A stretch of 64,000 nt of DNA from the NCBI GenBank assembly GCA_001399795.1, contig LIHK01000056.1:89873-153872 (forward strand), read 5' to 3'. Position numbers and translations under genes: made by a program. Positions within the stretch are counted from its first letter, which is position 1; each line of letters opens with the position of its first letter. Source of the DNA: Candidatus Bathyarchaeota archaeon BA2. Its GTDB lineage: Archaea; Thermoproteota; Bathyarchaeia; Bathyarchaeales; Bathyarchaeaceae. The notes beneath the pieces are model-generated. The model had not been told where the DNA came from and made no database searches. It worked only from the letters and a program-made list of their open reading frames with translations. Below, piece by piece: positions 1-64,000 of the stretch.

Positions 1-585
1 GCAAGGCTTTTCGCATCAGCTAGGAAATCTGCTAATGGAGGATACCCATCCATAGTTTTCATCGACGAATTGGACTCGTTGATTGGGATACGCTCAACCG
101 AAGTTGGGGGAGAAGCGAGAGTTCGCAACCAGTTCCTAAAAGAGATGGACGGAATTATAGATAAAGGCAAGAACATTCACGCTTACGTGATTGGAGCCAC
201 CAACAAGCCTTGGGCTCTAGACTGGCCCTTCATAAGAAGATTCCAGAAGCGGATACTGGTTCCCCTACCCGATCACCAAGCCCGCTTGGAGATGATCAAA
301 CTATACACGACTCATCTGAAACTGGCTCCGGATGTGGATATCCACGAACTTGCTAGATTGTCTGAGGGTTTTTCTGGAAGCGACATACGGGACTGTTGCC
401 AAGCCGTACACCTAAGGGTTATTGGAGAACTCTTCGAGTCGGGTATGGCGAGCGACAAAAAGGCTCAGCCGAGACCCATAACCATGAACGACTTTAAGGA
501 GATACTGGAGGAAAGAAAGCCCAGCGTCTCCCTAGACATGGTGGCATCCTACAACAGATGGTTTGACGCGTTTAAGGCCCTTTAG
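1..585 (+). CDS. AAA+ ATPase, C-terminal portion (Vps4/CdvC-katanin clade-like); 5' end lies outside the window
   Basis: Frame 1 is open from base 1: ...GGYPSIVFIDELDSLIG (Walker B), then IGATNKPWALDWPFIRRFQKRILVPLPD (sensor-1/Arg-finger region as in Vps4-type AAA) and a C-terminal KPSVS...YNRWFDAF helix. Confidence 0.7.
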   Translation, partial: ARLFASARKSANGGYPSIVFIDELDSLIGIRSTEVGGEARVRNQFLKEMDGIIDKGKNIHAYVIGATNKPWALDWPFIRRFQKRILVPLPDHQARLEMIKLYTTHLKLAPDVDIHELARLSEGFSGSDIRDCCQAVHLRVIGELFESGMASDKKAQPRPITMNDFKEILEERKPSVSLDMVASYNRWFDAFKAL

Positions 586-621
586 CCCCGAGGAGGTGAC
601 GCCAAATCTAGGCTCTAGACG

Positions 622-724
622 ACGTGGCCTTGGAAAGGTTTAGAGAGATGCCTTTCTTCTGTAGTTGTTGAAAAACTCCTTTCTCTCTCAGCAATGCTCT
701 TTCTAAACCCCAAAAAGGCCACGT
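622..724. repeat. 10-bp perfect inverted repeat ACGTGGCCTT / AAGGCCACGT separated by 83 bp
   Basis: Arms read directly at 622-631 and 715-724, in the convergent gap between the AAA ATPase stop and the mobB stop. Confidence 0.6.
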
Positions 725-728
725 GTTT

Positions 729-1439
729 TCAATCATGCCTAGAAAAGCTCTTAATAGTTATTGAAACGCCTCCTCCTCCCTTGATCGTTACGCCTTTTAA
801 GGTTGAAACCATTCCGAGGATTGTGTTTCTTATGAATTTCTGAACAAAGGGGTTTAGTGGCAAGGCGTGTTCGTCGATTTGGATTTTCAGCTCCTCTTTG
901 TGTTTCCGTTTTCTTTCAACTAGCGCTGCGACTTTTTCGTCCATTAGGTTTATCAACCTCTCCTGCTCTTTAAGCACATTAACGTAGGGAATTTTCAATT
1001 TCGCTTCTTCCGGAATGGGGCCTACGAACGTCAGTATGGGTTTAAAGCGTTTAGAAGCATCGAGAACCTCTTCAGCTGTTTTAGCAGCGATTATTTTTGG
1101 CACTTTTGGGTTCTGTCCTATCAATTTTGTGAAGCCTTCAAGAATTATGATTTCAGCTTCGTCTTCGCAGTCTTTGATTATTTGTTCCAGACTGTATTTT
1201 GTGGTGTCAGCTTTTCTGATGGTGGCAATTTCGTTGGGCGCCACGCTGATGATGGTTTTGGCTCCAGCCTTTGCGTGTCTCCAGGTGTCTTTTCCCTTGG
1301 TGTCTATTGTGAAGTCTGGTTCTGGAACGTGTTTGACCGTGGCGACTTTGTATCCCCTTTTTGTCAGTCCTTGAACTAGGGTTTCTATGGCTGTGGTTTT
1401 GCCGGACTTCTTACTTCCTACAACAGCGATTATGGGCAT
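729..1439 (-). CDS. mobB: Molybdopterin-guanine dinucleotide biosynthesis adapter protein MobB with extra C-terminal domain
   Basis: N-terminal P-loop MPIIAVVGSKKSGKTT...GYKVATVKH and overall MobB-like layout; about 70 extra C-terminal residues. Confidence 0.75.
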   Translation of the reverse strand: MPIIAVVGSKKSGKTTAIETLVQGLTKRGYKVATVKHVPEPDFTIDTKGKDTWRHAKAGAKTIISVAPNEIATIRKADTTKYSLEQIIKDCEDEAEIIILEGFTKLIGQNPKVPKIIAAKTAEEVLDASKRFKPILTFVGPIPEEAKLKIPYVNVLKEQERLINLMDEKVAALVERKRKHKEELKIQIDEHALPLNPFVQKFIRNTILGMVSTLKGVTIKGGGGVSITIKSFSRHD

Positions 1440-1621
1440 TTTTTCACCGTGTTATAGGGAACTCTCCACACTGGCTATTTACATTTTCTAAAGTATAGCA
1501 AACTGTCTTTCTTGCAGACATATTCAAAGCAAACTTCCAGAAACTCTTAACCAACGTGACGTTCCTAGTTCCTCGCCAATATTCTTATCAAGAACTAACT
1601 TGATTAAACTAACAAGGAGAC

Positions 1622-2777
1622 ATGTTTACAATAGGCGGGCAATATGGAATGTTAACACATAAAGAAATTGAGGAAATTGTTGTACGAGATTTACAGCAAA
1701 AAGGATACAAAATCGAACTAGGCGTTAATATTTACAAGGAGTTTTCTGCAGATATTTTGGCTGAAAAGGAAGGAAAGAAAAGTTTTATCGAAATAAAATC
1801 AAAAAGAGACGATGTCCTATCCTCTCTAATTAATTCAAAAATTTTGAAAGGCCTGCCCAATAAGCTATATTTATTTAGCTATACCCTCGGAGTTATTAGA
1901 AGAAGACATCGAAAAGATTGCTCAATACATTGGATTTGGTTTATATAAAGTAGCAAAAGAGGGGATCATAGATGAAATTCATGCTAGAGAACTTCCACAG
2001 GCTTCTTTAGAGGGCGGAGGAGGATATCCTTCCTTCGTTTTACCTGGCCAGATTTTTGAAGTTCGTGTGGACCTTGCTGCACGAGGAAAAATAGTTCCAA
2101 ACATTACAGTTTCTTATTTGCGGGGAGGCCCATTCAGTGTTCCCCCTGGCGAAAGTAATACCCGAAAAATAGACGAATTAAAACCAGGCGACCGCATCGA
2201 CGTTGCCTTTAAAGTCAAGGTTAATGAAGACACGAAACCGGGGGAATATCCTCTCTTCATAGTAAGAGCCACTGGTGTAACGCCCTTAGATATTAGCATG
2301 CATGAAATTGAAGTAAAAGAAAAAACTAGCGAATCGATAGAACAAGAAGTTAGGAAGGCCGTTACAGCATTAAACTATGCGGTGACAACTAACATTGGAA
2401 ACATTCTTTCTAGAATTGATGAAGCAATTATGATTGGTATAATAGATATTAAAGAAAATGTAATAGATAAATCAGTGTGGAATGATATCGGAATCTATTG
2501 CATTAATAATGGGCTATTCCGTCAGGCTGAATTTGTCTATAGAAAAATGTTGGAAACGATTCAAAAATGTGAAAAGAGAAATAATGAGCAATTACATAAA
2601 GGCTTAGCTCTTCATAACCTCGGCGTTGCCTTATATTATCAAGGAAGAAAAGAAGAGGCGAAACAAAGATTTTCAGAAGCCCGCGAAGAAGATAGACGAA
2701 CATACGGCCGTGAAGAAGCTAAAAACAAACCAGCTCAGACAGCACTAACTCAACTTTTTGGTGAACCTGTTACATAA
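1622..2777 (+). pseudogene. Frameshifted gene: PD-(D/E)xK-like N-terminal domain + beta-sandwich (CARDB/S-layer-like) domain + TPR-like C-terminus
   Basis: ORF 1622-1948 (ADILAEKEGKKSFIEIKSK, D..E.K nuclease-like motif) continues in the +1 frame, which opens at 1848 (..AIPSELLEEDIEKIAQYIGFGLYKV..) and runs into ORF 2067-2777. The shift lies in the tandem TTATTTAT run near 1870. The C-terminus HKGLALHNLGVALYYQGRKEEAKQRFSEA is TPR-like. Confidence 0.45.
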
Positions 2778-2799
2778 CTATAATTGGAGAAGATAAGAA

Positions 2800-3307
2800 A
2801 TGGCCCCCTCCGATCAAGAAGAAACTGTAAGACCAGTTGGGGCCCGAAAATATACAGAAGAAAAAGAGCAGGTAAAGGTTTTTCTCAGTTTTTGCGAAAG
2901 AAACCCGAAAAACGAATACTTAATTGAAAAGATAGTTGCACCCTTTCTTGACGAATTAGATTTCGAGGTTCATTATTATAAAAAAGATGTGTCATTGGAT
3001 ATGCCATTTAAACGAATAGAAGATCTTATAAATAAATGCAATACTTATAATTGGTTTCTACACTAGAGACAAAGAAAACGTAGATGGTTCATTTTCAGCA
3101 GCAGACAACGTGATATCTGAAATGAATTATGCCTATGAAAAGAAAAGACTTGCCTTAGTTGAAGAGGGAACTATCTTAGGGTCACTTGATTATACTAAGA
3201 TCCCAAATATTCCATTTACTAGAGAAGAATATGGAAAGTTATTGGTAGATATGTTAAGAGTTTTAAAAAAATTCTGGTTTGCTCAATATTGGAATCTCAT
3301 AACCTGA
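2800..3307 (+). pseudogene. Frameshifted TIR-like (DUF1863/ThsB-like) domain protein
   Basis: VKVFLSFCERNPKNEYLIEKIVAPFLDELDFEVHYYKKD resembles the TIR betaA-alphaA-betaB start. The second frame opens at 3032 (AILIIGFYTRDKENVDGSFSAADNVISEMNYAYEKKRLALVEEG) and joins ORF 3110-3307. The shift lies in the AATAAA run near 3035. Confidence 0.4.
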
Positions 3308-3390
3308 ACTCAGTTATTTCATCGAGCGTTACCTTATATTTTTTGTTAAGAAGGGCGATGCTAGCTGCACGCGCATCTAAACATTATGGT

Positions 3391-3577
3391 CTATTCAAGG
3401 CTGCCTACTAACTCTTTAAGCGATTCCACTTCCTTCCTTAGCGTGGCGACCTCTTTCTCCAAAGTGCTAGCCTTTTCCTCTCCCGCTTTCTTAAGCTTCT
3501 CAATTTCCTCCAGAAGATCGGCCTTCTCGCTTTCCAAATTCTCAATTTTTTTTCCGTAAATCTCTCAAAGTTTGCAT
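3391..3577 (-). pseudogene. Small coiled-coil protein interrupted by a homopolymer frameshift
   Basis: Minus strand ATG at 3577: MQTLRDLRKK then stop. Removing one base of the 8-nt A run (T8 at 3546-3553 on the plus strand) restores ..IENLESEKADLLEEIEKLKKAGEEKASTLEKEVATLRKEVESLKELVGSLE*. Confidence 0.25.
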
Positions 3578-3629
3578 AAGCGTCCCTTCCTCAATTCCCT
3601 AATTATCCTTTCTCTTCCAAGAACTTTTA

Positions 3630-3968
3630 ATGCAGATTTGCACTAAAGGTTTTACGGTTAAGGGTGAGAAAATGAGGGCGCGAACTTTCTTAGCTTCCAC
3701 ACATTTACTGAATTTTCTGATCGGAATTTTTGCGACCGGTTATGTTCTAAACAGTTATTGGAATTATCTAGAGACATGGCAAATATCTCTCTACATTTAC
3801 TATCTTGTGCTAGGTTTTTGCGGTGTGGCGATTGCCTGCTGGATTGTGATGGATGGAAAGCATGTTGAACACTGCGCCGTTGAGATACGGAACTTGGAAA
3901 GGAGAATTCTGGATTTAGAAAGGCAAATTGGCCGCATCAAAACAGTGAGATTGAGCAAGATCCAATAA
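3630..3968 (+). CDS. Small membrane protein with C-terminal coiled coil (true start possibly Met at 3672)
   Basis: Two hydrophobic helices (FLASTHLLNFLIGIFATGYVL; LYIYYLVLGFCGVAIACWIV) followed by EIRNLERRILDLERQIGRI. Confidence 0.4.
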   Translation: MQICTKGFTVKGEKMRARTFLASTHLLNFLIGIFATGYVLNSYWNYLETWQISLYIYYLVLGFCGVAIACWIVMDGKHVEHCAVEIRNLERRILDLERQIGRIKTVRLSKIQ

Positions 3969-3981
3969 CTCAAAATTGCGT

Positions 3982-4968
3982 TTATGGTCTGTACCCATTT
4001 AGGATGCTTATTGCCAAGACAGTTTCCGTAATGTCCGCTGTTGTTCCCGGACTCAGTTCATGAGCTGGGTCCCTGAGTTTTTTGTCGAACTCCCAAAGCA
4101 GGCTCCTTCCAGACCGGGTTGTTAAACCACCCTTTTCTAGTACCTGCCTTGCTTCAGCTGAAACCAGCTTTGCCTTTGCTAAACCCACCTTTCGAGCGAT
4201 AAAAGTGTCTGGAACTTCGGATAAAATCTTTAGAAGGGTATGCACTGTTGCCGTGTTTACGTCTTTAGTTTCTTCAAGCTGTTGAATGAAATAGGGATAG
4301 CCCAGGTCAAAGGTGACGGGATAGTTGTTTACCCATTCAGACGCGATTGAATCGTATCCGGAAGCTATCTTAAACACTTCAAAAAGAGTTACTTGATCGT
4401 CCAGAATTTTCTGTTTCGAAACTGGATCGGTTACGTCGAGTTTTGGGGCCTTACCCAATCCGCTGGGCTTAGCGATCAATATTGCGTCGTAGACGTCTAT
4501 TGCATCTATTGGAGTGCTGGATTCAACGATCAACTTCACATTTTCCCTAAGTTTGGCGATGGAAAACTTCTCTTTGGCAAGCACCATTCCAGCCGCAACA
4601 GCCACTGGCGAAAGCAGGACAATCGATCCTAAAAGCGTGTTTCCGCCACGTTGCCACAAACCTACATTCTTCACCGCATCCTTCATTATAGTTCCAATTC
4701 CAACATGGACTGGACCAATTTCTCCTTCAGAAACACGGATTCCTTGCTCGGCTGCGTGTTTAAAGTGGGGTGCCACGGCGACCGCTGACGCCAAAAAATG
4801 TTCGTATCTGGTTTCTAGAAAGTCAGCGGTTCTATGGACGTTTCCAGGCTTAGGATAGGCACTGACTTCGAGGAGAATAGCCAGCTCTAGGCATCTGGAA
4901 ATATGTTCCGCTGTTTCCGCGGATGAACAGAAATCCATACCTTTCAGCCTCAAACTACTGTAACTCAT
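3982..4968 (-). CDS. Triphosphoribosyl-dephospho-CoA synthase (CitG/MdcB) family protein
   Basis: LEVSAYPKPGNVHR motif and about 330 aa length, typical of the CitG family. Confidence 0.6.
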   Translation of the reverse strand: MSYSSLRLKGMDFCSSAETAEHISRCLELAILLEVSAYPKPGNVHRTADFLETRYEHFLASAVAVAPHFKHAAEQGIRVSEGEIGPVHVGIGTIMKDAVKNVGLWQRGGNTLLGSIVLLSPVAVAAGMVLAKEKFSIAKLRENVKLIVESSTPIDAIDVYDAILIAKPSGLGKAPKLDVTDPVSKQKILDDQVTLFEVFKIASGYDSIASEWVNNYPVTFDLGYPYFIQQLEETKDVNTATVHTLLKILSEVPDTFIARKVGLAKAKLVSAEARQVLEKGGLTTRSGRSLLWEFDKKLRDPAHELSPGTTADITETVLAISILNGYRP

Positions 4969-5191
4969 CTTATCTGGAGCCTAATAAAAGGGTGTGTTGA
5001 GAAATTCTTTGAAAAAGCAACTGCGCCACGGATTGTGCTCTCTGTAGATAGCTCCCCTAGTTTTCTTTATATACTCCCAACACAGAAACGGCGGAATGCG
5101 GTGCATGCTAGTTATGGGTAGAGTATGTAATTTAAATACATCTTGTGTAAAAAATTACACAACAACCTCCTGTTGGTAGTGGGCGAAGGTT

Positions 5192-6184
5192 ATGAACCAG
5201 GTTAAACTGTCCTCACGTGATGTAGCGTTTATGGCTGTTTTTGCCGCTCTATCTGCCGTCGTTTGTAAATTTATTCCTGGAATTCCGATTATCGGTGTAC
5301 CAGAAGCCAGCATCAAGTTTGATGCGGCTCTTGCGCCAATCTATGGATTGGTTATTGGTCCATATTTAGGATTCTTGGCAGCCCTTTTTGGAGGTTTAAT
5401 TGTTGCTGGCAGTTTTTTCAGTGTTCTCACGTCTTTCTGTACCGCGTTTTCAGCGTTGGTTGCAGGGTTGTTAGTGAGGGAGAACTGTAGTTTTCGTGGT
5501 TACACTGTGAGAGGTTGGGTGTTAGCTGCCTTGGTTCTTGGCTTACTAATTTTGGGTTGGTATGGAACTTGGGTTGGTCAGCAAGCTCCCTTATATCCAG
5601 TGCTCCACTTGTTTGGGCTCTTTATCATCTTGACTTTCAGAGGGCGAATCGCAACTTATTTCAAAGGAGATAAAGGTAAGATTGTCAACGAAGAGAAGTG
5701 GGTGGTGAAACCATATTATGTAATGCCTGGAATTTTAGCTGTGTTTTCAGCGTACATTATCTCCAAACCATATTGGCTAGACCTAGGTTGGACGGGTTTC
5801 CTTCCATATCTTTCTCTTCCTCTATACTTTCTCGGTGGAATAGCCATCATCTACGGAATATTTGGCGGAGGTGAAGGAAGAAGAAAAATTGCCTTTGCTG
5901 TTGGTCTCTCATCTTACTGTGGAATAATTGCTGATCATATGCTTGGAAACATCATTTTCATAAGCGTTATTAACATACTAATACCCCTTGAGGTTATCCA
6001 AGAATACTTTTTGGAACCACTCGGTTTACCAGGCATTCCGTCCCTATTTATGTATATGATACCAATTTCGGCTGCGGAGAGATTTCTCATAACAGCAATT
6101 GCAACTATATTTGGAGTCTGTTTGATCCTTGCCCTATACAGGGGAGGTTTACTTTCCCAAGACAGACGCAGAAGGTATAAATGA
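5192..6184 (+). CDS. Polytopic integral membrane protein, function unknown
   Basis: 330 aa, at least 8 hydrophobic segments, Gly-rich helices; divergent from the CitG-like gene. Confidence 0.5.
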   Translation: MNQVKLSSRDVAFMAVFAALSAVVCKFIPGIPIIGVPEASIKFDAALAPIYGLVIGPYLGFLAALFGGLIVAGSFFSVLTSFCTAFSALVAGLLVRENCSFRGYTVRGWVLAALVLGLLILGWYGTWVGQQAPLYPVLHLFGLFIILTFRGRIATYFKGDKGKIVNEEKWVVKPYYVMPGILAVFSAYIISKPYWLDLGWTGFLPYLSLPLYFLGGIAIIYGIFGGGEGRRKIAFAVGLSSYCGIIADHMLGNIIFISVINILIPLEVIQEYFLEPLGLPGIPSLFMYMIPISAAERFLITAIATIFGVCLILALYRGGLLSQDRRRRYK

Positions 6185-6210
6185 GCTCTTAGACTTCAAG
6201 AGCAATTGCA

Positions 6211-7227
6211 ATGAAAGTTAAAGCTCGCGAAGGCGACTTACTCGAAACCACGGATAAAGTTTTTTTCGACGTTAAAGGATTGGTCCATCCTTCTAGCAGA
6301 GTTATCGCCTTCCTCCGCTATGTTCCTGACCCAAGCAGTGACAGGAAAAAAGATGGAACAACCTATCGAAAGGTTTACGCTCTCTCCGAACGTTATGCCT
6401 TGCTAAAGCAGGTTTTTCCACGATACTTGGTGTATGATCCAGTGTTTAATGAAAGTCTTTGCGAGGTTCCTTTCGAGGCTATTAAACGCCATTATAAGCC
6501 AGTTGACTATCTGCAAAAGCTTCGTCGTCGAGACGGATTAGATGGGGTAGAAAGTCAAGCGTTGCATTTTATGGAGCTTTTAAAGGAAAGTGCAAATGTT
6601 TCTTGGGGCAAGCTGGGTATATCCGGCTCTATTCTCGTGAAGCTCCACACTCAGACTTCTGACATAGACCCCATAGTTTATGGCTCTGAAAACTGTTACA
6701 AGGTCTATTTGGCGTTAGGGTCCCTGTTAGAAAATGGGGAAAGCCCATTTAAGCCCTATGGTCTGAGGGAGTTAAAGGAGTTGTTCGATTTCCGTTCGAA
6801 GGACACGTCCATGCGCTTCGAAGAGTTTGTTAGAACCGAATCTAGGAAGGTTTTGCAGGGCAAGTTTATGGGAAGAGACTATTTCATTCGTTTCGTGAAG
6901 GATTGGAACGAAATTGAGGAAAAGTATGGCACAATTCTTTACAAGCCAGAAGGTTATGCTAAAATTAAAGCTAAGGTTATAGAAGATTCAGAAGCCATTT
7001 TCACTCCTTGCCGCTACAAAATCGACAACGTGAAAATTCTTGAAGGAAAACGCATCGAAGTAATTGAAGAAATCGTGTCTTTTCGAGGAAGATTTTGCGA
7101 ACAAGCCAAGAAAGGCGAGACCGTGATTGCGCAGGGTAAAGTTGAAAAGTTACAAAAAGAGGGAGAGCGTGAACACTACAGACTGCTCCTAGGAAACAAG
7201 ACTTCAGACCACATGATTTTGGCGTAA
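6211..7227 (+). CDS. Pol-beta-superfamily nucleotidyltransferase fused to a C-terminal OB-like domain
   Basis: LGISGSILVKLHTQTSDIDPIVYG (hG[GS]..D.D NTase motif). The C-terminal part resembles its paralog at 8152-9096. Confidence 0.55.
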   Translation: MKVKAREGDLLETTDKVFFDVKGLVHPSSRVIAFLRYVPDPSSDRKKDGTTYRKVYALSERYALLKQVFPRYLVYDPVFNESLCEVPFEAIKRHYKPVDYLQKLRRRDGLDGVESQALHFMELLKESANVSWGKLGISGSILVKLHTQTSDIDPIVYGSENCYKVYLALGSLLENGESPFKPYGLRELKELFDFRSKDTSMRFEEFVRTESRKVLQGKFMGRDYFIRFVKDWNEIEEKYGTILYKPEGYAKIKAKVIEDSEAIFTPCRYKIDNVKILEGKRIEVIEEIVSFRGRFCEQAKKGETVIAQGKVEKLQKEGEREHYRLLLGNKTSDHMILA

Positions 7228-7416
7228 ATTGATTCCCTTTTCCAAACATTTTAATGTTAGGCGGTAAAGAAACGTAGTCGAAACAAAATGAAAGGTAGCC
7301 ATTCTGAACCAAAAAATCGTTTACAGCGTACTTTTAGACAATAAAAACTCAAAGCCGTTCAGCACCTAAATATGCGTCGAACATGAACGCTTTTAAACTA
7401 TGCGCTGCAGATTATA

Positions 7417-7710
7417 TTGACTGAGTGTGCGTCGTTGATGACGACGAAGAAAGAAAAAAGATCACCAGAGCTTGAGGCCTTTGAAAGAGAAAGACAAGCT
7501 TTTCTGAGGATGAAGGATTCCCTTCTGGGCAACCCCGAATATAGAAGAAAATTTGTGGCCATATATAAAGGGGAAATCGTAGGCCAAGATGAAGACAATC
7601 GGGAATTAGCAAGGAGGGTTTATAGCAGATACGGATACGTTCCGATTTATATAGGCAAGATAGAAAGAGAAAGAAGAGTTATTGAAATGCCTTCTCCTGA
7701 GGGCGTATAA
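7417..7710 (+). CDS. Small DUF5678-like protein
   Basis: FVAIYKGEIVGQDEDNRELARRVYSRYGYVPIYIGKI pattern; stop is 3 nt before the protease gene start. Confidence 0.4.
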   Translation: MTECASLMTTKKEKRSPELEAFERERQAFLRMKDSLLGNPEYRRKFVAIYKGEIVGQDEDNRELARRVYSRYGYVPIYIGKIERERRVIEMPSPEGV

Positions 7711-7713
7711 CCG

Positions 7714-8097
7714 ATGCCCAGATACGACCCGACATACTCGCCACCGGCACCAATTCTGAAAGTCACGGTTTCTAATCCACATAAGCCGGAAGTTGAGGGA
7801 ATTGAAGAAGAAGCTTTAATTGATTCTGGAGCTTTCATGACAGCAATTCCAAAAGATTTTGTTAAAAAACTTAAGATTCTTCCAGCTGGAGAAGTTGAGG
7901 GCGTGAAAGGGCACAAGGGAAAAGGGCAAAACCATCTCATTTATTTCGTAGATGTGAGCTTTAATGGTTACTCCTTCTACACAGAAGTTATGGCTGTAAA
8001 AAGAAAAAATGTCCTGATAGGAAGGGATATCCTAAATCAACTGAAACTCATTTTGGACGGGAAAAACCTCAACTTTGACATTTTAGATCCCCCATAA
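7714..8097 (+). CDS. Retropepsin-like aspartic protease
   Basis: ALIDSGAFMTAIP (D-S-G-A catalytic motif) and C-terminal VLIGRDILNQLKLILDG. Confidence 0.55.
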   Translation: MPRYDPTYSPPAPILKVTVSNPHKPEVEGIEEEALIDSGAFMTAIPKDFVKKLKILPAGEVEGVKGHKGKGQNHLIYFVDVSFNGYSFYTEVMAVKRKNVLIGRDILNQLKLILDGKNLNFDILDPP

Positions 8098-8151
8098 ACT
8101 ACGAAACGTAAATTCTAAAAGATGCGCGCGCAATCTTGCTTACAAAAGTTC

Positions 8152-9096
8152 TCAGACTTCAAAATGCGAGTTTTGTCCGAAGGTCTTCAATACTTGTTCG
8201 TAGTACCTAGGACCGTACGTTAGCGTAACCTGGTGAAACCTCTTCGTCTCAGTGACCGCTTCCTCAAGGTTTCCTTCCACGTAAACTATCTCGTCCCTTT
8301 TTGCTTGCATCCTAAACTCTTCAACATAAGAAACAATTCGCTGAATGTCCTCAACCTCTGGTCCCTCCAAAATTTCGAGGAGTTCAATCTGGTAAATTGA
8401 GGGAATGAAAGGCGCATCGCGGCCATCAGTTATGCGGGCAATAGCCTTTATCCATCCCTTCCTTATGATTCGTGTGTTTGAGCTATATTCGTTGCAGATT
8501 TCCCTCCAGTCCTTCACCGGCTCAAACTCCGTTTTAATAACCCGCTCACTTTCTGCATCCTTGAATAACGCGTAAATCATCTTTCTTCGCTGGTGCCAAA
8601 GGTACTCCTTCGGGCTGTAGTTCACGAATTTCCAGCGTTTCCCCTCAATAGCCTTCTCGTTTTCAAACTCGTTTTGCAGAGAACCATCTTGGTAGAGCCC
8701 GTTTAAGGTTTCACAGAGTTTCCCCAATTTTTCTCCGCCATACACGACGAGGTCGAGGTCTGAAAATTTTGGGTGATAAAATCCATGGAGGAGCGAGCCG
8801 AAAACCCCAAAATCTTTTTCCGACAGTCCCGACCTAGACGTAACTAACCTAAACAGCTCGTGCAATGCTTTGACAAGGTCATCTTCAGGTTGTTTTTTCA
8901 TTAACCGCCGAAGGCCCTCGTCTGGCTTTCGCATTTCCATGATATACACTTGCGGTACGCCTACAATTCGCTCTTGCAGGGGCTCGTAAAAAAATGTGTA
9001 GCGCGGATATTTTTCCCGAACGAAGCGTAAGCCCTCGTCTGAGTAGAATTTGTAGTAAATCGGCTTTTTCGTCCCTCGAAAGGCTCGGGGGTCCAT
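8152..9096 (-). CDS. Pol-beta-superfamily nucleotidyltransferase + OB-like domain (paralog of 6211-7227)
   Basis: FGVFGSLLHGFYHPKFSDLDLVVYG. C-terminal IPSIYQIELLEILEG..IQRIVSYVEEFRMQAKRDEIVYVEG parallels TPCRYKIDNVKILEG..IEEIVSFRGRFCEQAKKGETVIAQG. Confidence 0.55.
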   Translation of the reverse strand: MDPRAFRGTKKPIYYKFYSDEGLRFVREKYPRYTFFYEPLQERIVGVPQVYIMEMRKPDEGLRRLMKKQPEDDLVKALHELFRLVTSRSGLSEKDFGVFGSLLHGFYHPKFSDLDLVVYGGEKLGKLCETLNGLYQDGSLQNEFENEKAIEGKRWKFVNYSPKEYLWHQRRKMIYALFKDAESERVIKTEFEPVKDWREICNEYSSNTRIIRKGWIKAIARITDGRDAPFIPSIYQIELLEILEGPEVEDIQRIVSYVEEFRMQAKRDEIVYVEGNLEEAVTETKRFHQVTLTYGPRYYEQVLKTFGQNSHFEV

Positions 9097-9332
9097 GGAT
9101 TTGTATATTTTGGCTGGGGCGTATTCTGGGTCGCAGATGTATGCGTCTGGTGGGTGAAAATAGCCGTAAACACGGAAAATGATGTTCTCCCCAGTGATTA
9201 TGGCGTCACGGTCTCTAAGCTTTAAAGGAGCTAAATGTTATTCCCCCGCAAACTCCCATTCTTTTTCTATGTTAGGAATAGATCGATAAATAATTCGCGC
9301 ACGCAACGTGCAAGTGCATGAGGTAGAAAATC

Positions 9333-10808
9333 TTAAGCATTCAGGATTTTTGGACCGAAAGGACAAGAAGCATCAGGTCCTAGCCAGTCTCCACGAGTGA
9401 CGTATGCTGTGTATCTGCAACCGCCGCATAGATCGCTGTATGCACATATTCTGCAAGAACCTTTCAGCGCTTTTCGGTTTCTAATGTAATTTAGGAGTTC
9501 ATTGTTGATCCAGATTTCTTCTAGGCTTTGTTCGAGAAGGTTGCCCAGTTTTATTGATGAGGCAGGAACGCAGGGAATCAAATCTCCAGAAGCAGTGACC
9601 CCCGCGTAGGTTAAGCCAGCCGAGCATCCGCCGAAACCTGTTGCAAGCTTTCTCACAATATTAGAAACTGCAAGTCCAAATTTCTCTTGAAACATCCTTT
9701 CGTACCCTGACAAAGCTTCGCTTACTGTGAAAACTTTGCCTTTTGAACGTTCGTAGCCGAGGCGAGTGTAATAGGTCATTCCTCGAGCGTAACATTGCAT
9801 ACCGAATCCTTCTGTTACGCTTTTGTAGAACTTGTTGTACAATGCTTCCAGAGCCTCAATCTTCTCTCTAGCAGTCACATCAAGGTAGCATGCTTCTATT
9901 CCACGACCAGCAGGAATAAGCCGGTTTAGATAGAATCTTGTTGCTCCAAGCTTTTCTGCTAAATTAATGGTTTCTTCTAATTCATGGATGTTCTTTGAGT
10001 GTAGGGTCATAGTGGTGGCCAACTCGTCAAAGCCTACAGCAGCACAATTTCTTATTCCCTCAATCGTTGCTTCAAAACTTCCAAGCTTGTTTCTTAGGAA
10101 ATCGTGAGTTTCAGCTCTTGCCCCGTCCAAGCCTATTTCTACCCGTTTGATACCCACTTTAGCGAGCTTTTTCGCCACCTTAGGAGTTATAAGAGTTCCA
10201 TTAGATGCAATTGTGCATAGCATGCCGTTGTCGTTGGCTCTCTTAATTACGTCATAAAGGTCCCTGCGTAGTAGTGGTTCACCCCCTGAGAAGGTTAGTA
10301 TAACTACTCCTGCATCACTCATGTTGTCTATCACCTTGAAGGCTTGAGAAGTCGTTAGTTCCGCATGAGAAGATGTGGACGAAGAGTCTTGATGGCAGTG
10401 CAGGCAGCTGAGGTTGCATCTGTTGGTGAAGTTCCAGACAATGGTTATTGGAGCGCCAGTGGGCTGTGGATACCTTATTCCGAAATTGGCAATTCCCTCC
10501 ACTACGTTGAGCATGCATTTACGGATAAGCGAGTCTTTCAGCAGCCGTTTTATCATGCTGTCATTGACTCCGAGACGGAAGAACAACAGATGAACTAATG
10601 GCATCAGAACTGTTGATGTCGGCAAGCAACTTTCACAAAGAAAGTGCCGACTTGACGAGTAGGCGTCAAAGACTGAAAACAATCGCTCTTGTCCACATTT
10701 TTCACATTTACTTGTCAAATAACGAGCGAGGTCTCTCCAAAAAGGGTTAAAGAATAGAGTTAGAGAGTGGTCGCCGTCAGGTATTTTAGTCATTGTTTGC
10801 CTAACCAA
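9333..10808 (-). CDS. Radical SAM / SPASM-domain protein with N-terminal Cys-rich extension
   Basis: NFTNRCNLSCLHCHQD (CX3CX2C), FSGGEPLL, and a C-terminal Cys cluster CRICAYSDLCGGCRYTAY...CPF typical of SPASM/twitch domains. Confidence 0.7.
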   Translation of the reverse strand: MVRQTMTKIPDGDHSLTLFFNPFWRDLARYLTSKCEKCGQERLFSVFDAYSSSRHFLCESCLPTSTVLMPLVHLLFFRLGVNDSMIKRLLKDSLIRKCMLNVVEGIANFGIRYPQPTGAPITIVWNFTNRCNLSCLHCHQDSSSTSSHAELTTSQAFKVIDNMSDAGVVILTFSGGEPLLRRDLYDVIKRANDNGMLCTIASNGTLITPKVAKKLAKVGIKRVEIGLDGARAETHDFLRNKLGSFEATIEGIRNCAAVGFDELATTMTLHSKNIHELEETINLAEKLGATRFYLNRLIPAGRGIEACYLDVTAREKIEALEALYNKFYKSVTEGFGMQCYARGMTYYTRLGYERSKGKVFTVSEALSGYERMFQEKFGLAVSNIVRKLATGFGGCSAGLTYAGVTASGDLIPCVPASSIKLGNLLEQSLEEIWINNELLNYIRNRKALKGSCRICAYSDLCGGCRYTAYVTRGDWLGPDASCPFGPKILNA

Positions 10809-10965
10809 TTTTCTCCTAATAATTCTAAGCTCCTTAAGTTCCCGTTTCTGATATAAATCGTCTGCCAGACGTCTTTGCTTATCTTGTTGCGTGCGCTAGC
10901 TCGGCCTTTGAGTACGTCATCGAGATGACGACGGCAAAATCTTTCTTAACATAAATAATGTGGAA

Positions 10966-11517
10966 TTAACCCTCAACAACGTATCTATAGGCAACGTATT
11001 TCCCAGCGGTTGGGCTTTCCCTAATAATTCTAACCATGTCTCCTGGATTAGCGCCAATGGCCTTAGCCGCTGGATCCGAGGCTTTGATCCGAGGAAGTTG
11101 GTAGGGTTTCATCCGATATTTTGCTAGTATTTTTTCTCTTTCTTCGGACGTGAGAATTTCGTGCTTTGGCACGAATTCGTGTTCGAAGATGTTGAAGGAT
11201 GGAAAGTTTCTTGGAATCAATTCTATTCCCTTTTTCTTTGCATTAACTTTAGCCGCTGGGGTGTACCTCCCGCTGGTAACTATAATTCCCCTTTCAGTCT
11301 CCGCCTCTTTCATAGCCTTACTCAGCTGGCTGGTGTACTGAATTCCAACAGTACTTTCGGTTGGAATGCACCAAATAAGCGCTTTCTTTTTATCTTTAGG
11401 CATCTTAACTGTAAAGCTGATGGCATTTTTCGTTTCCTCCCGTTTCAACAGCTTGTAACCTCGAAGCTTCATGAGAACCTTAGCCTTCCTTTCCTCCAAA
11501 GTTACCTTAGAGTTCAA
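10966..11517 (-). CDS. rpoH: RNA polymerase subunit H/Rpo5, extended full-length Rpb5-like form
   Basis: C-terminal VPKHEILTSEEREKILAKYRMKPYQLPRIKASDPAAKAIGANPGDMVRIIRESPTAGKYVAYRYVV is canonical RpoH. The roughly 105-aa N-terminal extension has a restriction-endonuclease-like pattern. Confidence 0.8.
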   Translation of the reverse strand: MNSKVTLEERKAKVLMKLRGYKLLKREETKNAISFTVKMPKDKKKALIWCIPTESTVGIQYTSQLSKAMKEAETERGIIVTSGRYTPAAKVNAKKKGIELIPRNFPSFNIFEHEFVPKHEILTSEEREKILAKYRMKPYQLPRIKASDPAAKAIGANPGDMVRIIRESPTAGKYVAYRYVVEG

Positions 11518-11687
11518 ACTTTCAATCTCCGTGTCTAGAGAATGATTGTAAGTGGAAATAATCTAAATCACCCTTAAACTTTACGCTTCAATGTTTGGAA
11601 CCGAATGTTCCCCTCCTAAGAAACGACTTGACGCACCAGAGACTTTAGTGTCGGAAGGCGTATCCTGCGAATAAATATCAAGGGAAA

Positions 11688-12352
11688 CGTGCCTCGACAT
11701 GTTTTACTTTCATATTTCGTCTGTGTAGAGGGCTTCCAGGTTCTCCACATTAACGGTCTTGTAGAGGTGGCGGAGCACCGTTCTGGCGGCCACATCAGCC
11801 ATGGGGATAAGCCTCACAAGCCCACCTCGCTCAACCACCCCCAAGATGGGGGAGTTTATCCACGATTAGCTGCCCCTCCCACGACGCCTCAATCTCCTGG
11901 TCCTTGGTTGCCTTTTGAGGCCCCTCTTGCCCTTGAGGCCGGCTGTCACATAGACCTCGTCCAGCCCCACGATGCCTTCGAGGCTCACGGTGGAGGCGGT
12001 TAGGTAAAGGTTCTCCCTCAGCTTCCTCACGGTCCTGAACATGGTGTTGTAGGGCAGCCCAAGGATTTCGGCCAGCTCACGAACGCTGACCTTAGACTGT
12101 ATTTGGAAGGCCGTGAAAAACAAGTCCTCAAAGGCAGCTTTGAGTGGGCTAGGACAGTGCCGGACCTGTCGTTGAACCAGCGTCCACAATTCTTGCAGCG
12201 GTGCCGCTGGTAGAGGCGCTTCCTCCAACCACGCCTGACAACAGACCTGCTGCCGCAGTGGAGGCATAGAAGCCTGCAGCCCACCTAACCTCCCTCAACG
12301 CCCCGGCACATTCAGCATCAGAAGGCATGAAAGACTGGATAGTTAAAGCCAT
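11688..12352 (-). mobile_element. Degraded IS1595-family-like transposase remnant (multiple frameshifts, 3'-truncated), GC-rich
   Basis: Pieces in four minus-strand frames: MPSDAECAGALREVRW.. / ..CLHCGSRSVVRRGWRKRLYQRHRCKNCGRWFNDRSGTVLAHSKLPLRTCF (Zn ribbon) / ..VSVRELAEILGLPYNTMFRTVRKLRE..GLDEVYV.. / ILGVVERGGLVRLIPMADVAARTV..LYTDEI*. GC is visibly higher than in the flanks. Confidence 0.6.
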
Positions 12353-13679
12353 TAGAGCATGAAAAGGTAGAGAAAGCTAAATAAGCGCCATCTTCGTAAC
12401 AAGAGCGAATCCATTTAGATATACCCTGAACCCATTCGAGTTATCTGCGGTAAACCCGTATTTATTATATCCTATCTAATTCAATGCGGAGTACATCGGT
12501 TAAGCATATTTTATTCATAAATGATTCTTTTGTATATGAGATTAACGAATAAACATTACAATATTATCTGTAGGAGGGAGATATTCCAACTCGAAATGGC
12601 GATTTCACTATATATGCAGCCCTTTTCCAGTATCTCGATATATTCTTGCAGAACTTATCTCAATACAGTGGTCTAACAATACCCCATTCCAGAAACTTGA
12701 TGGATAGGGCTGAGTGGCTCCGATTTCAAATAAGAACAATGTCTGAACTATGGACTTAGCAATTTACATCTTCCCACCATTGGGGGTAAAATTGACACTC
12801 TATTAATAACTCCAAGTGGCTTTGATGATTGTGGTTTAACTCTTTAAACAGTTTTGCCCCTTTATGGCAATCGGCATTGTTGTTCTTTACTCGGTCGTTC
12901 CTTCGGGAGAGAGCGTAAATTTCAAAGAGGAAAACGAATAATGCCGAAGCAAAGTCAAGTCACCGAATCTTTTTTGATTCACCTTTGTACGCTTATATTA
13001 AGGAGACGGGACATGGTTCTCCTTCCATGTGTAGGGAGGGTTTCATCCTCTTTTAAGCCCAAAACGGGCTTATTTCACTCAAATTTAACAGTTCGAAAAG
13101 GCATGTCCCATCAGCTTTAAATGAGCGAAAGTATTTATATCGAGTAAAAGTAAATCATTCTTCTCCAACTTCAGTTATTTCAATATGAGGTAATTTTGCT
13201 TCTGTATGAGGTTGAATGGAATAAAAGTATTCAGGAATTATAATTTCATTGCCATAAGTTCTTTCACAGTGATTAGAGATACTTTCCGTAAACTACAACA
13301 ACCTTTGTTAGATAAAGCTGTAGAAAACCTAGCAACCATCGGACAATCAGAAAAGAATTTATTACTCGCAATGATTAGAAGCTCGCTTTATGAAAGAGAG
13401 AAAGTTAAGCCAGATGATTTAAAAATTGCATATCATGCTATTTTCGGAGAAACGATGAAGGAGGGCGAGTATACAGCCCACTTCAGCAGTGACGTATAGA
13501 AACCCTGGCGTCATAGGGCTTCCTCCCAACCCCCCCTTCCAACGGCTGTCCCAAGGAGGGGGAAGCGAGTCTACATCTCCAGGGGTATAAGCAAAAACAT
13601 GGATGCAGAAAACGGCGTTCTTTAGCGGGCCTACACAGAGCTTGCGATTATTAATCGTTTTGGCTATGTTTCTTCCAAT

Positions 13680-14564
13680 TTATGAAAGTTTTGAGGTAAA
13701 AGTTTGAATTTGAGTTTTATTTTTATTTAAGCTTACATCTTCTGAAGACATACCGAGGGCTAAACCCAAAAGTTGAGTCATAAAAACCACTGGAAGCTCG
13801 TATTTTTTCCCTATTTTTTCGGTTAGTTCGATTTGACCTGTATCAAATTGGTAATGACAGAAAGCGCACGGTGTAATTAGGCAATCCGCTTCAGCGTCAA
13901 CCATATTCTCAATCTTCCTCCTTGTATAGCCAAGGGCAACATCTAAGTTTGCGGCTCTTACCCCGCCGCCTGCCCCACAGCACATCATCTTGTCCTCGTA
14001 ATCAACACTTTCCGCACCTAGGGCTCTCACAAAATCGTCGAGGATTGTTGGCCGTTCAACGGTTCCATGCATCCTGATATCGCTGGGCTTTAGAAAGTGA
14101 CACCCGTAGTGAACTGCTACTTTAATCCCTTTAAGGGGATGCTTAATTCTCTTTTGAATAGTTTCATATCTAATGTTTTCATCTAGAATTTCAATAATAT
14201 GTTTTACTTCAACTGTGCCCCTATATTCTCGACCAATGTTTTTCAAAATGTTGTTTACTTTATTTTTTAGTTCATCGTTTTGTTTTAGAAGATGCTTTGC
14301 TTCTTGGATGGTTGCATAACACCCATTACATGTTACCGTTATGTCAGCACCCATTTCTTCGGCAATAGAAATGTTTCTCGCAGCAACCGTCAACCATGTC
14401 CGTAAATCGAAGGATCCAAAAACACCCGGAGCCGGACAACATGAAGCCCCCTCCATATCCAAAACTTCAATTCCAAATTCCTCTAACACCCTTCTTGTGG
14501 CTAGTTCAATTCCAGGATAGCGATTTGGCGTGATGCATCCGAGAAAGTAGGCATACCTATTCAC
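13680..14564 (-). CDS. hdrB: Heterodisulfide reductase subunit B
   Basis: MNRYAYFLGCITPNRYPGIE...ASCCPAPG and a second CCG-type motif MMCCGAGGG; 294 aa. Confidence 0.85.
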   Translation of the reverse strand: MNRYAYFLGCITPNRYPGIELATRRVLEEFGIEVLDMEGASCCPAPGVFGSFDLRTWLTVAARNISIAEEMGADITVTCNGCYATIQEAKHLLKQNDELKNKVNNILKNIGREYRGTVEVKHIIEILDENIRYETIQKRIKHPLKGIKVAVHYGCHFLKPSDIRMHGTVERPTILDDFVRALGAESVDYEDKMMCCGAGGGVRAANLDVALGYTRRKIENMVDAEADCLITPCAFCHYQFDTGQIELTEKIGKKYELPVVFMTQLLGLALGMSSEDVSLNKNKTQIQTFTSKLS

Positions 14565-15106
14565 TTCGCAGTCCTCTCCACTATCTTCTTGAACCCCGTT
14601 TCTTCGGCGAGTTTAAGAACTTCTGCTAGGCTTTCTGGATGGCTGTGAACTGTAGGTGGGGCCTCAGCCAGACCTAAGTCCTTTCTAACTTGCCTCGTTT
14701 CATCATTAATTGGAACTGCATGACCATATGTGAGAAAGAATTCGCAGATTCTTCGATGATTATTCTTAATATAGCCATATTTCACGGCAAGATTTCTGAT
14801 AATTCTAACAGTGTTCGTTGTATGCACACCTCTTGGGCATCTTTCCTGACAAGTATAACAAGTAGTGCAATTCCAAAGATTATCGTCCGAGAGAACCGTT
14901 TCTTTTAATCCTAACTGTGTCTCTCTAAAAATCTTTCTAATACGCAACGCGCTTATTCTTCCCGACGGACAGCCTCCAACACATGTGCCGCATTGTATGC
15001 AGAACCTAAGTCTTTCCAATTCTTCCTTTGGAAAGACTCTTGATCCATCCTGTATGACTTCATTCAAGAAATCCCACGTCACGTTTCTAATAACCTTTGA
15101 AGCCAA
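14561..15106 (-). CDS. hdrC: Heterodisulfide reductase subunit C
   Basis: Two ferredoxin-type motifs, CIQCGTCVGGCP and CTTCYTCQERCP; 4-nt overlap with hdrB. Confidence 0.85.
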   Translation of the reverse strand: MASKVIRNVTWDFLNEVIQDGSRVFPKEELERLRFCIQCGTCVGGCPSGRISALRIRKIFRETQLGLKETVLSDDNLWNCTTCYTCQERCPRGVHTTNTVRIIRNLAVKYGYIKNNHRRICEFFLTYGHAVPINDETRQVRKDLGLAEAPPTVHSHPESLAEVLKLAEETGFKKIVERTAK

Positions 15107-15198
15107 GGCTTTTTCATCTACTTATCTATGAGCATGTATTATCTAGAATCTTCAACGGACTGATTGTTTAGATAAAAACATTTTGGTAAATGAAATGA

Positions 15199-15352
15199 AG
15201 GACGTGGCAACTTAAGGCTTTCTATGATGAAAATGGTCTCGTAGTGCGCTGTTAAAAAATGAACGTTTTAGAGTTTTAAGTTTCTTCAGGTTTCTTGTTG
15301 GTGGGGTATAGCCATTTTGACCAGTCAAAGATGGTCTTAAGTTGTCACGTCC
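15199..15352. repeat. Inverted pair of a 17-nt motif (GGACGTGGCAACTTAAG / CTTAAGTTGTCACGTCC) spaced about 120 bp apart
   Basis: Read directly at 15199-15217 and 15336-15352 in the divergent hdrC / radical-SAM intergenic region; a third copy lies at 28435-28453. Confidence 0.55.
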
Positions 15353-15493
15353 AATGTAAACTTAGCCCTTATTAACATGCGAAAGCGCGCGGACGCGGTT
15401 ATTGCATCATAAGTAAGATTCTTGCTCGGTAGACTAGCGAGTATGATAAGTATAAATAAATGCGGGAACATCTCTTAATTTGATGAGTTTTGG

Positions 15494-16615
15494 ATGTTAC
15501 ATGAGCAGAGGGGGAAAGACGTAGAAGCTGAAATCCTGAAGCTTAAAGTAGAGTTGCTATGCAGAGGAGCTAGGTTAGGTACAAAAATTGATAGGGGAAG
15601 AAAAGTGGGAGCTGGGCCCGCTGGCGGAAGATGCATCATATTACCTGGAGGGTCTTGTGTAAACACTCCTTTATGGGGTGACTTTGTAAAGGAATCGAAG
15701 CTTGTGTTAATCAAAAGAGGAGATGAGTGGGGGTTACTTAAAGGTGATAATTTGGAAGCAGAGGTAGAGCTGGTGCCCTACCCAAGATTTTATTCCCAAA
15801 AAACTTCTGATGGAGTTCCTATGTGGAAAGTTGCCCTTTTACATGGAAAAGATTGTTTGGCAACAACTGTTTATCAAAAATGCGTTTATTGGGATACCGG
15901 CAAAAAGTGTAAATTCTGCGGAATAGAGTTGTCACTCAATGCAGACAAAACTATTGCTATCAAAAAGCCTAAGCAGTTTTGTGAAGTCGTTGAAGCCGCG
16001 GTAGAGGAAGGGGTCTGTGGCCACATCACGCTAACAACCGGGACCACGGCGTCGCGAGACCGCGGTGCCAAGTTGCTGGCTGAGGTTGTTGGGGAGGTGA
16101 AGGCGTATAAAGAAATTCCAGTTCATGTGCAGTTAGAACCCCCAAAAAATAGTAGATATTTAGAACTTTTAGCTGAAAACGGTGCTGATACTATCGGGAT
16201 TCATGTAGAAAGTTTCGACCAAAGGGTCCTTAAGGAAGTGTGCCCAGGCAAGGTTAAAACTGAGATAGAAAAGTATTTTGAGGCTTGGAGGCATTCGGTA
16301 GAGCTCTTTGGAGAAGGACAGGTAAGCTCCTTCATAATAGCTGGCTTAGGCGAGGATGATGAGAGCATATTGAAAGGAAGTGAGGAATTGGCTAGAATTG
16401 GAGTTATTCCATACCTTGTTCCTCTTCGACCTATAATTGGCACAGAATTTGAAAACAGATGGCCTCCAAGTCCATTAAGAATGATCAGACTCTACGAGGG
16501 CATAGCTAATATTCTGATTCGTTATGGTTTAGATCCTAGGAAAAGTAAGGCGGGTTGCGTGCGTTGTGGGGGTTGCTCAGCACTTAGCGAAGCATTCGCG
16601 CAACATCACCACTAG
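15494..16615 (+). CDS. Radical SAM protein (BioB/ThiH-like core) with about 100-aa N-terminal extension
   Basis: Cys motif QKCVYWDTGKKCKFCG, TTGT, GADTIGIHVESFD, IIAGLGEDDE; C-terminal CVRCGGC. Confidence 0.6.
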   Translation: MLHEQRGKDVEAEILKLKVELLCRGARLGTKIDRGRKVGAGPAGGRCIILPGGSCVNTPLWGDFVKESKLVLIKRGDEWGLLKGDNLEAEVELVPYPRFYSQKTSDGVPMWKVALLHGKDCLATTVYQKCVYWDTGKKCKFCGIELSLNADKTIAIKKPKQFCEVVEAAVEEGVCGHITLTTGTTASRDRGAKLLAEVVGEVKAYKEIPVHVQLEPPKNSRYLELLAENGADTIGIHVESFDQRVLKEVCPGKVKTEIEKYFEAWRHSVELFGEGQVSSFIIAGLGEDDESILKGSEELARIGVIPYLVPLRPIIGTEFENRWPPSPLRMIRLYEGIANILIRYGLDPRKSKAGCVRCGGCSALSEAFAQHHH

Positions 16616-16663
16616 GTTAAGCTTACGGATTAAGGGTTACATCGTGTAGAATTTTGTCGCAAT

Positions 16664-17614
16664 TCAACTATGGGGCTTAACTCCGAAGATGGATTCACGT
16701 TTTAAATCTAAAAATAATGCGTGTTGCTCATTATAGGATAACCATATCTCTTTACCTGCCGCGATTTCTCCGACTGTTGCGGCTGCTAACTTATGGCTTC
16801 TCAGTACCTGCATGCATTCTAGTGGTCGGTTTGTTGAAATTATGAAACCTATACCTGGATAAGTGGTTAACCAATCCTCTAGCTCGACATCTACGGGCTT
16901 TGGTATGCTCCCTAGGTCAACTCTTGCGCCGATCTGACTGGACTCGCAGAGCATGGCGAGGGTTCCTGTGATGCCAGGTCCGCTAATGTCTCTGGCAGCA
17001 TGCGCTAAACCCTCCTCAGCCAGCTCGATCATGGAGTTTAAACGCTCTAAGACCTCTTGGCTCGACTTCATGGTTGTTGAGTCAAAGGTTTTTAGCCAAC
17101 CTTTAGAGCTGAATTTTCCGTCGAGGTCAACGGCGATTATGAGCGAGTCTCCCGCCTTCGCGGCGGTGCTTGGGAGGACGTTTCTCGCTATGCCAACGGC
17201 TGCTGCATCCACGCTGTCATAGGAGGTGTCTGGGTGGGTGTGGCCCTTCAACAGCTTCAGCCCGTATTTCCTCAAGCCGTCTTGCATCCCTTCCGCAACC
17301 TTACGCCTTACCTCACTTGAACTTGAAGAAATGATATTGACGAAGCCTATTGGTCGAGCTCCCTTTGCCACCACATCATTCACGTTAACAAGAACCGAGA
17401 AGTAACCAGCCAACAGTGGGTCGCTTTTCACGAGACTCTCCACTATTCCATCGCATGAAACAACTACCTTAAAATCGCCCACATCAAAGAACCCTGCGTC
17501 GTCGTAAGTCATCTCTCCCAGAATACTCAAGATTTCCCCAAGGGCAAATTTACGGGTCAAACCTTTAAAATCCCTTAGTTTCTTAATCAAATCCGCTATT
17601 TGATGGGCAACCAT
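16664..17614 (-). CDS. AIR synthase-related (PurM/ThiL/HypE superfamily) protein, methanogenesis-marker-2-like
   Basis: 316 aa; VVSCDGIVE, NVNDVVAKGARPIGFVNII, HTHPD and DISGPGITGTL motifs typical of the PurM-like fold. Confidence 0.55.
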   Translation of the reverse strand: MVAHQIADLIKKLRDFKGLTRKFALGEILSILGEMTYDDAGFFDVGDFKVVVSCDGIVESLVKSDPLLAGYFSVLVNVNDVVAKGARPIGFVNIISSSSSEVRRKVAEGMQDGLRKYGLKLLKGHTHPDTSYDSVDAAAVGIARNVLPSTAAKAGDSLIIAVDLDGKFSSKGWLKTFDSTTMKSSQEVLERLNSMIELAEEGLAHAARDISGPGITGTLAMLCESSQIGARVDLGSIPKPVDVELEDWLTTYPGIGFIISTNRPLECMQVLRSHKLAAATVGEIAAGKEIWLSYNEQHALFLDLKRESIFGVKPHS

Positions 17615-17814
17615 TCTATAAAGACCTCTTACTTAAGCAAAAACTATCTACCTTACTTAAGTTTTGTTCGCAGTTATAGGACATGGTTGAATTGTACTTG
17701 CAGGTTGCTGCCTACGACGTTGGTGGAACTTGTTATTATGGATTTGTAACTTTAAGTTTTATTGTTTCATATGAAACATAAAATCTATAAGCAATAAAGC
17801 ATCCCCATTTCATC

Positions 17815-19413
17815 ATGCAAAAAGACTTAGCAATCCGCACCGTATTAGTGCTAACAGCAATATTGGTGGCGACTCCTCTTCTTGGGTTGGTGCGCAGCTA
17901 TACCTTAAGCACTTTGCAATCTACCGAGCCTGGCGAAATAACGGTAGTCGATTGGAGAGAAAAAAATGTGACGTTGCCAGGGGTTCCGGAGAAAATAGTC
18001 TCCCTAGCGGCTCCCTGTACAATAATATTATATGCTCTTGGTGCTGGTGATAAGGTTGTTGGAGTTGACAAATACAGTATCGATTATGCAAAAGAGGGCT
18101 CAAGTACGTTTTGGGGGGCGCCTGGAAAGTTCGATCGCTATGTTAAGTTCTGCGACGAAGTGTCAAACAAACCTAACTTAGGTTTATCTTGGAGTCCAAG
18201 CATAGAGCCAATACTGGGCATCCAGCGTGATGTGGTATTCATGTATTATTACCCAGGCACTGTGGGAGTAATGGAAAAGCTTGAAGAGATGGGTGTACCC
18301 GTAATAGGCGTCTCGGCGAAGACTTCTGACGACATTTGCCGGTTGATAGGTTTAATCGGTAAGGTTATAGACGCGGAAGAGGAAGCTAATGCACTTATCA
18401 ACGAGATAAAATCCAGAATCGATGTAATTAGCAGAAATGTCGAAAATCTAACAAGACCAAAGGTCTATTATGAACTTACGGAGGTACTTAGGACAATTGG
18501 AAATGACACATTCAGCAATTGGATGATTGAAACAGCAGGAGGTGTAAACATATTCAATGATATGATACGCTTCCCAAAAGTATCAGAGGAGGCGGTAATT
18601 GAAAGGAACCCCGATGTAATAATCTTCGGGCACTATCTTCCAATAGCTCAAAAGGCGTTGAAAGAAGGAAAGAGCATAGCTGATGTATTGTTAGAGGAGA
18701 GGCCCGCTTGGAAGGACATTAAAGCGGTTAAGGATCGCAGGGTCCACATACTGCCAACTTATTACGCGACTTATGATCAGAGGTTCGTGATTGGGGTTGA
18801 ATTGATGGCAAAGTGGTTCCATGCAGAGATATTCGGTATTGAAAAGTCTGTTGAAAAACCTATTATGTATATACAGCCAGGGGTAAGCAGCCCGATTGCC
18901 ATAGAGGGCATCGCTATAACTCAAGTCGCAATTACAGCGGCACCCGACAAATGCATTAGAGAGGTGATGCTGTGCATTAGGCAGATGCCGCCTGATATCA
19001 GTTTAACTCTATGGAACGTAAGTGCATTTGAAAAGCCGGGTTTCACAGTTCATATTTACAAATATCTAGAGATTAAACTCGAACCCTACATCCCAGAGAA
19101 TATAAGTGAAGTGAAACTGAGCTTCTGCGTAGAGAATTCTTGGCTAATGGCAAATGGACTATCTGCAGATGATGTAGCGCTATTTAAGTGGAATGAAAAT
19201 GCCGAATCTTGGGATGAAGTAGCCACGTATACAAGTTACGAAGCGATTTCACCAGGGCTTTCAATGTTCGTAATAGCTGGCATCAAGCCTGTTCCTCCAC
19301 TGATTTGGGCGCAACCTTGGCTTTGGGGGATGGTGGTTACCATTGTGATCGCGGTATTAGCGCTAATAGCTACGCTGCGATTACAAGTGTTAAGGAAGAC
19401 CAAACCAACTTAG
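17815..19413 (+). CDS. ABC transporter substrate-binding protein (BtuF/FecB class) fused to a surface-domain and C-terminal TM anchor
   Basis: Signal/TM helix, then PEKIVSLAAPCTIILYALGAGDKVVGVD and NPDVIIFG. The C-terminal part (FKWNENAESWDEV...SPGLSMFVIAG) resembles a PGF-pre-PGF-type domain and is followed by a hydrophobic anchor and RKTK. Confidence 0.7.
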   Translation: MQKDLAIRTVLVLTAILVATPLLGLVRSYTLSTLQSTEPGEITVVDWREKNVTLPGVPEKIVSLAAPCTIILYALGAGDKVVGVDKYSIDYAKEGSSTFWGAPGKFDRYVKFCDEVSNKPNLGLSWSPSIEPILGIQRDVVFMYYYPGTVGVMEKLEEMGVPVIGVSAKTSDDICRLIGLIGKVIDAEEEANALINEIKSRIDVISRNVENLTRPKVYYELTEVLRTIGNDTFSNWMIETAGGVNIFNDMIRFPKVSEEAVIERNPDVIIFGHYLPIAQKALKEGKSIADVLLEERPAWKDIKAVKDRRVHILPTYYATYDQRFVIGVELMAKWFHAEIFGIEKSVEKPIMYIQPGVSSPIAIEGIAITQVAITAAPDKCIREVMLCIRQMPPDISLTLWNVSAFEKPGFTVHIYKYLEIKLEPYIPENISEVKLSFCVENSWLMANGLSADDVALFKWNENAESWDEVATYTSYEAISPGLSMFVIAGIKPVPPLIWAQPWLWGMVVTIVIAVLALIATLRLQVLRKTKPT

Positions 19414-19422
19414 CGCTGGTCG

Positions 19423-20529
19423 ATGACCTTGCGATTAAGGAAGATTGCACCTAACACTAGACTGATGGAGACCTACATGGTGAGGAGAGCTTGGAGGGTT
19501 CTTGCGATTTCCATAGCTTCCGCGGTCCTCTTTGGTGCGATAGTGCTAGCTACAGTAATAGGCCCTGTGTATATACCTCCAGCCACCGTCGCCGCCATCA
19601 TACTCAACAAAACCCCTTTAGTAGATTCATTGTTCAAGCCTAACTGGCCATCCGCGTATGAGTCGATAGTTATTCTCGTAAGACTGCCTAGGGCAATATT
19701 GGGAGCATTAGTGGGGGCAGCTTTAGCGCTTTCTGGCGCAGTGATGCAAGGGATGTTCAGAAATCCCCTAGCCGATCCTTATGTGCTTGGCTTGGCAGCT
19801 GGAGGGACCTTCGGAGCGTCAGTTTCAATAGTATTGGGTGTAAGCTTAGGCTTGGGGCTTGCGAAATACTCAATCCTATTTTTCGCATTTGTGTTTACGC
19901 TATTAACCGCCTTGCTCGTTTATGGAATATCTAGGGTTGGGTCCAAAGTTCCAGTGGAGACCCTTCTATTGGCAGGAGTAGCTGTTAGCACCTTCTTTTG
20001 GTCCATAAACTCATTCATGAAATACTTAGCTGGCGAGAAGCTTGAGGCAATCGTCTTTTGGATAATGGGCGGGCTCTGGCTTGCAGGTTGGGGCGATGTT
20101 GCCTTAGTAGTTTTACCGATAACCTTAGGCAGCATAGCGATTCTGCTGTTTTCGAGGGACCTAAACGCTATGTTAACCGGTGAAGAGGTAGCCAGCAGTT
20201 TAGGCGTCAACGTGGAAACCGCAAAAAAGGCACTATTAGCTTTATCTTCACTTCTCGTGGCTTCAGCAGTAGCGGTGAGCGGCCCCATAGGGTTTATAGG
20301 ACTCGTGGTGCCCCACATGGTAAGGCTAATCACCGGACCTGACCATAAAATATTATTGCCATTGTCCTCCCTAACAGGCGCGACGTTCTTAACATTGTCC
20401 GATTTAGCAGCAAAGCTAATCATAAGGCCAGCCGAACTACCAGTGGGCATAATAACAGCATCTACGGGCGCACCTTTCTTCATCTACTTATTGCGCAGAA
20501 GAAAGCGAGCCATGGGCTGGGTGAGCTAG
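19423..20529 (+). CDS. FecCD/BtuC-family ABC permease
   Basis: RLPRAILGALVGAALALSGAVMQGMFRNPLADPYVLG and GIITASTGAPFFIYLL, typical of the FecCD family. Confidence 0.85.
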   Translation: MTLRLRKIAPNTRLMETYMVRRAWRVLAISIASAVLFGAIVLATVIGPVYIPPATVAAIILNKTPLVDSLFKPNWPSAYESIVILVRLPRAILGALVGAALALSGAVMQGMFRNPLADPYVLGLAAGGTFGASVSIVLGVSLGLGLAKYSILFFAFVFTLLTALLVYGISRVGSKVPVETLLLAGVAVSTFFWSINSFMKYLAGEKLEAIVFWIMGGLWLAGWGDVALVVLPITLGSIAILLFSRDLNAMLTGEEVASSLGVNVETAKKALLALSSLLVASAVAVSGPIGFIGLVVPHMVRLITGPDHKILLPLSSLTGATFLTLSDLAAKLIIRPAELPVGIITASTGAPFFIYLLRRRKRAMGWVS

Positions 20530-20530
20530 C

Positions 20531-21316
20531 ATGAAGTTGAAAATAAGGGGCCTAGACTTCAGCTACGATAGCGTGAAGGCATTGGAAAGTGTTAGCCTTG
20601 AAGTCAATGAAGGAGAAATTTTGGGTGTGATAGGGCCAAACGGCTCCGGAAAAACAACCTTGCTTAAATGCATAAATTTAACGCTCAGGCCCAAAGCTGG
20701 TGTGGTGCTGATTGGCGGGGAAGATGTGTTCAACATGGGAAGGAGGAAGATAGCTAGGGAGGTGGCCGTCGTGCCTCAAAACTCCTCTATATCATTTCCA
20801 TTTACCGTTTTGGACATCGTGCTGATGGGGAGAATCCCTCATCTAAGCAGGCTTGGAAGGGAAGGCGAAAGGGACTTAAAGACTGCGGAAGAAGCCATGA
20901 GGGCAACTGATACTTTGCGCTTTGCCAGTAGGCCGATTGACGGGCTTAGCGGAGGGGAACTCCAAAGAGTGATGATAGCCAGGGCACTGGCTCAAGAGCC
21001 AAGCATATTGCTGTTGGACGAGCCCACCTTACATCTTGACATTAACCATCAGCTTGAAATCTTGAAGCTGATAAGGAAGCTGACTGGCGAAAAGGGATTG
21101 GCGACTATAATGGTCTCTCATAACCTGAACCTAGCGGCTAGGTATAGCGATAAACTGCTACTCTTAAACTCAGGGAGAATATACTCAGTTGGCTCCATCG
21201 AGGAAGTCCTGACGCCTGAAAATATTAAGAATACATACAAGGTTGAAGTCGACGTCCGCTATCATGAGGCCACGAGGTCCTATAACGTCATCCCAATATT
21301 CCCAATTGATGCTTAA
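20531..21316 (+). CDS. ABC transporter ATP-binding protein (FepC/BtuD type)
   Basis: GPNGSGKTT, LSGGELQRVMIARAL, LLLDEPTLHLD. Confidence 0.9.
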   Translation: MKLKIRGLDFSYDSVKALESVSLEVNEGEILGVIGPNGSGKTTLLKCINLTLRPKAGVVLIGGEDVFNMGRRKIAREVAVVPQNSSISFPFTVLDIVLMGRIPHLSRLGREGERDLKTAEEAMRATDTLRFASRPIDGLSGGELQRVMIARALAQEPSILLLDEPTLHLDINHQLEILKLIRKLTGEKGLATIMVSHNLNLAARYSDKLLLLNSGRIYSVGSIEEVLTPENIKNTYKVEVDVRYHEATRSYNVIPIFPIDA

Positions 21317-21348
21317 ATTGAAGCTATCGTCATGCCCCCTCTTTTTCC

Positions 21349-21474
21349 GGACAAAACGTACATGGCGCTTCGCGCCCTTAAAAGAAGCATGAAAAAGCCT
21401 TCAATTCTTCTCCCTTTAGCCAATTCATGGCTAATATGAACGTTTCTTGATGGAAGCATTTTTTCATGGCAAAA
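21349..21474 (-). repeat. Dispersed structured repeat, copy 1 (long form, minus orientation)
   Basis: The reverse complement aligns with 47686-47810 and 62745-62840. It contains hairpins TTAGCCA-TGAAT-TGGCTAA and GGCGC-GAA-GCGCC. Confidence 0.7.
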
Positions 21475-21513
21475 TTTCTAGATTAGAAGGTTTTACTTCT
21501 TTAATCCAAGCTT

Positions 21514-21996
21514 TCAAACTTCTTTTTCGTACGTTTGGACTAGCATTTCTTTAGCTTGTTCCCATAAACCCCCCTTCTTGTGAAAGCCAAGTTTGTCCAC
21601 ACATTTCTTACTTGCAATCTGATTTGGTAAAATATTCACATGGATTTTTTTGCATTTTTTCTTCTTAGCGAAGTTTATCAATTGCTTATACATGGTAGTG
21701 GCCAGGCCTCGCCCTTGATAGGATGGATGGATTGTTTGATGTTCTCCCAGGACAGTGTCCTTCTTGATGCTTGCTTTATATAAACCAACGATTCGACCGT
21801 CCACTCTAACCCCAAAATAGTAATAGTCCCCCTTCATCTCCTTCACTATTTCCTCTCGGCTTAGAGTTCTTTTCTTTCTCCATTTCTCAGGATATTCTAT
21901 TGCTGTGGGCCACACCTCCTTAAATAAACTTTCAATTTCAGCAGCATCCTTTGAGGATAAGAGTTCCACCCTAGTTTTATCCACTTGAAGCACCAC
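21514..21996 (-). CDS. GNAT-family N-acetyltransferase
   Basis: IHPSYQGRGLATTMYKQLINFAKKKKCKKIHVN (acetyl-CoA binding Q/RxxGxG/A motif). Confidence 0.8.
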   Translation of the reverse strand: MVLQVDKTRVELLSSKDAAEIESLFKEVWPTAIEYPEKWRKKRTLSREEIVKEMKGDYYYFGVRVDGRIVGLYKASIKKDTVLGEHQTIHPSYQGRGLATTMYKQLINFAKKKKCKKIHVNILPNQIASKKCVDKLGFHKKGGLWEQAKEMLVQTYEKEV

Positions 21997-22031
21997 TAAA
22001 TTAAAATCTTAACTTTTTAATTATTACAGGT

Positions 22032-22268
22032 ATGACAAATAAAAGAATAACACCTGAAAAATGTACTAATTGCTTAACCTGTCAGCTTATATGCTCTTAT
22101 TTGCATACGCGCAGTTTTAATCCCTCAAAATCAAAGATTAAAATAAAGCCTGGATATTTCAAAAATGGCGCTTGGATATCTAACCAAATAAGTTTTGAAA
22201 ATTGTGTGAAAGGATGTGGGCTCTGTATTAATTATTGCGTGTATGGCGCTATAATGGTGGATGAGTGA
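22032..22268 (+). CDS. Small 4Fe-4S ferredoxin-like protein coupled to AOR
   Basis: CTNCLTCQLIC and CVKGCGLCINYC motifs; 4-nt overlap with the downstream AOR gene. Confidence 0.6.
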   Translation: MTNKRITPEKCTNCLTCQLICSYLHTRSFNPSKSKIKIKPGYFKNGAWISNQISFENCVKGCGLCINYCVYGAIMVDE

Positions 22269-24211
22269 TGGCGTATTATGGGTATGCTGGCTCAATTCTT
22301 CGGGTGGATTTAACTGAAGAAAAAATCCGAAACGAGTTGCTTACTCAAGAACTTATAGAAAAATTCATAGGAGGATGGGGAATCAACAACAAGCTGTTCT
22401 ATGATCTCCAAAAGCCCAACATAGATCCTTTTTCACCCCAAAATCCAATTATAATGGGAGCTGGTCCTTTAGTTGGCACAATTGTTCCGGGAGCCAGCAA
22501 AATTGTTGGGACTACGAAATCCCCGATTGCCGATAAACAAGGAAAACATTTCATTGACAATGCTGTAGCTGGTAGTAGCAGATTCGGTGTTATGCTCAAA
22601 AATGCAGGTTACGATCATTTAATCGTAACTGGGAAAGCAAGAAAGCCTGTTTATCTAAAAATGATTGATGATGATGTGGAAATTTGCGGCGCAACTGCTC
22701 TTTGGGGGAAAAAAGACACCTACCAAACAACTGATTGGTTTATTGACAAATATGGAAGTTGCGGTGTAATTTCAATAGGGAAAGCTGGTGAAAATTTAGT
22801 AAGATATGCTATGGCTATAGTTGATTATTGCGCCACCCTAGGTAGATTCGGTTTTGGAGCCGTAATGGGTTCCAAGAATTTAAAAGCAATTATTGTCAAG
22901 GGCACAAAAGGGGTGAAAATCGCTAAACCAGAAGAGTTCCTAAGATTAACTAACGAGTGGAGAAAAGATACAAGCAAAATACCCCTCATTGAGGATTTCC
23001 GCACTTTAGGAATAGCATCGGGCTGGAATATTCACGCCCCTTTAGTTCGTGAGGGAGTTTGGAAATACTCAAAGTGGACTGAGTTATATGGTCCCGATAA
23101 ATGGCTTAAAGTAAAAAAGATGCAAAATTTAGCTTGCAATGCTTGTACACTAGCTTGCAGGGTCAATTATGAGGTAAGGGATGGGGAGTTCAAAGGGTTA
23201 ATTTCTTTCACTGGATTTTACATGCTCCCCGCTAGAGTTGGCCAGAGGCTAGAAATCGAGGATTATAGAAAGGCCGTTAAGCTGCTGGACATTTGCAATA
23301 GAACGGGTATGTGCTACTTCACAACTAGTGGCATAGTAAATTGGGTAACTAGACTTTATGAAAACGGAAACCTACCTCAACATAAGACAGAAGGCTTAGA
23401 GCTGAAGAGAAAATTTGATGTTTATCTTGATTTATTTAATAAAATAGCAAAAAGAGAAGGTTTTGGAGATCTTTTAGCCGATGGATGGTATCCAGCCTCA
23501 AAGAGGATAGGCGCAGATCCAGATGAATTTACAGAGGGTACTGGCATATTCAAGGGCGCCGATGTTATTCAAGACGCTAGATTTACTAAGTTACACCCAC
23601 AAGGATTTGCTTATTTAACAAATCCCAGACCACATCATGGAGGCCTTCAATCTCTTTACACTCTGCCAAATATAGATATTAGTTTACTTAGGGAGGATGC
23701 TAAGAGAATGGGCATTTCTGAGGAGGAACTTTATAGGATTTTTGCGTATACACCTGAATACGGAATGTTTAATGTTGCCAGATATGCAAAGCATTGCGAA
23801 GATCATATGGCTGTCCACAATTCTTTGGGTACTTGCATAGTGCACGCGCTTTGGGGATGGTTAGGATTAAAATACTTGAATACAGAGTTAATTGCTCAAA
23901 TATACTCGGCAGCAACAGGAATTGAAGTAGACGCTAGAGAGCTTAAAAAGCGCGGTGAAAGAGCTTTCAATCTTTTTAAGCTTCTTAATGTTAGAGAGGG
24001 CTTCTCAAGAAAAGATGATAATTGTTCAAAAATTTGGCTTACTCCAAGAAAGACTCCGGATGGGGTAAGAGTAATGATGGATTACTATGAAGAAAAACAA
24101 ATTTCAAAGGATGATATTGACAAGTTGTTAGATGACTACTACGATGAAAGAGGCTGGAAATTAGAGGACGGCACTCCCGAGAAGCAAAAATTAGCAGAAC
24201 TAGGACTTTAA
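22265..24211 (+). CDS. Aldehyde:ferredoxin oxidoreductase (tungstopterin AOR family)
   Basis: 648 aa; GSILRVDLT..., GAGPLVGT, GRFGFGAVMGSKNLKAIIV, CNACTLACR, and a C-terminal LDDYYDERGW.. motif shared with the other AORs in the window. Confidence 0.85.
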   Translation: MMAYYGYAGSILRVDLTEEKIRNELLTQELIEKFIGGWGINNKLFYDLQKPNIDPFSPQNPIIMGAGPLVGTIVPGASKIVGTTKSPIADKQGKHFIDNAVAGSSRFGVMLKNAGYDHLIVTGKARKPVYLKMIDDDVEICGATALWGKKDTYQTTDWFIDKYGSCGVISIGKAGENLVRYAMAIVDYCATLGRFGFGAVMGSKNLKAIIVKGTKGVKIAKPEEFLRLTNEWRKDTSKIPLIEDFRTLGIASGWNIHAPLVREGVWKYSKWTELYGPDKWLKVKKMQNLACNACTLACRVNYEVRDGEFKGLISFTGFYMLPARVGQRLEIEDYRKAVKLLDICNRTGMCYFTTSGIVNWVTRLYENGNLPQHKTEGLELKRKFDVYLDLFNKIAKREGFGDLLADGWYPASKRIGADPDEFTEGTGIFKGADVIQDARFTKLHPQGFAYLTNPRPHHGGLQSLYTLPNIDISLLREDAKRMGISEEELYRIFAYTPEYGMFNVARYAKHCEDHMAVHNSLGTCIVHALWGWLGLKYLNTELIAQIYSAATGIEVDARELKKRGERAFNLFKLLNVREGFSRKDDNCSKIWLTPRKTPDGVRVMMDYYEEKQISKDDIDKLLDDYYDERGWKLEDGTPEKQKLAELGL

Positions 24212-24497
24212 AACATGAAACACCAAGCACTCCCAAAAAACTTTATAATTACGATAATTTGTTTCTTAATCTTAATTCATTGATATTTCCATTTTTTCTA
24301 GGAGGCATGTGTCGGTATTTTACCAGGTGCTATTGTTCTTTTTTGTAGTAGGTACTAATTGGTGTTTACTTTATGAAATATATTAAGAATAGTAGGTTCA
24401 GGAATAAACTCAGATATTTTTACGACTAATTCCACGTCGAGCCTGAATTCTTCGGTGGAAAGATTGTTTTCCCACGATACTTTCGCCTTTTTGTCAG

Positions 24498-25823
24498 TCA
24501 TAGTTTCTTAAGAGCTTCTTCTTTAGCTGCGTTGGCTACTGGCAGCTGAGCTATGGCCGCTGCTATCGGGATATAAAGTAGCCAGTTTAAGTTGTTGAAT
24601 TTGTCAGTGAAGAAGCCAGCAATTGGTGACCCCGTCATTCCCCCCAGATTTCCGAAGAAGATGGTGAAGCCCATAGATCCTCCGTAGTTGCCCGCTGGCG
24701 CACTTTCTATAATAAACGTGTAAAGCGAGCTGAACTCTCCTAATTCGAAGAAACTGGTCGCCATCGACAGGGTAAGTGTGAGGAAGTAAGGAGCGCTTGG
24801 AGGAATAAGAGTAACAAGGAAAAGACAAATCGCATCGCATATCAACGTGCCTATTAGCGTTGGCTTCCTGCCGAACCTGTCGGCCACCCACCCAAGCAGG
24901 ACAGCCCCAGCCATACCCGATGCTGCACATGCTCCCTTAGTGGCGGCTGCAAGAATAGGCGTCATGCCAATTTTCTCTCTAAAATAGAAAACAAGCCAGT
25001 CGTCTATCGTCCAAATTTCAAAGAGATCTAAAGCCGCGAAGCCCCAAAGGTAAAGCAGATTCGGCACGGAGAACAAGGTTCTGGCAGTAGACTTAAACGT
25101 GGTCTTCGATTCATATTCTTGGGGTTTCTCTTTAACAATTAACCAAAAGAGTAACCCTACAATAAACATTGGGACGGCGCAAACCTGGAAAGACAGCCTC
25201 CAACTTTTAAAAGTTTGGACAACATAGCCAGCTGATGTCCATCCGATGATAGATCCAAGTATAGCCCCGGTTAGATAGAGGCCTATGGCTTTCGATCGCA
25301 CTTCCTTTGGGAAGGTTTCGGCAACAAAGGACGCCGCAACAGGAAAGAAGGCTCCTATTGATGCTCCTGCGAGGGCTCTAAAGATCACCAACGTCACGAA
25401 ATTTCCGGCTAAGCCTGTAGTCCACATCATAACACTGAAAAGGAACATGCTTGGAACTATTAGTTTCTTCCTTCCAATTCTATCGGACATCAAGCCGCCA
25501 AATAAAGCCGTGCAAATATATAAAGCCCAAAAAGTAAGATCTAGGCCCAGCCCCGCAGATAAGAGGCTTAAATTAAATTCATCAATAATCTCTTTCTTCG
25601 TTACGTCGATTACCTGCCGATTGGCCGCCGTTATGAGCCAACCAAGCCAGCAAAAGATCAAAATAGTGTATTTGCCGCTTATTCGACCTTGATATGCTCT
25701 AGTCACGCAACTGTGGGATGATTTTTGTTGCCGATTTTCAAGTTGGCGCCATATTCCAGACTTCAAACGGTCTACAAAGCCATCAACGCTCTTTCTTTCT
25801 ATCAGGCCCATCGGCCACCCCAA
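24498..25823 (-). CDS. MFS transporter
   Basis: About 12 hydrophobic helices with the MFS signature MSDRIGRKKLI, and WVADRFGRKPTL in the second half. Confidence 0.8.
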   Translation of the reverse strand: MGWPMGLIERKSVDGFVDRLKSGIWRQLENRQQKSSHSCVTRAYQGRISGKYTILIFCWLGWLITAANRQVIDVTKKEIIDEFNLSLLSAGLGLDLTFWALYICTALFGGLMSDRIGRKKLIVPSMFLFSVMMWTTGLAGNFVTLVIFRALAGASIGAFFPVAASFVAETFPKEVRSKAIGLYLTGAILGSIIGWTSAGYVVQTFKSWRLSFQVCAVPMFIVGLLFWLIVKEKPQEYESKTTFKSTARTLFSVPNLLYLWGFAALDLFEIWTIDDWLVFYFREKIGMTPILAAATKGACAASGMAGAVLLGWVADRFGRKPTLIGTLICDAICLFLVTLIPPSAPYFLTLTLSMATSFFELGEFSSLYTFIIESAPAGNYGGSMGFTIFFGNLGGMTGSPIAGFFTDKFNNLNWLLYIPIAAAIAQLPVANAAKEEALKKL

Positions 25824-25944
25824 GATTCAACACCTGAAAGATGCAAATAACGAAAATTTGCCAAAGTTTAGTTTCGATAACAGATACACGGGGATTATAT
25901 TTATATGAAAAATTTTCGGTCAGTCGACATCTTTGGGTGCAATT

Positions 25945-27117
25945 TTACTTCAATGCTTGATCTAAATCGACGATAATGTCGTTGGAGTCTTCAATTCCTA
26001 TTGATAGTCTTATTAATCCGTCAGTAATACCTAGTTGGAGCCTTTCTTCTTGTGGGATCATTCGGTGCGTCATGGTGGCAGGATGTTCGATTAAGGTGGC
26101 TGTATCCCCTAGACTTACCGCGCACCGGCATAATTTCACCTTCTCCATCATTGTGTAGGCTTCTTTCATGCCTCCTTTTATTTCAAAGGCGAGTATGCCG
26201 CCAAAATCACGCATTTGTTTTTTGGCTAATTCATGTTGCGGGTGACTTGGTAGTCCAGGATATAATACTTTTTTTACTTTTGAGTGTTCGCTTAGGAATT
26301 TAGCGACAGCCATGGCATTTTCACTGTGTTTATCCATACGCAAGGCTAGGGTCTTCAATCCTCTAACTATTAGCCAAGCATTAAACGGATTAGTCACTCC
26401 TCCAGTTAAAGCCAAGGTCCTTCGGACTTCCATAACGAAATTTCGAGAACCCACAACGATTCCCCCCAAAGTATCTCCATGCCCGCTAAGATATTTTGTG
26501 GCGCTATAAACCACAGCGTCAGCTCCAAGCTCCATGGGACGCTGATAATAGGGCGTCATAAACGTATTATCAACAACTACTTTAGCATCAGACTCATTGG
26601 CTATTTCAGAAACAGCCCTGATATCAACTATATCCATTGTGGGATTGGCGGGAGTTTCAATAAATATCATTTTGGTTTTATTTGTTAAAGCATTTTTCAT
26701 GTTAGCCGGATTTGTAGCATCAACAAAAACGGTCTTTACACCCAGTTTCGGCATTATTTCTTTAAAAAGAGTATAAGTGCTGCCGTATAAGGTGTCGGAG
26801 GAAATAATTTGGTCTCCCTCTTTAAGCAGCGTGAATATCACGGTTGAAATGGCCGCCATTCCGGAAGCCGTTGCTAAGGCTGCTTCGCCCCCTTCTAAGA
26901 TAGCCATTTTTTCCTCCAGTACTGTGTGGGTTGGATTTCCAGCCCTCGTATAAATGTAAGCCGTCCGCCATTCAGTAGTAGGAGGCTGTTCAACGTTTCT
27001 TTTTAGTACAAAAGTTGAAGTTTGATAGATGGGTGTTGCATGGGAGCCGGTTAGTGGACAAGGCTTCTCACCTGCGTGTACGGCCTTTGTAAAAAAGCCA
27101 GCTTTTTCCAGATTCAT
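25945..27117 (-). CDS. Cys/Met-metabolism PLP-dependent enzyme (cystathionine gamma-synthase / methionine gamma-lyase / O-acetylhomoserine sulfhydrylase family)
   Basis: YSATKYLSGHGDTLGG (PLP-lysine region), TPANPT, SLG..ATLIEHPATMTH. Start taken at the internal Met (MNLEKAGFF). Confidence 0.85.
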   Translation of the reverse strand: MNLEKAGFFTKAVHAGEKPCPLTGSHATPIYQTSTFVLKRNVEQPPTTEWRTAYIYTRAGNPTHTVLEEKMAILEGGEAALATASGMAAISTVIFTLLKEGDQIISSDTLYGSTYTLFKEIMPKLGVKTVFVDATNPANMKNALTNKTKMIFIETPANPTMDIVDIRAVSEIANESDAKVVVDNTFMTPYYQRPMELGADAVVYSATKYLSGHGDTLGGIVVGSRNFVMEVRRTLALTGGVTNPFNAWLIVRGLKTLALRMDKHSENAMAVAKFLSEHSKVKKVLYPGLPSHPQHELAKKQMRDFGGILAFEIKGGMKEAYTMMEKVKLCRCAVSLGDTATLIEHPATMTHRMIPQEERLQLGITDGLIRLSIGIEDSNDIIVDLDQALK

Positions 27118-27540
27118 AAAACTTCCCCGTAATCTTGTAAGTTTGATTTTAATTCTAAACTTTGGCAAATTTTAATTTTTCTGTCTTATATTGATACTGT
27201 CAAGTTATCTTTTATGGGAGCTTTAAGAAGCCGCTTTTGGGAGGCAATCCTTATCAAATGGCTCCTCAAAGTCCTTAAGGATAGTGGTTTGTTCAAGATC
27301 AAGCTCTTCATAAGGCTCTTCGTTCTATGGTACAACTTCATAAGGCCGCACCAAACCCTGAAAAGACTGCCAGCGACACCAATAACTTGACAATATCTCT
27401 TATATTAATATAAAGCTTTAAATAGACATGGTGGTTCTCCACAAACTCTTTTTTCTTGGTTTATTTGGATTCTAATTAGAAGAATGTTGAAATCAGTGTT
27501 TTTCTGAATGCGATTGCAGTGGACTGTTGTTGTTCGGGCT

Positions 27541-27672
27541 ATAGCCCCTATTTATAGTTTCAACATAGAAATCGGACTTGCGGTGCGTGCTCTGTACTGG
27601 ATAGACCCTATCTAGACAGTATATATCCTCAACATAAAAATTGGACGATGCGGTGCAGATGGCTATCTGTGG
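27541..27672. repeat. Two degenerate tandem repeat units (60 and 72 nt)
   Basis: Units start ATAGCCCCTAT / ATAGACCCTAT and share CAACATA(G/A)AAAT(C/T)GGAC..GCGGTGC. They lie in the 568-bp gap upstream of the PLP-enzyme gene. Confidence 0.5.
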
Positions 27673-27736
27673 ATATACTCTTCCGAAAACCAAAATGAAG
27701 CTTTAAACAATTCTTAAATATAAGCACCATCCTCAA

Positions 27737-28312
27737 TTAGCGGGTTACTTTTATTGGTTCATCGTGACCCGGCACTATGATATCCGCGATCTTCAAAATT
27801 TTTAAGAGACTCTTCATGGCCATTTCTGCATCAGAGTGAACTCTCGGGATAATCCTCCTAGCATAATGATTCCTTGTGGGAATAGCATCTCCAGCCATTA
27901 CGACTTTTCCTTTCTTAAAGACTATGGAAATATGACCATCCACATGCCCTGGTGTTTCAAGGACGAAAGCTCTTTCAGAAATTTTCCTCGGGCTTGGAAT
28001 ATATTCATGAGCATTAACACGTTGAATTTCTTTAGGGTGAGCGTACTTCTTAGCTTTAAATTTGTTGTTGCATCCAATGTGATCCCGGTGGAGGTGAGTA
28101 TTCACTATAACGTCGATTTCTGAGGGGTGGAATCCTGCTTCTTCAATTCCCGTTTTAATAAGGGGCCAGTCTTCCTCTAAGCCTGTATCAACTAAAATGA
28201 GAAGACCATCATCAATTAAAGTCACCGTGGAAGACGCGTATTGAATAATTTCTTTATTATATATAGCTTTTCCAGGCTTAACAATGTAAAGGTCGCCATT
28301 GATTTTAATCAT
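27737..28312 (-). CDS. MBL-fold metallo-hydrolase
   Basis: NTHLHRDHIG (HxHxDH), GHVDGH, PGHD. Confidence 0.8.
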   Translation of the reverse strand: MIKINGDLYIVKPGKAIYNKEIIQYASSTVTLIDDGLLILVDTGLEEDWPLIKTGIEEAGFHPSEIDVIVNTHLHRDHIGCNNKFKAKKYAHPKEIQRVNAHEYIPSPRKISERAFVLETPGHVDGHISIVFKKGKVVMAGDAIPTRNHYARRIIPRVHSDAEMAMKSLLKILKIADIIVPGHDEPIKVTR

Positions 28313-28434
28313 AACTTCTTACTCCACGACCTTGAAGACCCAACTATTTTTAAAGTCAACCCCATATCAAAAGTTTTTGCATCCAAACACTAAACATAGG
28401 TGAAACAAAACCAAAGGAAACCTAAAAACCTAAA

Positions 28435-28453
28435 CCTTAAGTTGCCACGTCGG
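28435..28453. promoter_or_regulatory. Third copy of the GACGTGGCAACTTAAGG motif, about 100 bp upstream of the 28550 gene
   Basis: CCTTAAGTTGCCACGTCGG read directly; lies in the divergent MBL / 28550 intergenic region. Confidence 0.35.
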
Positions 28454-28549
28454 TCATATACCATCAGCTTTATATGAGCTGCCCAATTTAAATATCACAA
28501 AAGTTAAGATAACGTATCAAAGCGGAGAAATCCATTTCAGGAGTCTTGA

Positions 28550-29947
28550 ATGCTTCTTCTCTATGATATTAAGCCTGAAATAGACCCACATGGGGCTCGT
28601 ATACGCTTAGTTCGACTTCTCAGAAAATTAAATGCAATACAATTGCAGCGTTCAACCTGGCTAATTCAACATGTTACGCCGGAATTGCTAAAAATGATTA
28701 ACGAAATCCGAGCTTTAGGCGGGGTTGTCGTGTTTTCTGAATGGAAGCCCATTTCATTAAACCGATTTAAGGGTGAAGGCTTTAGAAATTTAGACTCAAG
28801 TTACGTTGTTGGGGTTGTTGTGCATGGGCCTGAAATCGTTGATACGGGCTGGGCTGAGAAAATACTTGGTTTCCTAAAGGGAACTAGATGTGAAGTTAGG
28901 GCAAAAATTGGGGGAACGATGGGGAGGGTAGCAGTCCTCGACGCAAAACTAGATGATAGAATTGATGTAAAACAGCCAATGCGCCCAAGCCAGGTTATAG
29001 ATGAATTTGAACGAGAAAATGTTGATCTAATAATTTTATTAAACCATGGGAAGTCGATTGAAGCTGGAATTTCGCTTGGGATGGGAATTCTTGAAAATGC
29101 AAAATTAATTCAGCTATTAAAAGTTCCATTAATTCAAATTGAGAGACCTGGGGAACATGATGGAGGAATTATACCTTGGACGGGAAATACTGATGAATTA
29201 GTTCAATGGTTTGCATCAAAATTAAACCTTAACATCATACAACCACCAATTATAACGAAGTGCATTGAAGTAAAGGAAGGCAAAACATATCGAACCCTTC
29301 TAGGGGTGCACCCCGGAGAGAAAATCCTCATAAATGGCAATGTTATTGGGGAAAGCTCGTCTACAAACGTAACCCTCATAGCTGAAAATGGTAAGATAAT
29401 AGACATAATGGGCGGCAAATTAAACAGGCATGGATTGGAGAAATTAGGTGATGTTGACCTCACTAAAGCGATTGTTAAAACTCTCAGAGTTTTGAGAAGA
29501 ACATATCCAAAGGAAAAAGGCTTCAGGCAAACACCTCCAAAAAGGCAAGGAGTAGCTTTAATAGACAAAGCTGAAAATACTCTTGAGATTATTGAACATG
29601 CTAATTTTGCGGTATCAATTGGGGACGATACAACCATAGTCGCGGGTGAAATTCTTTCTAGATTTGGAATACCCATAATAGGTGTCGTGGATGGAGATGC
29701 TGATGGGATACTCTTGCACATCACTGAAAAAGCCCCTATCGCAGAAATTTTAAAGGCAACTCCATCCCGCTCCGTAATTATACTGGTAAAGGCAGGATCC
29801 GATGATGAGGCAGGAAGACTCATTAGGAACCAAATTTTCCATGGCAAAGAAGTCATCAATTTTCGTGGAAAAGTGAATATTGACAGTTTAAAAACTCGAA
29901 TAATCAGATTACTTGGCGATCTAGTTCTAGAAGTAGTCACCACGTAA
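28550..29947 (+). CDS. Conserved hypothetical protein; N-terminal Cas2-like (ferredoxin-fold) module plus large C-terminal domain with GDDT...DGDADG motif
   Basis: [43 protein letters not shown] follows a Cas2-like beta-alpha-beta-alpha-beta pattern. C-terminal part: [32 protein letters not shown]. Confidence 0.5.
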
Positions 29948-30050
29948 ACATTTAGCTTTTAGTCCAGCTATCTAATTTTCCAGTTTGGATTTTCAGGTAT
30001 TTCAAAAACCAGTAAACTTTACAATGTAACTTAAGAAAACTATATACTTC

Positions 30051-31274
30051 TTGAAGGGATACTCCCCTTCTAAATTTGGTGAGAGATCTAAAGTGAAATT
30101 AGAAGAATATTTAGGGGAGTTGTATCACTGTTTCCACTGCCATTTATGTAGCATGTCTAATTGGCATCGTCTTGATGCATGGGTTCCTATTTGTCCCAGC
30201 TTTGCGCGCTTCTGCTTTGAATCTTTTTTAGCTTCGGGACGAATAGAAATAACTCGAGCTATAATTGAAAAAGAAATAGATAAGCCTACCTCCCGCCTAC
30301 TCGAGAGCATATTTAGCTGCACTGGGTGTGGAGCATGTTATGAGCAGTGTAAAGGCCTTACAGGGTTTAAAGCAAATCATGTAGAGTTGTTTGAAGAGTT
30401 AAAAGCTAAATTGGTGGAGCTTGGCTGGGGGCCCTTAACAAAACATGCTGAGTTTTCCAGAAGCATCCGAGAAAACTATAACCCCTATAAGGAGCCTCAT
30501 GAAAAAAGAGCAGCCTGGCTTAAGAAAGATGTTCCAAAAAAGGCTGAAACCATATATTTTGTAGGGTGCACCTCATCCTACAGAACACACAAAATTGCGG
30601 AGGCAACTGTTGACGCCTTAGAGATAGCGGGAATCAACTTCAGAATAATGCATCCAGACGAGTGGTGTTGCGGTTCCCCTCTTCTACGCACCGGGCAAAG
30701 AAAAATGGTGAAGGATTTAGTGAGGCATAACGTAGACGCAATAAAAGCTAGTGGAGCAAGGAGAGTCGTTTTCTCTTGTGCGGGTTGCTACAGGACATTT
30801 AAGAAAGATTATCCCGCAGTCCTCGGCCAAGAATTGGGGTTCGATGTTTTACATACAACGGAATATTTTTCTCAATTAATAGAGGAAGGAAAATTAAAAC
30901 TAAAAAACATAGTTTCAGGAGTCATTACGTATCATGATCCATGCCATTTAGGAAGAGGGGTTGGATTGTATGAGCCTCCAAGAAAACTGTTAACAAGCAT
31001 GGTTGGTAACAAATTTGTTGAGATGAAAAGGAACAGGGGCGATGCGTGGTGTTGTGGGGCTGGGAGTGGAGTGAAGTCAGCTTTCCCGGACTTTGCTGTT
31101 TGGGCAGCCTTAGAACGTTTAAAGGAAGCTAAAGCTATAGGGGCATCAATCCTCTCTTCATCCTGTCCCTTCTGCAAACACAATTTTATGGATGCTTTAA
31201 AGCAAGCTCCAGCTGAACTTAAAACACTGAAAATTAGAGATATAAGCGAACTTGTAGCGGAGGGAGCGAAATGA
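30051..31274 (+). CDS. HdrD/GlcF-like Fe-S protein with two CCG domains (copy 1)
   Basis: CFHCHLCS, CTGCGACYEQC, EWCCGSPLLRTG, AWCCGAGSG, CPFCKHN. Confidence 0.75.
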   Translation: MKGYSPSKFGERSKVKLEEYLGELYHCFHCHLCSMSNWHRLDAWVPICPSFARFCFESFLASGRIEITRAIIEKEIDKPTSRLLESIFSCTGCGACYEQCKGLTGFKANHVELFEELKAKLVELGWGPLTKHAEFSRSIRENYNPYKEPHEKRAAWLKKDVPKKAETIYFVGCTSSYRTHKIAEATVDALEIAGINFRIMHPDEWCCGSPLLRTGQRKMVKDLVRHNVDAIKASGARRVVFSCAGCYRTFKKDYPAVLGQELGFDVLHTTEYFSQLIEEGKLKLKNIVSGVITYHDPCHLGRGVGLYEPPRKLLTSMVGNKFVEMKRNRGDAWCCGAGSGVKSAFPDFAVWAALERLKEAKAIGASILSSSCPFCKHNFMDALKQAPAELKTLKIRDISELVAEGAK

Positions 31275-32680
31275 GCTATATTGAAAGACAGTTAATAGAC
31301 ATTGTTGGTTCTGAACACGTTTCCTCTGATCTAGCCGATCTCGTGCCCTATGAAAGGGATGATCAATTTGCTTTAGTTCCTCCACATAGACCTGATTTTG
31401 TCGTTAAACCCTCAACTAGGGACGAGGTTCAAGCAATTATTCGATTAGCAAACCGATATCGAATACCCGTTGTGCCTTTAGCAGCTGGAATCAACAGGAA
31501 GGGATTATGTATACCTACTGAAGCAGGCATCCTACTTGATCTAAGGAGAATGAATCGCATTTTGGAGGTAAACGAGGAAATGATGACAGCAACCATAGAG
31601 CCCGGGGTAACTTTCGGCCAACTTGTCCAAGAAGTCAGTAAAACAAATCTTCGAGTCATAACGCCATGGGCCCCATCCACAGTTTCTGTTTTGGCAAACT
31701 ATATGTTGAGGGGAATTTATGGTCCAGCCACACGGTATGGAACCGACCATTTAATAACTATTGAAGTGATCCTTCCAAACGGCGATATTCTTCAAACAGG
31801 ATCCGCAGCTACGCCAAAGGGAATGCCCTATTGTGGGATTGTTAATGGCCCCGACTTATGTAAACTATTTCAGGCAAACCCTGGGAATTTGGGGGTGCTG
31901 ACGAAGGGAACCCTTAGGCTTTACCCTAAGCCTGAAGTAATAAAGCCTCTAATGACTTCTCATCCTAACTACGAGGCTATGGTTGAGCCCGCCATAAAAA
32001 TGACCAAACAAAATTTAGTTGCAGCATGTTGGACTATGATGTTTTCTCGTTCAGCTTTAAAGACGTTAACGGAAGGATCAATACTAGAAAATTTTGTTGA
32101 TCTTCTTGAGGGAGACTTTTACACTATGTGGCTGTACGTTGAAGGAGATAGAGGGCAAGCGGAGGCTGATGAAAAGGCTGTCCGAAAATTGGTTGAGGGT
32201 GCTGGGGGGACTGTTTTGCCGATCCCCCACGAAACAGAAGAGGAAATGATAAAGGACCATGTATGGGGGAGAACAACTGTTAGAGGGTGGAAAAAGGGGA
32301 GCTTATATGGATGCTCATTTTATGGAGTAATGAAACACGCCCCAAAATATTATGAGGCTACCTACAAAATCAGCCTGAAATACGGGTTTGACGAATTTCA
32401 TTATGAGGCGGTTCCCGTAGCACCCTTCCATGGGCAACTAGCCTATAACGACCCTTGCATACTTTGGGATTCTGGAAATCCCAGCGAGGTTAAAAGAATA
32501 AGGAAACTTCATAAAGAATTGATGAAAGCTCTACTGGACGTTGGAATTTATGGGTGGTTCCGACCCTTCCCAGGTGTTGTTGATGCTGCGATGCTTGGAA
32601 AATATGGAGAATTGTGGAGGGAAATAAAGAGGTTAATAGACCCAAACAACATAATGAATCCCGGTAAACCTCCTCTTTAG
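31271..32680 (+). CDS. FAD-binding oxidase, GlcD/D-lactate dehydrogenase/VAO family (copy 1)
   Basis: PDFVVKPSTRDEVQAIIRLANRYRIPVVPLAAGIN, TATIEPGVT, C-terminal DPNNIMNPGK; ATGA overlap with the upstream gene. Confidence 0.8.
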   Translation: MSYIERQLIDIVGSEHVSSDLADLVPYERDDQFALVPPHRPDFVVKPSTRDEVQAIIRLANRYRIPVVPLAAGINRKGLCIPTEAGILLDLRRMNRILEVNEEMMTATIEPGVTFGQLVQEVSKTNLRVITPWAPSTVSVLANYMLRGIYGPATRYGTDHLITIEVILPNGDILQTGSAATPKGMPYCGIVNGPDLCKLFQANPGNLGVLTKGTLRLYPKPEVIKPLMTSHPNYEAMVEPAIKMTKQNLVAACWTMMFSRSALKTLTEGSILENFVDLLEGDFYTMWLYVEGDRGQAEADEKAVRKLVEGAGGTVLPIPHETEEEMIKDHVWGRTTVRGWKKGSLYGCSFYGVMKHAPKYYEATYKISLKYGFDEFHYEAVPVAPFHGQLAYNDPCILWDSGNPSEVKRIRKLHKELMKALLDVGIYGWFRPFPGVVDAAMLGKYGELWREIKRLIDPNNIMNPGKPPL

Positions 32681-32693
32681 CCAAAATAGATTC

Positions 32694-33542
32694 TTAAGAT
32701 AAAGGGAATGGGGGTCTCCTAAGGGCGATCTTTAGGATTCGATTATTTTTCGAGATTGCTTTTTCTTGAACCCTTAAAACCTCTTCTCCAAGCTTTGTAA
32801 GAGCATAGGCAGGAATGTTTTTTCCAAATGTGGATAATGCTTTAGGTCCGATAGTTTCTCGAACCACTTTGGAGGCGCAACCATAAACGATATCAGCTTT
32901 TTCAATAAAGGGGGCAAGCTCTTGCCCAATGCCGGTGGTATGCACCACTATTACTAGAACTGTAGCCTTATTTTCTTCTTCTAATAATCTTATTTTCGGT
33001 ATAGCTTGGGCATCTGGTCCCATCATTGTAACCCCAACTTTTCTATACCCCATTTTGAAAGACTTTTTAACACCAGCCACTTGATTTATTTCCGCAGTGT
33101 GGGGATTTAGAATAGTTGCTCCCTTTTTCTCAAGTTCACTTATAACTTCAGGGATCGGGGTGGTTTCAATTAATGCACTCATAAATACGCCGATTCCCTC
33201 CACAAGCGTCGGCTTTTCAGTGATAACAGTTCCCGCTCCGTCGCAAACCGTTACCGTTACGTCAATTATTTTTTGCTTCAAGGCCGTCATCAATGATTCA
33301 GATGCTCCAAAGCCAACAGCGGAGATGTCTGTCTCAAGAATCCTTTCGGGAGTGCAGAGGCCGAAAGCCCCTATTCTAAATTCTATAGACTTTTTTACCG
33401 TTTCCTTAGTTTGCTTTTCGGTTCCCCAAGCACTGTAATTAATGGGGCAAAATTTGGTTAACGGCTCACTCACCACTGAAACAACTCTACCCCCACTGAC
33501 TATAACCTTTGATTTACCAATCTCCCAAACATGCCTATCCAT
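32694..33542 (-). CDS. mmp8: Methanogenesis marker protein 8-like (DUF2099)
   Basis: 282 aa; size and position directly downstream of mcrC. N-terminal HVWEIGKSKVIVSGGRVVSV..PLTKFCP pattern recalled for this family. Confidence 0.5.
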   Translation of the reverse strand: MDRHVWEIGKSKVIVSGGRVVSVVSEPLTKFCPINYSAWGTEKQTKETVKKSIEFRIGAFGLCTPERILETDISAVGFGASESLMTALKQKIIDVTVTVCDGAGTVITEKPTLVEGIGVFMSALIETTPIPEVISELEKKGATILNPHTAEINQVAGVKKSFKMGYRKVGVTMMGPDAQAIPKIRLLEEENKATVLVIVVHTTGIGQELAPFIEKADIVYGCASKVVRETIGPKALSTFGKNIPAYALTKLGEEVLRVQEKAISKNNRILKIALRRPPFPLS

Positions 33543-33592
33543 GTTTCATCTACCCAAAAATTGAGGAAAAATCTCCTTTATTATGGTAATGT

Positions 33593-34222
33593 TTACGCAC
33601 GGCTTTCAGCCAATTTTCTAAACCAATATTTCACTTTCCTAACGATCTCATCAATTTTGCCTTGGGGACATGTTTGACCTCTAATTACTTCTGTTACAAT
33701 GTCTACAATTGTCCCTTTAGTTTCAGGCTTTTCAGGCTCCACTACTCTGGTTCTAACCCCAGCCTTAGCGAAATCTTCAAAATCCGCAGGAGCTTGACAA
33801 ATAACGATCGCTGGAATATTCACGTTCCTCAAAAAAACTTTAGTTTTGTGCACAAAGTGGCGTGGGACATTTCCGTGATGGATTATAGCTAATTTATGGC
33901 GGGCAATTTGATCCTCTTCCTCAGGGCTTATCCCAGAAACTCCGCCTGCTCCAGGCATGGGACCATACGGATATTCTTCTGGGGGCCCTATCCCCGCCTT
34001 TAAGACGAGAACACTTACTTGGAAGCCAGCTTCTCTTAATCCGTAGGTAATTTCGCAAACAGGTTTCGTTATATGACGTGTGCTGGGGCCCATTGAAAGT
34101 ACGATTATGTCTGGCTTTTCTGCCTCCGAGAAGGTTCCTCTCTGAGAAAGTCCCCCGCCAAGGCCAAGTCCAGCCGTTTCCCGGCAATCTATAACTTGGG
34201 TTTCTCTGCCAATCCTTGCCAT
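33593..34222 (-). CDS. mcrC: Methyl-coenzyme M reductase operon protein C
   Basis: MARIGRETQVIDCRETAGLGLGGGLSQRGTFSE matches the conserved McrC N-terminus; 209 aa. Confidence 0.85.
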   Translation of the reverse strand: MARIGRETQVIDCRETAGLGLGGGLSQRGTFSEAEKPDIIVLSMGPSTRHITKPVCEITYGLREAGFQVSVLVLKAGIGPPEEYPYGPMPGAGGVSGISPEEEDQIARHKLAIIHHGNVPRHFVHKTKVFLRNVNIPAIVICQAPADFEDFAKAGVRTRVVEPEKPETKGTIVDIVTEVIRGQTCPQGKIDEIVRKVKYWFRKLAESRA

Positions 34223-34248
34223 CTATCTTTCTCCATTAAATAAGCCGA

Positions 34249-34752
34249 TTATTCCTCGCCCCCCAAAAAATCCATCCGAATGACCGGAGGGCGCTTCCCT
34301 ACTCTATCTTCAGCCGTCTCTTTGCGTTTGCTGAATCTTCCAATTTTAGTGCTAAATCCGTAGGGGAAAGTTTCATTACAAACGTCCTTTATTTTGTCCA
34401 CTTCATCGATTTCGGCTGCTTCAATCCAAAATTTAGAAACTTGAATTTTAAGTGGAATAATTTTTCCGGCTACATCGATTTTTGTTTCATAGTAAACTCG
34501 AGGGCCCTGCATCGTTATTTGAGTGATTCCCATTAATTTCTGCATTTTCCGCAGAAATTTAGCTACAGTCTCTGCGCTCGGTAGGCGGTGGGGAAAAATC
34601 TCAATTTCAGGTTTAAAGGGAAGCCCCCTTGCATGTTCCTTGGCTTCCATGAAGCGTTTCTCTTCAAGAGCTTTTTCTAAAATTCTATAAACTTTCTCAA
34701 AAGTTCTCTGAGCGTTTTCCTTTGCATCAGGTTTCGACTTAATGGTGCTCAT
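34249..34752 (-). CDS. mcrD: Methyl-coenzyme M reductase operon protein D
   Basis: EIEIFPHRLPSAETVAKFL...GPR...IPLKIQV...FPYGF..KIGRF follows the McrD pattern. Start taken at the Met forming an ATGA overlap with the upstream gene. Confidence 0.75.
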   Translation of the reverse strand: MSTIKSKPDAKENAQRTFEKVYRILEKALEEKRFMEAKEHARGLPFKPEIEIFPHRLPSAETVAKFLRKMQKLMGITQITMQGPRVYYETKIDVAGKIIPLKIQVSKFWIEAAEIDEVDKIKDVCNETFPYGFSTKIGRFSKRKETAEDRVGKRPPVIRMDFLGGEE

Positions 34753-35714
34753 GCAGATATCCCACCTTTGTGGTTCCACTGAGAATTAATTAACTCCAAC
34801 TCTTTTAACCTTACGTATGATTTGGGATAAAGCTTTATTAAAATGTAGTTTTTCATCATAGACCTCCTTACCTCAGCAACATCCTCTAATATGTAATTGC
34901 CAACTCTAATTTTTTTAATAATTGAGGCAAACTTATCGTACCGCAATTTGACTCTCACTCCATCAAGTTGGGGGACGATGGGCGCTGGTGAATAGCAAGT
35001 TTTAACTTCTTCTATCTGTTTTTCGATTTCACTTTTAAGTATGAAAGGTGAAGTTATCAGGGGGTCTGCCGCTATCATTTCTCGTCGCCCATCTAGACAT
35101 TTTCCAACAGCTTTAGCTAATTCATCTAGCTTCCTTATTTCGCTTAGAAATCTGGTTCTATAGGGAATTCGGCCTATCCCACTGATGTATGCAGATGCGT
35201 AGGGGACATGGTCCAATTTAGGGCCGCCTGCCACGATAACTGGTATCCGTAAATCCTTATAGAGCTTCCACTTATGCTCTAGGAGGCAATAATCAAAATT
35301 TCCAAGAAGAAATACAGCGGCATCGTGTTCCTCTATCAGCGTTTTTTCTCTCCTTGTTATTTGCGCGACGCGTTGACCAACCCCCCTTGCGAGACCAATA
35401 ATGTTAGTCTTAGCTCCCATTCTCCGAAGATACTCTGCGATGTCGCATGCGGGGTGGGGAAGATGATGTCTGGTTATGGTGGGGGAAACTACGGCAATTT
35501 CAGATCCTACAAGTGGGATTTCTCTAAGTCTAGCTCTAAGTTCAAGAACTAGTTTTCTTAGCGTTGGGGTATCTTCCTCGGGAATGATGAATGTGATTGT
35601 TGCCTCTTGTGCAATGATTCTTACATTAAGGATAGAGCCTCCAAGATCTTCTACTAGTTCAAGGAGCTCTCGATGCCTATAGGCTTCCCCCTCAAATATG
35701 AATCCATTATACAT
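34749..35714 (-). CDS. mmp7: Methanogenesis marker protein 7-like
   Basis: 321 aa; size and position in the mmp cluster between the mmp17-like gene and mcrD. Confidence 0.55.
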   Translation of the reverse strand: MYNGFIFEGEAYRHRELLELVEDLGGSILNVRIIAQEATITFIIPEEDTPTLRKLVLELRARLREIPLVGSEIAVVSPTITRHHLPHPACDIAEYLRRMGAKTNIIGLARGVGQRVAQITRREKTLIEEHDAAVFLLGNFDYCLLEHKWKLYKDLRIPVIVAGGPKLDHVPYASAYISGIGRIPYRTRFLSEIRKLDELAKAVGKCLDGRREMIAADPLITSPFILKSEIEKQIEEVKTCYSPAPIVPQLDGVRVKLRYDKFASIIKKIRVGNYILEDVAEVRRSMMKNYILIKLYPKSYVRLKELELINSQWNHKGGISA

Positions 35715-36411
35715 CGTGCATCAAGTCATTGATTGGTTTCTTCCATGGTTTGTATATTTCTTCAGTTTTCTTAGGCTCTCTTTTAATTTCTTCAAACATT
35801 TCTGGCGGTATGGGCTTTGGTGGCTGAGCTAAGGTGGCTTTAACAATTTCAATCCATTCTTCCTGAATTGGATTTTCTGAGGTTATTATTGTTAGGCCGC
35901 TAGCCTCAGGTAAGAGGTGTTCTATCCTAAATGCTTCTGGAATAATTCTAGTTATTGCATCCAATATTTTTTCCATCATCTTTTCCCTCGGATCTGCAAC
36001 GATTACATTTTGAAGTTCATTTATGGTGGTTAGGTTGCGTGGAATGACGGTTTCCCATCTGTCAATTTGGGCGACATTATTTTTTCCAAAGGAGTTCCAA
36101 AGGACTTTTAACAGTTCAGGCGCGTATGTTTCGTCGTGGATTATAATGTGAATGCCATCCGTCCCCTCCTCTAGACGGGCGTAGTCTTTCATTCTGATTG
36201 GTTGACGTGGAAGACTAAGCTGGACTGAAACTGCAAAGAGGGGCTTCTTTATATCTATTAACACCCTCATCTGCTGGATTGCCTGTCCGATGACTAAATC
36301 ACTAAGTATGTACTCAGCAATAATTTTGTAAATTAAAATGCCAAAATCATGCTGGCACGTTTCATCAAGAGATTCTACAAAAATTTTCTCAGACAAATGA
36401 CAATCTCCCAA
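35707..36411 (-). CDS. mmp17: Methanogenesis marker protein 17-like
   Basis: 234 aa; assigned from its position between mmp15 and mmp7, not from a recognised motif. Confidence 0.45.
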   Translation of the reverse strand: MGDCHLSEKIFVESLDETCQHDFGILIYKIIAEYILSDLVIGQAIQQMRVLIDIKKPLFAVSVQLSLPRQPIRMKDYARLEEGTDGIHIIIHDETYAPELLKVLWNSFGKNNVAQIDRWETVIPRNLTTINELQNVIVADPREKMMEKILDAITRIIPEAFRIEHLLPEASGLTIITSENPIQEEWIEIVKATLAQPPKPIPPEMFEEIKREPKKTEEIYKPWKKPINDLMHDV

Positions 36412-36414
36412 ATG

Positions 36415-37635
36415 TTAAACGATTCCGGAGACTAGAAGGGCAGCTCCGACTGCCCCTCCATATTGAGGCATTTTTGGAACTAATATTTTAATTCCTAGAA
36501 TAGACTCCATTGCTTTAACGAGACCTGGAACAAGGGCTGTACCCCCAACTTCGATGATGGGTTGCCTTAAATCTATCTCCTGCAGTTGTGTCTCAAAAAC
36601 TTGTTGTGCTACACTATTGCAGGCAGCAGCAGCAACATCCTCTGCTAAACTTCCCCTAGCAAGAGCTGATACAAGATCTTGGATGCCAAAGATGGAGCAA
36701 AAGCTATCCATCCTAACTTTTTTATGGTTTCCCTTTAAAGCAAGCTCCCCTAACTTCGCAACATCTATGCCAAGCCTGGAAGCGGCTATTTCTAAAAATC
36801 TGCCAGAGGCTCCGGCGCATAGACCTCCCATGGTGAAGTTGTCTGGAATTCCATTGAGGAGGGTCATTACTTTGTTATCTAGTCCCCCTACGTCTATTAC
36901 GGTTGCCTCCCCCTTTTGCTTATTTGACATGAAGGCTGCACCTTTCGACGCAACAGTCAGTTCTTCTTGAATCAGGTCTGCGTTGAGTTTGCTTCCAATT
37001 AGATGCCTCCCATAACCCGTGACCCCCATTCTATGATTCCAATCGGCAGGAAGTCCAGCATTTTTCAAAGCTTCTTTCTTCACTTTTTCGGCTGACTTAA
37101 ATATGTCAGTTGTGGGGGCCCAACTTGCTCCAATTACCTCATTGTTTTCCATTACTACAGCTTTAGTCATGGATGAGCCTGAGTCAATACCCAAGGTTAG
37201 CCCCTCCTGTCTCTCGCGAGCTAAAAGAGACTTTCTCTCCACTATTGTAGCTAAAGCTTCCATTCTTGTTAGAAGTTCACCTAATTTCGGCTTTTCTGTG
37301 AAAGAATACATAACTAATGGTAACTCTGTTTTTTTCTGTAGATATTTTCTTAATGCATGTTTAGTGAGAGCTCCTTCACCACATCTAAAACATGTAACCA
37401 TGAAGATGGCGTCAGCCTCTGAAGGATCATCAATAATCGATTTTGCTCTTGCAATCATCAATTTTAGGTTTGGGCTTTCAACATCTAACCCAAATTCTTC
37501 AACTGATTTCTTGATGGATTCTAAATCAACTTCGGGGAAGACGAGTTTTGCCCCAATCATATCAGCCGCTTTTTCTAACTCTCCTTGAACGCCACTCCAC
37601 TCGGTTCCACAAGAAATTTGAGCAATCTTTATCAT
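36415..37635 (-). CDS. mmp15: Methanogenesis marker protein 15-like (BadF/BcrA/HgdC-type ATPase domain)
   Basis: 406 aa; [21 protein letters not shown] and [11 protein letters not shown] acetate/sugar-kinase-fold phosphate motifs in the C-terminal half. Confidence 0.7.
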
Positions 37636-37669
37636 GGGAAACAGTCCTTTAAACAGATCTTAATCAACA

Positions 37670-38110
37670 TTATGGTTTACTTAGATTCTTAAGGAAGTCA
37701 ACTATTTTCCTCACCATCACCTCAGCATTTTCCACGGTTGATGGATACTCAACTTTCAAAATTGGGATTTCCTTCTGTCCAAGTAGATATTTAACTAAAA
37801 TATTTGTCCGAGCGCACCCGGAGCAACCGAAGGCGAAGTCTGCGTTTTCTATGATAACGGCGGCTTCAGCTTGATCTATAAGCGGACCTAATATTCCCAT
37901 TCTACCTCTAATTCCGGATGGAGTTTCAACCGCCACATACCTTAACCCTCGAATAAGCTCTTCCTCGCTCACATTGAGAGGAGGACTATCAATTTCAGGT
38001 GTAGTAACTTTTTTCCTAATTTCCTCCATAATTACAATGGGTTCATGACCGAATCTTTCTACTAGATCTGCTAAAATTAAACTATTTGGAGGAAATACGA
38101 AGACCTTCAT
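37670..38110 (-). CDS. mmp5: Methanogenesis marker protein 5-like
   Basis: [24 protein letters not shown]...GCSGCARTN; about 146 aa; ATGA overlap with the upstream gene. Confidence 0.55.
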
Positions 38111-38553
38111 GATCTCCTTGCCCATCCATGTTTCTTAATTAGCTTTCTAATCATCTGAATAGGAACTATTTTCTCTTCTGGAGGCTTTGCAACTATGACT
38201 TTTTCTTTCGCTTCCAATGATTCAAGAGCAGCTCCTATTAAAGGGAGCAGTTGATGTTCAAATTCTATAAAGTGGAGGCCTGGTCTTGGGCCTCCACCCT
38301 TACTGGCTCGACATATTCGAATATCCCCGGGGGGATAGGCTCGAACTTTAGAAAAAATGTGATGTTTATCGACCTCCCCGATTTTTTGAAGCAACTCCTT
38401 TACCGCATTTTTCTTCCCTTCAACGATTAGGCCGAAACATGTTTCCTTCATTTTCAGCGTTAACTTTTGACTTATTAAATACTGGTAAAGGAGGGGTGGC
38501 GTGAGATCTGAATTTGGGGAAATTACAAATATACGCGCTTCTGTTTCCTTCAT
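38107..38553 (-). CDS. mmp6: Methanogenesis marker protein 6-like
   Basis: 148 aa; [12 protein letters not shown]...[19 protein letters not shown]; 4-nt overlap with the upstream gene. Confidence 0.55.
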
Positions 38554-40103
38554 TCACATTTTTCCTCCATAAAGTAAATGGTATCCCCTGCATTTTTGTT
38601 TTTTAATAAATCAAGGTCTCCAATTATTCTTCCAATTATATTTGTAGCTTCAAAAGGCTCCCCGGTTGGTCCATAGGTTTTGCTTGCTTTAAGTCTGATA
38701 CCTATTAATCCGCTGAGTTTTTTGCGGGAATTGGTAACCCCTATTGTCCCTTCTTCAACTGTATTCGATGGGGTTGTTTCAACAGATACGGATTTAATGG
38801 TCTTAATATTTCCGGGGCCTGAAAGTATCAGTGCCTCCCCAGTATTTTCAAATACATGAAGTTTACCGATTGGTGAATAAATCATGTCCGCTACCATTCT
38901 AAAGTGTAGGACGCTTCGAGGAGACTCCTCATCATGCATGTTTATATGATTGATAAATTTTGGGTTAACCCCTAGAGTGACTACAGACCCCTGGCCCTTC
39001 ACTTCCATGGTTAATTTGGGACGCTGTTCGATGATTATTGCCTGATCATTTTCATCCCCAACCCGAATATGCCTGATTCTCCGCTGAGATAAATAGTTGG
39101 CAGCTTGCCCCTGACTCATTCCCACCACCATAAGGCGTTCAGGGGTTGTTTTCACCAAGATTTTGTCACCTGGGTTTGCATGTTCCACTAACTCGACCCC
39201 ATGAACTACACTCCCCACAACGCTGTGGGATGAAGTAAAGGGGGCATCGTTTCGATAAATATAGATAGCTCCCACTTTGGTGCCTGTGTTTCTAACAGTG
39301 ATTGCCCCCTTAGGCCTGTAACCTGTATTTTCCTTTGGTAGGGGTATTCCAACGAATTTTTCATTGCAAATGAACATGCTACTTGCATGGCTCACCTTAA
39401 AAAAATCCCCAACGGTTGCTAAGAAATGTTCAGCACAGTTTGAGGTTCTCTCATCAAGGGTTGCTTTAACGTAGGTTAAAATTTGTATGTTGTCTTCTAC
39501 TGTTTTCTCCCCGATTTCTTCAGGTCTCAAAACCAATACTTTCCTACCCTCGATAGTTGATGGATATATGCGCAAAATCGAGTCGCCTCTTTCCAATTCC
39601 AAAATAACGTGGCCCCCACTAATTACTCTCCCAATTATTCCCCAATTCTCCTTCGGGGCCCCATAGACTCCTTCATGGTCCACCCAACTGAAGCATATGT
39701 AGGAAAAAGCTGGATCGAATCCTCCAAAGCTTAGAAAAACATCCCAACAATGATATTTAATCTTCTCCTTGGTTGCCTTAAGCCCTGAATGCGAGAGGTC
39801 TATTGAGCCAAATGTAACTGCCTTTTTGGTAATCCACCCAAATTCAACTCCCTGAAAATCTTGGTAATGCTTTAACCAGAAAGGGAGAAGGGAATCTTCT
39901 ACTCTAATAGAGAATTTCCCTTTGGGGGTTTCTATGAAAAAGTCTCTAGGCAGGTGAGGTTCTGAAATCGATTCTCCTCCTCTTTTTATAGCAATTATTT
40001 TGCAATCCTTTGCGTAAGGTGCTTTAATAATGTTTATAGCATCGAGAATGGTTGATTTTTCATAAACCTCTAGTTTTTCCCCGTTAACCTCTATTTTGAT
40101 CAT
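38550..40103 (-). CDS. mmp3: Methanogenesis marker protein 3-like
   Basis: About 517 aa from the Met at 40103 (MIKIEVNGEKLEV); first gene of the cluster; size matches the family. Confidence 0.55.
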   Translation of the reverse strand: MIKIEVNGEKLEVYEKSTILDAINIIKAPYAKDCKIIAIKRGGESISEPHLPRDFFIETPKGKFSIRVEDSLLPFWLKHYQDFQGVEFGWITKKAVTFGSIDLSHSGLKATKEKIKYHCWDVFLSFGGFDPAFSYICFSWVDHEGVYGAPKENWGIIGRVISGGHVILELERGDSILRIYPSTIEGRKVLVLRPEEIGEKTVEDNIQILTYVKATLDERTSNCAEHFLATVGDFFKVSHASSMFICNEKFVGIPLPKENTGYRPKGAITVRNTGTKVGAIYIYRNDAPFTSSHSVVGSVVHGVELVEHANPGDKILVKTTPERLMVVGMSQGQAANYLSQRRIRHIRVGDENDQAIIIEQRPKLTMEVKGQGSVVTLGVNPKFINHINMHDEESPRSVLHFRMVADMIYSPIGKLHVFENTGEALILSGPGNIKTIKSVSVETTPSNTVEEGTIGVTNSRKKLSGLIGIRLKASKTYGPTGEPFEATNIIGRIIGDLDLLKNKNAGDTIYFMEEKCE

Positions 40104-40353
40104 GCGTGTTCTAAGATAGAAAATGGATGAATAATAGAAAAAGGTTGTGGGCACTGACACAATCTAGCTGAATTGAACATTTCCATGCTTTAACGGGGAA
40201 GTCGATGCTGGCGAGGTACTGTGAGGCTGGTGTTAGAAGCAGGGTTGTTATGTGTAGCTTAGTGATAGTTGATACAGACTGTAACTAATACAAACCTTTT
40301 TATTTTTAGACTCTGATTTACATACTCACGAAATAAGGTTTATAACAGTTAAA

Positions 40354-41799
40354 GTGATGAAGATGCCCGAAAAAATCATTCTGAGATTGTTGGAAGATGC
40401 TGTTGGAAAGGAAAACGTATCTGATGATGAAAGCATTTTGATTGCTTACTCCAGGGATCAATATTGGAACTTTGTTCCACCTAAAATGCCTGATTATGTT
40501 GTGAGACCAAAAAATACCGAAGAAGTTCAGGCTGTAATGCGTATCGCAAACAGATATCGCATCCCTGTTATCCCGATGAGTAGTGGAGTAAACGTCCGAG
40601 GACTCTGCATTCCGGAGCAGGGTGGAATCGTCCTTGAATTGAAAAGGATGAATAGAATTATTGAAATAAACAAGGATGCTATGACTGCCACGGTTGAGCC
40701 AGGCGTTACAATGGTCGAATTCGTAGCAAGTGCTAGGAAACTCGGCCTCAGGCCTGCAGTCCCGGGCGCCCCTGCTGTGGTCTCGCCAGTATCAAATTAC
40801 ATGCTAAGAGGGGTTTATCATCATATTTCTTCCATTGGAATCGATCATGTTCTTTCGATGGAAATAGTTCTGCCGAATGGCGAACTTTTATACACTGGTT
40901 CAGCAGCCTTCCCAAATATTGGTCCGTATTCAAGATTTGGATTTGGTCCAGATCTCACAGGTCTTTTCATGGGTCAGCCAGGAACGATGGGTGTTGTAAC
41001 AAAATTGACTTGCCGTATGTATCCGCTTCCTGAGGCTGAGGAGTGGCTTGGAGCCGGGTTCAATGATCTGAGTAAAGCTGTAAAATTTGTGGATGAATTA
41101 ATGACTGAAAAGCTGTTGGCAAGCTGCTGGTTGCTACACTGGTCTGTTCCCTTAATTACGATGGCGCCTTCACGCGATCTTCAAAAACTTAGGGAGGATG
41201 TGCTTGGGGGATGCGAATGGTTTATAAACCTAACATTCGAGTCGAGCAAAGGCCTCATAGACTATAAGAGAAAAGCCGTTGAAAAGATTGTTCAAAAGTA
41301 TAAACCCGACCTTATCGGAGGGCCGCTCCCCATGGAAGTGGGACCAATAAAGAATGAATGGATGTATCCGAGAAGGATATTTAATTGGTTTAAGTTCGGA
41401 AATTACTTCGCACTAGCCTTCTGGGGACCACTAACTAAATTTGAAGAATATCACGATTTAGGCCTTAAGTTCTGGAAAAAACATGGGCTTGACCCCGAGA
41501 AATTTTCAATTATAGCCGCGCCAACCGAGCCTTATTGCGGTAAACTTAGTTACATAGAAATGGAATGTTTTTACGACTCAACAAACCGAGCTGAGGCTGA
41601 ATCACTGACCGCATTTACATCAGATATGACGAATGAACTTATAGAACTTGGGATATATGGATGGTTTAGGCCTTACGCATTGGCAGTGAAAGCTTCACTT
41701 GGTAAACTTAAGGGAAATTATGTAGAGCTTTGGAAGAAGATTCACGACATTATTGATCCAAATAATACAATGAATCCTGGCAAGCTTTGGCCAGTTTAG
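40354..41799 (+). CDS. FAD-binding oxidase, GlcD/VAO family (copy 2)
   Basis: PDYVVRPKNTEEVQAVMRIANRYRIPVIPMSSGVN, TATVEPGVT, DPNNTMNPGK; paralog of 31271-32680. Confidence 0.8.
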   Translation: MMKMPEKIILRLLEDAVGKENVSDDESILIAYSRDQYWNFVPPKMPDYVVRPKNTEEVQAVMRIANRYRIPVIPMSSGVNVRGLCIPEQGGIVLELKRMNRIIEINKDAMTATVEPGVTMVEFVASARKLGLRPAVPGAPAVVSPVSNYMLRGVYHHISSIGIDHVLSMEIVLPNGELLYTGSAAFPNIGPYSRFGFGPDLTGLFMGQPGTMGVVTKLTCRMYPLPEAEEWLGAGFNDLSKAVKFVDELMTEKLLASCWLLHWSVPLITMAPSRDLQKLREDVLGGCEWFINLTFESSKGLIDYKRKAVEKIVQKYKPDLIGGPLPMEVGPIKNEWMYPRRIFNWFKFGNYFALAFWGPLTKFEEYHDLGLKFWKKHGLDPEKFSIIAAPTEPYCGKLSYIEMECFYDSTNRAEAESLTAFTSDMTNELIELGIYGWFRPYALAVKASLGKLKGNYVELWKKIHDIIDPNNTMNPGKLWPV

Positions 41800-43007
41800 G
41801 AGGTGTCGTGAGCATGCAAGGTTTAAGGGATTTAGAGAAATGGCGTAAATTCTCGTATTTATGTGCCCATTGCCGTTGTTGCTCCGCGGCGGATTATCAT
41901 ACGTTAGGAGAATATATGCAGATATGCCCTTCCGGAACATACTTTGGATTTGAAAGCTACTTTTCATCTGGCAAAATGGAAGTCATTCGTGGTTTGATAG
42001 AGGGACTGATTTCGAAACCATCAGAAAAACTACTCGAAATAGTTTATGTCTGTACCTTATGTGGTGCTTGCGAAAAAAACTGCGAGGAATTCACTCTGTT
42101 AGGAGAAGACTCTGGAGGCTTGACGCACATCTTTGAGGATGCTAGAGCCTTCCTCGTAGAAAGTGGGTGGGGGCCACTTGAGAAACATAAAGAGTTTGCC
42201 AGTAGCATCAGAGTTAATCACAATCCATACTTAGAACCGCATGAAAAAAGAGAAAGCTGGACAGAAAAAAGTTCGTTAAGAAAAGGGTCTCTGGTTTATT
42301 TCACAGGCTGTACTTCGTCTTATAGACAGAAGGAAGTGGCGAAGGCTACTGTTAAAGCATTGGAAGCAATGGAAGAAAAATTTGTGATAATGGGTAGCGA
42401 AGAATGGTGTTGTGGTTCTCCGCTTTTGAGGACAGGACAGATAGATCAGATAACTGAACTGGCTGAACATAATGTAAAAGCCTTAAAAGAAATAGGGGCT
42501 AAAAAAGTAATAACTTCTTGTGCAGGTTGCTATAGAACTTTAAAAAGCGAATACCCAAAAATATTAGGCGCACAACCAGACTTTGAAGTGGTGCATTCTT
42601 CTCAATTTTTTGCGGGGGCGCTTGACAAAAATAAATTGAAGCTCACTAAAGATGTTGATGCTACGGTTACCTACCATGATCCATGTCACCTGGGCAGGCA
42701 TATGGGCGTGTACGACGAACCGAGAAATCTTCTTAAAAAGATTCCAGACCTAAAACTGGTGGAAATGCCTAGGAGCCGACAAAATAGTTGGTGTTGTGGT
42801 GCGGGAGGCGGCGTCAAATCTGCGTTTCCAGATTTTGCGACATCAACAGCCGTTGAGAGATTGAGGGAGGCTGAGGCAATTGGAGTTAAAAAAATAGTGT
42901 CGATGTGTCCCTTTTGCAAACATAACCTCACAGACGCAGCCAAACTACTTAAGAACAAATTCGAAGTCTACGATGTTGTAGAGCTACTTTCAAAGGCAAT
43001 AGGCTAA
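41787..43007 (+). CDS. HdrD/GlcF-like Fe-S protein with two CCG domains (copy 2)
   Basis: CAHCRCCS, CTLCGACEKNC, EWCCGSPLLRTG, SWCCGAGGG, CPFCKHN; roughly half the residues are identical to copy 1 by eye. Confidence 0.75.
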   Translation: MASLGGVVSMQGLRDLEKWRKFSYLCAHCRCCSAADYHTLGEYMQICPSGTYFGFESYFSSGKMEVIRGLIEGLISKPSEKLLEIVYVCTLCGACEKNCEEFTLLGEDSGGLTHIFEDARAFLVESGWGPLEKHKEFASSIRVNHNPYLEPHEKRESWTEKSSLRKGSLVYFTGCTSSYRQKEVAKATVKALEAMEEKFVIMGSEEWCCGSPLLRTGQIDQITELAEHNVKALKEIGAKKVITSCAGCYRTLKSEYPKILGAQPDFEVVHSSQFFAGALDKNKLKLTKDVDATVTYHDPCHLGRHMGVYDEPRNLLKKIPDLKLVEMPRSRQNSWCCGAGGGVKSAFPDFATSTAVERLREAEAIGVKKIVSMCPFCKHNLTDAAKLLKNKFEVYDVVELLSKAIG

Positions 43008-43087
43008 ATAAGCTTATCAAAAATATTTTTAACTCTTTATAAACAAATAACTAAAATTATTATGGAGAACTGGTAGAGGGGGACTAT

Positions 43088-43546
43088 ATGCCTTTAATTG
43101 GAACTAAAAAATGGTTTGAGGCTACTACAAAAGCTTGGAATTCTGACCCTGACAACGTAAAAAGCATGGCAGAAGTACAGGAATCAATTCTCTTGGTTGT
43201 AGATGATCCACCCATAAAGGGGTTAAGAGAGAAAGTAGAAAGCGATGTAATAGACCCTGAAATTTTGAAACGGATGGAAGCTGAGAATAGAGCGGAGTTA
43301 ATTCTCAACATTGAGGATGGCCAAATCAAGGAGTTTAGATTTGCTAGACCCGATGATAGACCTACGGTTATCTTGAGTGGGAAATACGAAGAATTCGAAA
43401 AGGTTGGGAAGGGGGAGGCTGAAACCGTCTGGCAAATTTTAGATGCAAAAGTCAAGTTTAAAGGCGTATTACCTAGATTCGCTACATATATAGATGAGTA
43501 TACTAAACTCTGGCAAATTATAATAGCGAATACAGAGGTTCCTTAG
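43088..43546 (+). CDS. SCP2 (sterol/lipid carrier)-like domain protein
   Basis: GTKKWFEATTKAWNSDPD..., PTVILSGKYEEFEKVGKGEAETVWQILDAKVKFKG follows the SCP2 C-terminal pattern (G-x-l-d-p..A...GK+k.kG). Confidence 0.55.
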   Translation: MPLIGTKKWFEATTKAWNSDPDNVKSMAEVQESILLVVDDPPIKGLREKVESDVIDPEILKRMEAENRAELILNIEDGQIKEFRFARPDDRPTVILSGKYEEFEKVGKGEAETVWQILDAKVKFKGVLPRFATYIDEYTKLWQIIIANTEVP

Positions 43547-43559
43547 GAGATTAAGCAAA

Positions 43560-45032
43560 ATGGAAGAAATCGGTTTAGAGGAAAAATTTGAAATAGAAAA
43601 AGTAAAATGGGAGAAGACTTTGGAGGAAATGGGCCTTGACAAAATCTGGAAGAAGATGGTAGCAATAACCCCATTCCCTGGCAAAACCCCGATGTTTGCT
43701 GAAGTATGGTTTGTCATGCCTTTTACGCGGAATTTTTTCAGAGAAGTTGGCATAAATCCCGAACTCTGGCAAAGGCTGAAGTATGAAAATTTTGTCGAAT
43801 GGTCGTACCGCGTGGATCGAGCCGTTGAAACATCCGACCGCTGCATGAAAGAAAAGATCCCTAAGGAAGAGATCTACTGGACCAAAAACCTATGCTACTT
43901 GAGCCATCCACCCGCATATCTATGTAGACCTGATGTCGGGAAATCCTCTTGCGTAGCGCTTTACGGAAAATACGCGACATGTGAATACGTGCATGTAGAC
44001 GATTTTACTAGGGAGGTCTACTGGGTCAACGGCTACCATAACGAAGACGGGATACCCGTTCATAGGTGGACTGTTGGAGCGGATGAAAACATAAGCAAAT
44101 ATTTCGATGCGGAGGATGATGTAGCGTTCACGCAAAGCACGGCTGAGCATACCGCACCAGCCAGCAGGAAGGAACTGGACGAAAGGCTAGATAGGAGACA
44201 CCTCCGAACCGGGATAAAGATTAGGGATGCTCCTAAAAAACACTGGGATCCATATGATTGGGGGATGGCTGTGCGCGATGTGATCACTGACCTTAGAATT
44301 GAAAGCTTTCCCAAGTGGGTCCATGCGACACTATACATGTCTTGTGTTTCAATGATCTCTAGCACGATAGCCCAAAGCGTGCTAACTAGCTCCGAATTTT
44401 TCATTTACGTGTATTACGGGCTTAACACCACAGCTCTGGGTATCAACTACAATTTATTTTCATACGTGCCCCTCCCGCCCATGATCAGAGTCCTCATCGG
44501 TCTACCTCAAGAAACATTTGTCAAGCGCATGAGTCAACTCTTTCTAGGCGGTTATGATGCATTCCACAGGTACACATGTAAAGAGAAGAAAATCCCAAAT
44601 CTCTTCAAACTGAAGAGATACACGTTTGAACACGGGCAGTTCTTCCCACACTACAAGGGAATACCCCCACCCATGGTTATAGCTCGTGCTATCCCACCCT
44701 CTCTCCAAAAGATCAATTTGAAACAATTCTTGGAGACGCCTCCAAGCAAGGAGTTTTGGGAAATCCTGGAGAGTGAAGCAAGGGCGAATCGTGAGACAGG
44801 TGAAATCCCACCGGCGGATGAGACCGGTAGGATGTATTTCCTATTAGACCCATCGATAGAGCCACTTAAAGCCAAAGACTTCCCCCCGATGGACTTCAAT
44901 GAGGGACAGATTTGGCCATTCGACATCACCCGGGAGAAGGTTGAAATTATGGTCGAAGAAGGGTACGATGGATCTGGAAGGAATATAGAGTATTATAGCG
45001 AACTTGCAAACAAAAAAATGGGCAAAAAATAG
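43560..45032 (+). CDS. Orphan 490-aa protein of unknown function (Cys-rich segment plus central hydrophobic region)
   Basis: Long uninterrupted ORF 14 nt after the SCP2-like stop. It has 5 Cys within CMKEKI..CYLSHPPAYLCRPDVGKSSCVALYGKYATCEYVH. No family recognised. Confidence 0.6.
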   Translation: MEEIGLEEKFEIEKVKWEKTLEEMGLDKIWKKMVAITPFPGKTPMFAEVWFVMPFTRNFFREVGINPELWQRLKYENFVEWSYRVDRAVETSDRCMKEKIPKEEIYWTKNLCYLSHPPAYLCRPDVGKSSCVALYGKYATCEYVHVDDFTREVYWVNGYHNEDGIPVHRWTVGADENISKYFDAEDDVAFTQSTAEHTAPASRKELDERLDRRHLRTGIKIRDAPKKHWDPYDWGMAVRDVITDLRIESFPKWVHATLYMSCVSMISSTIAQSVLTSSEFFIYVYYGLNTTALGINYNLFSYVPLPPMIRVLIGLPQETFVKRMSQLFLGGYDAFHRYTCKEKKIPNLFKLKRYTFEHGQFFPHYKGIPPPMVIARAIPPSLQKINLKQFLETPPSKEFWEILESEARANRETGEIPPADETGRMYFLLDPSIEPLKAKDFPPMDFNEGQIWPFDITREKVEIMVEEGYDGSGRNIEYYSELANKKMGKK

Positions 45033-45091
45033 ATTAAAAGCCGTTAAAGAGTTCTTTGCAGCATCCCCGTACATTATTAGACTTTAACTCG

Positions 45092-45583
45092 CTACGGGGC
45101 TCCAAGAGACCATGCGGAGGGCCTTCCACTTCTCGGTCGTCCAGCAGCCACATCGAAAATGTCTTTTAAATCCATCGCTGCAGCTATGTTCCCTTTTATA
45201 TCACCTCTGCCACTAAAGAATGCTGACATTATATCTATTTCCCCGATCATAGACCTGGCGAGGTCGTAATACTTGAGCGTGAGTACTAAATCGGGCTCCT
45301 CACCCTCTGGTTCCCCTGGCTTCATCGAGACAGGGGCAAACATTAGGGTGAGAGGTTCGATTCCACGTTTCGGGTGCTCCGCCCTAATTACTATTAACCT
45401 AGGTGGAATTTGGGCTGCAATATCTAGCGCCTCTGGAGTTATCATAACTTTCCCGATAGTAAATCCATACATTAATTCTTCAAACATGGGTTCTTTTTCA
45501 TGTGCTTTCAGCCATTCTACTTTTTTCCACCATCCATCGGGTAACTCTTTATATTCAGCTTCTTCCGACGACAAACAAATCAC
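45092..45583 (-). CDS. SCP2-like domain protein
   Basis: DLVLTLKYYDLARSMIGEIDIMSAFFSGRGDIKGNIAAAMDLKDIF is a classical SCP2 C-terminal motif; divergent from mcrA. Confidence 0.65.
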   Translation of the reverse strand: MICLSSEEAEYKELPDGWWKKVEWLKAHEKEPMFEELMYGFTIGKVMITPEALDIAAQIPPRLIVIRAEHPKRGIEPLTLMFAPVSMKPGEPEGEEPDLVLTLKYYDLARSMIGEIDIMSAFFSGRGDIKGNIAAAMDLKDIFDVAAGRPRSGRPSAWSLGAP

Positions 45584-45676
45584 CGATTGAATTTAAGGTA
45601 AAAACCTTTATATCTTTTCCGTCACTACTAAGTCTAGGAGACCAACAGATATTTTAAAAATAGAAGGGGTAGAATC
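45584..45676. promoter_or_regulatory. Divergent promoter region between the SCP2-like gene and mcrA-like gene
   Basis: TATA-like boxes TTTATATC (45607-45614, about 24 nt from the minus-strand ATG at 45583) and TTTTAAAAAT (45652-45661); purine-rich GAAGGGGT sits before the TTG start of mcrA. Confidence 0.3.
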
Positions 45677-47500
45677 TTGGAGGAGAAAGAAGAAAGAAAA
45701 AAGTTTTATGACGATAAAGGTCAAATAACGGCTAGAGAGCGCGATTACGTAAGGGAACTCTACGCTGTATCCAAAAAGTTCCTTCCAACCGAAAGAAGAA
45801 GAGCAATCTACTCTAGATTAGAGAAGCAATTTGGCGCAGACCCCCTCAGCCTTGTGGATTCAGAAATGTATAAACGGGGTGGGTACAGGCAATCAAAACG
45901 TAAACAAGAATTCGTTAAGTCGGGTCGACAAATTGCCATAGAAAGAGGCATACCAGCCTATAATCGAGCTGTTGGAATTCCTCTAGGTCAAAGAATTCTT
46001 GAACCTTACGTAATCACTGGGACTGATATTACAGTAGAACAGGATGATACTCATCATGTTAACAATCCAGCCATCCAACAGATGGTGGACGACATCAAGA
46101 GAACCACAATAGTCAACATCGACATCGCCCACAGAATGCTTCAAGTAAGGGCTGGAAAAGAAGTAACTCCGGAAACAATCAACCTCTACTTAGAAACCCT
46201 TAATCATACTATGTGCGGTGGCGCCGTAGCCCAAGAACACATGTCCGAGATTAATCCCTTGCTGGTGAAAGACGCGTATGCTAAGGTGATTACTGGAAGC
46301 GACGAAATTAAAGACGCTCTAGACAGAAGGTACGTCATTGATATTGACAGACTTTTTCACCCAACCAGGGCGGAGCAACTGAAGAAAGCCCTTGGCAACA
46401 GCATCTGGGTGGTTCTTAGAACCCCGACAATAGCGATAAGGATGGCTGATGGTGACGAGGCTCATAGGTGGGCTGCTATGCAGAACACGATGGCTTTTAT
46501 CGGATCCTACGGCCTTTCGGGAGAACACGTAGTTTCCGACCTAGCCTACTCCTTCAAGCACGCCAGAGTTGTAAACATGGGTAACAAAATGTGGTACCAA
46601 AGAATGCGCGGAAGGAATGAGCCCGGCGGCTTCCCAGACGGCTACATATGCGACTTCATCCAATCCGAGCGAGACCTACCGGCAAGACCTTTCTTGGAAG
46701 TTTCAGAGGAGGATCCGGAAGAGGCTAAGAAATATTCCCGTGCTATGTACGAAGGTATCGGCGCAATCGCAGCAGTTCTTGACAATATGATATGGCTGGG
46801 ATTCTACATGAGTGGCGGTATAGGATTCTCAAACACGGTATCCGCTGCAGGTCTCGCAGGAGGCGTAATAGAAGATATCACAGAAGAGCTTATTGAAACG
46901 ACCCACAGATATATCCGAGGTATAAAGAAGGTACCACCAAAATGGGATATTGTCAGATTCATAGTCGATATGATCATACAGTACGTGATGGAATCTTATG
47001 AAAAGTTCCCAGCATTGTCCGAATTCCATTGGGGAGGAGCCCATAAGGTTTCAATCATAGGTAGTATGGGTGCTGGTGTGGCTTCACTTCTCACAGGTAG
47101 TTCAACAATGGGCATGTGGGCTGGCCACTATGCTATAGCGCTGGTTATGAAAGAGGGGTGGTTGAGAACTGGATGGGCTGGACAAGAAATCCAGGATCAC
47201 ATAGGTTTGCCGAGCCTATGTAGCTTTAGGCCTGAAGAAGGCAATTTCGCGGAATTAAGAGGTCTTAACTACCCGATGCAATCATTCAGCGCAGCCCATG
47301 GTTCTCTAAGGGATGCAGCTATATATGGAGCAATGATAGGAAGAGGTTCAGCATGGAGTGCCAGTCCAGTGGTTAAGGTAGCTTTCGCTGATCCGCATCT
47401 GGTCTTTGACTTCAAGAATCCAAGATTATGCATTGCGAAAGCGTGTATAAAGCAATTCATGCCAGCCGGAGAAAGGGGCCCGTCGCTCCCAGCGCATTAG
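45677..47500 (+). CDS. mcrA: Divergent methyl/alkyl-coenzyme M reductase alpha subunit (ACR-like McrA)
   Basis: 607 aa; GGYRQSKRKQEF, ERGIPAYN, GKEVTPETINLYLE, MRGRNEPGG, YMSGGIGFSNTVSAAG, ELRGLNYP, FMPAGERG align with McrA landmarks. TTG is the only start candidate after the in-frame stop at 45635. Confidence 0.9.
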   Translation: MEEKEERKKFYDDKGQITARERDYVRELYAVSKKFLPTERRRAIYSRLEKQFGADPLSLVDSEMYKRGGYRQSKRKQEFVKSGRQIAIERGIPAYNRAVGIPLGQRILEPYVITGTDITVEQDDTHHVNNPAIQQMVDDIKRTTIVNIDIAHRMLQVRAGKEVTPETINLYLETLNHTMCGGAVAQEHMSEINPLLVKDAYAKVITGSDEIKDALDRRYVIDIDRLFHPTRAEQLKKALGNSIWVVLRTPTIAIRMADGDEAHRWAAMQNTMAFIGSYGLSGEHVVSDLAYSFKHARVVNMGNKMWYQRMRGRNEPGGFPDGYICDFIQSERDLPARPFLEVSEEDPEEAKKYSRAMYEGIGAIAAVLDNMIWLGFYMSGGIGFSNTVSAAGLAGGVIEDITEELIETTHRYIRGIKKVPPKWDIVRFIVDMIIQYVMESYEKFPALSEFHWGGAHKVSIIGSMGAGVASLLTGSSTMGMWAGHYAIALVMKEGWLRTGWAGQEIQDHIGLPSLCSFRPEEGNFAELRGLNYPMQSFSAAHGSLRDAAIYGAMIGRGSAWSASPVVKVAFADPHLVFDFKNPRLCIAKACIKQFMPAGERGPSLPAH

Positions 47501-47685
47501 CGTACTCTTGTTAATACGCCTAATGGATTAATTTTCCCTCTTAAAGCCACATTAAATAAGGGTTACTACCGTTTTTTGAAGTAACTTTTACTTTTTCTTT
47601 CTTCGAAACTCTAGTGTTAGGAGTTTTCAGTTCCAATCTGAAATCTTTGAGATAGACTAAATTAGGGGGATCGACCTTTCTGGCT

Positions 47686-47810
47686 TTTTGCCATGAAAAA
47701 ATGCTTCCACCAAGAAACGTCCATGTTAGCCAATCCATGGCTAAAGGGAGAAGAATTGAGGCTATTTCATGCTCTTTTAAAGGCGCGAAGCGCCATGTAC
47801 GTTTAGTCGG
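47686..47810 (+). repeat. Dispersed structured repeat, copy 2 (long form)
   Basis: TTTTGCCATGAAAAAATGCTTCCACCAAGAAACGTCCATGTTAGCCAATCCATGGCTAAAGGGAGAAGAATTGAGGCTATTTCATGCTCTTTTAAAGGCGCGAAGCGCCATGTACGTTTAGTCGG; 186 nt downstream of mcrA. Confidence 0.7.
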
Positions 47811-48013
47811 CAACGCCTGATATCGTCTTCCAGCCCTTCGGATTCTTCAACTCCAAAATCTCTCCAAACCCCTCTTCGCGACTCATTTAAACTGCTCTCC
47901 CTAACATCGGCAAATAATCTTCTAACTTCTTCCATTTGTGGTAGCACCGATCAATCCTGAATATACTTTCATGCTGGCAGCGCAAATTTCGAGACAATAA
48001 AAAGGGGAGAATC

Positions 48014-48583
48014 TTAGGCTTTAAACCGTTTAGTCAAGCTCGTCATTACCGGAACTAATTTTATTCCTGTCGCCAAATCTCCTTCCAGTTTGAACTGACC
48101 TGCTATGTATCCCTTAACTGGATCAACATCACCTATCAACAGTCCTATCAAAGTCTTCGCATCTGACGAAACCTTGAGATCAGGGGCATCCAAAAGGGCT
48201 GAGCCACCAGAAATTTTTCCACCACTCAGTTTAAAATGACCCTTTAAGGGGCTGTCGGTGGCTTCAAAGTTAACCTTTATTTCCCCTGCATTTACCACTT
48301 TTTTCTTAACTTCCTCGTCTTTCTCAACGAGTATGCCTACACCTTCCCACAAAACGTCCGTGAATGCTGCTGATGCTTCAGGTGCCTCGGTCACGAATTT
48401 TCTAACGTCGATCGATCTTAAGTTATTTACTAACCTCAATGCTAAATCCGGCATTGCCTCCATCAGGTTTCCAACGCCAAATGCTTTTACTCTCTCCACT
48501 AAAGGAGGGAGAGCAGTTTTCAGCTCATTTTCTGACATCTTGAGCGCTTTGTCTACGTCTTTCTTCAATTCTTCCGCACTCAT
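48014..48583 (-). CDS. SCP2-like domain protein (189 aa)
   Basis: DLKVSSDAKTLIGLLIGDVDPVKGYIAGQFKLEGDLATGIKLVPVM is an SCP2 C-terminal motif. Confidence 0.7.
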   Translation of the reverse strand: MSAEELKKDVDKALKMSENELKTALPPLVERVKAFGVGNLMEAMPDLALRLVNNLRSIDVRKFVTEAPEASAAFTDVLWEGVGILVEKDEEVKKKVVNAGEIKVNFEATDSPLKGHFKLSGGKISGGSALLDAPDLKVSSDAKTLIGLLIGDVDPVKGYIAGQFKLEGDLATGIKLVPVMTSLTKRFKA

Positions 48584-48776
48584 TACTCATCACCAGACTT
48601 CTCATCACCAGACTTTTTTTTCTTTATGAGGTCTTAAATAAAAGATTTTTGGCATAACAAAAACAAAACATAGCCTTAGCCTGAATGTTAAAATATCAAT
48701 TCATTTTGGGACAAAAATTGGAAAAAAGTTTATGGCCGTTAAAACTCTTGAAAAACTTTCTATATTCTTATAGTTT

Positions 48777-50141
48777 TTATGTGAGCGTACTATGTCTAGT
48801 ATCCTTATAGAATTCCTTTAATATAATCGTGATTAACCTAATTTCTTCTCCTTGCTTTTTTACCTCTCGCAAAAATGTGTTGTATAGTTCATTTGTGATG
48901 GGTAGGGGTCGAGACCTAACCATTGAAGCTGTGAGCATTAAATCGAATGCTCTTGCCTCTGCAACCGTTAATTTATGTAAAACGCCGAGTTTACTGGAAT
49001 CTTTAATGAATACAGGGTTCTCCTCCCGAGATAATTGGACAACTTCCCCGGCTAGTAAGGTTCCCGGTAAAGGGTCCGCTATGCTTATAGAATAATCATC
49101 CAACATTAGTTCCTCCACCAACTCTTTGGTTTCAGCATAATCTTCGTCTGTCTCCCCAGGGTATCCAACGATGAAAGCCCCCGCCACCTCCAACTTGGCT
49201 TCGCGGGCTCTTTTAACTCCCTCCATAATTTTGTCAACCGTTATTCCTTTCCTCATTTTAGCAAGTATTCTGTTGCTCCCAGATTCCATTCCATAAATAA
49301 CAAATCCAATCGTATACTTTCTAACAGCTTTTAACATAGCTTCATTAACCATGTCTACCCTCAGGTCGGGAACTGAAAGATTGTAGGGTCCCGTTATTCG
49401 GCTAACTTCTTTTAGCATGGTGATAAATGCTTCATCATTTAATTTAGACCCCTTACAGCCATATTGATTTGATGTACCCCCAAAAAGCGCTATTTTTTGT
49501 GCTCCAGCTTCTACGAAGGCTTTTACCTCCACAACTATGTCATTTACTGGACGCGATCGGACTTCACGACCGAAGAAGCATGGAACTTGACAGAAACTAC
49601 AATTCCCTAAACAGCCCCTATGCGTCTCTATATAAACATTAGCCCCTCGAATGTTTTGCCGTCCAATATTTTGAGGAATCTCCGGTAAGGCTCGGCCATC
49701 TAAACTGGCTGGCTTCCGGGGATGGGTCTTAACCATCTCGTTATCATGTTTAAACGATATCCCGTTAACTTCCTCTAAATTCCTCTTGGTTTTGAGGGCT
49801 TCTATGAGTTCGGGGGCTGTTTCTTCTCCCTCACCAATTACAACCACATCTATTTCCGGCAAGATTCTGAAGACAAGTTCGGAAATTTGGCTTATGGGAC
49901 CGCCAACTATGATTAAAGGTTTCAAGCCTACTTTAAGCTTTGAAACTAACTCCCTTGCATTTAAGAGATGAGAAACGGAGGTTAAACTTAAACCGATAAT
50001 ATCCATGCCCATTACGTTTTGTGGGCGAAGATTATTGAATAAACTAATTTGGTGTCCTCCTTTTTTTAATATACCACCAATTAACATTGCTCCATAAGAG
50101 AATACTTCTGGTGAAATTATTGCAATTTTCACCCTTCCCAT
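48777..50141 (-). CDS. B12-binding-domain radical SAM enzyme (class B)
   Basis: N-terminal Rossmann-like B12 domain (KIAIISPE...LIIVGGP...VVIGEGE), then HRGCLGNCSFCQVP (CX3CX2C). Confidence 0.8.
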   Translation of the reverse strand: MGRVKIAIISPEVFSYGAMLIGGILKKGGHQISLFNNLRPQNVMGMDIIGLSLTSVSHLLNARELVSKLKVGLKPLIIVGGPISQISELVFRILPEIDVVVIGEGEETAPELIEALKTKRNLEEVNGISFKHDNEMVKTHPRKPASLDGRALPEIPQNIGRQNIRGANVYIETHRGCLGNCSFCQVPCFFGREVRSRPVNDIVVEVKAFVEAGAQKIALFGGTSNQYGCKGSKLNDEAFITMLKEVSRITGPYNLSVPDLRVDMVNEAMLKAVRKYTIGFVIYGMESGSNRILAKMRKGITVDKIMEGVKRAREAKLEVAGAFIVGYPGETDEDYAETKELVEELMLDDYSISIADPLPGTLLAGEVVQLSREENPVFIKDSSKLGVLHKLTVAEARAFDLMLTASMVRSRPLPITNELYNTFLREVKKQGEEIRLITIILKEFYKDTRHSTLT

Positions 50142-50214
50142 CTAAATCCCGCATTAACATTTTTTAAGTTCAAGGATTCCCTAATAAAATATGAGAGCTA
50201 CTGGCTGTTGAGTA

Positions 50215-51969
50215 TTGTCCCTTAAATGGGTGACTTTAATCATGACGCGTAGAGACACCGCAGTTCGGGTAGTTAATTTATCTAAAAGCTATACTCTCGA
50301 GTGTGGGGAGAAAGTTCGAGTTCTAGAAAATATCTCCTTTAATCTTTATCGAAACGAAATTTTAGGATTTATTGGCAGAAGTGGTGGGGGTAAAACAACA
50401 CTTATCCGAGTGCTTAGGGGTGTTGAGCCCTTTGATGAGGGGGAAATTTGGATTAACAATGTTCACCTCACTCCTAAGGCATCAGAAGATGATATAAGGA
50501 AAGTTCGCGAAACAACTGCCATACATCTTCAACGCTCTTTTGGCCTTTGGGCGGCAAGCACCCTAGAAAATGTGATGAGACGACTATATGCCTTAGAGAC
50601 AGGAGACGAAACTGCTCCACTCCCATACGACGAGTCCGACTATAGGAGACTTGAGGAGGAGAGTATGAGGATACTTAAAGCAGTAATGTTAGCTCAAAAA
50701 GCTAATCATCCCGCACATACGCTAAGCGGCGGGGAAAAGCAAAGACTGGTGTTGGCAAGGCAACTTGCAATGGCCAGCCGAAAGCCAATAACATTACTAT
50801 TAGACGAGCCTGTTACAATGTCTTGTCTGGCAACAAAACAAGTAGCCTTGGACTGGATTAAAAAAATACGGGATCAACTTGACGTATCCATAATTATTGC
50901 TTCCCATCTCCCCTCCATCCTCAAATATCTAGCGGATAGGGCGATTTGGCTGGAAAAGAAGATTATTGCAGTTGGCAAACCCAAGGAGATCATCGACAAA
51001 TTTCTCGCCCAAATGGAGGTACCCGTAAGTTTGAAAACCGTACCTAGATCTAAAAAGAAGATCATTAAGGTTCAAGACTTAACCCAAAGCTACCGTGCTG
51101 AAATATCTGAGGATTCATTTGAAATGAAAAACTTGAATTTTGAGGTTTACAATGGGGAAATCCTAGTTATAATTGGTCCATCTGGAGTAGGAAAAACTGT
51201 TTTAATTCGTTTACTCTCAGGATTGGAGCTTCCTGAAAAAGGTAAGGTACTTTATAAGCTGGAAAATAAAAGGGTGAACATCGCAAAATTAGGCTATGAA
51301 GCCGTGATGACCCGTAGAAGGATCGGCGTGGTTCATCAAGAATTAGATTTGGCCTACGGCGCTACAGTCAAGGATTTAGCTTTGGCGAGGCTTGGATTAA
51401 AGGGTGAAAAAGCGTTAATTATGGCCAAAGAAAAGGCGAAGGAGTTGGGGTTGAAGGAGGAGATTGTGGATTCTATCTATCGGTTGTGGGATTACCCAGA
51501 ACGGGAAATGATTAAAAAATTTGAGAAACTGGGATTAGAAAAAGAGGTGGTAAAGAGTCTTTTCCCAATTGCCCCCTGGGAAGCCGTATCAGAAATGTTT
51601 GAACCGATGTTTAGACTATTCAATTTATCACCCGATCTGTTAAATAGGAAATCTCACGAATTGTCGGGTGGGGAGAAAATAAGAGTTGCCATCGCTCTAG
51701 AACTCCTCTCTAGGCCAGAGGTCCTCTTTTTAGATGAACCTTTCGGTGACTTAGATCCGATAACTCTTAGAAACTTGTCAAACGTTCTAAAGTTTGTCAA
51801 CAATGAGTTTAATGTAACCATAGTCCTTGTGAGTCATCATGTGGATTTTGTTAAGGAAGTTGCCCATCGAGCAATACTCATGAGGGAAGGAGAAATAGTG
51901 GAAGAAGGAGACCCGATAAAACTTTGTGAACGCTTTATCGGGGAAAGCCAAGCTCAGTTTATTAACTAA
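50215..51969 (+). CDS. Double-ABC ATPase, component-A2-like paralog (lacks the Zn-ribbon insert)
   Basis: Two ABC cassettes: GRSGGGKTT / LSGGEKQRLVLARQL / LLLDEP and GPSGVGKTV / LSGGEKIRVAIALEL / LFLDEP. The A2-like IIASHLPSILKYLADRAIWLE is present. Confidence 0.65.
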   Translation: MSLKWVTLIMTRRDTAVRVVNLSKSYTLECGEKVRVLENISFNLYRNEILGFIGRSGGGKTTLIRVLRGVEPFDEGEIWINNVHLTPKASEDDIRKVRETTAIHLQRSFGLWAASTLENVMRRLYALETGDETAPLPYDESDYRRLEEESMRILKAVMLAQKANHPAHTLSGGEKQRLVLARQLAMASRKPITLLLDEPVTMSCLATKQVALDWIKKIRDQLDVSIIIASHLPSILKYLADRAIWLEKKIIAVGKPKEIIDKFLAQMEVPVSLKTVPRSKKKIIKVQDLTQSYRAEISEDSFEMKNLNFEVYNGEILVIIGPSGVGKTVLIRLLSGLELPEKGKVLYKLENKRVNIAKLGYEAVMTRRRIGVVHQELDLAYGATVKDLALARLGLKGEKALIMAKEKAKELGLKEEIVDSIYRLWDYPEREMIKKFEKLGLEKEVVKSLFPIAPWEAVSEMFEPMFRLFNLSPDLLNRKSHELSGGEKIRVAIALELLSRPEVLFLDEPFGDLDPITLRNLSNVLKFVNNEFNVTIVLVSHHVDFVKEVAHRAILMREGEIVEEGDPIKLCERFIGESQAQFIN

Positions 51970-52435
51970 ACTTGTAGTTTAGTCAACTTCTAGGGTTTCG
52001 GGAGAATTGCGTTTTCCGAAATTCTGCAATTATTGGAACTATTTTTCAAAAGGGATTGATGAAATGGAGACCGCCTAATCTATTAGAGAGTAGTTATGGC
52101 TCTTTTAAAAACATCTCGTATATGTTGATGTGTTGTCGCCTTTAGTTCATCAAAAGCTTCTTTCATGTAGTAGTTACTTACTTATAGAAGAATGGCATTT
52201 CTCTTCAACTCAGTGCTTTCAGGTGTCTCAAGCAGTTCAATAACACAATACAAGTTGTCGTGTTCTTGTATTGTTTTAAATCTTCTAGTATTTTTTGCTC
52301 TGCCAACTTCTTTATTTGTTGAGCCCAGTGCAATCCCTTGGATTTTAGTTGGTGTTTTTCGAGGTCTTCTAATCCTCAAGCCCCTATTCCTTCTGCATCT
52401 AAAGTCATTTGGACACCTAATTTTTAGCAGAAGAC

Positions 52436-52687
52436 TTACACTTTCTTTAGATAAGGATTTGCACATTTTGGGCATTCAGGCTCTCTTAAAGCCTCTTCGG
52501 GGTCTCCCATCCACGCACACCTGGGACATTGTAGCTTTCCGTCTCTCCTTTTTAGAATCCTGAAAGTCTTGATGTGACCTGTGAGGCAATCAGGGCAAAC
52601 TGGAACAAAAGCGGCTTCTTTGTCGTCTCCCTTCCATCCGCAGGTGCATTCCAACAACAGGTTCTCCACCCTCTTACTTTTTACCAA
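52436..52687 (-). CDS. Small multi-zinc-ribbon protein
   Basis: 83 aa with CTC..., CPDC, CPRC, CPKC pairs; overlaps the stop of the upstream QueG-like gene by 14 nt. Confidence 0.5.
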   Translation of the reverse strand: MVKSKRVENLLLECTCGWKGDDKEAAFVPVCPDCLTGHIKTFRILKRRDGKLQCPRCAWMGDPEEALREPECPKCANPYLKKV

Positions 52688-53525
52688 CAGGGCAAACTTC
52701 TGCGCAAATTTGACAATACGGAAAGTCTCCCTTTTCTCTTTGCCACTTCAGGTATTCTGTTATGAGTGGATATTTAGCGCTATACCTTGGGAGCACTATC
52801 AACGCTGTAGGTCTTGCATTTATCCAGTCACTAGGAGGAATTTCAATCTTAGAAAGACGAACTAATCCTTGAATTCCCCATAGATGTCTATTCAAGTCAA
52901 AATTGTAAGGGGGCGCCTTTTCTCTACTCAGGGCCTGAGGTGGACAGGCCTCCACGCATCGGAAGCACTTTCTGCAGGTTTCTTCATATATTTTTCCAGC
53001 CAACCGGGGACCATCCGGCTTTAGTGGGGCATTAGTGATTATGCTGGTTAATTCAATCCTTGGTCCCCACTCTGGAGTTAATAAGAAGTTGTTGGCACCT
53101 ATGTCCCCCAGACCAGCTATCTGACCTACATACCTATGTGAAAGCATGCAGCTAACCCAACGTCTTTCATCTACAGAAATGTTGGGGTCGAGAGGCACGG
53201 CGCTGTAACCTTTCTTCTCCAAAAACTTAGTTAGGATCATGGATTTCTCGCGTAGCTCATCTTGCAATGTTTGTTTTACAGTGGCAAAGGTAGACAGGAC
53301 TATGAATATGTCTTCTTTTGATTGTTCGAAAGCACCTTCTGGATACTTAATGCATAATGATATTATGGACTTAGCGTCCTTTAGGATTGAGAAAGGTGAT
53401 GTGAAGAACATCGGGGTTTTATCTGCTCTTTCGGCCTCTGCAACACCAACTTTGTCAAGTCCTATGCTCAGTGCGTTTTGTTTAACTTCACTTGTTAATA
53501 TTTCATCATATGTCAAAATTGTCAC
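52674..53525 (-). CDS. QueG / reductive-dehalogenase-family 4Fe-4S protein
   Basis: SHRYVGQIAGLGDIGANNFLLTPEWGPRIELTSIITNAPLKPD, CRKCFRCVEACP, CQICAEVCP. Confidence 0.55.
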   Translation of the reverse strand: MTILTYDEILTSEVKQNALSIGLDKVGVAEAERADKTPMFFTSPFSILKDAKSIISLCIKYPEGAFEQSKEDIFIVLSTFATVKQTLQDELREKSMILTKFLEKKGYSAVPLDPNISVDERRWVSCMLSHRYVGQIAGLGDIGANNFLLTPEWGPRIELTSIITNAPLKPDGPRLAGKIYEETCRKCFRCVEACPPQALSREKAPPYNFDLNRHLWGIQGLVRLSKIEIPPSDWINARPTALIVLPRYSAKYPLITEYLKWQREKGDFPYCQICAEVCPVGKK

Positions 53526-53526
53526 C

Positions 53527-55119
53527 TCAAAATCCAGTTGAAATCAAAGCCTTTTTCTCTGTTTCCACCATGATGTTTACAACATCTTCCGGGTCGCCAA
53601 TAGTTTCTATTTTACCATTTCTCATGTAAGCAGCTCGATCGCACGCTATCCTGATGAAGTCAATATCATGGCTTATGATTAAATATGTTTGCCCTAAAGC
53701 GTCTCTCGCGTTTCTAATGCTCCTCGCAATCTCAACCCGCGTTATTGGATCCGCAGTGCCAGTCGGCTCATCCAACAGCACGATCTTAGGTTCCTTCATA
53801 AGAGAACGGGCGATACATACTCTATGTCTTTCTCCCTCACTAATCTGGTCTGGATATTTGTAAAGCAAGTATTCTATTTCTTTATCTGTAAAGTTTACCC
53901 CCCTCAAAACCTCGTAGGCCTTTTTGGTCTTTTGTTCTTCTGGCAAGGGTTCTTCCACAGCGCCAACAAGGTTCTCTAGAATTATTCTTCCGGCGTGCAA
54001 CGTGTACTCTTGGTGTAGAATATCCATTTTTGATGCAATCATTCCTCTTTCATCAGGTCCAGGAATACTCATGTCAAACCATTCTTCTCCTCTCTTCACC
54101 AGTATTTTGCCAGTGGTTGTAGGCTTTATGCCCATCATCATGTGCGCCAACGTAGTCTTTCCGCTTCCACTAAGACCCACAATTCCGAATATTTCACCTT
54201 CATATATTTTAAGATCAACGCCGTCCACTGCCTTCACGAGACCTCTATCGAATGTGTAATACCATTTCTTTACACCCTCACACTCCATTATCGGGTTGGT
54301 TCCTCTATACCTTTCAACTTGCACTTTTTCCACTTTCTCCATAAAAGCATTGTAGACATCTTCGGATTTTCCCATCACAGTTAACTCTCCGTTTTCTAGT
54401 AGGGCAGCCTCTTCAGATAACGCTTTAATAGCTTCTGGCCAATGCGAGGTTATGACAAGAGTTATGTGATCCCTATTGACGGCTTCCCTAATCACTTCAT
54501 GCACCACTTCGCTGGTGATCGGGTCCAAGGTGCCTGTGGGCTCGTCTGCAAGGAAAAGCAACGGATTCCTCGCTAAGCACATGGAAAATATGACTCTTTG
54601 CTTTTCGCCTCCGGAGAGGTCTCTTCCCAGATGAAGAAGCCGATGATCCAGCTTGACATGTGATATAAGCTCCGCAGCCCTCATGTCAATTTCCCCCTCG
54701 GGGTATCCGACGCTGATCAAAATTCTTCTGACGTTTTCTATGGCTGGAAATTCGCTGTATAGAGAGAAGCCTCGTTGAGGCATGATCGCGATCCTGTCAT
54801 GTAGCGTCAAGGACAGTCTAGTTTGCTTCTTCAACTCCTCCCAGTAATCAACCTCTCTAAACTCCATCGTCGTGGAGCACTTGGGGCATGGTTCCTCCTT
54901 CTTGGAAGGATACTCGACCCAGTGACAGTTAGGGCAATATGAAAGCCTGAAGATAATTTGTCCGTATGTCGGTTCATATTCAAGGATTCCCCTAATTGAC
55001 TGCATGATAATAGATTTCCCGTGACCGCTTTTGCCTAGTAGTCCAAAGGTTCCCCCTTCCCTAATTGTGAATGATATGTTTTTGATTATGGGGAGCCCTC
55101 TGACGAACTCTTTTGTCAA
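53527..55119 (-). CDS. atwA: Methyl-coenzyme M reductase system component A2 (double-ABC ATPase)
   Basis: GKSGHGKSIIMQSIRGILEYEPTYGQIIF, Zn-ribbon insert CPNC...CPKC, DLSGGEKQRV, FLADEPTGTLDP, ITSHWPEAI, and a second cassette GLSGSGKTT. Confidence 0.8.
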   Translation of the reverse strand: MTKEFVRGLPIIKNISFTIREGGTFGLLGKSGHGKSIIMQSIRGILEYEPTYGQIIFRLSYCPNCHWVEYPSKKEEPCPKCSTTMEFREVDYWEELKKQTRLSLTLHDRIAIMPQRGFSLYSEFPAIENVRRILISVGYPEGEIDMRAAELISHVKLDHRLLHLGRDLSGGEKQRVIFSMCLARNPLLFLADEPTGTLDPITSEVVHEVIREAVNRDHITLVITSHWPEAIKALSEEAALLENGELTVMGKSEDVYNAFMEKVEKVQVERYRGTNPIMECEGVKKWYYTFDRGLVKAVDGVDLKIYEGEIFGIVGLSGSGKTTLAHMMMGIKPTTTGKILVKRGEEWFDMSIPGPDERGMIASKMDILHQEYTLHAGRIILENLVGAVEEPLPEEQKTKKAYEVLRGVNFTDKEIEYLLYKYPDQISEGERHRVCIARSLMKEPKIVLLDEPTGTADPITRVEIARSIRNARDALGQTYLIISHDIDFIRIACDRAAYMRNGKIETIGDPEDVVNIMVETEKKALISTGF

Positions 55120-55549
55120 ATTTTTAACTATAAGAAAATTGTCAGCCAGATTTACTCACCGAGTATTATTAGACCTTCACTATATAAATTATTTTTGAGA
55201 ATTTAGAGAGGCTGAAAAGTTTGAGAGACTGCAAGTTTTTCCATTAGCCGCATCATGAGGATGTGAATACAAACCTAGTTGAAGATGAAGTGTAGACGCT
55301 GAACCAATTCTGAGGTCTGTTTAGGTCGTCGTGCCCGGCTCTATAAGTCTTAGAAGTTCATGATGCAACTTGTATTCTTCATGCTTTCTGTTATTAACGT
55401 TTATCATGCCAAAGCTCAACTTATCCGAGCCTTCCAAGATTTCTTATTGCCAGCTCAGATTCTGGCATAAATTCCTTTGTAATTTCAGCGTAAACATTAA
55501 ATAATTTGAGAAATTATAATTTTTTGTTTTAGCGAGAAAGGGACGAGTA

Positions 55550-56941
55550 TTGTCAAACCTGTCTTTAAAATATAAAGATACATTAGACCTATACGATGAT
55601 CATTCCAATTGTATTGCAAAAGAAGTGCCGCTGCAAGCTCTCTCACCGTTATATAACCCCTATATGAGGGAGGTTTTAAATCTTTTCAAAAGAACAGCTT
55701 TTATTGACCTAGCCAAGCTGGAGCAATATGTAAAGTCTGGAAGAGCAGGCTGGGAAACAGTCGTTGGGCAAGATGAGATTCAAATGCCTTGGTACGGTAG
55801 GGACCTGCCTATGGTTGAGCGTTCAGAGGAAATAGCTGAGAGAATAAAAGAGAAAATCGCAAAATTCGATGACGGAGAGGAGGAGCTTGTGAAGCCTGTA
55901 GCAGGTGGCAAGCTAATCATTGTTAAGATACCGAGAAGAATGATGGAAGTTTCAGCCAGCCGCGACCCACCGCTCACATGGACGATGGTGGCTTTATGTC
56001 AAGCTATATCTGAAACTTTCAATTTGAATCCTGAAACTGACCCGGATGGCTGCAACATGGTGAGAGGAGCCATCTTTGGAAGGTACCCTCAATCCCCTGA
56101 GTTGCCTCCTGGTGGACCTGTTTTCGGACTTTTGAGGCAAAGCAACATCGTGGACGGTTTGGGGAGCGGGTTTAGAGGAATAATGGTGAATCACATTGTG
56201 GCCCTAGTTAATAAAAGAACTATGGACGGTGTTGCTTTAGCCACAATTTTGGAACAAGGTGCACAGTGGGAGATGGGTAACGTGTTGGGATGGTTTGAAA
56301 GATATAATCTCCTTGCGTCAGCCTACCAAGGCTTCAACGCAAACAATCTTGTTCTAGACCTCGTTCTGGAGAACAGGGAGGGAACTATAGGAGACGTTGC
56401 ACGTAGCACGGTGAAAAGGGCTGTAGAGGACGGGGTCATAAAAGTCAAAAAAACTTTTCCATCGGGGTACAAGGTCTATAGTACGAGTGACTATCCTCTT
56501 TGGAACGCATATGGTTGCGCTGGAGTGCTAGCTGCGGTAATAGTTAACGTTGGAGCGAGTAGAGCTGCACAAAGTGTTTCAACCGTTACAGGTTATTTTG
56601 GCGACCACTTGATTTTTGAGACTGGGGGGTTACCTGACCCTGACACTGGCAGAATTGAAGGCACAGGCATAGGCTATGCGTTCTACACCCATTCCATATA
56701 TGGCGGAGCGGGTCCTGGTGCGTATACTTTAGACCATGTTGTCGTAAGGAGTACCTCAGGTTTCTTAACTCCATGTGTCGTTGCAGGTATGTGTCTCGAT
56801 TCTGGAACTCAACTTTTCTCTCCTGAAATGACCTCCAGTGCTTTGTTCAAGATAAGAGATCACATGCCGTTACTCAACGAGCCGTTGAAAAAAGTGGCTG
56901 AGGCAGCTGAAAAGGTTAAAGGAGAATTAACAAAGGCATAG
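55550..56941 (+). CDS. mcrB: Methyl/alkyl-coenzyme M reductase beta subunit
   Basis: YKDTLDLYDD at the N-terminus; HSIYGGAGPGAYTLDHVVVRSTSGFLTPCVVAGMCLDSGTQLFSPE parallels the canonical HSIYGGGGPG...CVAAA..DAGTQMFSPE; TTG start. Confidence 0.9.
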   Translation: MSNLSLKYKDTLDLYDDHSNCIAKEVPLQALSPLYNPYMREVLNLFKRTAFIDLAKLEQYVKSGRAGWETVVGQDEIQMPWYGRDLPMVERSEEIAERIKEKIAKFDDGEEELVKPVAGGKLIIVKIPRRMMEVSASRDPPLTWTMVALCQAISETFNLNPETDPDGCNMVRGAIFGRYPQSPELPPGGPVFGLLRQSNIVDGLGSGFRGIMVNHIVALVNKRTMDGVALATILEQGAQWEMGNVLGWFERYNLLASAYQGFNANNLVLDLVLENREGTIGDVARSTVKRAVEDGVIKVKKTFPSGYKVYSTSDYPLWNAYGCAGVLAAVIVNVGASRAAQSVSTVTGYFGDHLIFETGGLPDPDTGRIEGTGIGYAFYTHSIYGGAGPGAYTLDHVVVRSTSGFLTPCVVAGMCLDSGTQLFSPEMTSSALFKIRDHMPLLNEPLKKVAEAAEKVKGELTKA

Positions 56942-56942
56942 T

Positions 56943-57761
56943 TTGAAGGTGATGCACGTGGCAAGTGAAAAGAGAGAGGAAAAAAGTGAATTCGAGCCTC
57001 AAATCTACCCTGGACAGGATGAGGTGTCAGAAAGAAGGAGAAAGCTTTGGGATAAGCGTCGACGCCTAACAAAGTATCGAGACGTACCAGACGATGACAT
57101 AACCCGCCTTCTGGGTCATAGGCCGGTTGGAGCACTATATGTAAGTGTCCATCCACCTCTTGATGAACTTATAGAACCATACGACCCGATAAAAAGTCTA
57201 GTTGCTCCGACACCAGGGGCGAGAGCAGGGGATAGGATAAGATTTGCTCAGTTTTCAGATAGTTTTTGGCATCCTCCAATAACTCCCTATGCTAGGCAAA
57301 GACTCTATTTTAATAGACTCAGAGGTGTCGATGTTGTCACCTATAGCGGCAGAACAATGTTAGAGATGAGGGAGCGGGATTTAGAAACAGCTGTAAAGCC
57401 TCTAATCGAAACCGAAGTATTCAACCCAGCTAGAACAAGTTTGAAAGGAATAACTATTCACGGACACTCTTTAAGGCTTGATGAAGATGGCCTAATGTTC
57501 GACGCTAGGCGAAGATTCGTTTACGATAAAGAGACAGGCGAGGTAGTTTACATTAAGGATCAATTCGGCAAAGTTTTAGACAGGCCAGTGCCAGTCGGGC
57601 GCCCCCCCTCAGAAGAGGAATGTAGAAAACTGAGTATAACCTACAGTTGGGATACCCGACAATTTAAATCCAGAACCGAAGTAATAGAGCTAATCTCAAG
57701 AGTTGCAAATATGAGGGTATTGGCAGGATTCAATCCCGAATCAATCAACGAGGAGATTTAA
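56943..57761 (+). CDS. mcrG: Methyl/alkyl-coenzyme M reductase gamma subunit
   Basis: PQIYPGQDEVSERRRK, FAQFSDSFWHPP, MLEMRERDLE, GHSLRLDEDGLMFD align with McrG. The true start may be ATG 56952 or GTG 56958. Confidence 0.9.
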   Translation: MKVMHVASEKREEKSEFEPQIYPGQDEVSERRRKLWDKRRRLTKYRDVPDDDITRLLGHRPVGALYVSVHPPLDELIEPYDPIKSLVAPTPGARAGDRIRFAQFSDSFWHPPITPYARQRLYFNRLRGVDVVTYSGRTMLEMRERDLETAVKPLIETEVFNPARTSLKGITIHGHSLRLDEDGLMFDARRRFVYDKETGEVVYIKDQFGKVLDRPVPVGRPPSEEECRKLSITYSWDTRQFKSRTEVIELISRVANMRVLAGFNPESINEEI

Positions 57762-58096
57762 ACCTGAGGTTATGGCGCTCCCAAACTAACCAATATTATT
57801 AAAGCTCCCTTTGGATCGTATACATTTTTTCTTTATCTCGGAACACGTTAGTTTGCGATCCTGTAACCTGTACATTAAGTCCGAAGTTAAATGTAAGCTA
57901 ACCAATTTTTATCTCCTGATTCCAAGTCCTTGCTTAGAGATAGATGAATTAACGACTTCTTTAAGTAAATATCTAGTTTCCAAAGCATGCCGCATTTACA
58001 ACAACTATCTGTGGTGAAGATGAAAACCCGCCTGCTAGTTCTTCTAGACTTAGGTTAACAAACTTTTTTGCATGCCAATTTTTAATTAGTACAGCT

Positions 58097-58225
58097 ATGA
58101 CAAATAAAAGAATAACACCCGAAAAATGTACTAATTGCTTAACCTGTCAACTTATATGCTCTTATCTACATACACGCAGTTTTAACCCCTCAAAATTAAG
58201 GATTAAGATTAAAATAACGCTCTAA
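58097..58225 (+). pseudogene. Truncated copy (42 codons) of the AOR-coupled ferredoxin-like gene
   Basis: MTNKRITPEKCTNCLTCQLICSYLHTRSFNPSK is identical to the first 33 aa of ORF 22032. There are 6 nucleotide differences in about 100 nt, all synonymous, followed by divergence and a stop. Confidence 0.6.
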
Positions 58226-58365
58226 AATATGAATATTGCCGTTTCATGGCTTAAACTAACCCCTTTTCAGCCAAATAAAGCTTAAGAAAATTTTACGCCA
58301 AACCCCTGAAGGTGGAAACTTTAAATAAGAAAATGGGCAGCTCAGAACTTTGGAGAGTAGAGTGA

Positions 58366-59187
58366 ATGGAGCTGAAACTTCTTCGAGTAGACCTTTCGAC
58401 AGAAATCATCAAAGAAGAGAAAGTAGACGAAGCAACAACCAAGAAGTTTGTGGGAGGCCGTGGAGTCGGAGTAAAGATCCTTTTCGATGAACTTAAACCA
58501 GGAACAGACCCATTAGGTCCAGAAAACAAGCTGATCTTCATGACGGGTCCGGCTACAGGAACAGCATTTCCAGCGAGTGGAAGATTCCACGTAATTACCA
58601 AATCCCCCCTCACAGGCAGGATCGGGGATACAAACTGCGGTGGCAACTGGGGTCCAGAACTGAGATTCGCTGGCTTTGAGGGTATCATTTTTGAAGGAAA
58701 GGCGAAGGAACCTGTTTACCTTTGGGTTCACGAAGGCGAAGCCGAACTGCGAAGCGCTAGAAAATATTGGGGTAAGGGGGTCTGGGACACTGAAGATGGG
58801 ATTTGTGAAGAACTCGGGGAACCCAAGGCAAAGATAGCGAGCATAGGGCCAGCAGGCGAGAACCTAGTTTTATCCGCAGCCATTATGAACGACAAACACA
58901 GAGCGGCTGGCAGAACGGCTGCAGGAGCTGTAATGGGTTCCAAAAACTTGAAAGCTATAGCAGTCCATGGAACAGCCAAACCCCCCGTGGCTGACCCAGA
59001 AGGATTACGAGAGACTGTAAAGAGAATTCTAGAAAAACTTAAAGAGAACATGGTCACTGGCGAATCGCTTCCAACCTATGGGACCTCTGCCCTAATTAAT
59101 GTTATCAATGCATTTGGCATCTTTCCGACTCGTAACTTCCAAACTGGAGTATTCCCTACGGCTGAGAAGATAAGTGGTGAAACAATA
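58366..59187 (+). pseudogene. AOR-family gene, N-terminal fragment (codons 1-274), interrupted by an insertion
   Basis: LLRVDLS..., GGRGVGVKILFDE, GPATGT, AGAVMGSKNLKAIAVHGT, ...FPTAEKISGETI, then out-of-family sequence and a stop. Confidence 0.8.
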
Positions 59188-61496
59188 AATTTCATGTTTT
59201 CCATAAATCTATTTTGAAATCTCCAATTAGCAAAAGCGGTGAACATGGATTGGTAAGTATGTACCACTCAAAACACGTACTCCGCTCCTAAAAACAAAAG
59301 GATAAAATAACGGTTATACCGACTATTTGGTTCTCTAGGGGTCTAGAATTGTTTGGTTACATGGGAAAGATTTTAAGAGTTGACTTGTCAAAATCAAAAA
59401 TAACCAAAGAATTTCCTGATGAGAACACTCTTAAGATGTTTTTGGGCGGAAGCGGACTAGCAACCAAATATCTCTTTGATGAAGTTAAAAAGGGAACAGA
59501 CCCCTTGGGCCCAGAAAACAAGCTAATATTCACGACTGGACCTTTAACTGGAACGCCGTCACCTACTACTGGAAGATATACGGTAGTCGCCAAATCTCCC
59601 CTTACTGGTTTTTGGGGGCAGGCAAACTCAGGTGGTTTTTGGGGAGCAACTTTCAAAAGGTCGGGTTTTGACGGAGTAATATTTGAAGGTATCTCACCGA
59701 AACCAGTCTACCTTGTTACCGATGACGGGAAGGCCGAGCTTAAAGATGCAAAAGACCTCTGGGGTAAGAACACTTCAGAAACTACAAGATTGATCAAAGA
59801 GGAGCTTGGAGAGAATTTCCGTGTCACTTGTATAGGCGTTGCTGGAGAGAATCTAGTCAAATACGCTGCTATCATAAATGACGCTGATAGACCAAACTGG
59901 GGCAGAGCGGCTGGAAGATGCGGAATGGGAACCGTAATGGGTTCGAAACGCTTGAAAGCTATCGCTTCAAGAGGGACAATAAAGATCGAAGTGGCAAAGG
60001 AAGATGCTTACAGGGAAGAGGCCAAAAAAAGATACAACTGGGTTAAGGAGGAAGTAGAGAAAACAGCCACTCTTTCATACTTCTTTAGGAGGTATGGAAC
60101 GGCCGTTGCCCTTGATTTCGTGAACATTCGGGGTGGACTTGCAACCAGAAATTGGCAAACCGGCGTCTTTCAAGGTGCAGACAATATAAACGGACCTGCA
60201 ATTGTAGAAAAGATTCTTACAGACAAAAAAGCTTGCTTTGCGTGTCCACTCTCTTGTGGAAGAATATCTGAAATTAAAACAGGACCATATGCAAGCAAAG
60301 GAGAAGGCCCGGAATGGCAAGCTCTTGCAGCTTTTGGTAGTAAGTGTGGAATCGACAATCTAGAAGCAATTACCTACGGGCAATTTCTATGCAATGAATA
60401 TGGTCTCGATTTTATTTCTGCTGGAAATACAATAGCTTTTGCTATGGAATGCTATGAGAAAGGAGTATTGACCAAAAAAGACACCGACGGATTGGAGCTT
60501 AAATTTGCCGATTCTGATGTCATGATAGAACTTGTGCACAAAATAGCTAAAAGGGAAGGCGTTGGAAATCTACTAGCCGAAGGAACAAAGATCGTCTCAG
60601 AAAAACTGGATAAAGGAACCGAAAAATTTGCTATGCATGTTAAAGGTCTAGAGCTGCCAGGTTATGATCCCAGAGCTGCCAAGATAGCTGGGCTAGCCTA
60701 TGCTACTGCAAATCGAGGAGGTTGCCACACGACGGCTTACATAGCAGTCTTGGTTTTTATTGGAATACCCTCCTTTCTTGAAGAAATCGATGTTGGAGAT
60801 ATACTTCAGGAAATTCCTGAAACTGCTAAGGTTGTCAAAGATCTGGAGGATGTGCTTGCCGTTTTTGATGCGATGGGGGGATGCAAATTTATGGGAATGG
60901 TTTCAACCACAGAGGACTGGGCAACTTTGATATCGAATCTTACCGGCTGGGAATTTACTACAAAGGACTTTAGAAGAACTGGTGAGAGAATTTACAATCT
61001 TGAAAGAGCCTTTAACATAAGAGAGGGATTAACTAGAGCCGATGATACTCTTCCAAAGCGTTTACTAGAGGAACCAATGCCCGAAGGCCCAGCTGAAGGA
61101 CAGGTAGTAAATCTAAATCCACTCTTGGATGCTTATTACGAGTTTCGTGGATGGGACAAGAAAACTGGCAAACCAACTCCTGAGAAGCTTAAAGAACTTG
61201 GACTAGATGAGGTAATTAAAGAGATTTACTAGCGATAAAACCTAAACCCAAACACCTGATTATTCCTTGCCCGAAATAAAAGAAAACTTAAGAATAGCTA
61301 AGATGAAGGAAAAGGGAGAAATAAGTGGTTAAACTAGTTTTCTAAACTGCTAGAAGTCCACTTTCTCCCCCTTGAACGCACAAACAACCAACACCCTAGC
61401 TTATACACAAAAGGTTATTGTTTGAAGTTGGCATTTAAGCCTTAAGTATAAAGTTCGGAGGTTTTAACCATGGAAAATATGCACACCTAGACAATA
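59188..61496. other. 2309-bp inserted segment carrying an intact AOR paralog, flanked by 6-bp direct repeat ACAATA
   Basis: ACAATA lies at 59182-59187 and 61491-61496. Excising the segment fuses ...ISGETI to AKTVLVKNKPCWGCTIACGR in frame. Imperfect subterminal inverted repeat CAT(G/A)TTTTCCAT. No transposase gene. Confidence 0.6.
59349..61232 (+). CDS. Aldehyde:ferredoxin oxidoreductase (tungstopterin AOR family), intact
   Basis: 627 aa; KILRVDLS, GGSGLATKYLFDE, GPLTGT, CFACPLSCGR, GLELPGYDPRAAKIAGLAYATANRGGCH, DAYYEFRGWDKKTGKPT. Confidence 0.9.
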   Translation: MFGYMGKILRVDLSKSKITKEFPDENTLKMFLGGSGLATKYLFDEVKKGTDPLGPENKLIFTTGPLTGTPSPTTGRYTVVAKSPLTGFWGQANSGGFWGATFKRSGFDGVIFEGISPKPVYLVTDDGKAELKDAKDLWGKNTSETTRLIKEELGENFRVTCIGVAGENLVKYAAIINDADRPNWGRAAGRCGMGTVMGSKRLKAIASRGTIKIEVAKEDAYREEAKKRYNWVKEEVEKTATLSYFFRRYGTAVALDFVNIRGGLATRNWQTGVFQGADNINGPAIVEKILTDKKACFACPLSCGRISEIKTGPYASKGEGPEWQALAAFGSKCGIDNLEAITYGQFLCNEYGLDFISAGNTIAFAMECYEKGVLTKKDTDGLELKFADSDVMIELVHKIAKREGVGNLLAEGTKIVSEKLDKGTEKFAMHVKGLELPGYDPRAAKIAGLAYATANRGGCHTTAYIAVLVFIGIPSFLEEIDVGDILQEIPETAKVVKDLEDVLAVFDAMGGCKFMGMVSTTEDWATLISNLTGWEFTTKDFRRTGERIYNLERAFNIREGLTRADDTLPKRLLEEPMPEGPAEGQVVNLNPLLDAYYEFRGWDKKTGKPTPEKLKELGLDEVIKEIY

Positions 61497-62463
61497 GCGA
61501 AAACCGTTTTAGTTAAGAATAAGCCCTGCTGGGGTTGCACCATAGCCTGTGGACGAGTTAGCCGCGTGGTCAAGCCGCCTTATCAAGTTGAGGGCGAAGG
61601 TCCTGAGTACGAAACCGACTGGTCCCTGGGAGCTCAATGCGGTATCGACGATCTGGACGCCATAACTAAAGCTCACAATATTTGCGATGAAATGGGCATT
61701 GATCCAATATCCTTTGGAAACACCGTAGGTTGTGCAATGGAACTTTATGAGAAGGGAAAAATACCCAAGGAAAAACTCTACGGACTTGAATTAAAGTTTG
61801 GTAATTCTCAAGCAATAGTGGAACTGGCTTGGAGAACTGCCTACCGCATTGGTTTTGGCAACGACATAGCGTTAGGGGCTAAACGTTTAGCAGAGAAGTA
61901 TGGAGCTCCTGAGATCGCCATGCACGTTAAAGGCTTGGAACTCCCTGCCTACGACCCACGAGGCGCCAAGGGGTACGGTTTGGCGTATGCCACATCTAAC
62001 CGTGGAGGATGTCACCTAAGAGCCTACATGATCGCCCCAGAAATTCTAGGTATTCCAGAGAAGCTCGACCCGCTCAAGACAGAAGGGAAGGCATCATGGG
62101 TTAAAACGCTCCAAGACGTCTGCTCAATATGCGACTCGCTTGTTCGTATGCAAATTCTTGGCCTTTGCGCTAGGGGCTGAAGACCTCATCAATCCCATTA
62201 CGGGATGGAATTGGTCCACAGACGACCTCTTAAAGACCGGTGACCGCATCTACACGCTTGAGCGCATGTTCATCAACCGAGAGGGCTTCGACCGAAAAGA
62301 CGACACACTCCCACTGAGGTTACTGAAGGAACCCATGCCTGAAGGTCCCGTCAAAGGGCATGTTGTTGAGCTAGAAAAGATGCTTGATGAATACTACGAG
62401 GCCAGAGGCTGGAAAAACGGCAAGCCCACAAAAGAGAAACTAGAGGAGCTAGAGTTAACTTAA
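61491..62463 (+). pseudogene. AOR-family gene, C-terminal fragment (continuation of 58366-59187) with an additional 1-nt frameshift near 62144
   Basis: The frame opens exactly at 61491 after a TAG: TIAKTVLVKNKPCWGCTIACGRVSRVVKPPYQVEGEGPEYE...GLELPAYDPRGAKGYGLAYATSNRGGCH. DSLV then shifts frame into CKFLAFALGAEDL...EYYEARGWKNGKPT. Confidence 0.8.
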
Positions 62464-62498
62464 TCTTCTTTTCTTTCCTCCTTTTTTGGTGACTCGAA

Positions 62499-62759
62499 AT
62501 GCCTAAAGTTACTGTTCGGGCGTTTGCCACCTTGAACGGACTTCTCGGATCAAAAACCATGGATGTTTTCACCCTTGGCTCAACAATTAGGGAGCTGATA
62601 GACCTTATTGCGACAGAGTATAACCCACAATTCAAGGATCGGTTAATTGACCCAAAAAAAGGCGAGGTTCATAAATTCTACAGAATACTCATTAACGGTC
62701 GGGATATTGATTTTCTGGATATATTGGAAACAAAAATGAAAGAGGGCAACATTTATTAG
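62499..62759 (+). CDS. MoaD/ThiS-like beta-grasp protein, apparently C-terminally truncated (no terminal Gly-Gly)
   Basis: MPKVTVRAFATLNGLLGSKTMDV...ILINGRDIDFLDILETKMKEGNIY*. The stop codon lies inside repeat copy 3. Confidence 0.55.
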   Translation: MPKVTVRAFATLNGLLGSKTMDVFTLGSTIRELIDLIATEYNPQFKDRLIDPKKGEVHKFYRILINGRDIDFLDILETKMKEGNIY

Positions 62760-62840
62760 CCATGAATTGGCTAAAGGGAGAGGAATTGAAGGTTTTTCAT
62801 GCTCCTTTTAAGGGCGCGAAGCGTCATGTACGTTTAGTCG
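62745..62840 (+). repeat. Dispersed structured repeat, copy 3 (short form)
   Basis: ..TTAGCCATGAATTGGCTAAAGGGAGAGGAATTGAAGGTTTTTCATGCTCCTTTTAAGGGCGCGAAGCGTCATGTACGTTTAGTCG; overlaps the 3' end of the MoaD-like ORF. Confidence 0.7.
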
Positions 62841-62939
62841 AAAGTGAAAATCTTTCTGAATTATAGCCTAATTAATTGGATGAGGAAGAAACTTTAAATT
62901 AATCGAATGTGTTTGGTGCTAGCAATTCCTAGAAGCAAA

Positions 62940-63914
62940 TTATCCATGGGAAAAATTGCCCGTAGAGTTCGGGAGAGGCAGCCTCAACTCTTCATATAAT
63001 ACTTTTGAAAAGTCTTTTCCACCAAGAATACCCATAGCATCTGCACGACAGCGTTGGCAGTGCCTAAATACTGGCATAATGCGTTCCACTTGTTCTCGGG
63101 TTTGCTTTAGTCGTTCGCATGTTGGTGGAGGTATATGGCTTAGCTTGTGTTGAGGTATTAATGGAATGATGTTGATTATCGAAGCTCCCGCCTCTTGGAC
63201 AGCTTTAGCTGTAGCCTCTATGTGATTTTGATTTATGCTAGGTATGAGGACGGTGTTCACTTTTACTGCCAAACCATTCTTAACCGCTTCTTCGATTCCA
63301 GATAATTGCGCCTGTATAAGGTGATTCGAAGCTTCTACCCCATGCAATAACTTGCCGTTAACTCGAACATGCGAATATATTTTGGCAGCTATCCTCGGAT
63401 TCACAGCATGGACGCTCACAGTTACACTTTTCACATTCAAATCAGCAAATTTCTTTGCTTCTTCTTCCAATTTTAATCCATTTGTACTGAAACATTTAAT
63501 GAGATGAGGATAATGTTGATCTACCAAGGTGAAGGTTTCAAGCGCGTGGTTAGTAGCGAGGGGGTCTCCGGGCCCAGCAACCCCAACCACAGCAATTTCA
63601 GGACATATTTCAATTGCTTTTCGAAGAATAAATAGGGCTTCCCTTGGACTTAGAATGGAACAAGCGACCCCAGGCCGAAACTCAGTCTTATTAAAAGACA
63701 GAACGCAAAAATTGCATTGGATATTGCATTCTGGGGAGATGGGCAAATGGACACGCCCAATTTTATGGAGCTGAATAGTTTTGTTAAAGCATGGATGAAC
63801 CCGAGTAATATGAGAGAAATTTATTTCGGCAATATCACGAATTTTGTTTCTCCAAACAAACTTATTTCCCCTATATTCTTCCTCAGTTCTGGGATGATTA
63901 TCCTCCACCCGCAA
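62940..63914 (-). CDS. nifB: NifB-like radical SAM protein
   Basis: HPCFNKTIQLHKIGRVHLPISPECNIQCNFCVLSFNKTEFRPGVACSILSP...VVGVAGPGDPLAT parallels the NifB core (HPC..., APACNIQCNYC, RPGV, GIAGPGDPLA). Confidence 0.75.
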   Translation of the reverse strand: MRVEDNHPRTEEEYRGNKFVWRNKIRDIAEINFSHITRVHPCFNKTIQLHKIGRVHLPISPECNIQCNFCVLSFNKTEFRPGVACSILSPREALFILRKAIEICPEIAVVGVAGPGDPLATNHALETFTLVDQHYPHLIKCFSTNGLKLEEEAKKFADLNVKSVTVSVHAVNPRIAAKIYSHVRVNGKLLHGVEASNHLIQAQLSGIEEAVKNGLAVKVNTVLIPSINQNHIEATAKAVQEAGASIINIIPLIPQHKLSHIPPPTCERLKQTREQVERIMPVFRHCQRCRADAMGILGGKDFSKVLYEELRLPLPNSTGNFSHG

Positions 63915-64000
63915 CCTGAACCATTCCTAAACAAATTGATTAGGTTTCTCTCTGGGATATATTCATGTACATGATTGAGAACAGATAAGAACAGATATAA

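Follow-up and report, generated by a model that had tools for sequence, protein, structure and literature searches.

An archaeal AOR gene interrupted by a chromosomal fragment that carries an intact AOR paralog

In the analysed stretch of DNA (64 kb, referred to as the window), which comes from a Bathyarchaeota genome bearing methane enzymes, a resident aldehyde:ferredoxin oxidoreductase (AOR) gene is interrupted by a 2.3-kb insert that carries a complete AOR paralog, termed AOR2. The locus is a real, one-off recombination scar and not a new mobile element. It probably arose by a single illegitimate (non-homologous) insertion of a chromosomal fragment into the resident gene.

The split AOR gene and its insert

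The features of the locus are as follows:

58366..59187, plus strand: N-terminal fragment of the host AOR pseudogene, codons 1-274 (Pfam AFOR_N 2-199/199 and AFOR_C 1-60/385; gap-free against orthologues)
59182..59187, plus strand: left copy of the 6-bp direct repeat ACAATA, host codons T-I (read from the sequence)
59188..59348, plus strand: insert, left flank: the portion of the native GYD-AOR2 intergenic region that adjoins AOR2 (alignment to L006, L007 and L089)
59193..59204, plus strand: 12-bp inverted repeat, left arm (CATGTTTTCCAT), separated from the insert end by 5 nt
59349..61232, plus strand: AOR2, intact AOR paralog of 627 aa (Pfam AFOR_N 1-199/199 and AFOR_C 5-385/385)
61233..61349, plus strand: 3' spacer of AOR2 joined to deletion scars of an AMP-binding (acyl-CoA synthetase-like) gene (alignment to relatives)
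61350..61391, minus strand: what is left of an iron-containing alcohol dehydrogenase (Fe-ADH) gene, namely its 3' end, closing with VVCAFKGEKVDF and a stop (match to the C-terminus in relatives)
61392..61476, plus strand: native intergenic region upstream of SCP2, common to the divergent DeoC-like gene (alignment to L088, L089 and L007)
61470..61481, plus strand: 12-bp inverted repeat, right arm (ATGGAAAATATG), separated from the insert end by 9 nt
61477..61490, plus strand: 14 nt, ATATGCACACCTAG, junction filler or diverged donor sequence (no convincing match in the alignment to relatives; no significance in local alignment tests)
61491..61496, plus strand: right copy of the direct repeat ACAATA (read from the sequence)
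61497..62463, plus strand: C-terminal fragment of the host AOR pseudogene (Pfam AFOR_C 59-274 and 275-385 in two frames; orthologue alignment)
62499..62759, plus strand: ThiS/MoaD-like gene, marker of the resident operon (Pfam ThiS, under the curated cut-off)

The N-terminal host fragment belongs to an open reading frame (58366-59217) that reads ...AEKISGETI up to 59187 and ends at a stop codon within the insert (59215-59217). On the other side, the host frame resumes as TIAKTVLVKNKPCWGCTIACGR directly after a TAG at 61488-61490. Taken together, the host pieces cover AFOR_N 2-199 and AFOR_C 1-60, 59-274 and 275-385, with no part missing and none duplicated. In-silico excision of 59188-61496 yields a single continuous host AOR frame. 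The repaired protein has 595 aa, close to the approximately 596 codons of the original prediction, and is gap-free at the junction in comparison with orthologues of 68-83% identity. Excision, Pfam coverage and orthologue alignment confirm the predicted split of an AOR gene by an insert with an intact paralog, and all other sequence details of the original prediction proved correct. A derivation of the two fragments from different AOR genes, named beforehand as what would overturn this reading, is contradicted by the complementary Pfam pieces and the gap-free junction.

The host AOR is a pseudogene in decay, probably since the insertion. The frameshift expected near 62144 is a +1 shift at 62142-62145, where dropping C62145 gives back DSLVVCKF as found in the orthologues, and a 9-nt in-frame deletion lies in the C-terminal fragment between 62184 and 62185. 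With a dN/dS of 0.05-0.07 against the orthologues, the gene was strongly constrained until recently. The ThiS/MoaD-like gene downstream lacks a C-terminal GG, and the same order of host-type AOR and ThiS is found in the loci L003, L004 and L005. Locus L001 differs from the window only downstream, from 62580 onward, which corresponds to the strain-variable 3' end of ThiS. A partial duplicate (134 bp) of a ferredoxin gene start directly precedes the host AOR.

AOR2 starts with TTG (an alternative ATG is found at codon 5). Within the insert, 161 bp precede it and 264 bp, with the right-hand ACAATA counted in, follow it; about 160 and 264 bp had been predicted. A conserved TATA-like block, ATAAAATAA, is located in the left flank at 59302-59310. 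Both AOR2 and the joined host fragments cover the full AFOR_N profile followed by the full AFOR_C profile and hence belong to the AOR family. The two proteins share 52% identity, which matches the roughly 50% estimated by eye. Compared with its orthologues in native context, AOR2 is 82-84% identical at the amino acid and 84-86% at the nucleotide level. Its dN/dS of 0.18-0.26 indicates that it is still under purifying selection and, judging from the sequence, AOR2 is still a working gene. It is apparently single-copy in the assemblies. Base composition was considered as a clue to foreign origin and is not decisive: the GC content of AOR2 (43.0%, z = -0.1) is typical of the window, and that of the host AOR (48-49.5%, z = 1.9-2.5) is rather high but not outside the range seen in other genes.

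A removable intervening sequence, i.e. an archaeal bulge-helix-bulge intron or an intein that would leave the host AOR expressed, has a negligible chance of accounting for this arrangement. The ends of the insert can pair as a 12-bp RNA helix if G-U pairs are allowed, but the minimum-free-energy fold contains this stem only, and no bulge-helix-bulge candidates (4-bp helix, two 3-nt bulges) were found around both junctions. Furthermore, the downstream 'exon' is frameshifted and carries the 9-nt deletion, and the insert comprises an entire gene together with its promoter region. An intein is incompatible with the in-frame stops, since the host frame terminates at 59215-59217 and the gene inside is complete and separately framed.

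The region 58366-62463 is base-for-base identical in contig DAEP01000083.1 of GCA_002509245.1, as well as in an assembly that was made from run SRR2132206 with MEGAHIT (k127). Both public assemblies come from this one run, and their agreement is one at the assembly level. That the nested arrangement is an artefact of assembly or binning, namely a chimeric contig, is very improbable. This common run, and the fact that the window and L001 differ only downstream from 62580, could be taken as pointing that way. De Bruijn assemblers, however, misjoin only at long shared k-mers, and the junctions share just 6 nt; the outer fragments are, unlike those of a chimera, exactly complementary parts of one gene, and no base within 58366-62463 differs among the window and the two public assemblies.

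Chromosomal origin of the insert

According to the alignments with relatives, the insert is ordinary chromosome, apparently what remains, after shrinkage, of a native bathyarchaeal GYD-AOR2-...-DeoC/ArgRS locus. In related Bathyarchaeia, the gene order is GYD - AOR2 - AMP-binding - Fe-ADH - SCP2 - DeoC/ArgRS, and the non-coding flanks of the insert share 74-94% identity with the native flanks of the AOR2 orthologues. On the left, 59190-59315 is 79% identical to L006 3451-3575, and L007 and L089 align as well. From the alignment to L006, the left breakpoint precedes the GYD start codon by about 50 bp.

On the right, a 30-nt internal relic of the AMP-binding gene (61255-61284, PDYSLPEIKE) is 90-93% identical to the interior of this gene in L007, L088, L089, L090 and L091 and is followed by the 3' end of the gene and spacer. 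The surrounding 61244-61353 is 86% identical to L006 5485-5594, which bears the same deletion scar. The Fe-ADH relic matches the C-terminus ICAFNGEKVNF* of L006, L007, L088 and L089. The adjoining region 61392..61476 is 94% identical to L088 9219-9302 (L089, 81%; L007, 74%), and its last 7 nt, ATGGAAA, open the DeoC-like ORF; the downstream ORF of L088 belongs to the DeoC family. The right breakpoint is thereby located 7-21 nt into the DeoC-like ORF. The relics occur in the same order as the intact genes of L007, L088, L089, L090 and L091. Since L006 has AOR2 in its native place and shares both the AMP-binding deletion scar and the TTG start with the insert, these two traits are older than the move.

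A DDE/MITE-like element would be expected to be distinct from conserved chromosomal synteny, yet here both flanks and the relics are collinear with it. What is found is ordinary DNA with breakpoints at arbitrary donor positions, as expected of an illegitimate insertion.

The fragment presumably stems from the copy of this genome itself or from the DNA of a close relative. The donor locus was searched for and not found. The GYD, ArgRS, Fe-ADH and SCP2 genes of the relatives have no match in the window, and the search with ArgRS and the look-ups of P0256, P0247 and P0332 led to other organisms only. A contig search with AOR2 returned only relatives at ≤75% identity. In L168, ArgRS directly adjoins GYD and the entire AOR2 block is absent. 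On the target side, no host-AOR homologue above 83% identity was found among 5.8 billion proteins. The best host-orthologue loci (L003-L005) have the downstream AOR-ThiS pair in common and differ in their upstream genes; none of them contains the unoccupied site.

Junction sequences and routes of insertion

As predicted, ACAATA is present at both junctions (59182-59187 and 61491-61496). A single copy suffices for the host gene, as in a target-site duplication, and the chance of a 6-nt identity at a fixed junction is approximately 3-6 x 10^-4 given the base composition. The predicted imperfect subterminal inverted repeat was found as well (59193-59204 and 61470-61481), with arms that are 11/12 complementary. 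Random or shuffled controls contain an equally good inverted repeat within their terminal 30-60 nt in 0.2-0.9% of cases (P = 0.002-0.009). The outermost nucleotides of the insert are not complementary, so that the terminal inverted repeats of DDE/MITE elements are lacking. Judging by the relatives, both arms are largely native donor sequence. L006 carries CATGTTTCCCAT at the native position homologous to the left arm (11/12 identical). In the right arm, nt 1-7 are the DeoC-like gene start as in L088, whose sequence matches 9/12 nt of the arm. By our own count, these homologous native sequences (L006 left, L088 right) are only 7/12 complementary to each other.

In the 64-kb window, neither further copies of either insert end nor other paired copies of the inverted-repeat motif were found, the latter having four other single matches. 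The insert contains no transposase, as originally stated, and no transposase or integrase Pfam domain was detected among ORFs of ≥120 aa across the entire window. Rfam families and tRNAs were not found in the window either.

The original prediction had suggested a non-autonomous cassette or an unknown integration mechanism. In a transposable cassette, a transposase from elsewhere would have recognized the 12-bp inverted sequences and moved the insert into the host AOR by cut-and-paste with a 6-bp duplication. In its favor are the 6-bp direct repeat without loss of target bases and the 11/12 inverted repeat ≤20 nt from both ends, and the apparently single-copy AOR2 fits cut-and-paste. The repeats, however, are not terminal and have unequal offsets (5 and 9 nt), their arms are largely native, and neither the paired motif nor the end sequences recur in the window, which also lacks a transposase; the gene relics in the cargo would be needless for a defined element. 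The suggestion is not upheld, as nearly all of the insert is collinear with the locus of the relatives, relics included, and a cassette is considered unlikely. A still smaller chance is given to an ordinary chromosomal AOR2 segment made mobile by a putative trans-acting archaeal transposase or recombinase at fortuitously similar 12-bp inverted sequences, likewise by cut-and-paste with a 6-bp duplication. The locus would then capture the moment at which a non-autonomous, gene-carrying element came into being in Bathyarchaeia.

Site-specific recombination of a circular intermediate, in which a tyrosine recombinase (Xer- or integrase-like) would act at an ACAATA core common to the host gene, is improbable. 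The joined insert ends form an imperfect palindrome of 12-bp arms with a 20-bp spacer containing ACAATA. The direct repeat could accordingly be the shared core, and in the circle the crossover point would lie between the inverted arms. Known cores of the Xer, Cre and FLP type span 6-8 nt, and the spacer of 20 nt is far longer; moreover, matching arms are absent from the target site in the host AOR, there is no recombinase gene nearby, no GTTRRRY integron core is present at either junction, and there is no sign of site reuse. An integron cassette was also rejected as a candidate (no GTTRRRY on either strand of the junctions, no integrase in the window), and Xer-type sites were ruled out by reading the junctions.

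Under illegitimate recombination, the fragment would have carried AOR2 and its own promoter region into the resident AOR, which would subsequently have begun to decay, and no dedicated mobility machinery would be involved. The joining was probably microhomology-mediated. ACAATA may have served as the joining microhomology, either through a circular deletion product integrating at the hexamer or through a replicative template switch; alternatively, it may stem from a short staggered break that was filled in. Microhomology-mediated end joining was shown experimentally in Saccharolobus and Haloferax (PMC12019639, PMC12281630); archaea thus possess a repair route of this kind, which was counted in favor of this explanation. 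The other patchwork in the neighborhood, i.e. the ferredoxin-start duplicate and the strain-variable ThiS 3' end, was also counted for a one-off recombination.

Several points speak against illegitimate recombination. The native breakpoints of the relatives show no clear ACAATA; only 'TA' (left) and 'AGACA' (right) could overlap, and an AAACA(A)TA motif is located 38-45 nt beyond the left breakpoint. Extended donor-target similarity at the junctions was not significant in alignment tests in which the sequences of relatives stood in for the donor (P = 0.06-0.99). A clean 6-bp duplication with zero target loss is more typical of staggered cuts of the transposase or integrase type than of end joining, and a 12-bp inverted repeat so close to the ends is, nominally, hard to attribute to chance. 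Finally, an AOR fragment inside an AOR gene is improbable as a random event and is explained only by an appeal to selection. The loss of the resident AOR would have been compensated because the fragment supplied AOR2 with its own promoter region, and the insertion was most likely tolerated because it delivered a working paralog. A transposase or recombinase with CATRTTTTCCAT at its own ends would speak against illegitimate recombination.

Significance and comparison with known systems

The locus provides a clean, datable case of AOR paralog turnover in uncultured archaea, in which the arriving copy knocked out the resident one and both breakpoints and much of the donor context can be reconstructed from relatives. 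It opens neither a new mechanism nor a long-standing question. For the annotation of MCR-bearing Bathyarchaeota (BA1/BA2-like), it is to be read as one working AOR and a three-piece pseudogene rather than four AOR genes. It also cautions that a direct repeat and a nearby inverted repeat alone are insufficient to call a new mobile element.

Among known systems, MITEs and gene-capturing non-autonomous DNA transposons (Pack-MULE-type) similarly show a direct repeat where they have inserted, inverted repeats close to their ends and a cargo gene without a transposase. In contrast to these, the inverted repeats of the insert lie at subterminal positions, are unequally offset and consist largely of native donor sequence. 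Furthermore, a family of copies was not found, and collinearity with a conserved chromosomal locus extends over nearly all of the insert. Integron cassettes and Xer-dependent (dif-module-like) modules likewise move one promoter-proximal gene without its own recombinase and have a short repeated core at the boundaries. The insert differs from them in lacking an attC-like structure, a GTTRRRY core, a dif-like 11-6-11 site and a nearby integrase, and its target lies inside a coding sequence without matching arms. Microhomology-mediated illegitimate recombination (MMEJ, template switching, reintegration of circular deletion products) resembles the locus in its unique event and ordinary chromosomal insert, the 6-bp identity at the junctions, possible filler nucleotides at one junction and the absence of a mobility gene. 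The published archaeal MMEJ events, on the other hand, are mainly small indels or deletions at breaks and not the capture of 2.3 kb, and here zero target bases were lost and the donor-side microhomology is putative.

Structure of the split AOR gene

Three stretches related to aldehyde:ferredoxin oxidoreductase (AOR) genes are found in the region, all on the + strand:

58366-59187, +, N-terminal part of the resident (host) AOR, first 274 residues
59349-61232, +, complete AOR paralog within the insert (AOR2), 627 aa
61497-62463, +, remainder of the host AOR, in two frames

The open frame of the host N-terminal part extends 10 codons into the inserted sequence and ends at a stop at 59217. The original prediction that removal of 59188-61496 recreates a continuous AOR frame was borne out by in silico excision and translation, which gave a single unbroken frame, ...AEKISGETI followed directly by AKTVLVKNKPCWG.... 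The repaired host protein (595 aa) aligns without gaps across the junction to its orthologues (68-83% identity), and the host pieces cover complementary positions of the Pfam AFOR_C profile (1-60, 59-274 and 275-385); the fragments thus belong to one AOR gene. The hexamer ACAATA is present at 59182-59187 and 61491-61496, and a single copy suffices for the host gene. Two lesions are located in the downstream part. The 1-nt frameshift reported near 62144 corresponds to one extra base at about 62145, and removal of C62145 restores DSLVVCKF, matching all orthologues. The second is an in-frame 9-nt deletion at 62184/62185 that is absent from every orthologue. Excision, Pfam matches, orthologue alignment and repeat positions show the earlier description of the sequence to be right in every detail.

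Contig DAEP01000083.1 (GCA_002509245.1) and an independent MEGAHIT k127 assembly, both of run SRR2132206, carry the 4.1-kb segment 58366-62463 without a single difference. The match between the window and DAEP01000083.1 is perfect over 49361-62579, with differences only further downstream. The junctions share 6 nt, far below what a k-mer misjoin needs, and the outer host pieces complement each other exactly to give one gene. An assembly artefact as the source of the nested structure is very unlikely, judged from assemblies of this one run. GCA_002509245.1 has been described as a Bathyarchaeota genome related to BA1 and BA2 with divergent MCR genes (PMC9258230). The MCR set of the window, which fits the BA1/BA2-type Bathyarchaeota of the literature (PMC9258230), includes the following genes:

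45677-47500, mcrA-like gene
55550-56941, mcrB
56943-57761, mcrG

The window also holds mcrC, mcrD and methanogenesis-marker proteins (DUF2099/2102/2112/2113), as well as two double-ABC ATPases. The divergent set is spread over about 25 kb (32694-40160, 45677-47500, 50215-51969, 53527-55119 and 55550-57761), and the mcrA-like gene lies apart from mcrB-mcrG.

Host locus and state of the two genes

A ThiS/MoaD-like gene follows the host AOR, as it does the orthologues at three other loci (L003, L004 and L005); the outer AOR is therefore a resident of the operon. Further patchwork at the locus consists of a copy of a ferredoxin gene start just upstream of the host AOR and a ThiS 3' end that differs between assemblies. 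The ferredoxin copy (58079-58212, 134 bp, 91% identical to 22014-22147) is a partial duplicate and a further scar of illegitimate recombination; it encodes a truncated protein of 42 aa (58097-58225). The full ferredoxin gene (22032-22268; 78 aa, small 2x[4Fe-4S]) overlaps and precedes a third, more divergent AOR-family paralog (22265-24211, 648 aa) with an AFOR_N and a partial AFOR_C match.

After 13.2 kb of identity, the window and GCA_002509245.1 diverge within the ThiS/MoaD-like gene (62580-62908 versus 13220-13694 of the latter's locus) by 11 substitutions, one 1-nt indel and a replaced segment. The C-terminus reads ...KEGNIY* in the window, without Gly-Gly, and ...SPAGGG* in the other assembly; the difference may reflect strain variation or local misassembly. 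A dispersed intergenic repeat of about 125 bp abuts the truncated end in the window. Its copies (21350-21474; 47686-47808, - strand; 62754-62839, - strand) are 87-94% identical and follow an ABC ATPase gene, the mcrA-like gene and the ThiS-like gene, respectively. The repeat contains the hairpin GGCGCTTCGCGCC and additional internal inverted repeats, has no Rfam match, and could be a MITE, a structured RNA or a terminator element. Elsewhere in the window (10966-11517, - strand), a 183-aa protein, of unusual length for an archaeal RpoH, fuses an N-terminal Mrr_cat-like domain (restriction-endonuclease fold) to the C-terminal domain of RNA polymerase subunit H/Rpb5.

Substitution rates of the two AOR genes
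Comparison; dN/dS; dS
AOR2 (window) versus its orthologues; 0.18-0.26; 0.36-0.55
AOR2 orthologues among themselves; 0.10-0.19; 0.34-0.69
Host AOR versus nearest orthologues; 0.05-0.07; 1.5-2.4 (saturated)

The dN/dS of AOR2 indicates that the gene is under constraint, perhaps somewhat relaxed or adapting. The host AOR, by its dN/dS, was functional for nearly all its history and was lost recently. The GC content of AOR2 (43.0%, z = -0.1) is typical for the window, and that of the host AOR (48-49.5%, z about 2) is on the high side, which is not decisive. The nearest relatives by dS are at about 0.4 for AOR2, with none below 1.5 for the host AOR, and the AOR2 fragment may come from a different, related Bathyarchaeon.

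Origin of the inserted segment

AOR2 orthologues (82-84% protein and 84-86% nucleotide identity) are found in a conserved neighborhood in several metagenomic contigs, with the native order GYD(-), AOR2(+), AMP-binding enzyme(+), Fe-ADH(-), SCP2(-) and DeoC-like(+) or ArgRS(-). Both non-coding flanks of the insert match this neighborhood. Over 59190-59315, the left flank shares 79% identity with the GYD-AOR2 intergenic region of a relative's locus, L006, with homology beginning at most 2-3 nt from the junction, and carries a TATA-like block, ATAAAATAA (59302-59310), that is conserved across all relatives. The L006 alignment places the left breakpoint about 50 bp upstream of the GYD start codon. 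The right flank of 264 bp is a chain of scars that begins with the AOR2 3' spacer and continues with:

61255-61284, 30-nt relic of the AMP-binding gene interior (PDYSLPEIKE), then the 3' end of that gene and a spacer
61350-61391, - strand, relic of the last dozen codons of Fe-ADH (...VVCAFKGEKVDF*)
61392-61476, 85-nt stretch from upstream of SCP2, 94% identical to a second relative's locus, L088

The last stretch ends in the 7 nt ATGGAAA, with which a DeoC-family ORF begins in L088. The final 14 nt before the second ACAATA, ATATGCACACCTAG, have no convincing counterpart in the relatives.

In L006, AOR2 is still located beside GYD and carries the same AMP-binding deletion scar as the insert (86% over 110 nt). 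It also starts with TTG (at 3608), as does AOR2 of the window; most orthologues start with ATG. Since scar and start codon are common to the in-place gene, both originated in the chromosome and predate the move. The public gene call uses an in-frame ATG at codon 5 (AOR2 59349-59363). Matching flanks and shared scars identify the insert as a section of ordinary chromosome that is undergoing reductive evolution, and the non-autonomous cassette considered originally is not upheld. By this comparison, the segment was cut at two arbitrary points, intergenic or early in an ORF, and is not a bounded element. No native donor locus for the fragment was found in the window or by look-ups, which landed in other organisms.

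The GYD-ArgRS interval is a gene-loss hotspot among relatives, with stepwise block deletions: L006 has lost AMP-binding and SCP2, and a third relative's locus, L007, retains only a DeoC relic. In a more distant Bathyarchaeon (ERZ25039600 contig_24904, 9258-9337), ArgRS and GYD are immediate neighbors with 80 bp between them, and the entire AOR2/AMP-binding/Fe-ADH/SCP2 block is absent.

Junctions, mechanism and known systems

One illegitimate recombination event most likely made the structure. A chromosomal fragment, either the circular product of a deletion that shrank the native locus or a DNA piece from a relative, would have entered the resident AOR at, or by way of, ACAATA. A single crossover between circle and target at the 6-bp microhomology would leave exactly such a flanking repeat. 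The same structure would result from a template switch during replication that returns through a 6-nt microhomology, or from capture of the fragment at a 6-nt staggered break that has been filled in. The chance that six nucleotides agree at a fixed junction is about 3-6 x 10^-4 (own estimate from base composition). ACAATA is not clearly present at the relatives' sequences matching the breakpoints, and no significant result came from tests of extended similarity between donor and target. Joining through microhomology has been demonstrated by experiment in archaea (PMC12019639, PMC12281630), where the published outcomes consist mainly of small indels and deletions. The insertion may have been tolerated because it brought in a working paralog together with a promoter, which would account for an AOR found within an AOR.

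The same traces, a loss-free 6-bp duplication and a nearby inverted repeat, would also remain if a transposase had acted in trans on cryptic ends. The imperfect subterminal inverted repeat noted originally is indeed present: its arms, CATGTTTTCCAT (59193-59204) and ATGGAAAATATG (61470-61481), are complementary at 11/12 positions, or at all 12 as RNA if one G-U pair is counted. A comparable match in the terminal 30-60 nt occurs in 0.2-0.9% of same-geometry window samples and shuffles, and the repeat is therefore not trivially due to chance. The arms are offset 5 and 9 nt inward from the insert ends. The left arm consists of native intergenic sequence (L006: CATGTTTCCCAT), and the right arm opens with the 7 nt that start the DeoC-like gene in L088 (ATGGAAATTTCG); these native counterparts are complementary at only 7/12 positions (own count). 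The arm motif occurs four times elsewhere in the window, always as an unpaired single copy, and BLAST found no other copies of either insert end in the window. Offset, native arm sequence, the low complementarity in relatives, the unpaired motif hits and the lack of further end copies argue against a transposon end. In agreement with the earlier observation of no transposase in the insert, Pfam scans detected no transposase, integrase or recombinase domain in the window ORFs of 120 aa or more. Action of a transposase in trans is considered unlikely, and the emergence of a gene cassette mobilised in trans slightly more improbable still.

Rfam and tRNA scans of the window gave no hits, and an explicit search found no bulge-helix-bulge motif spanning both junctions. 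In-frame stops and the damage to the downstream host part exclude an intein or a spliced intron.

The insert lacks the terminal repeats and element-specific sequence of MITEs and DDE elements, the attC and GTTRRRY sites of integron cassettes, and the defining features of Xer-type modules, bulge-helix-bulge introns and inteins. Its structure behaves like a microhomology-mediated or illegitimate insertion and is placed in that class. The finding is real and neatly reconstructable, and belongs to an already known kind of event.
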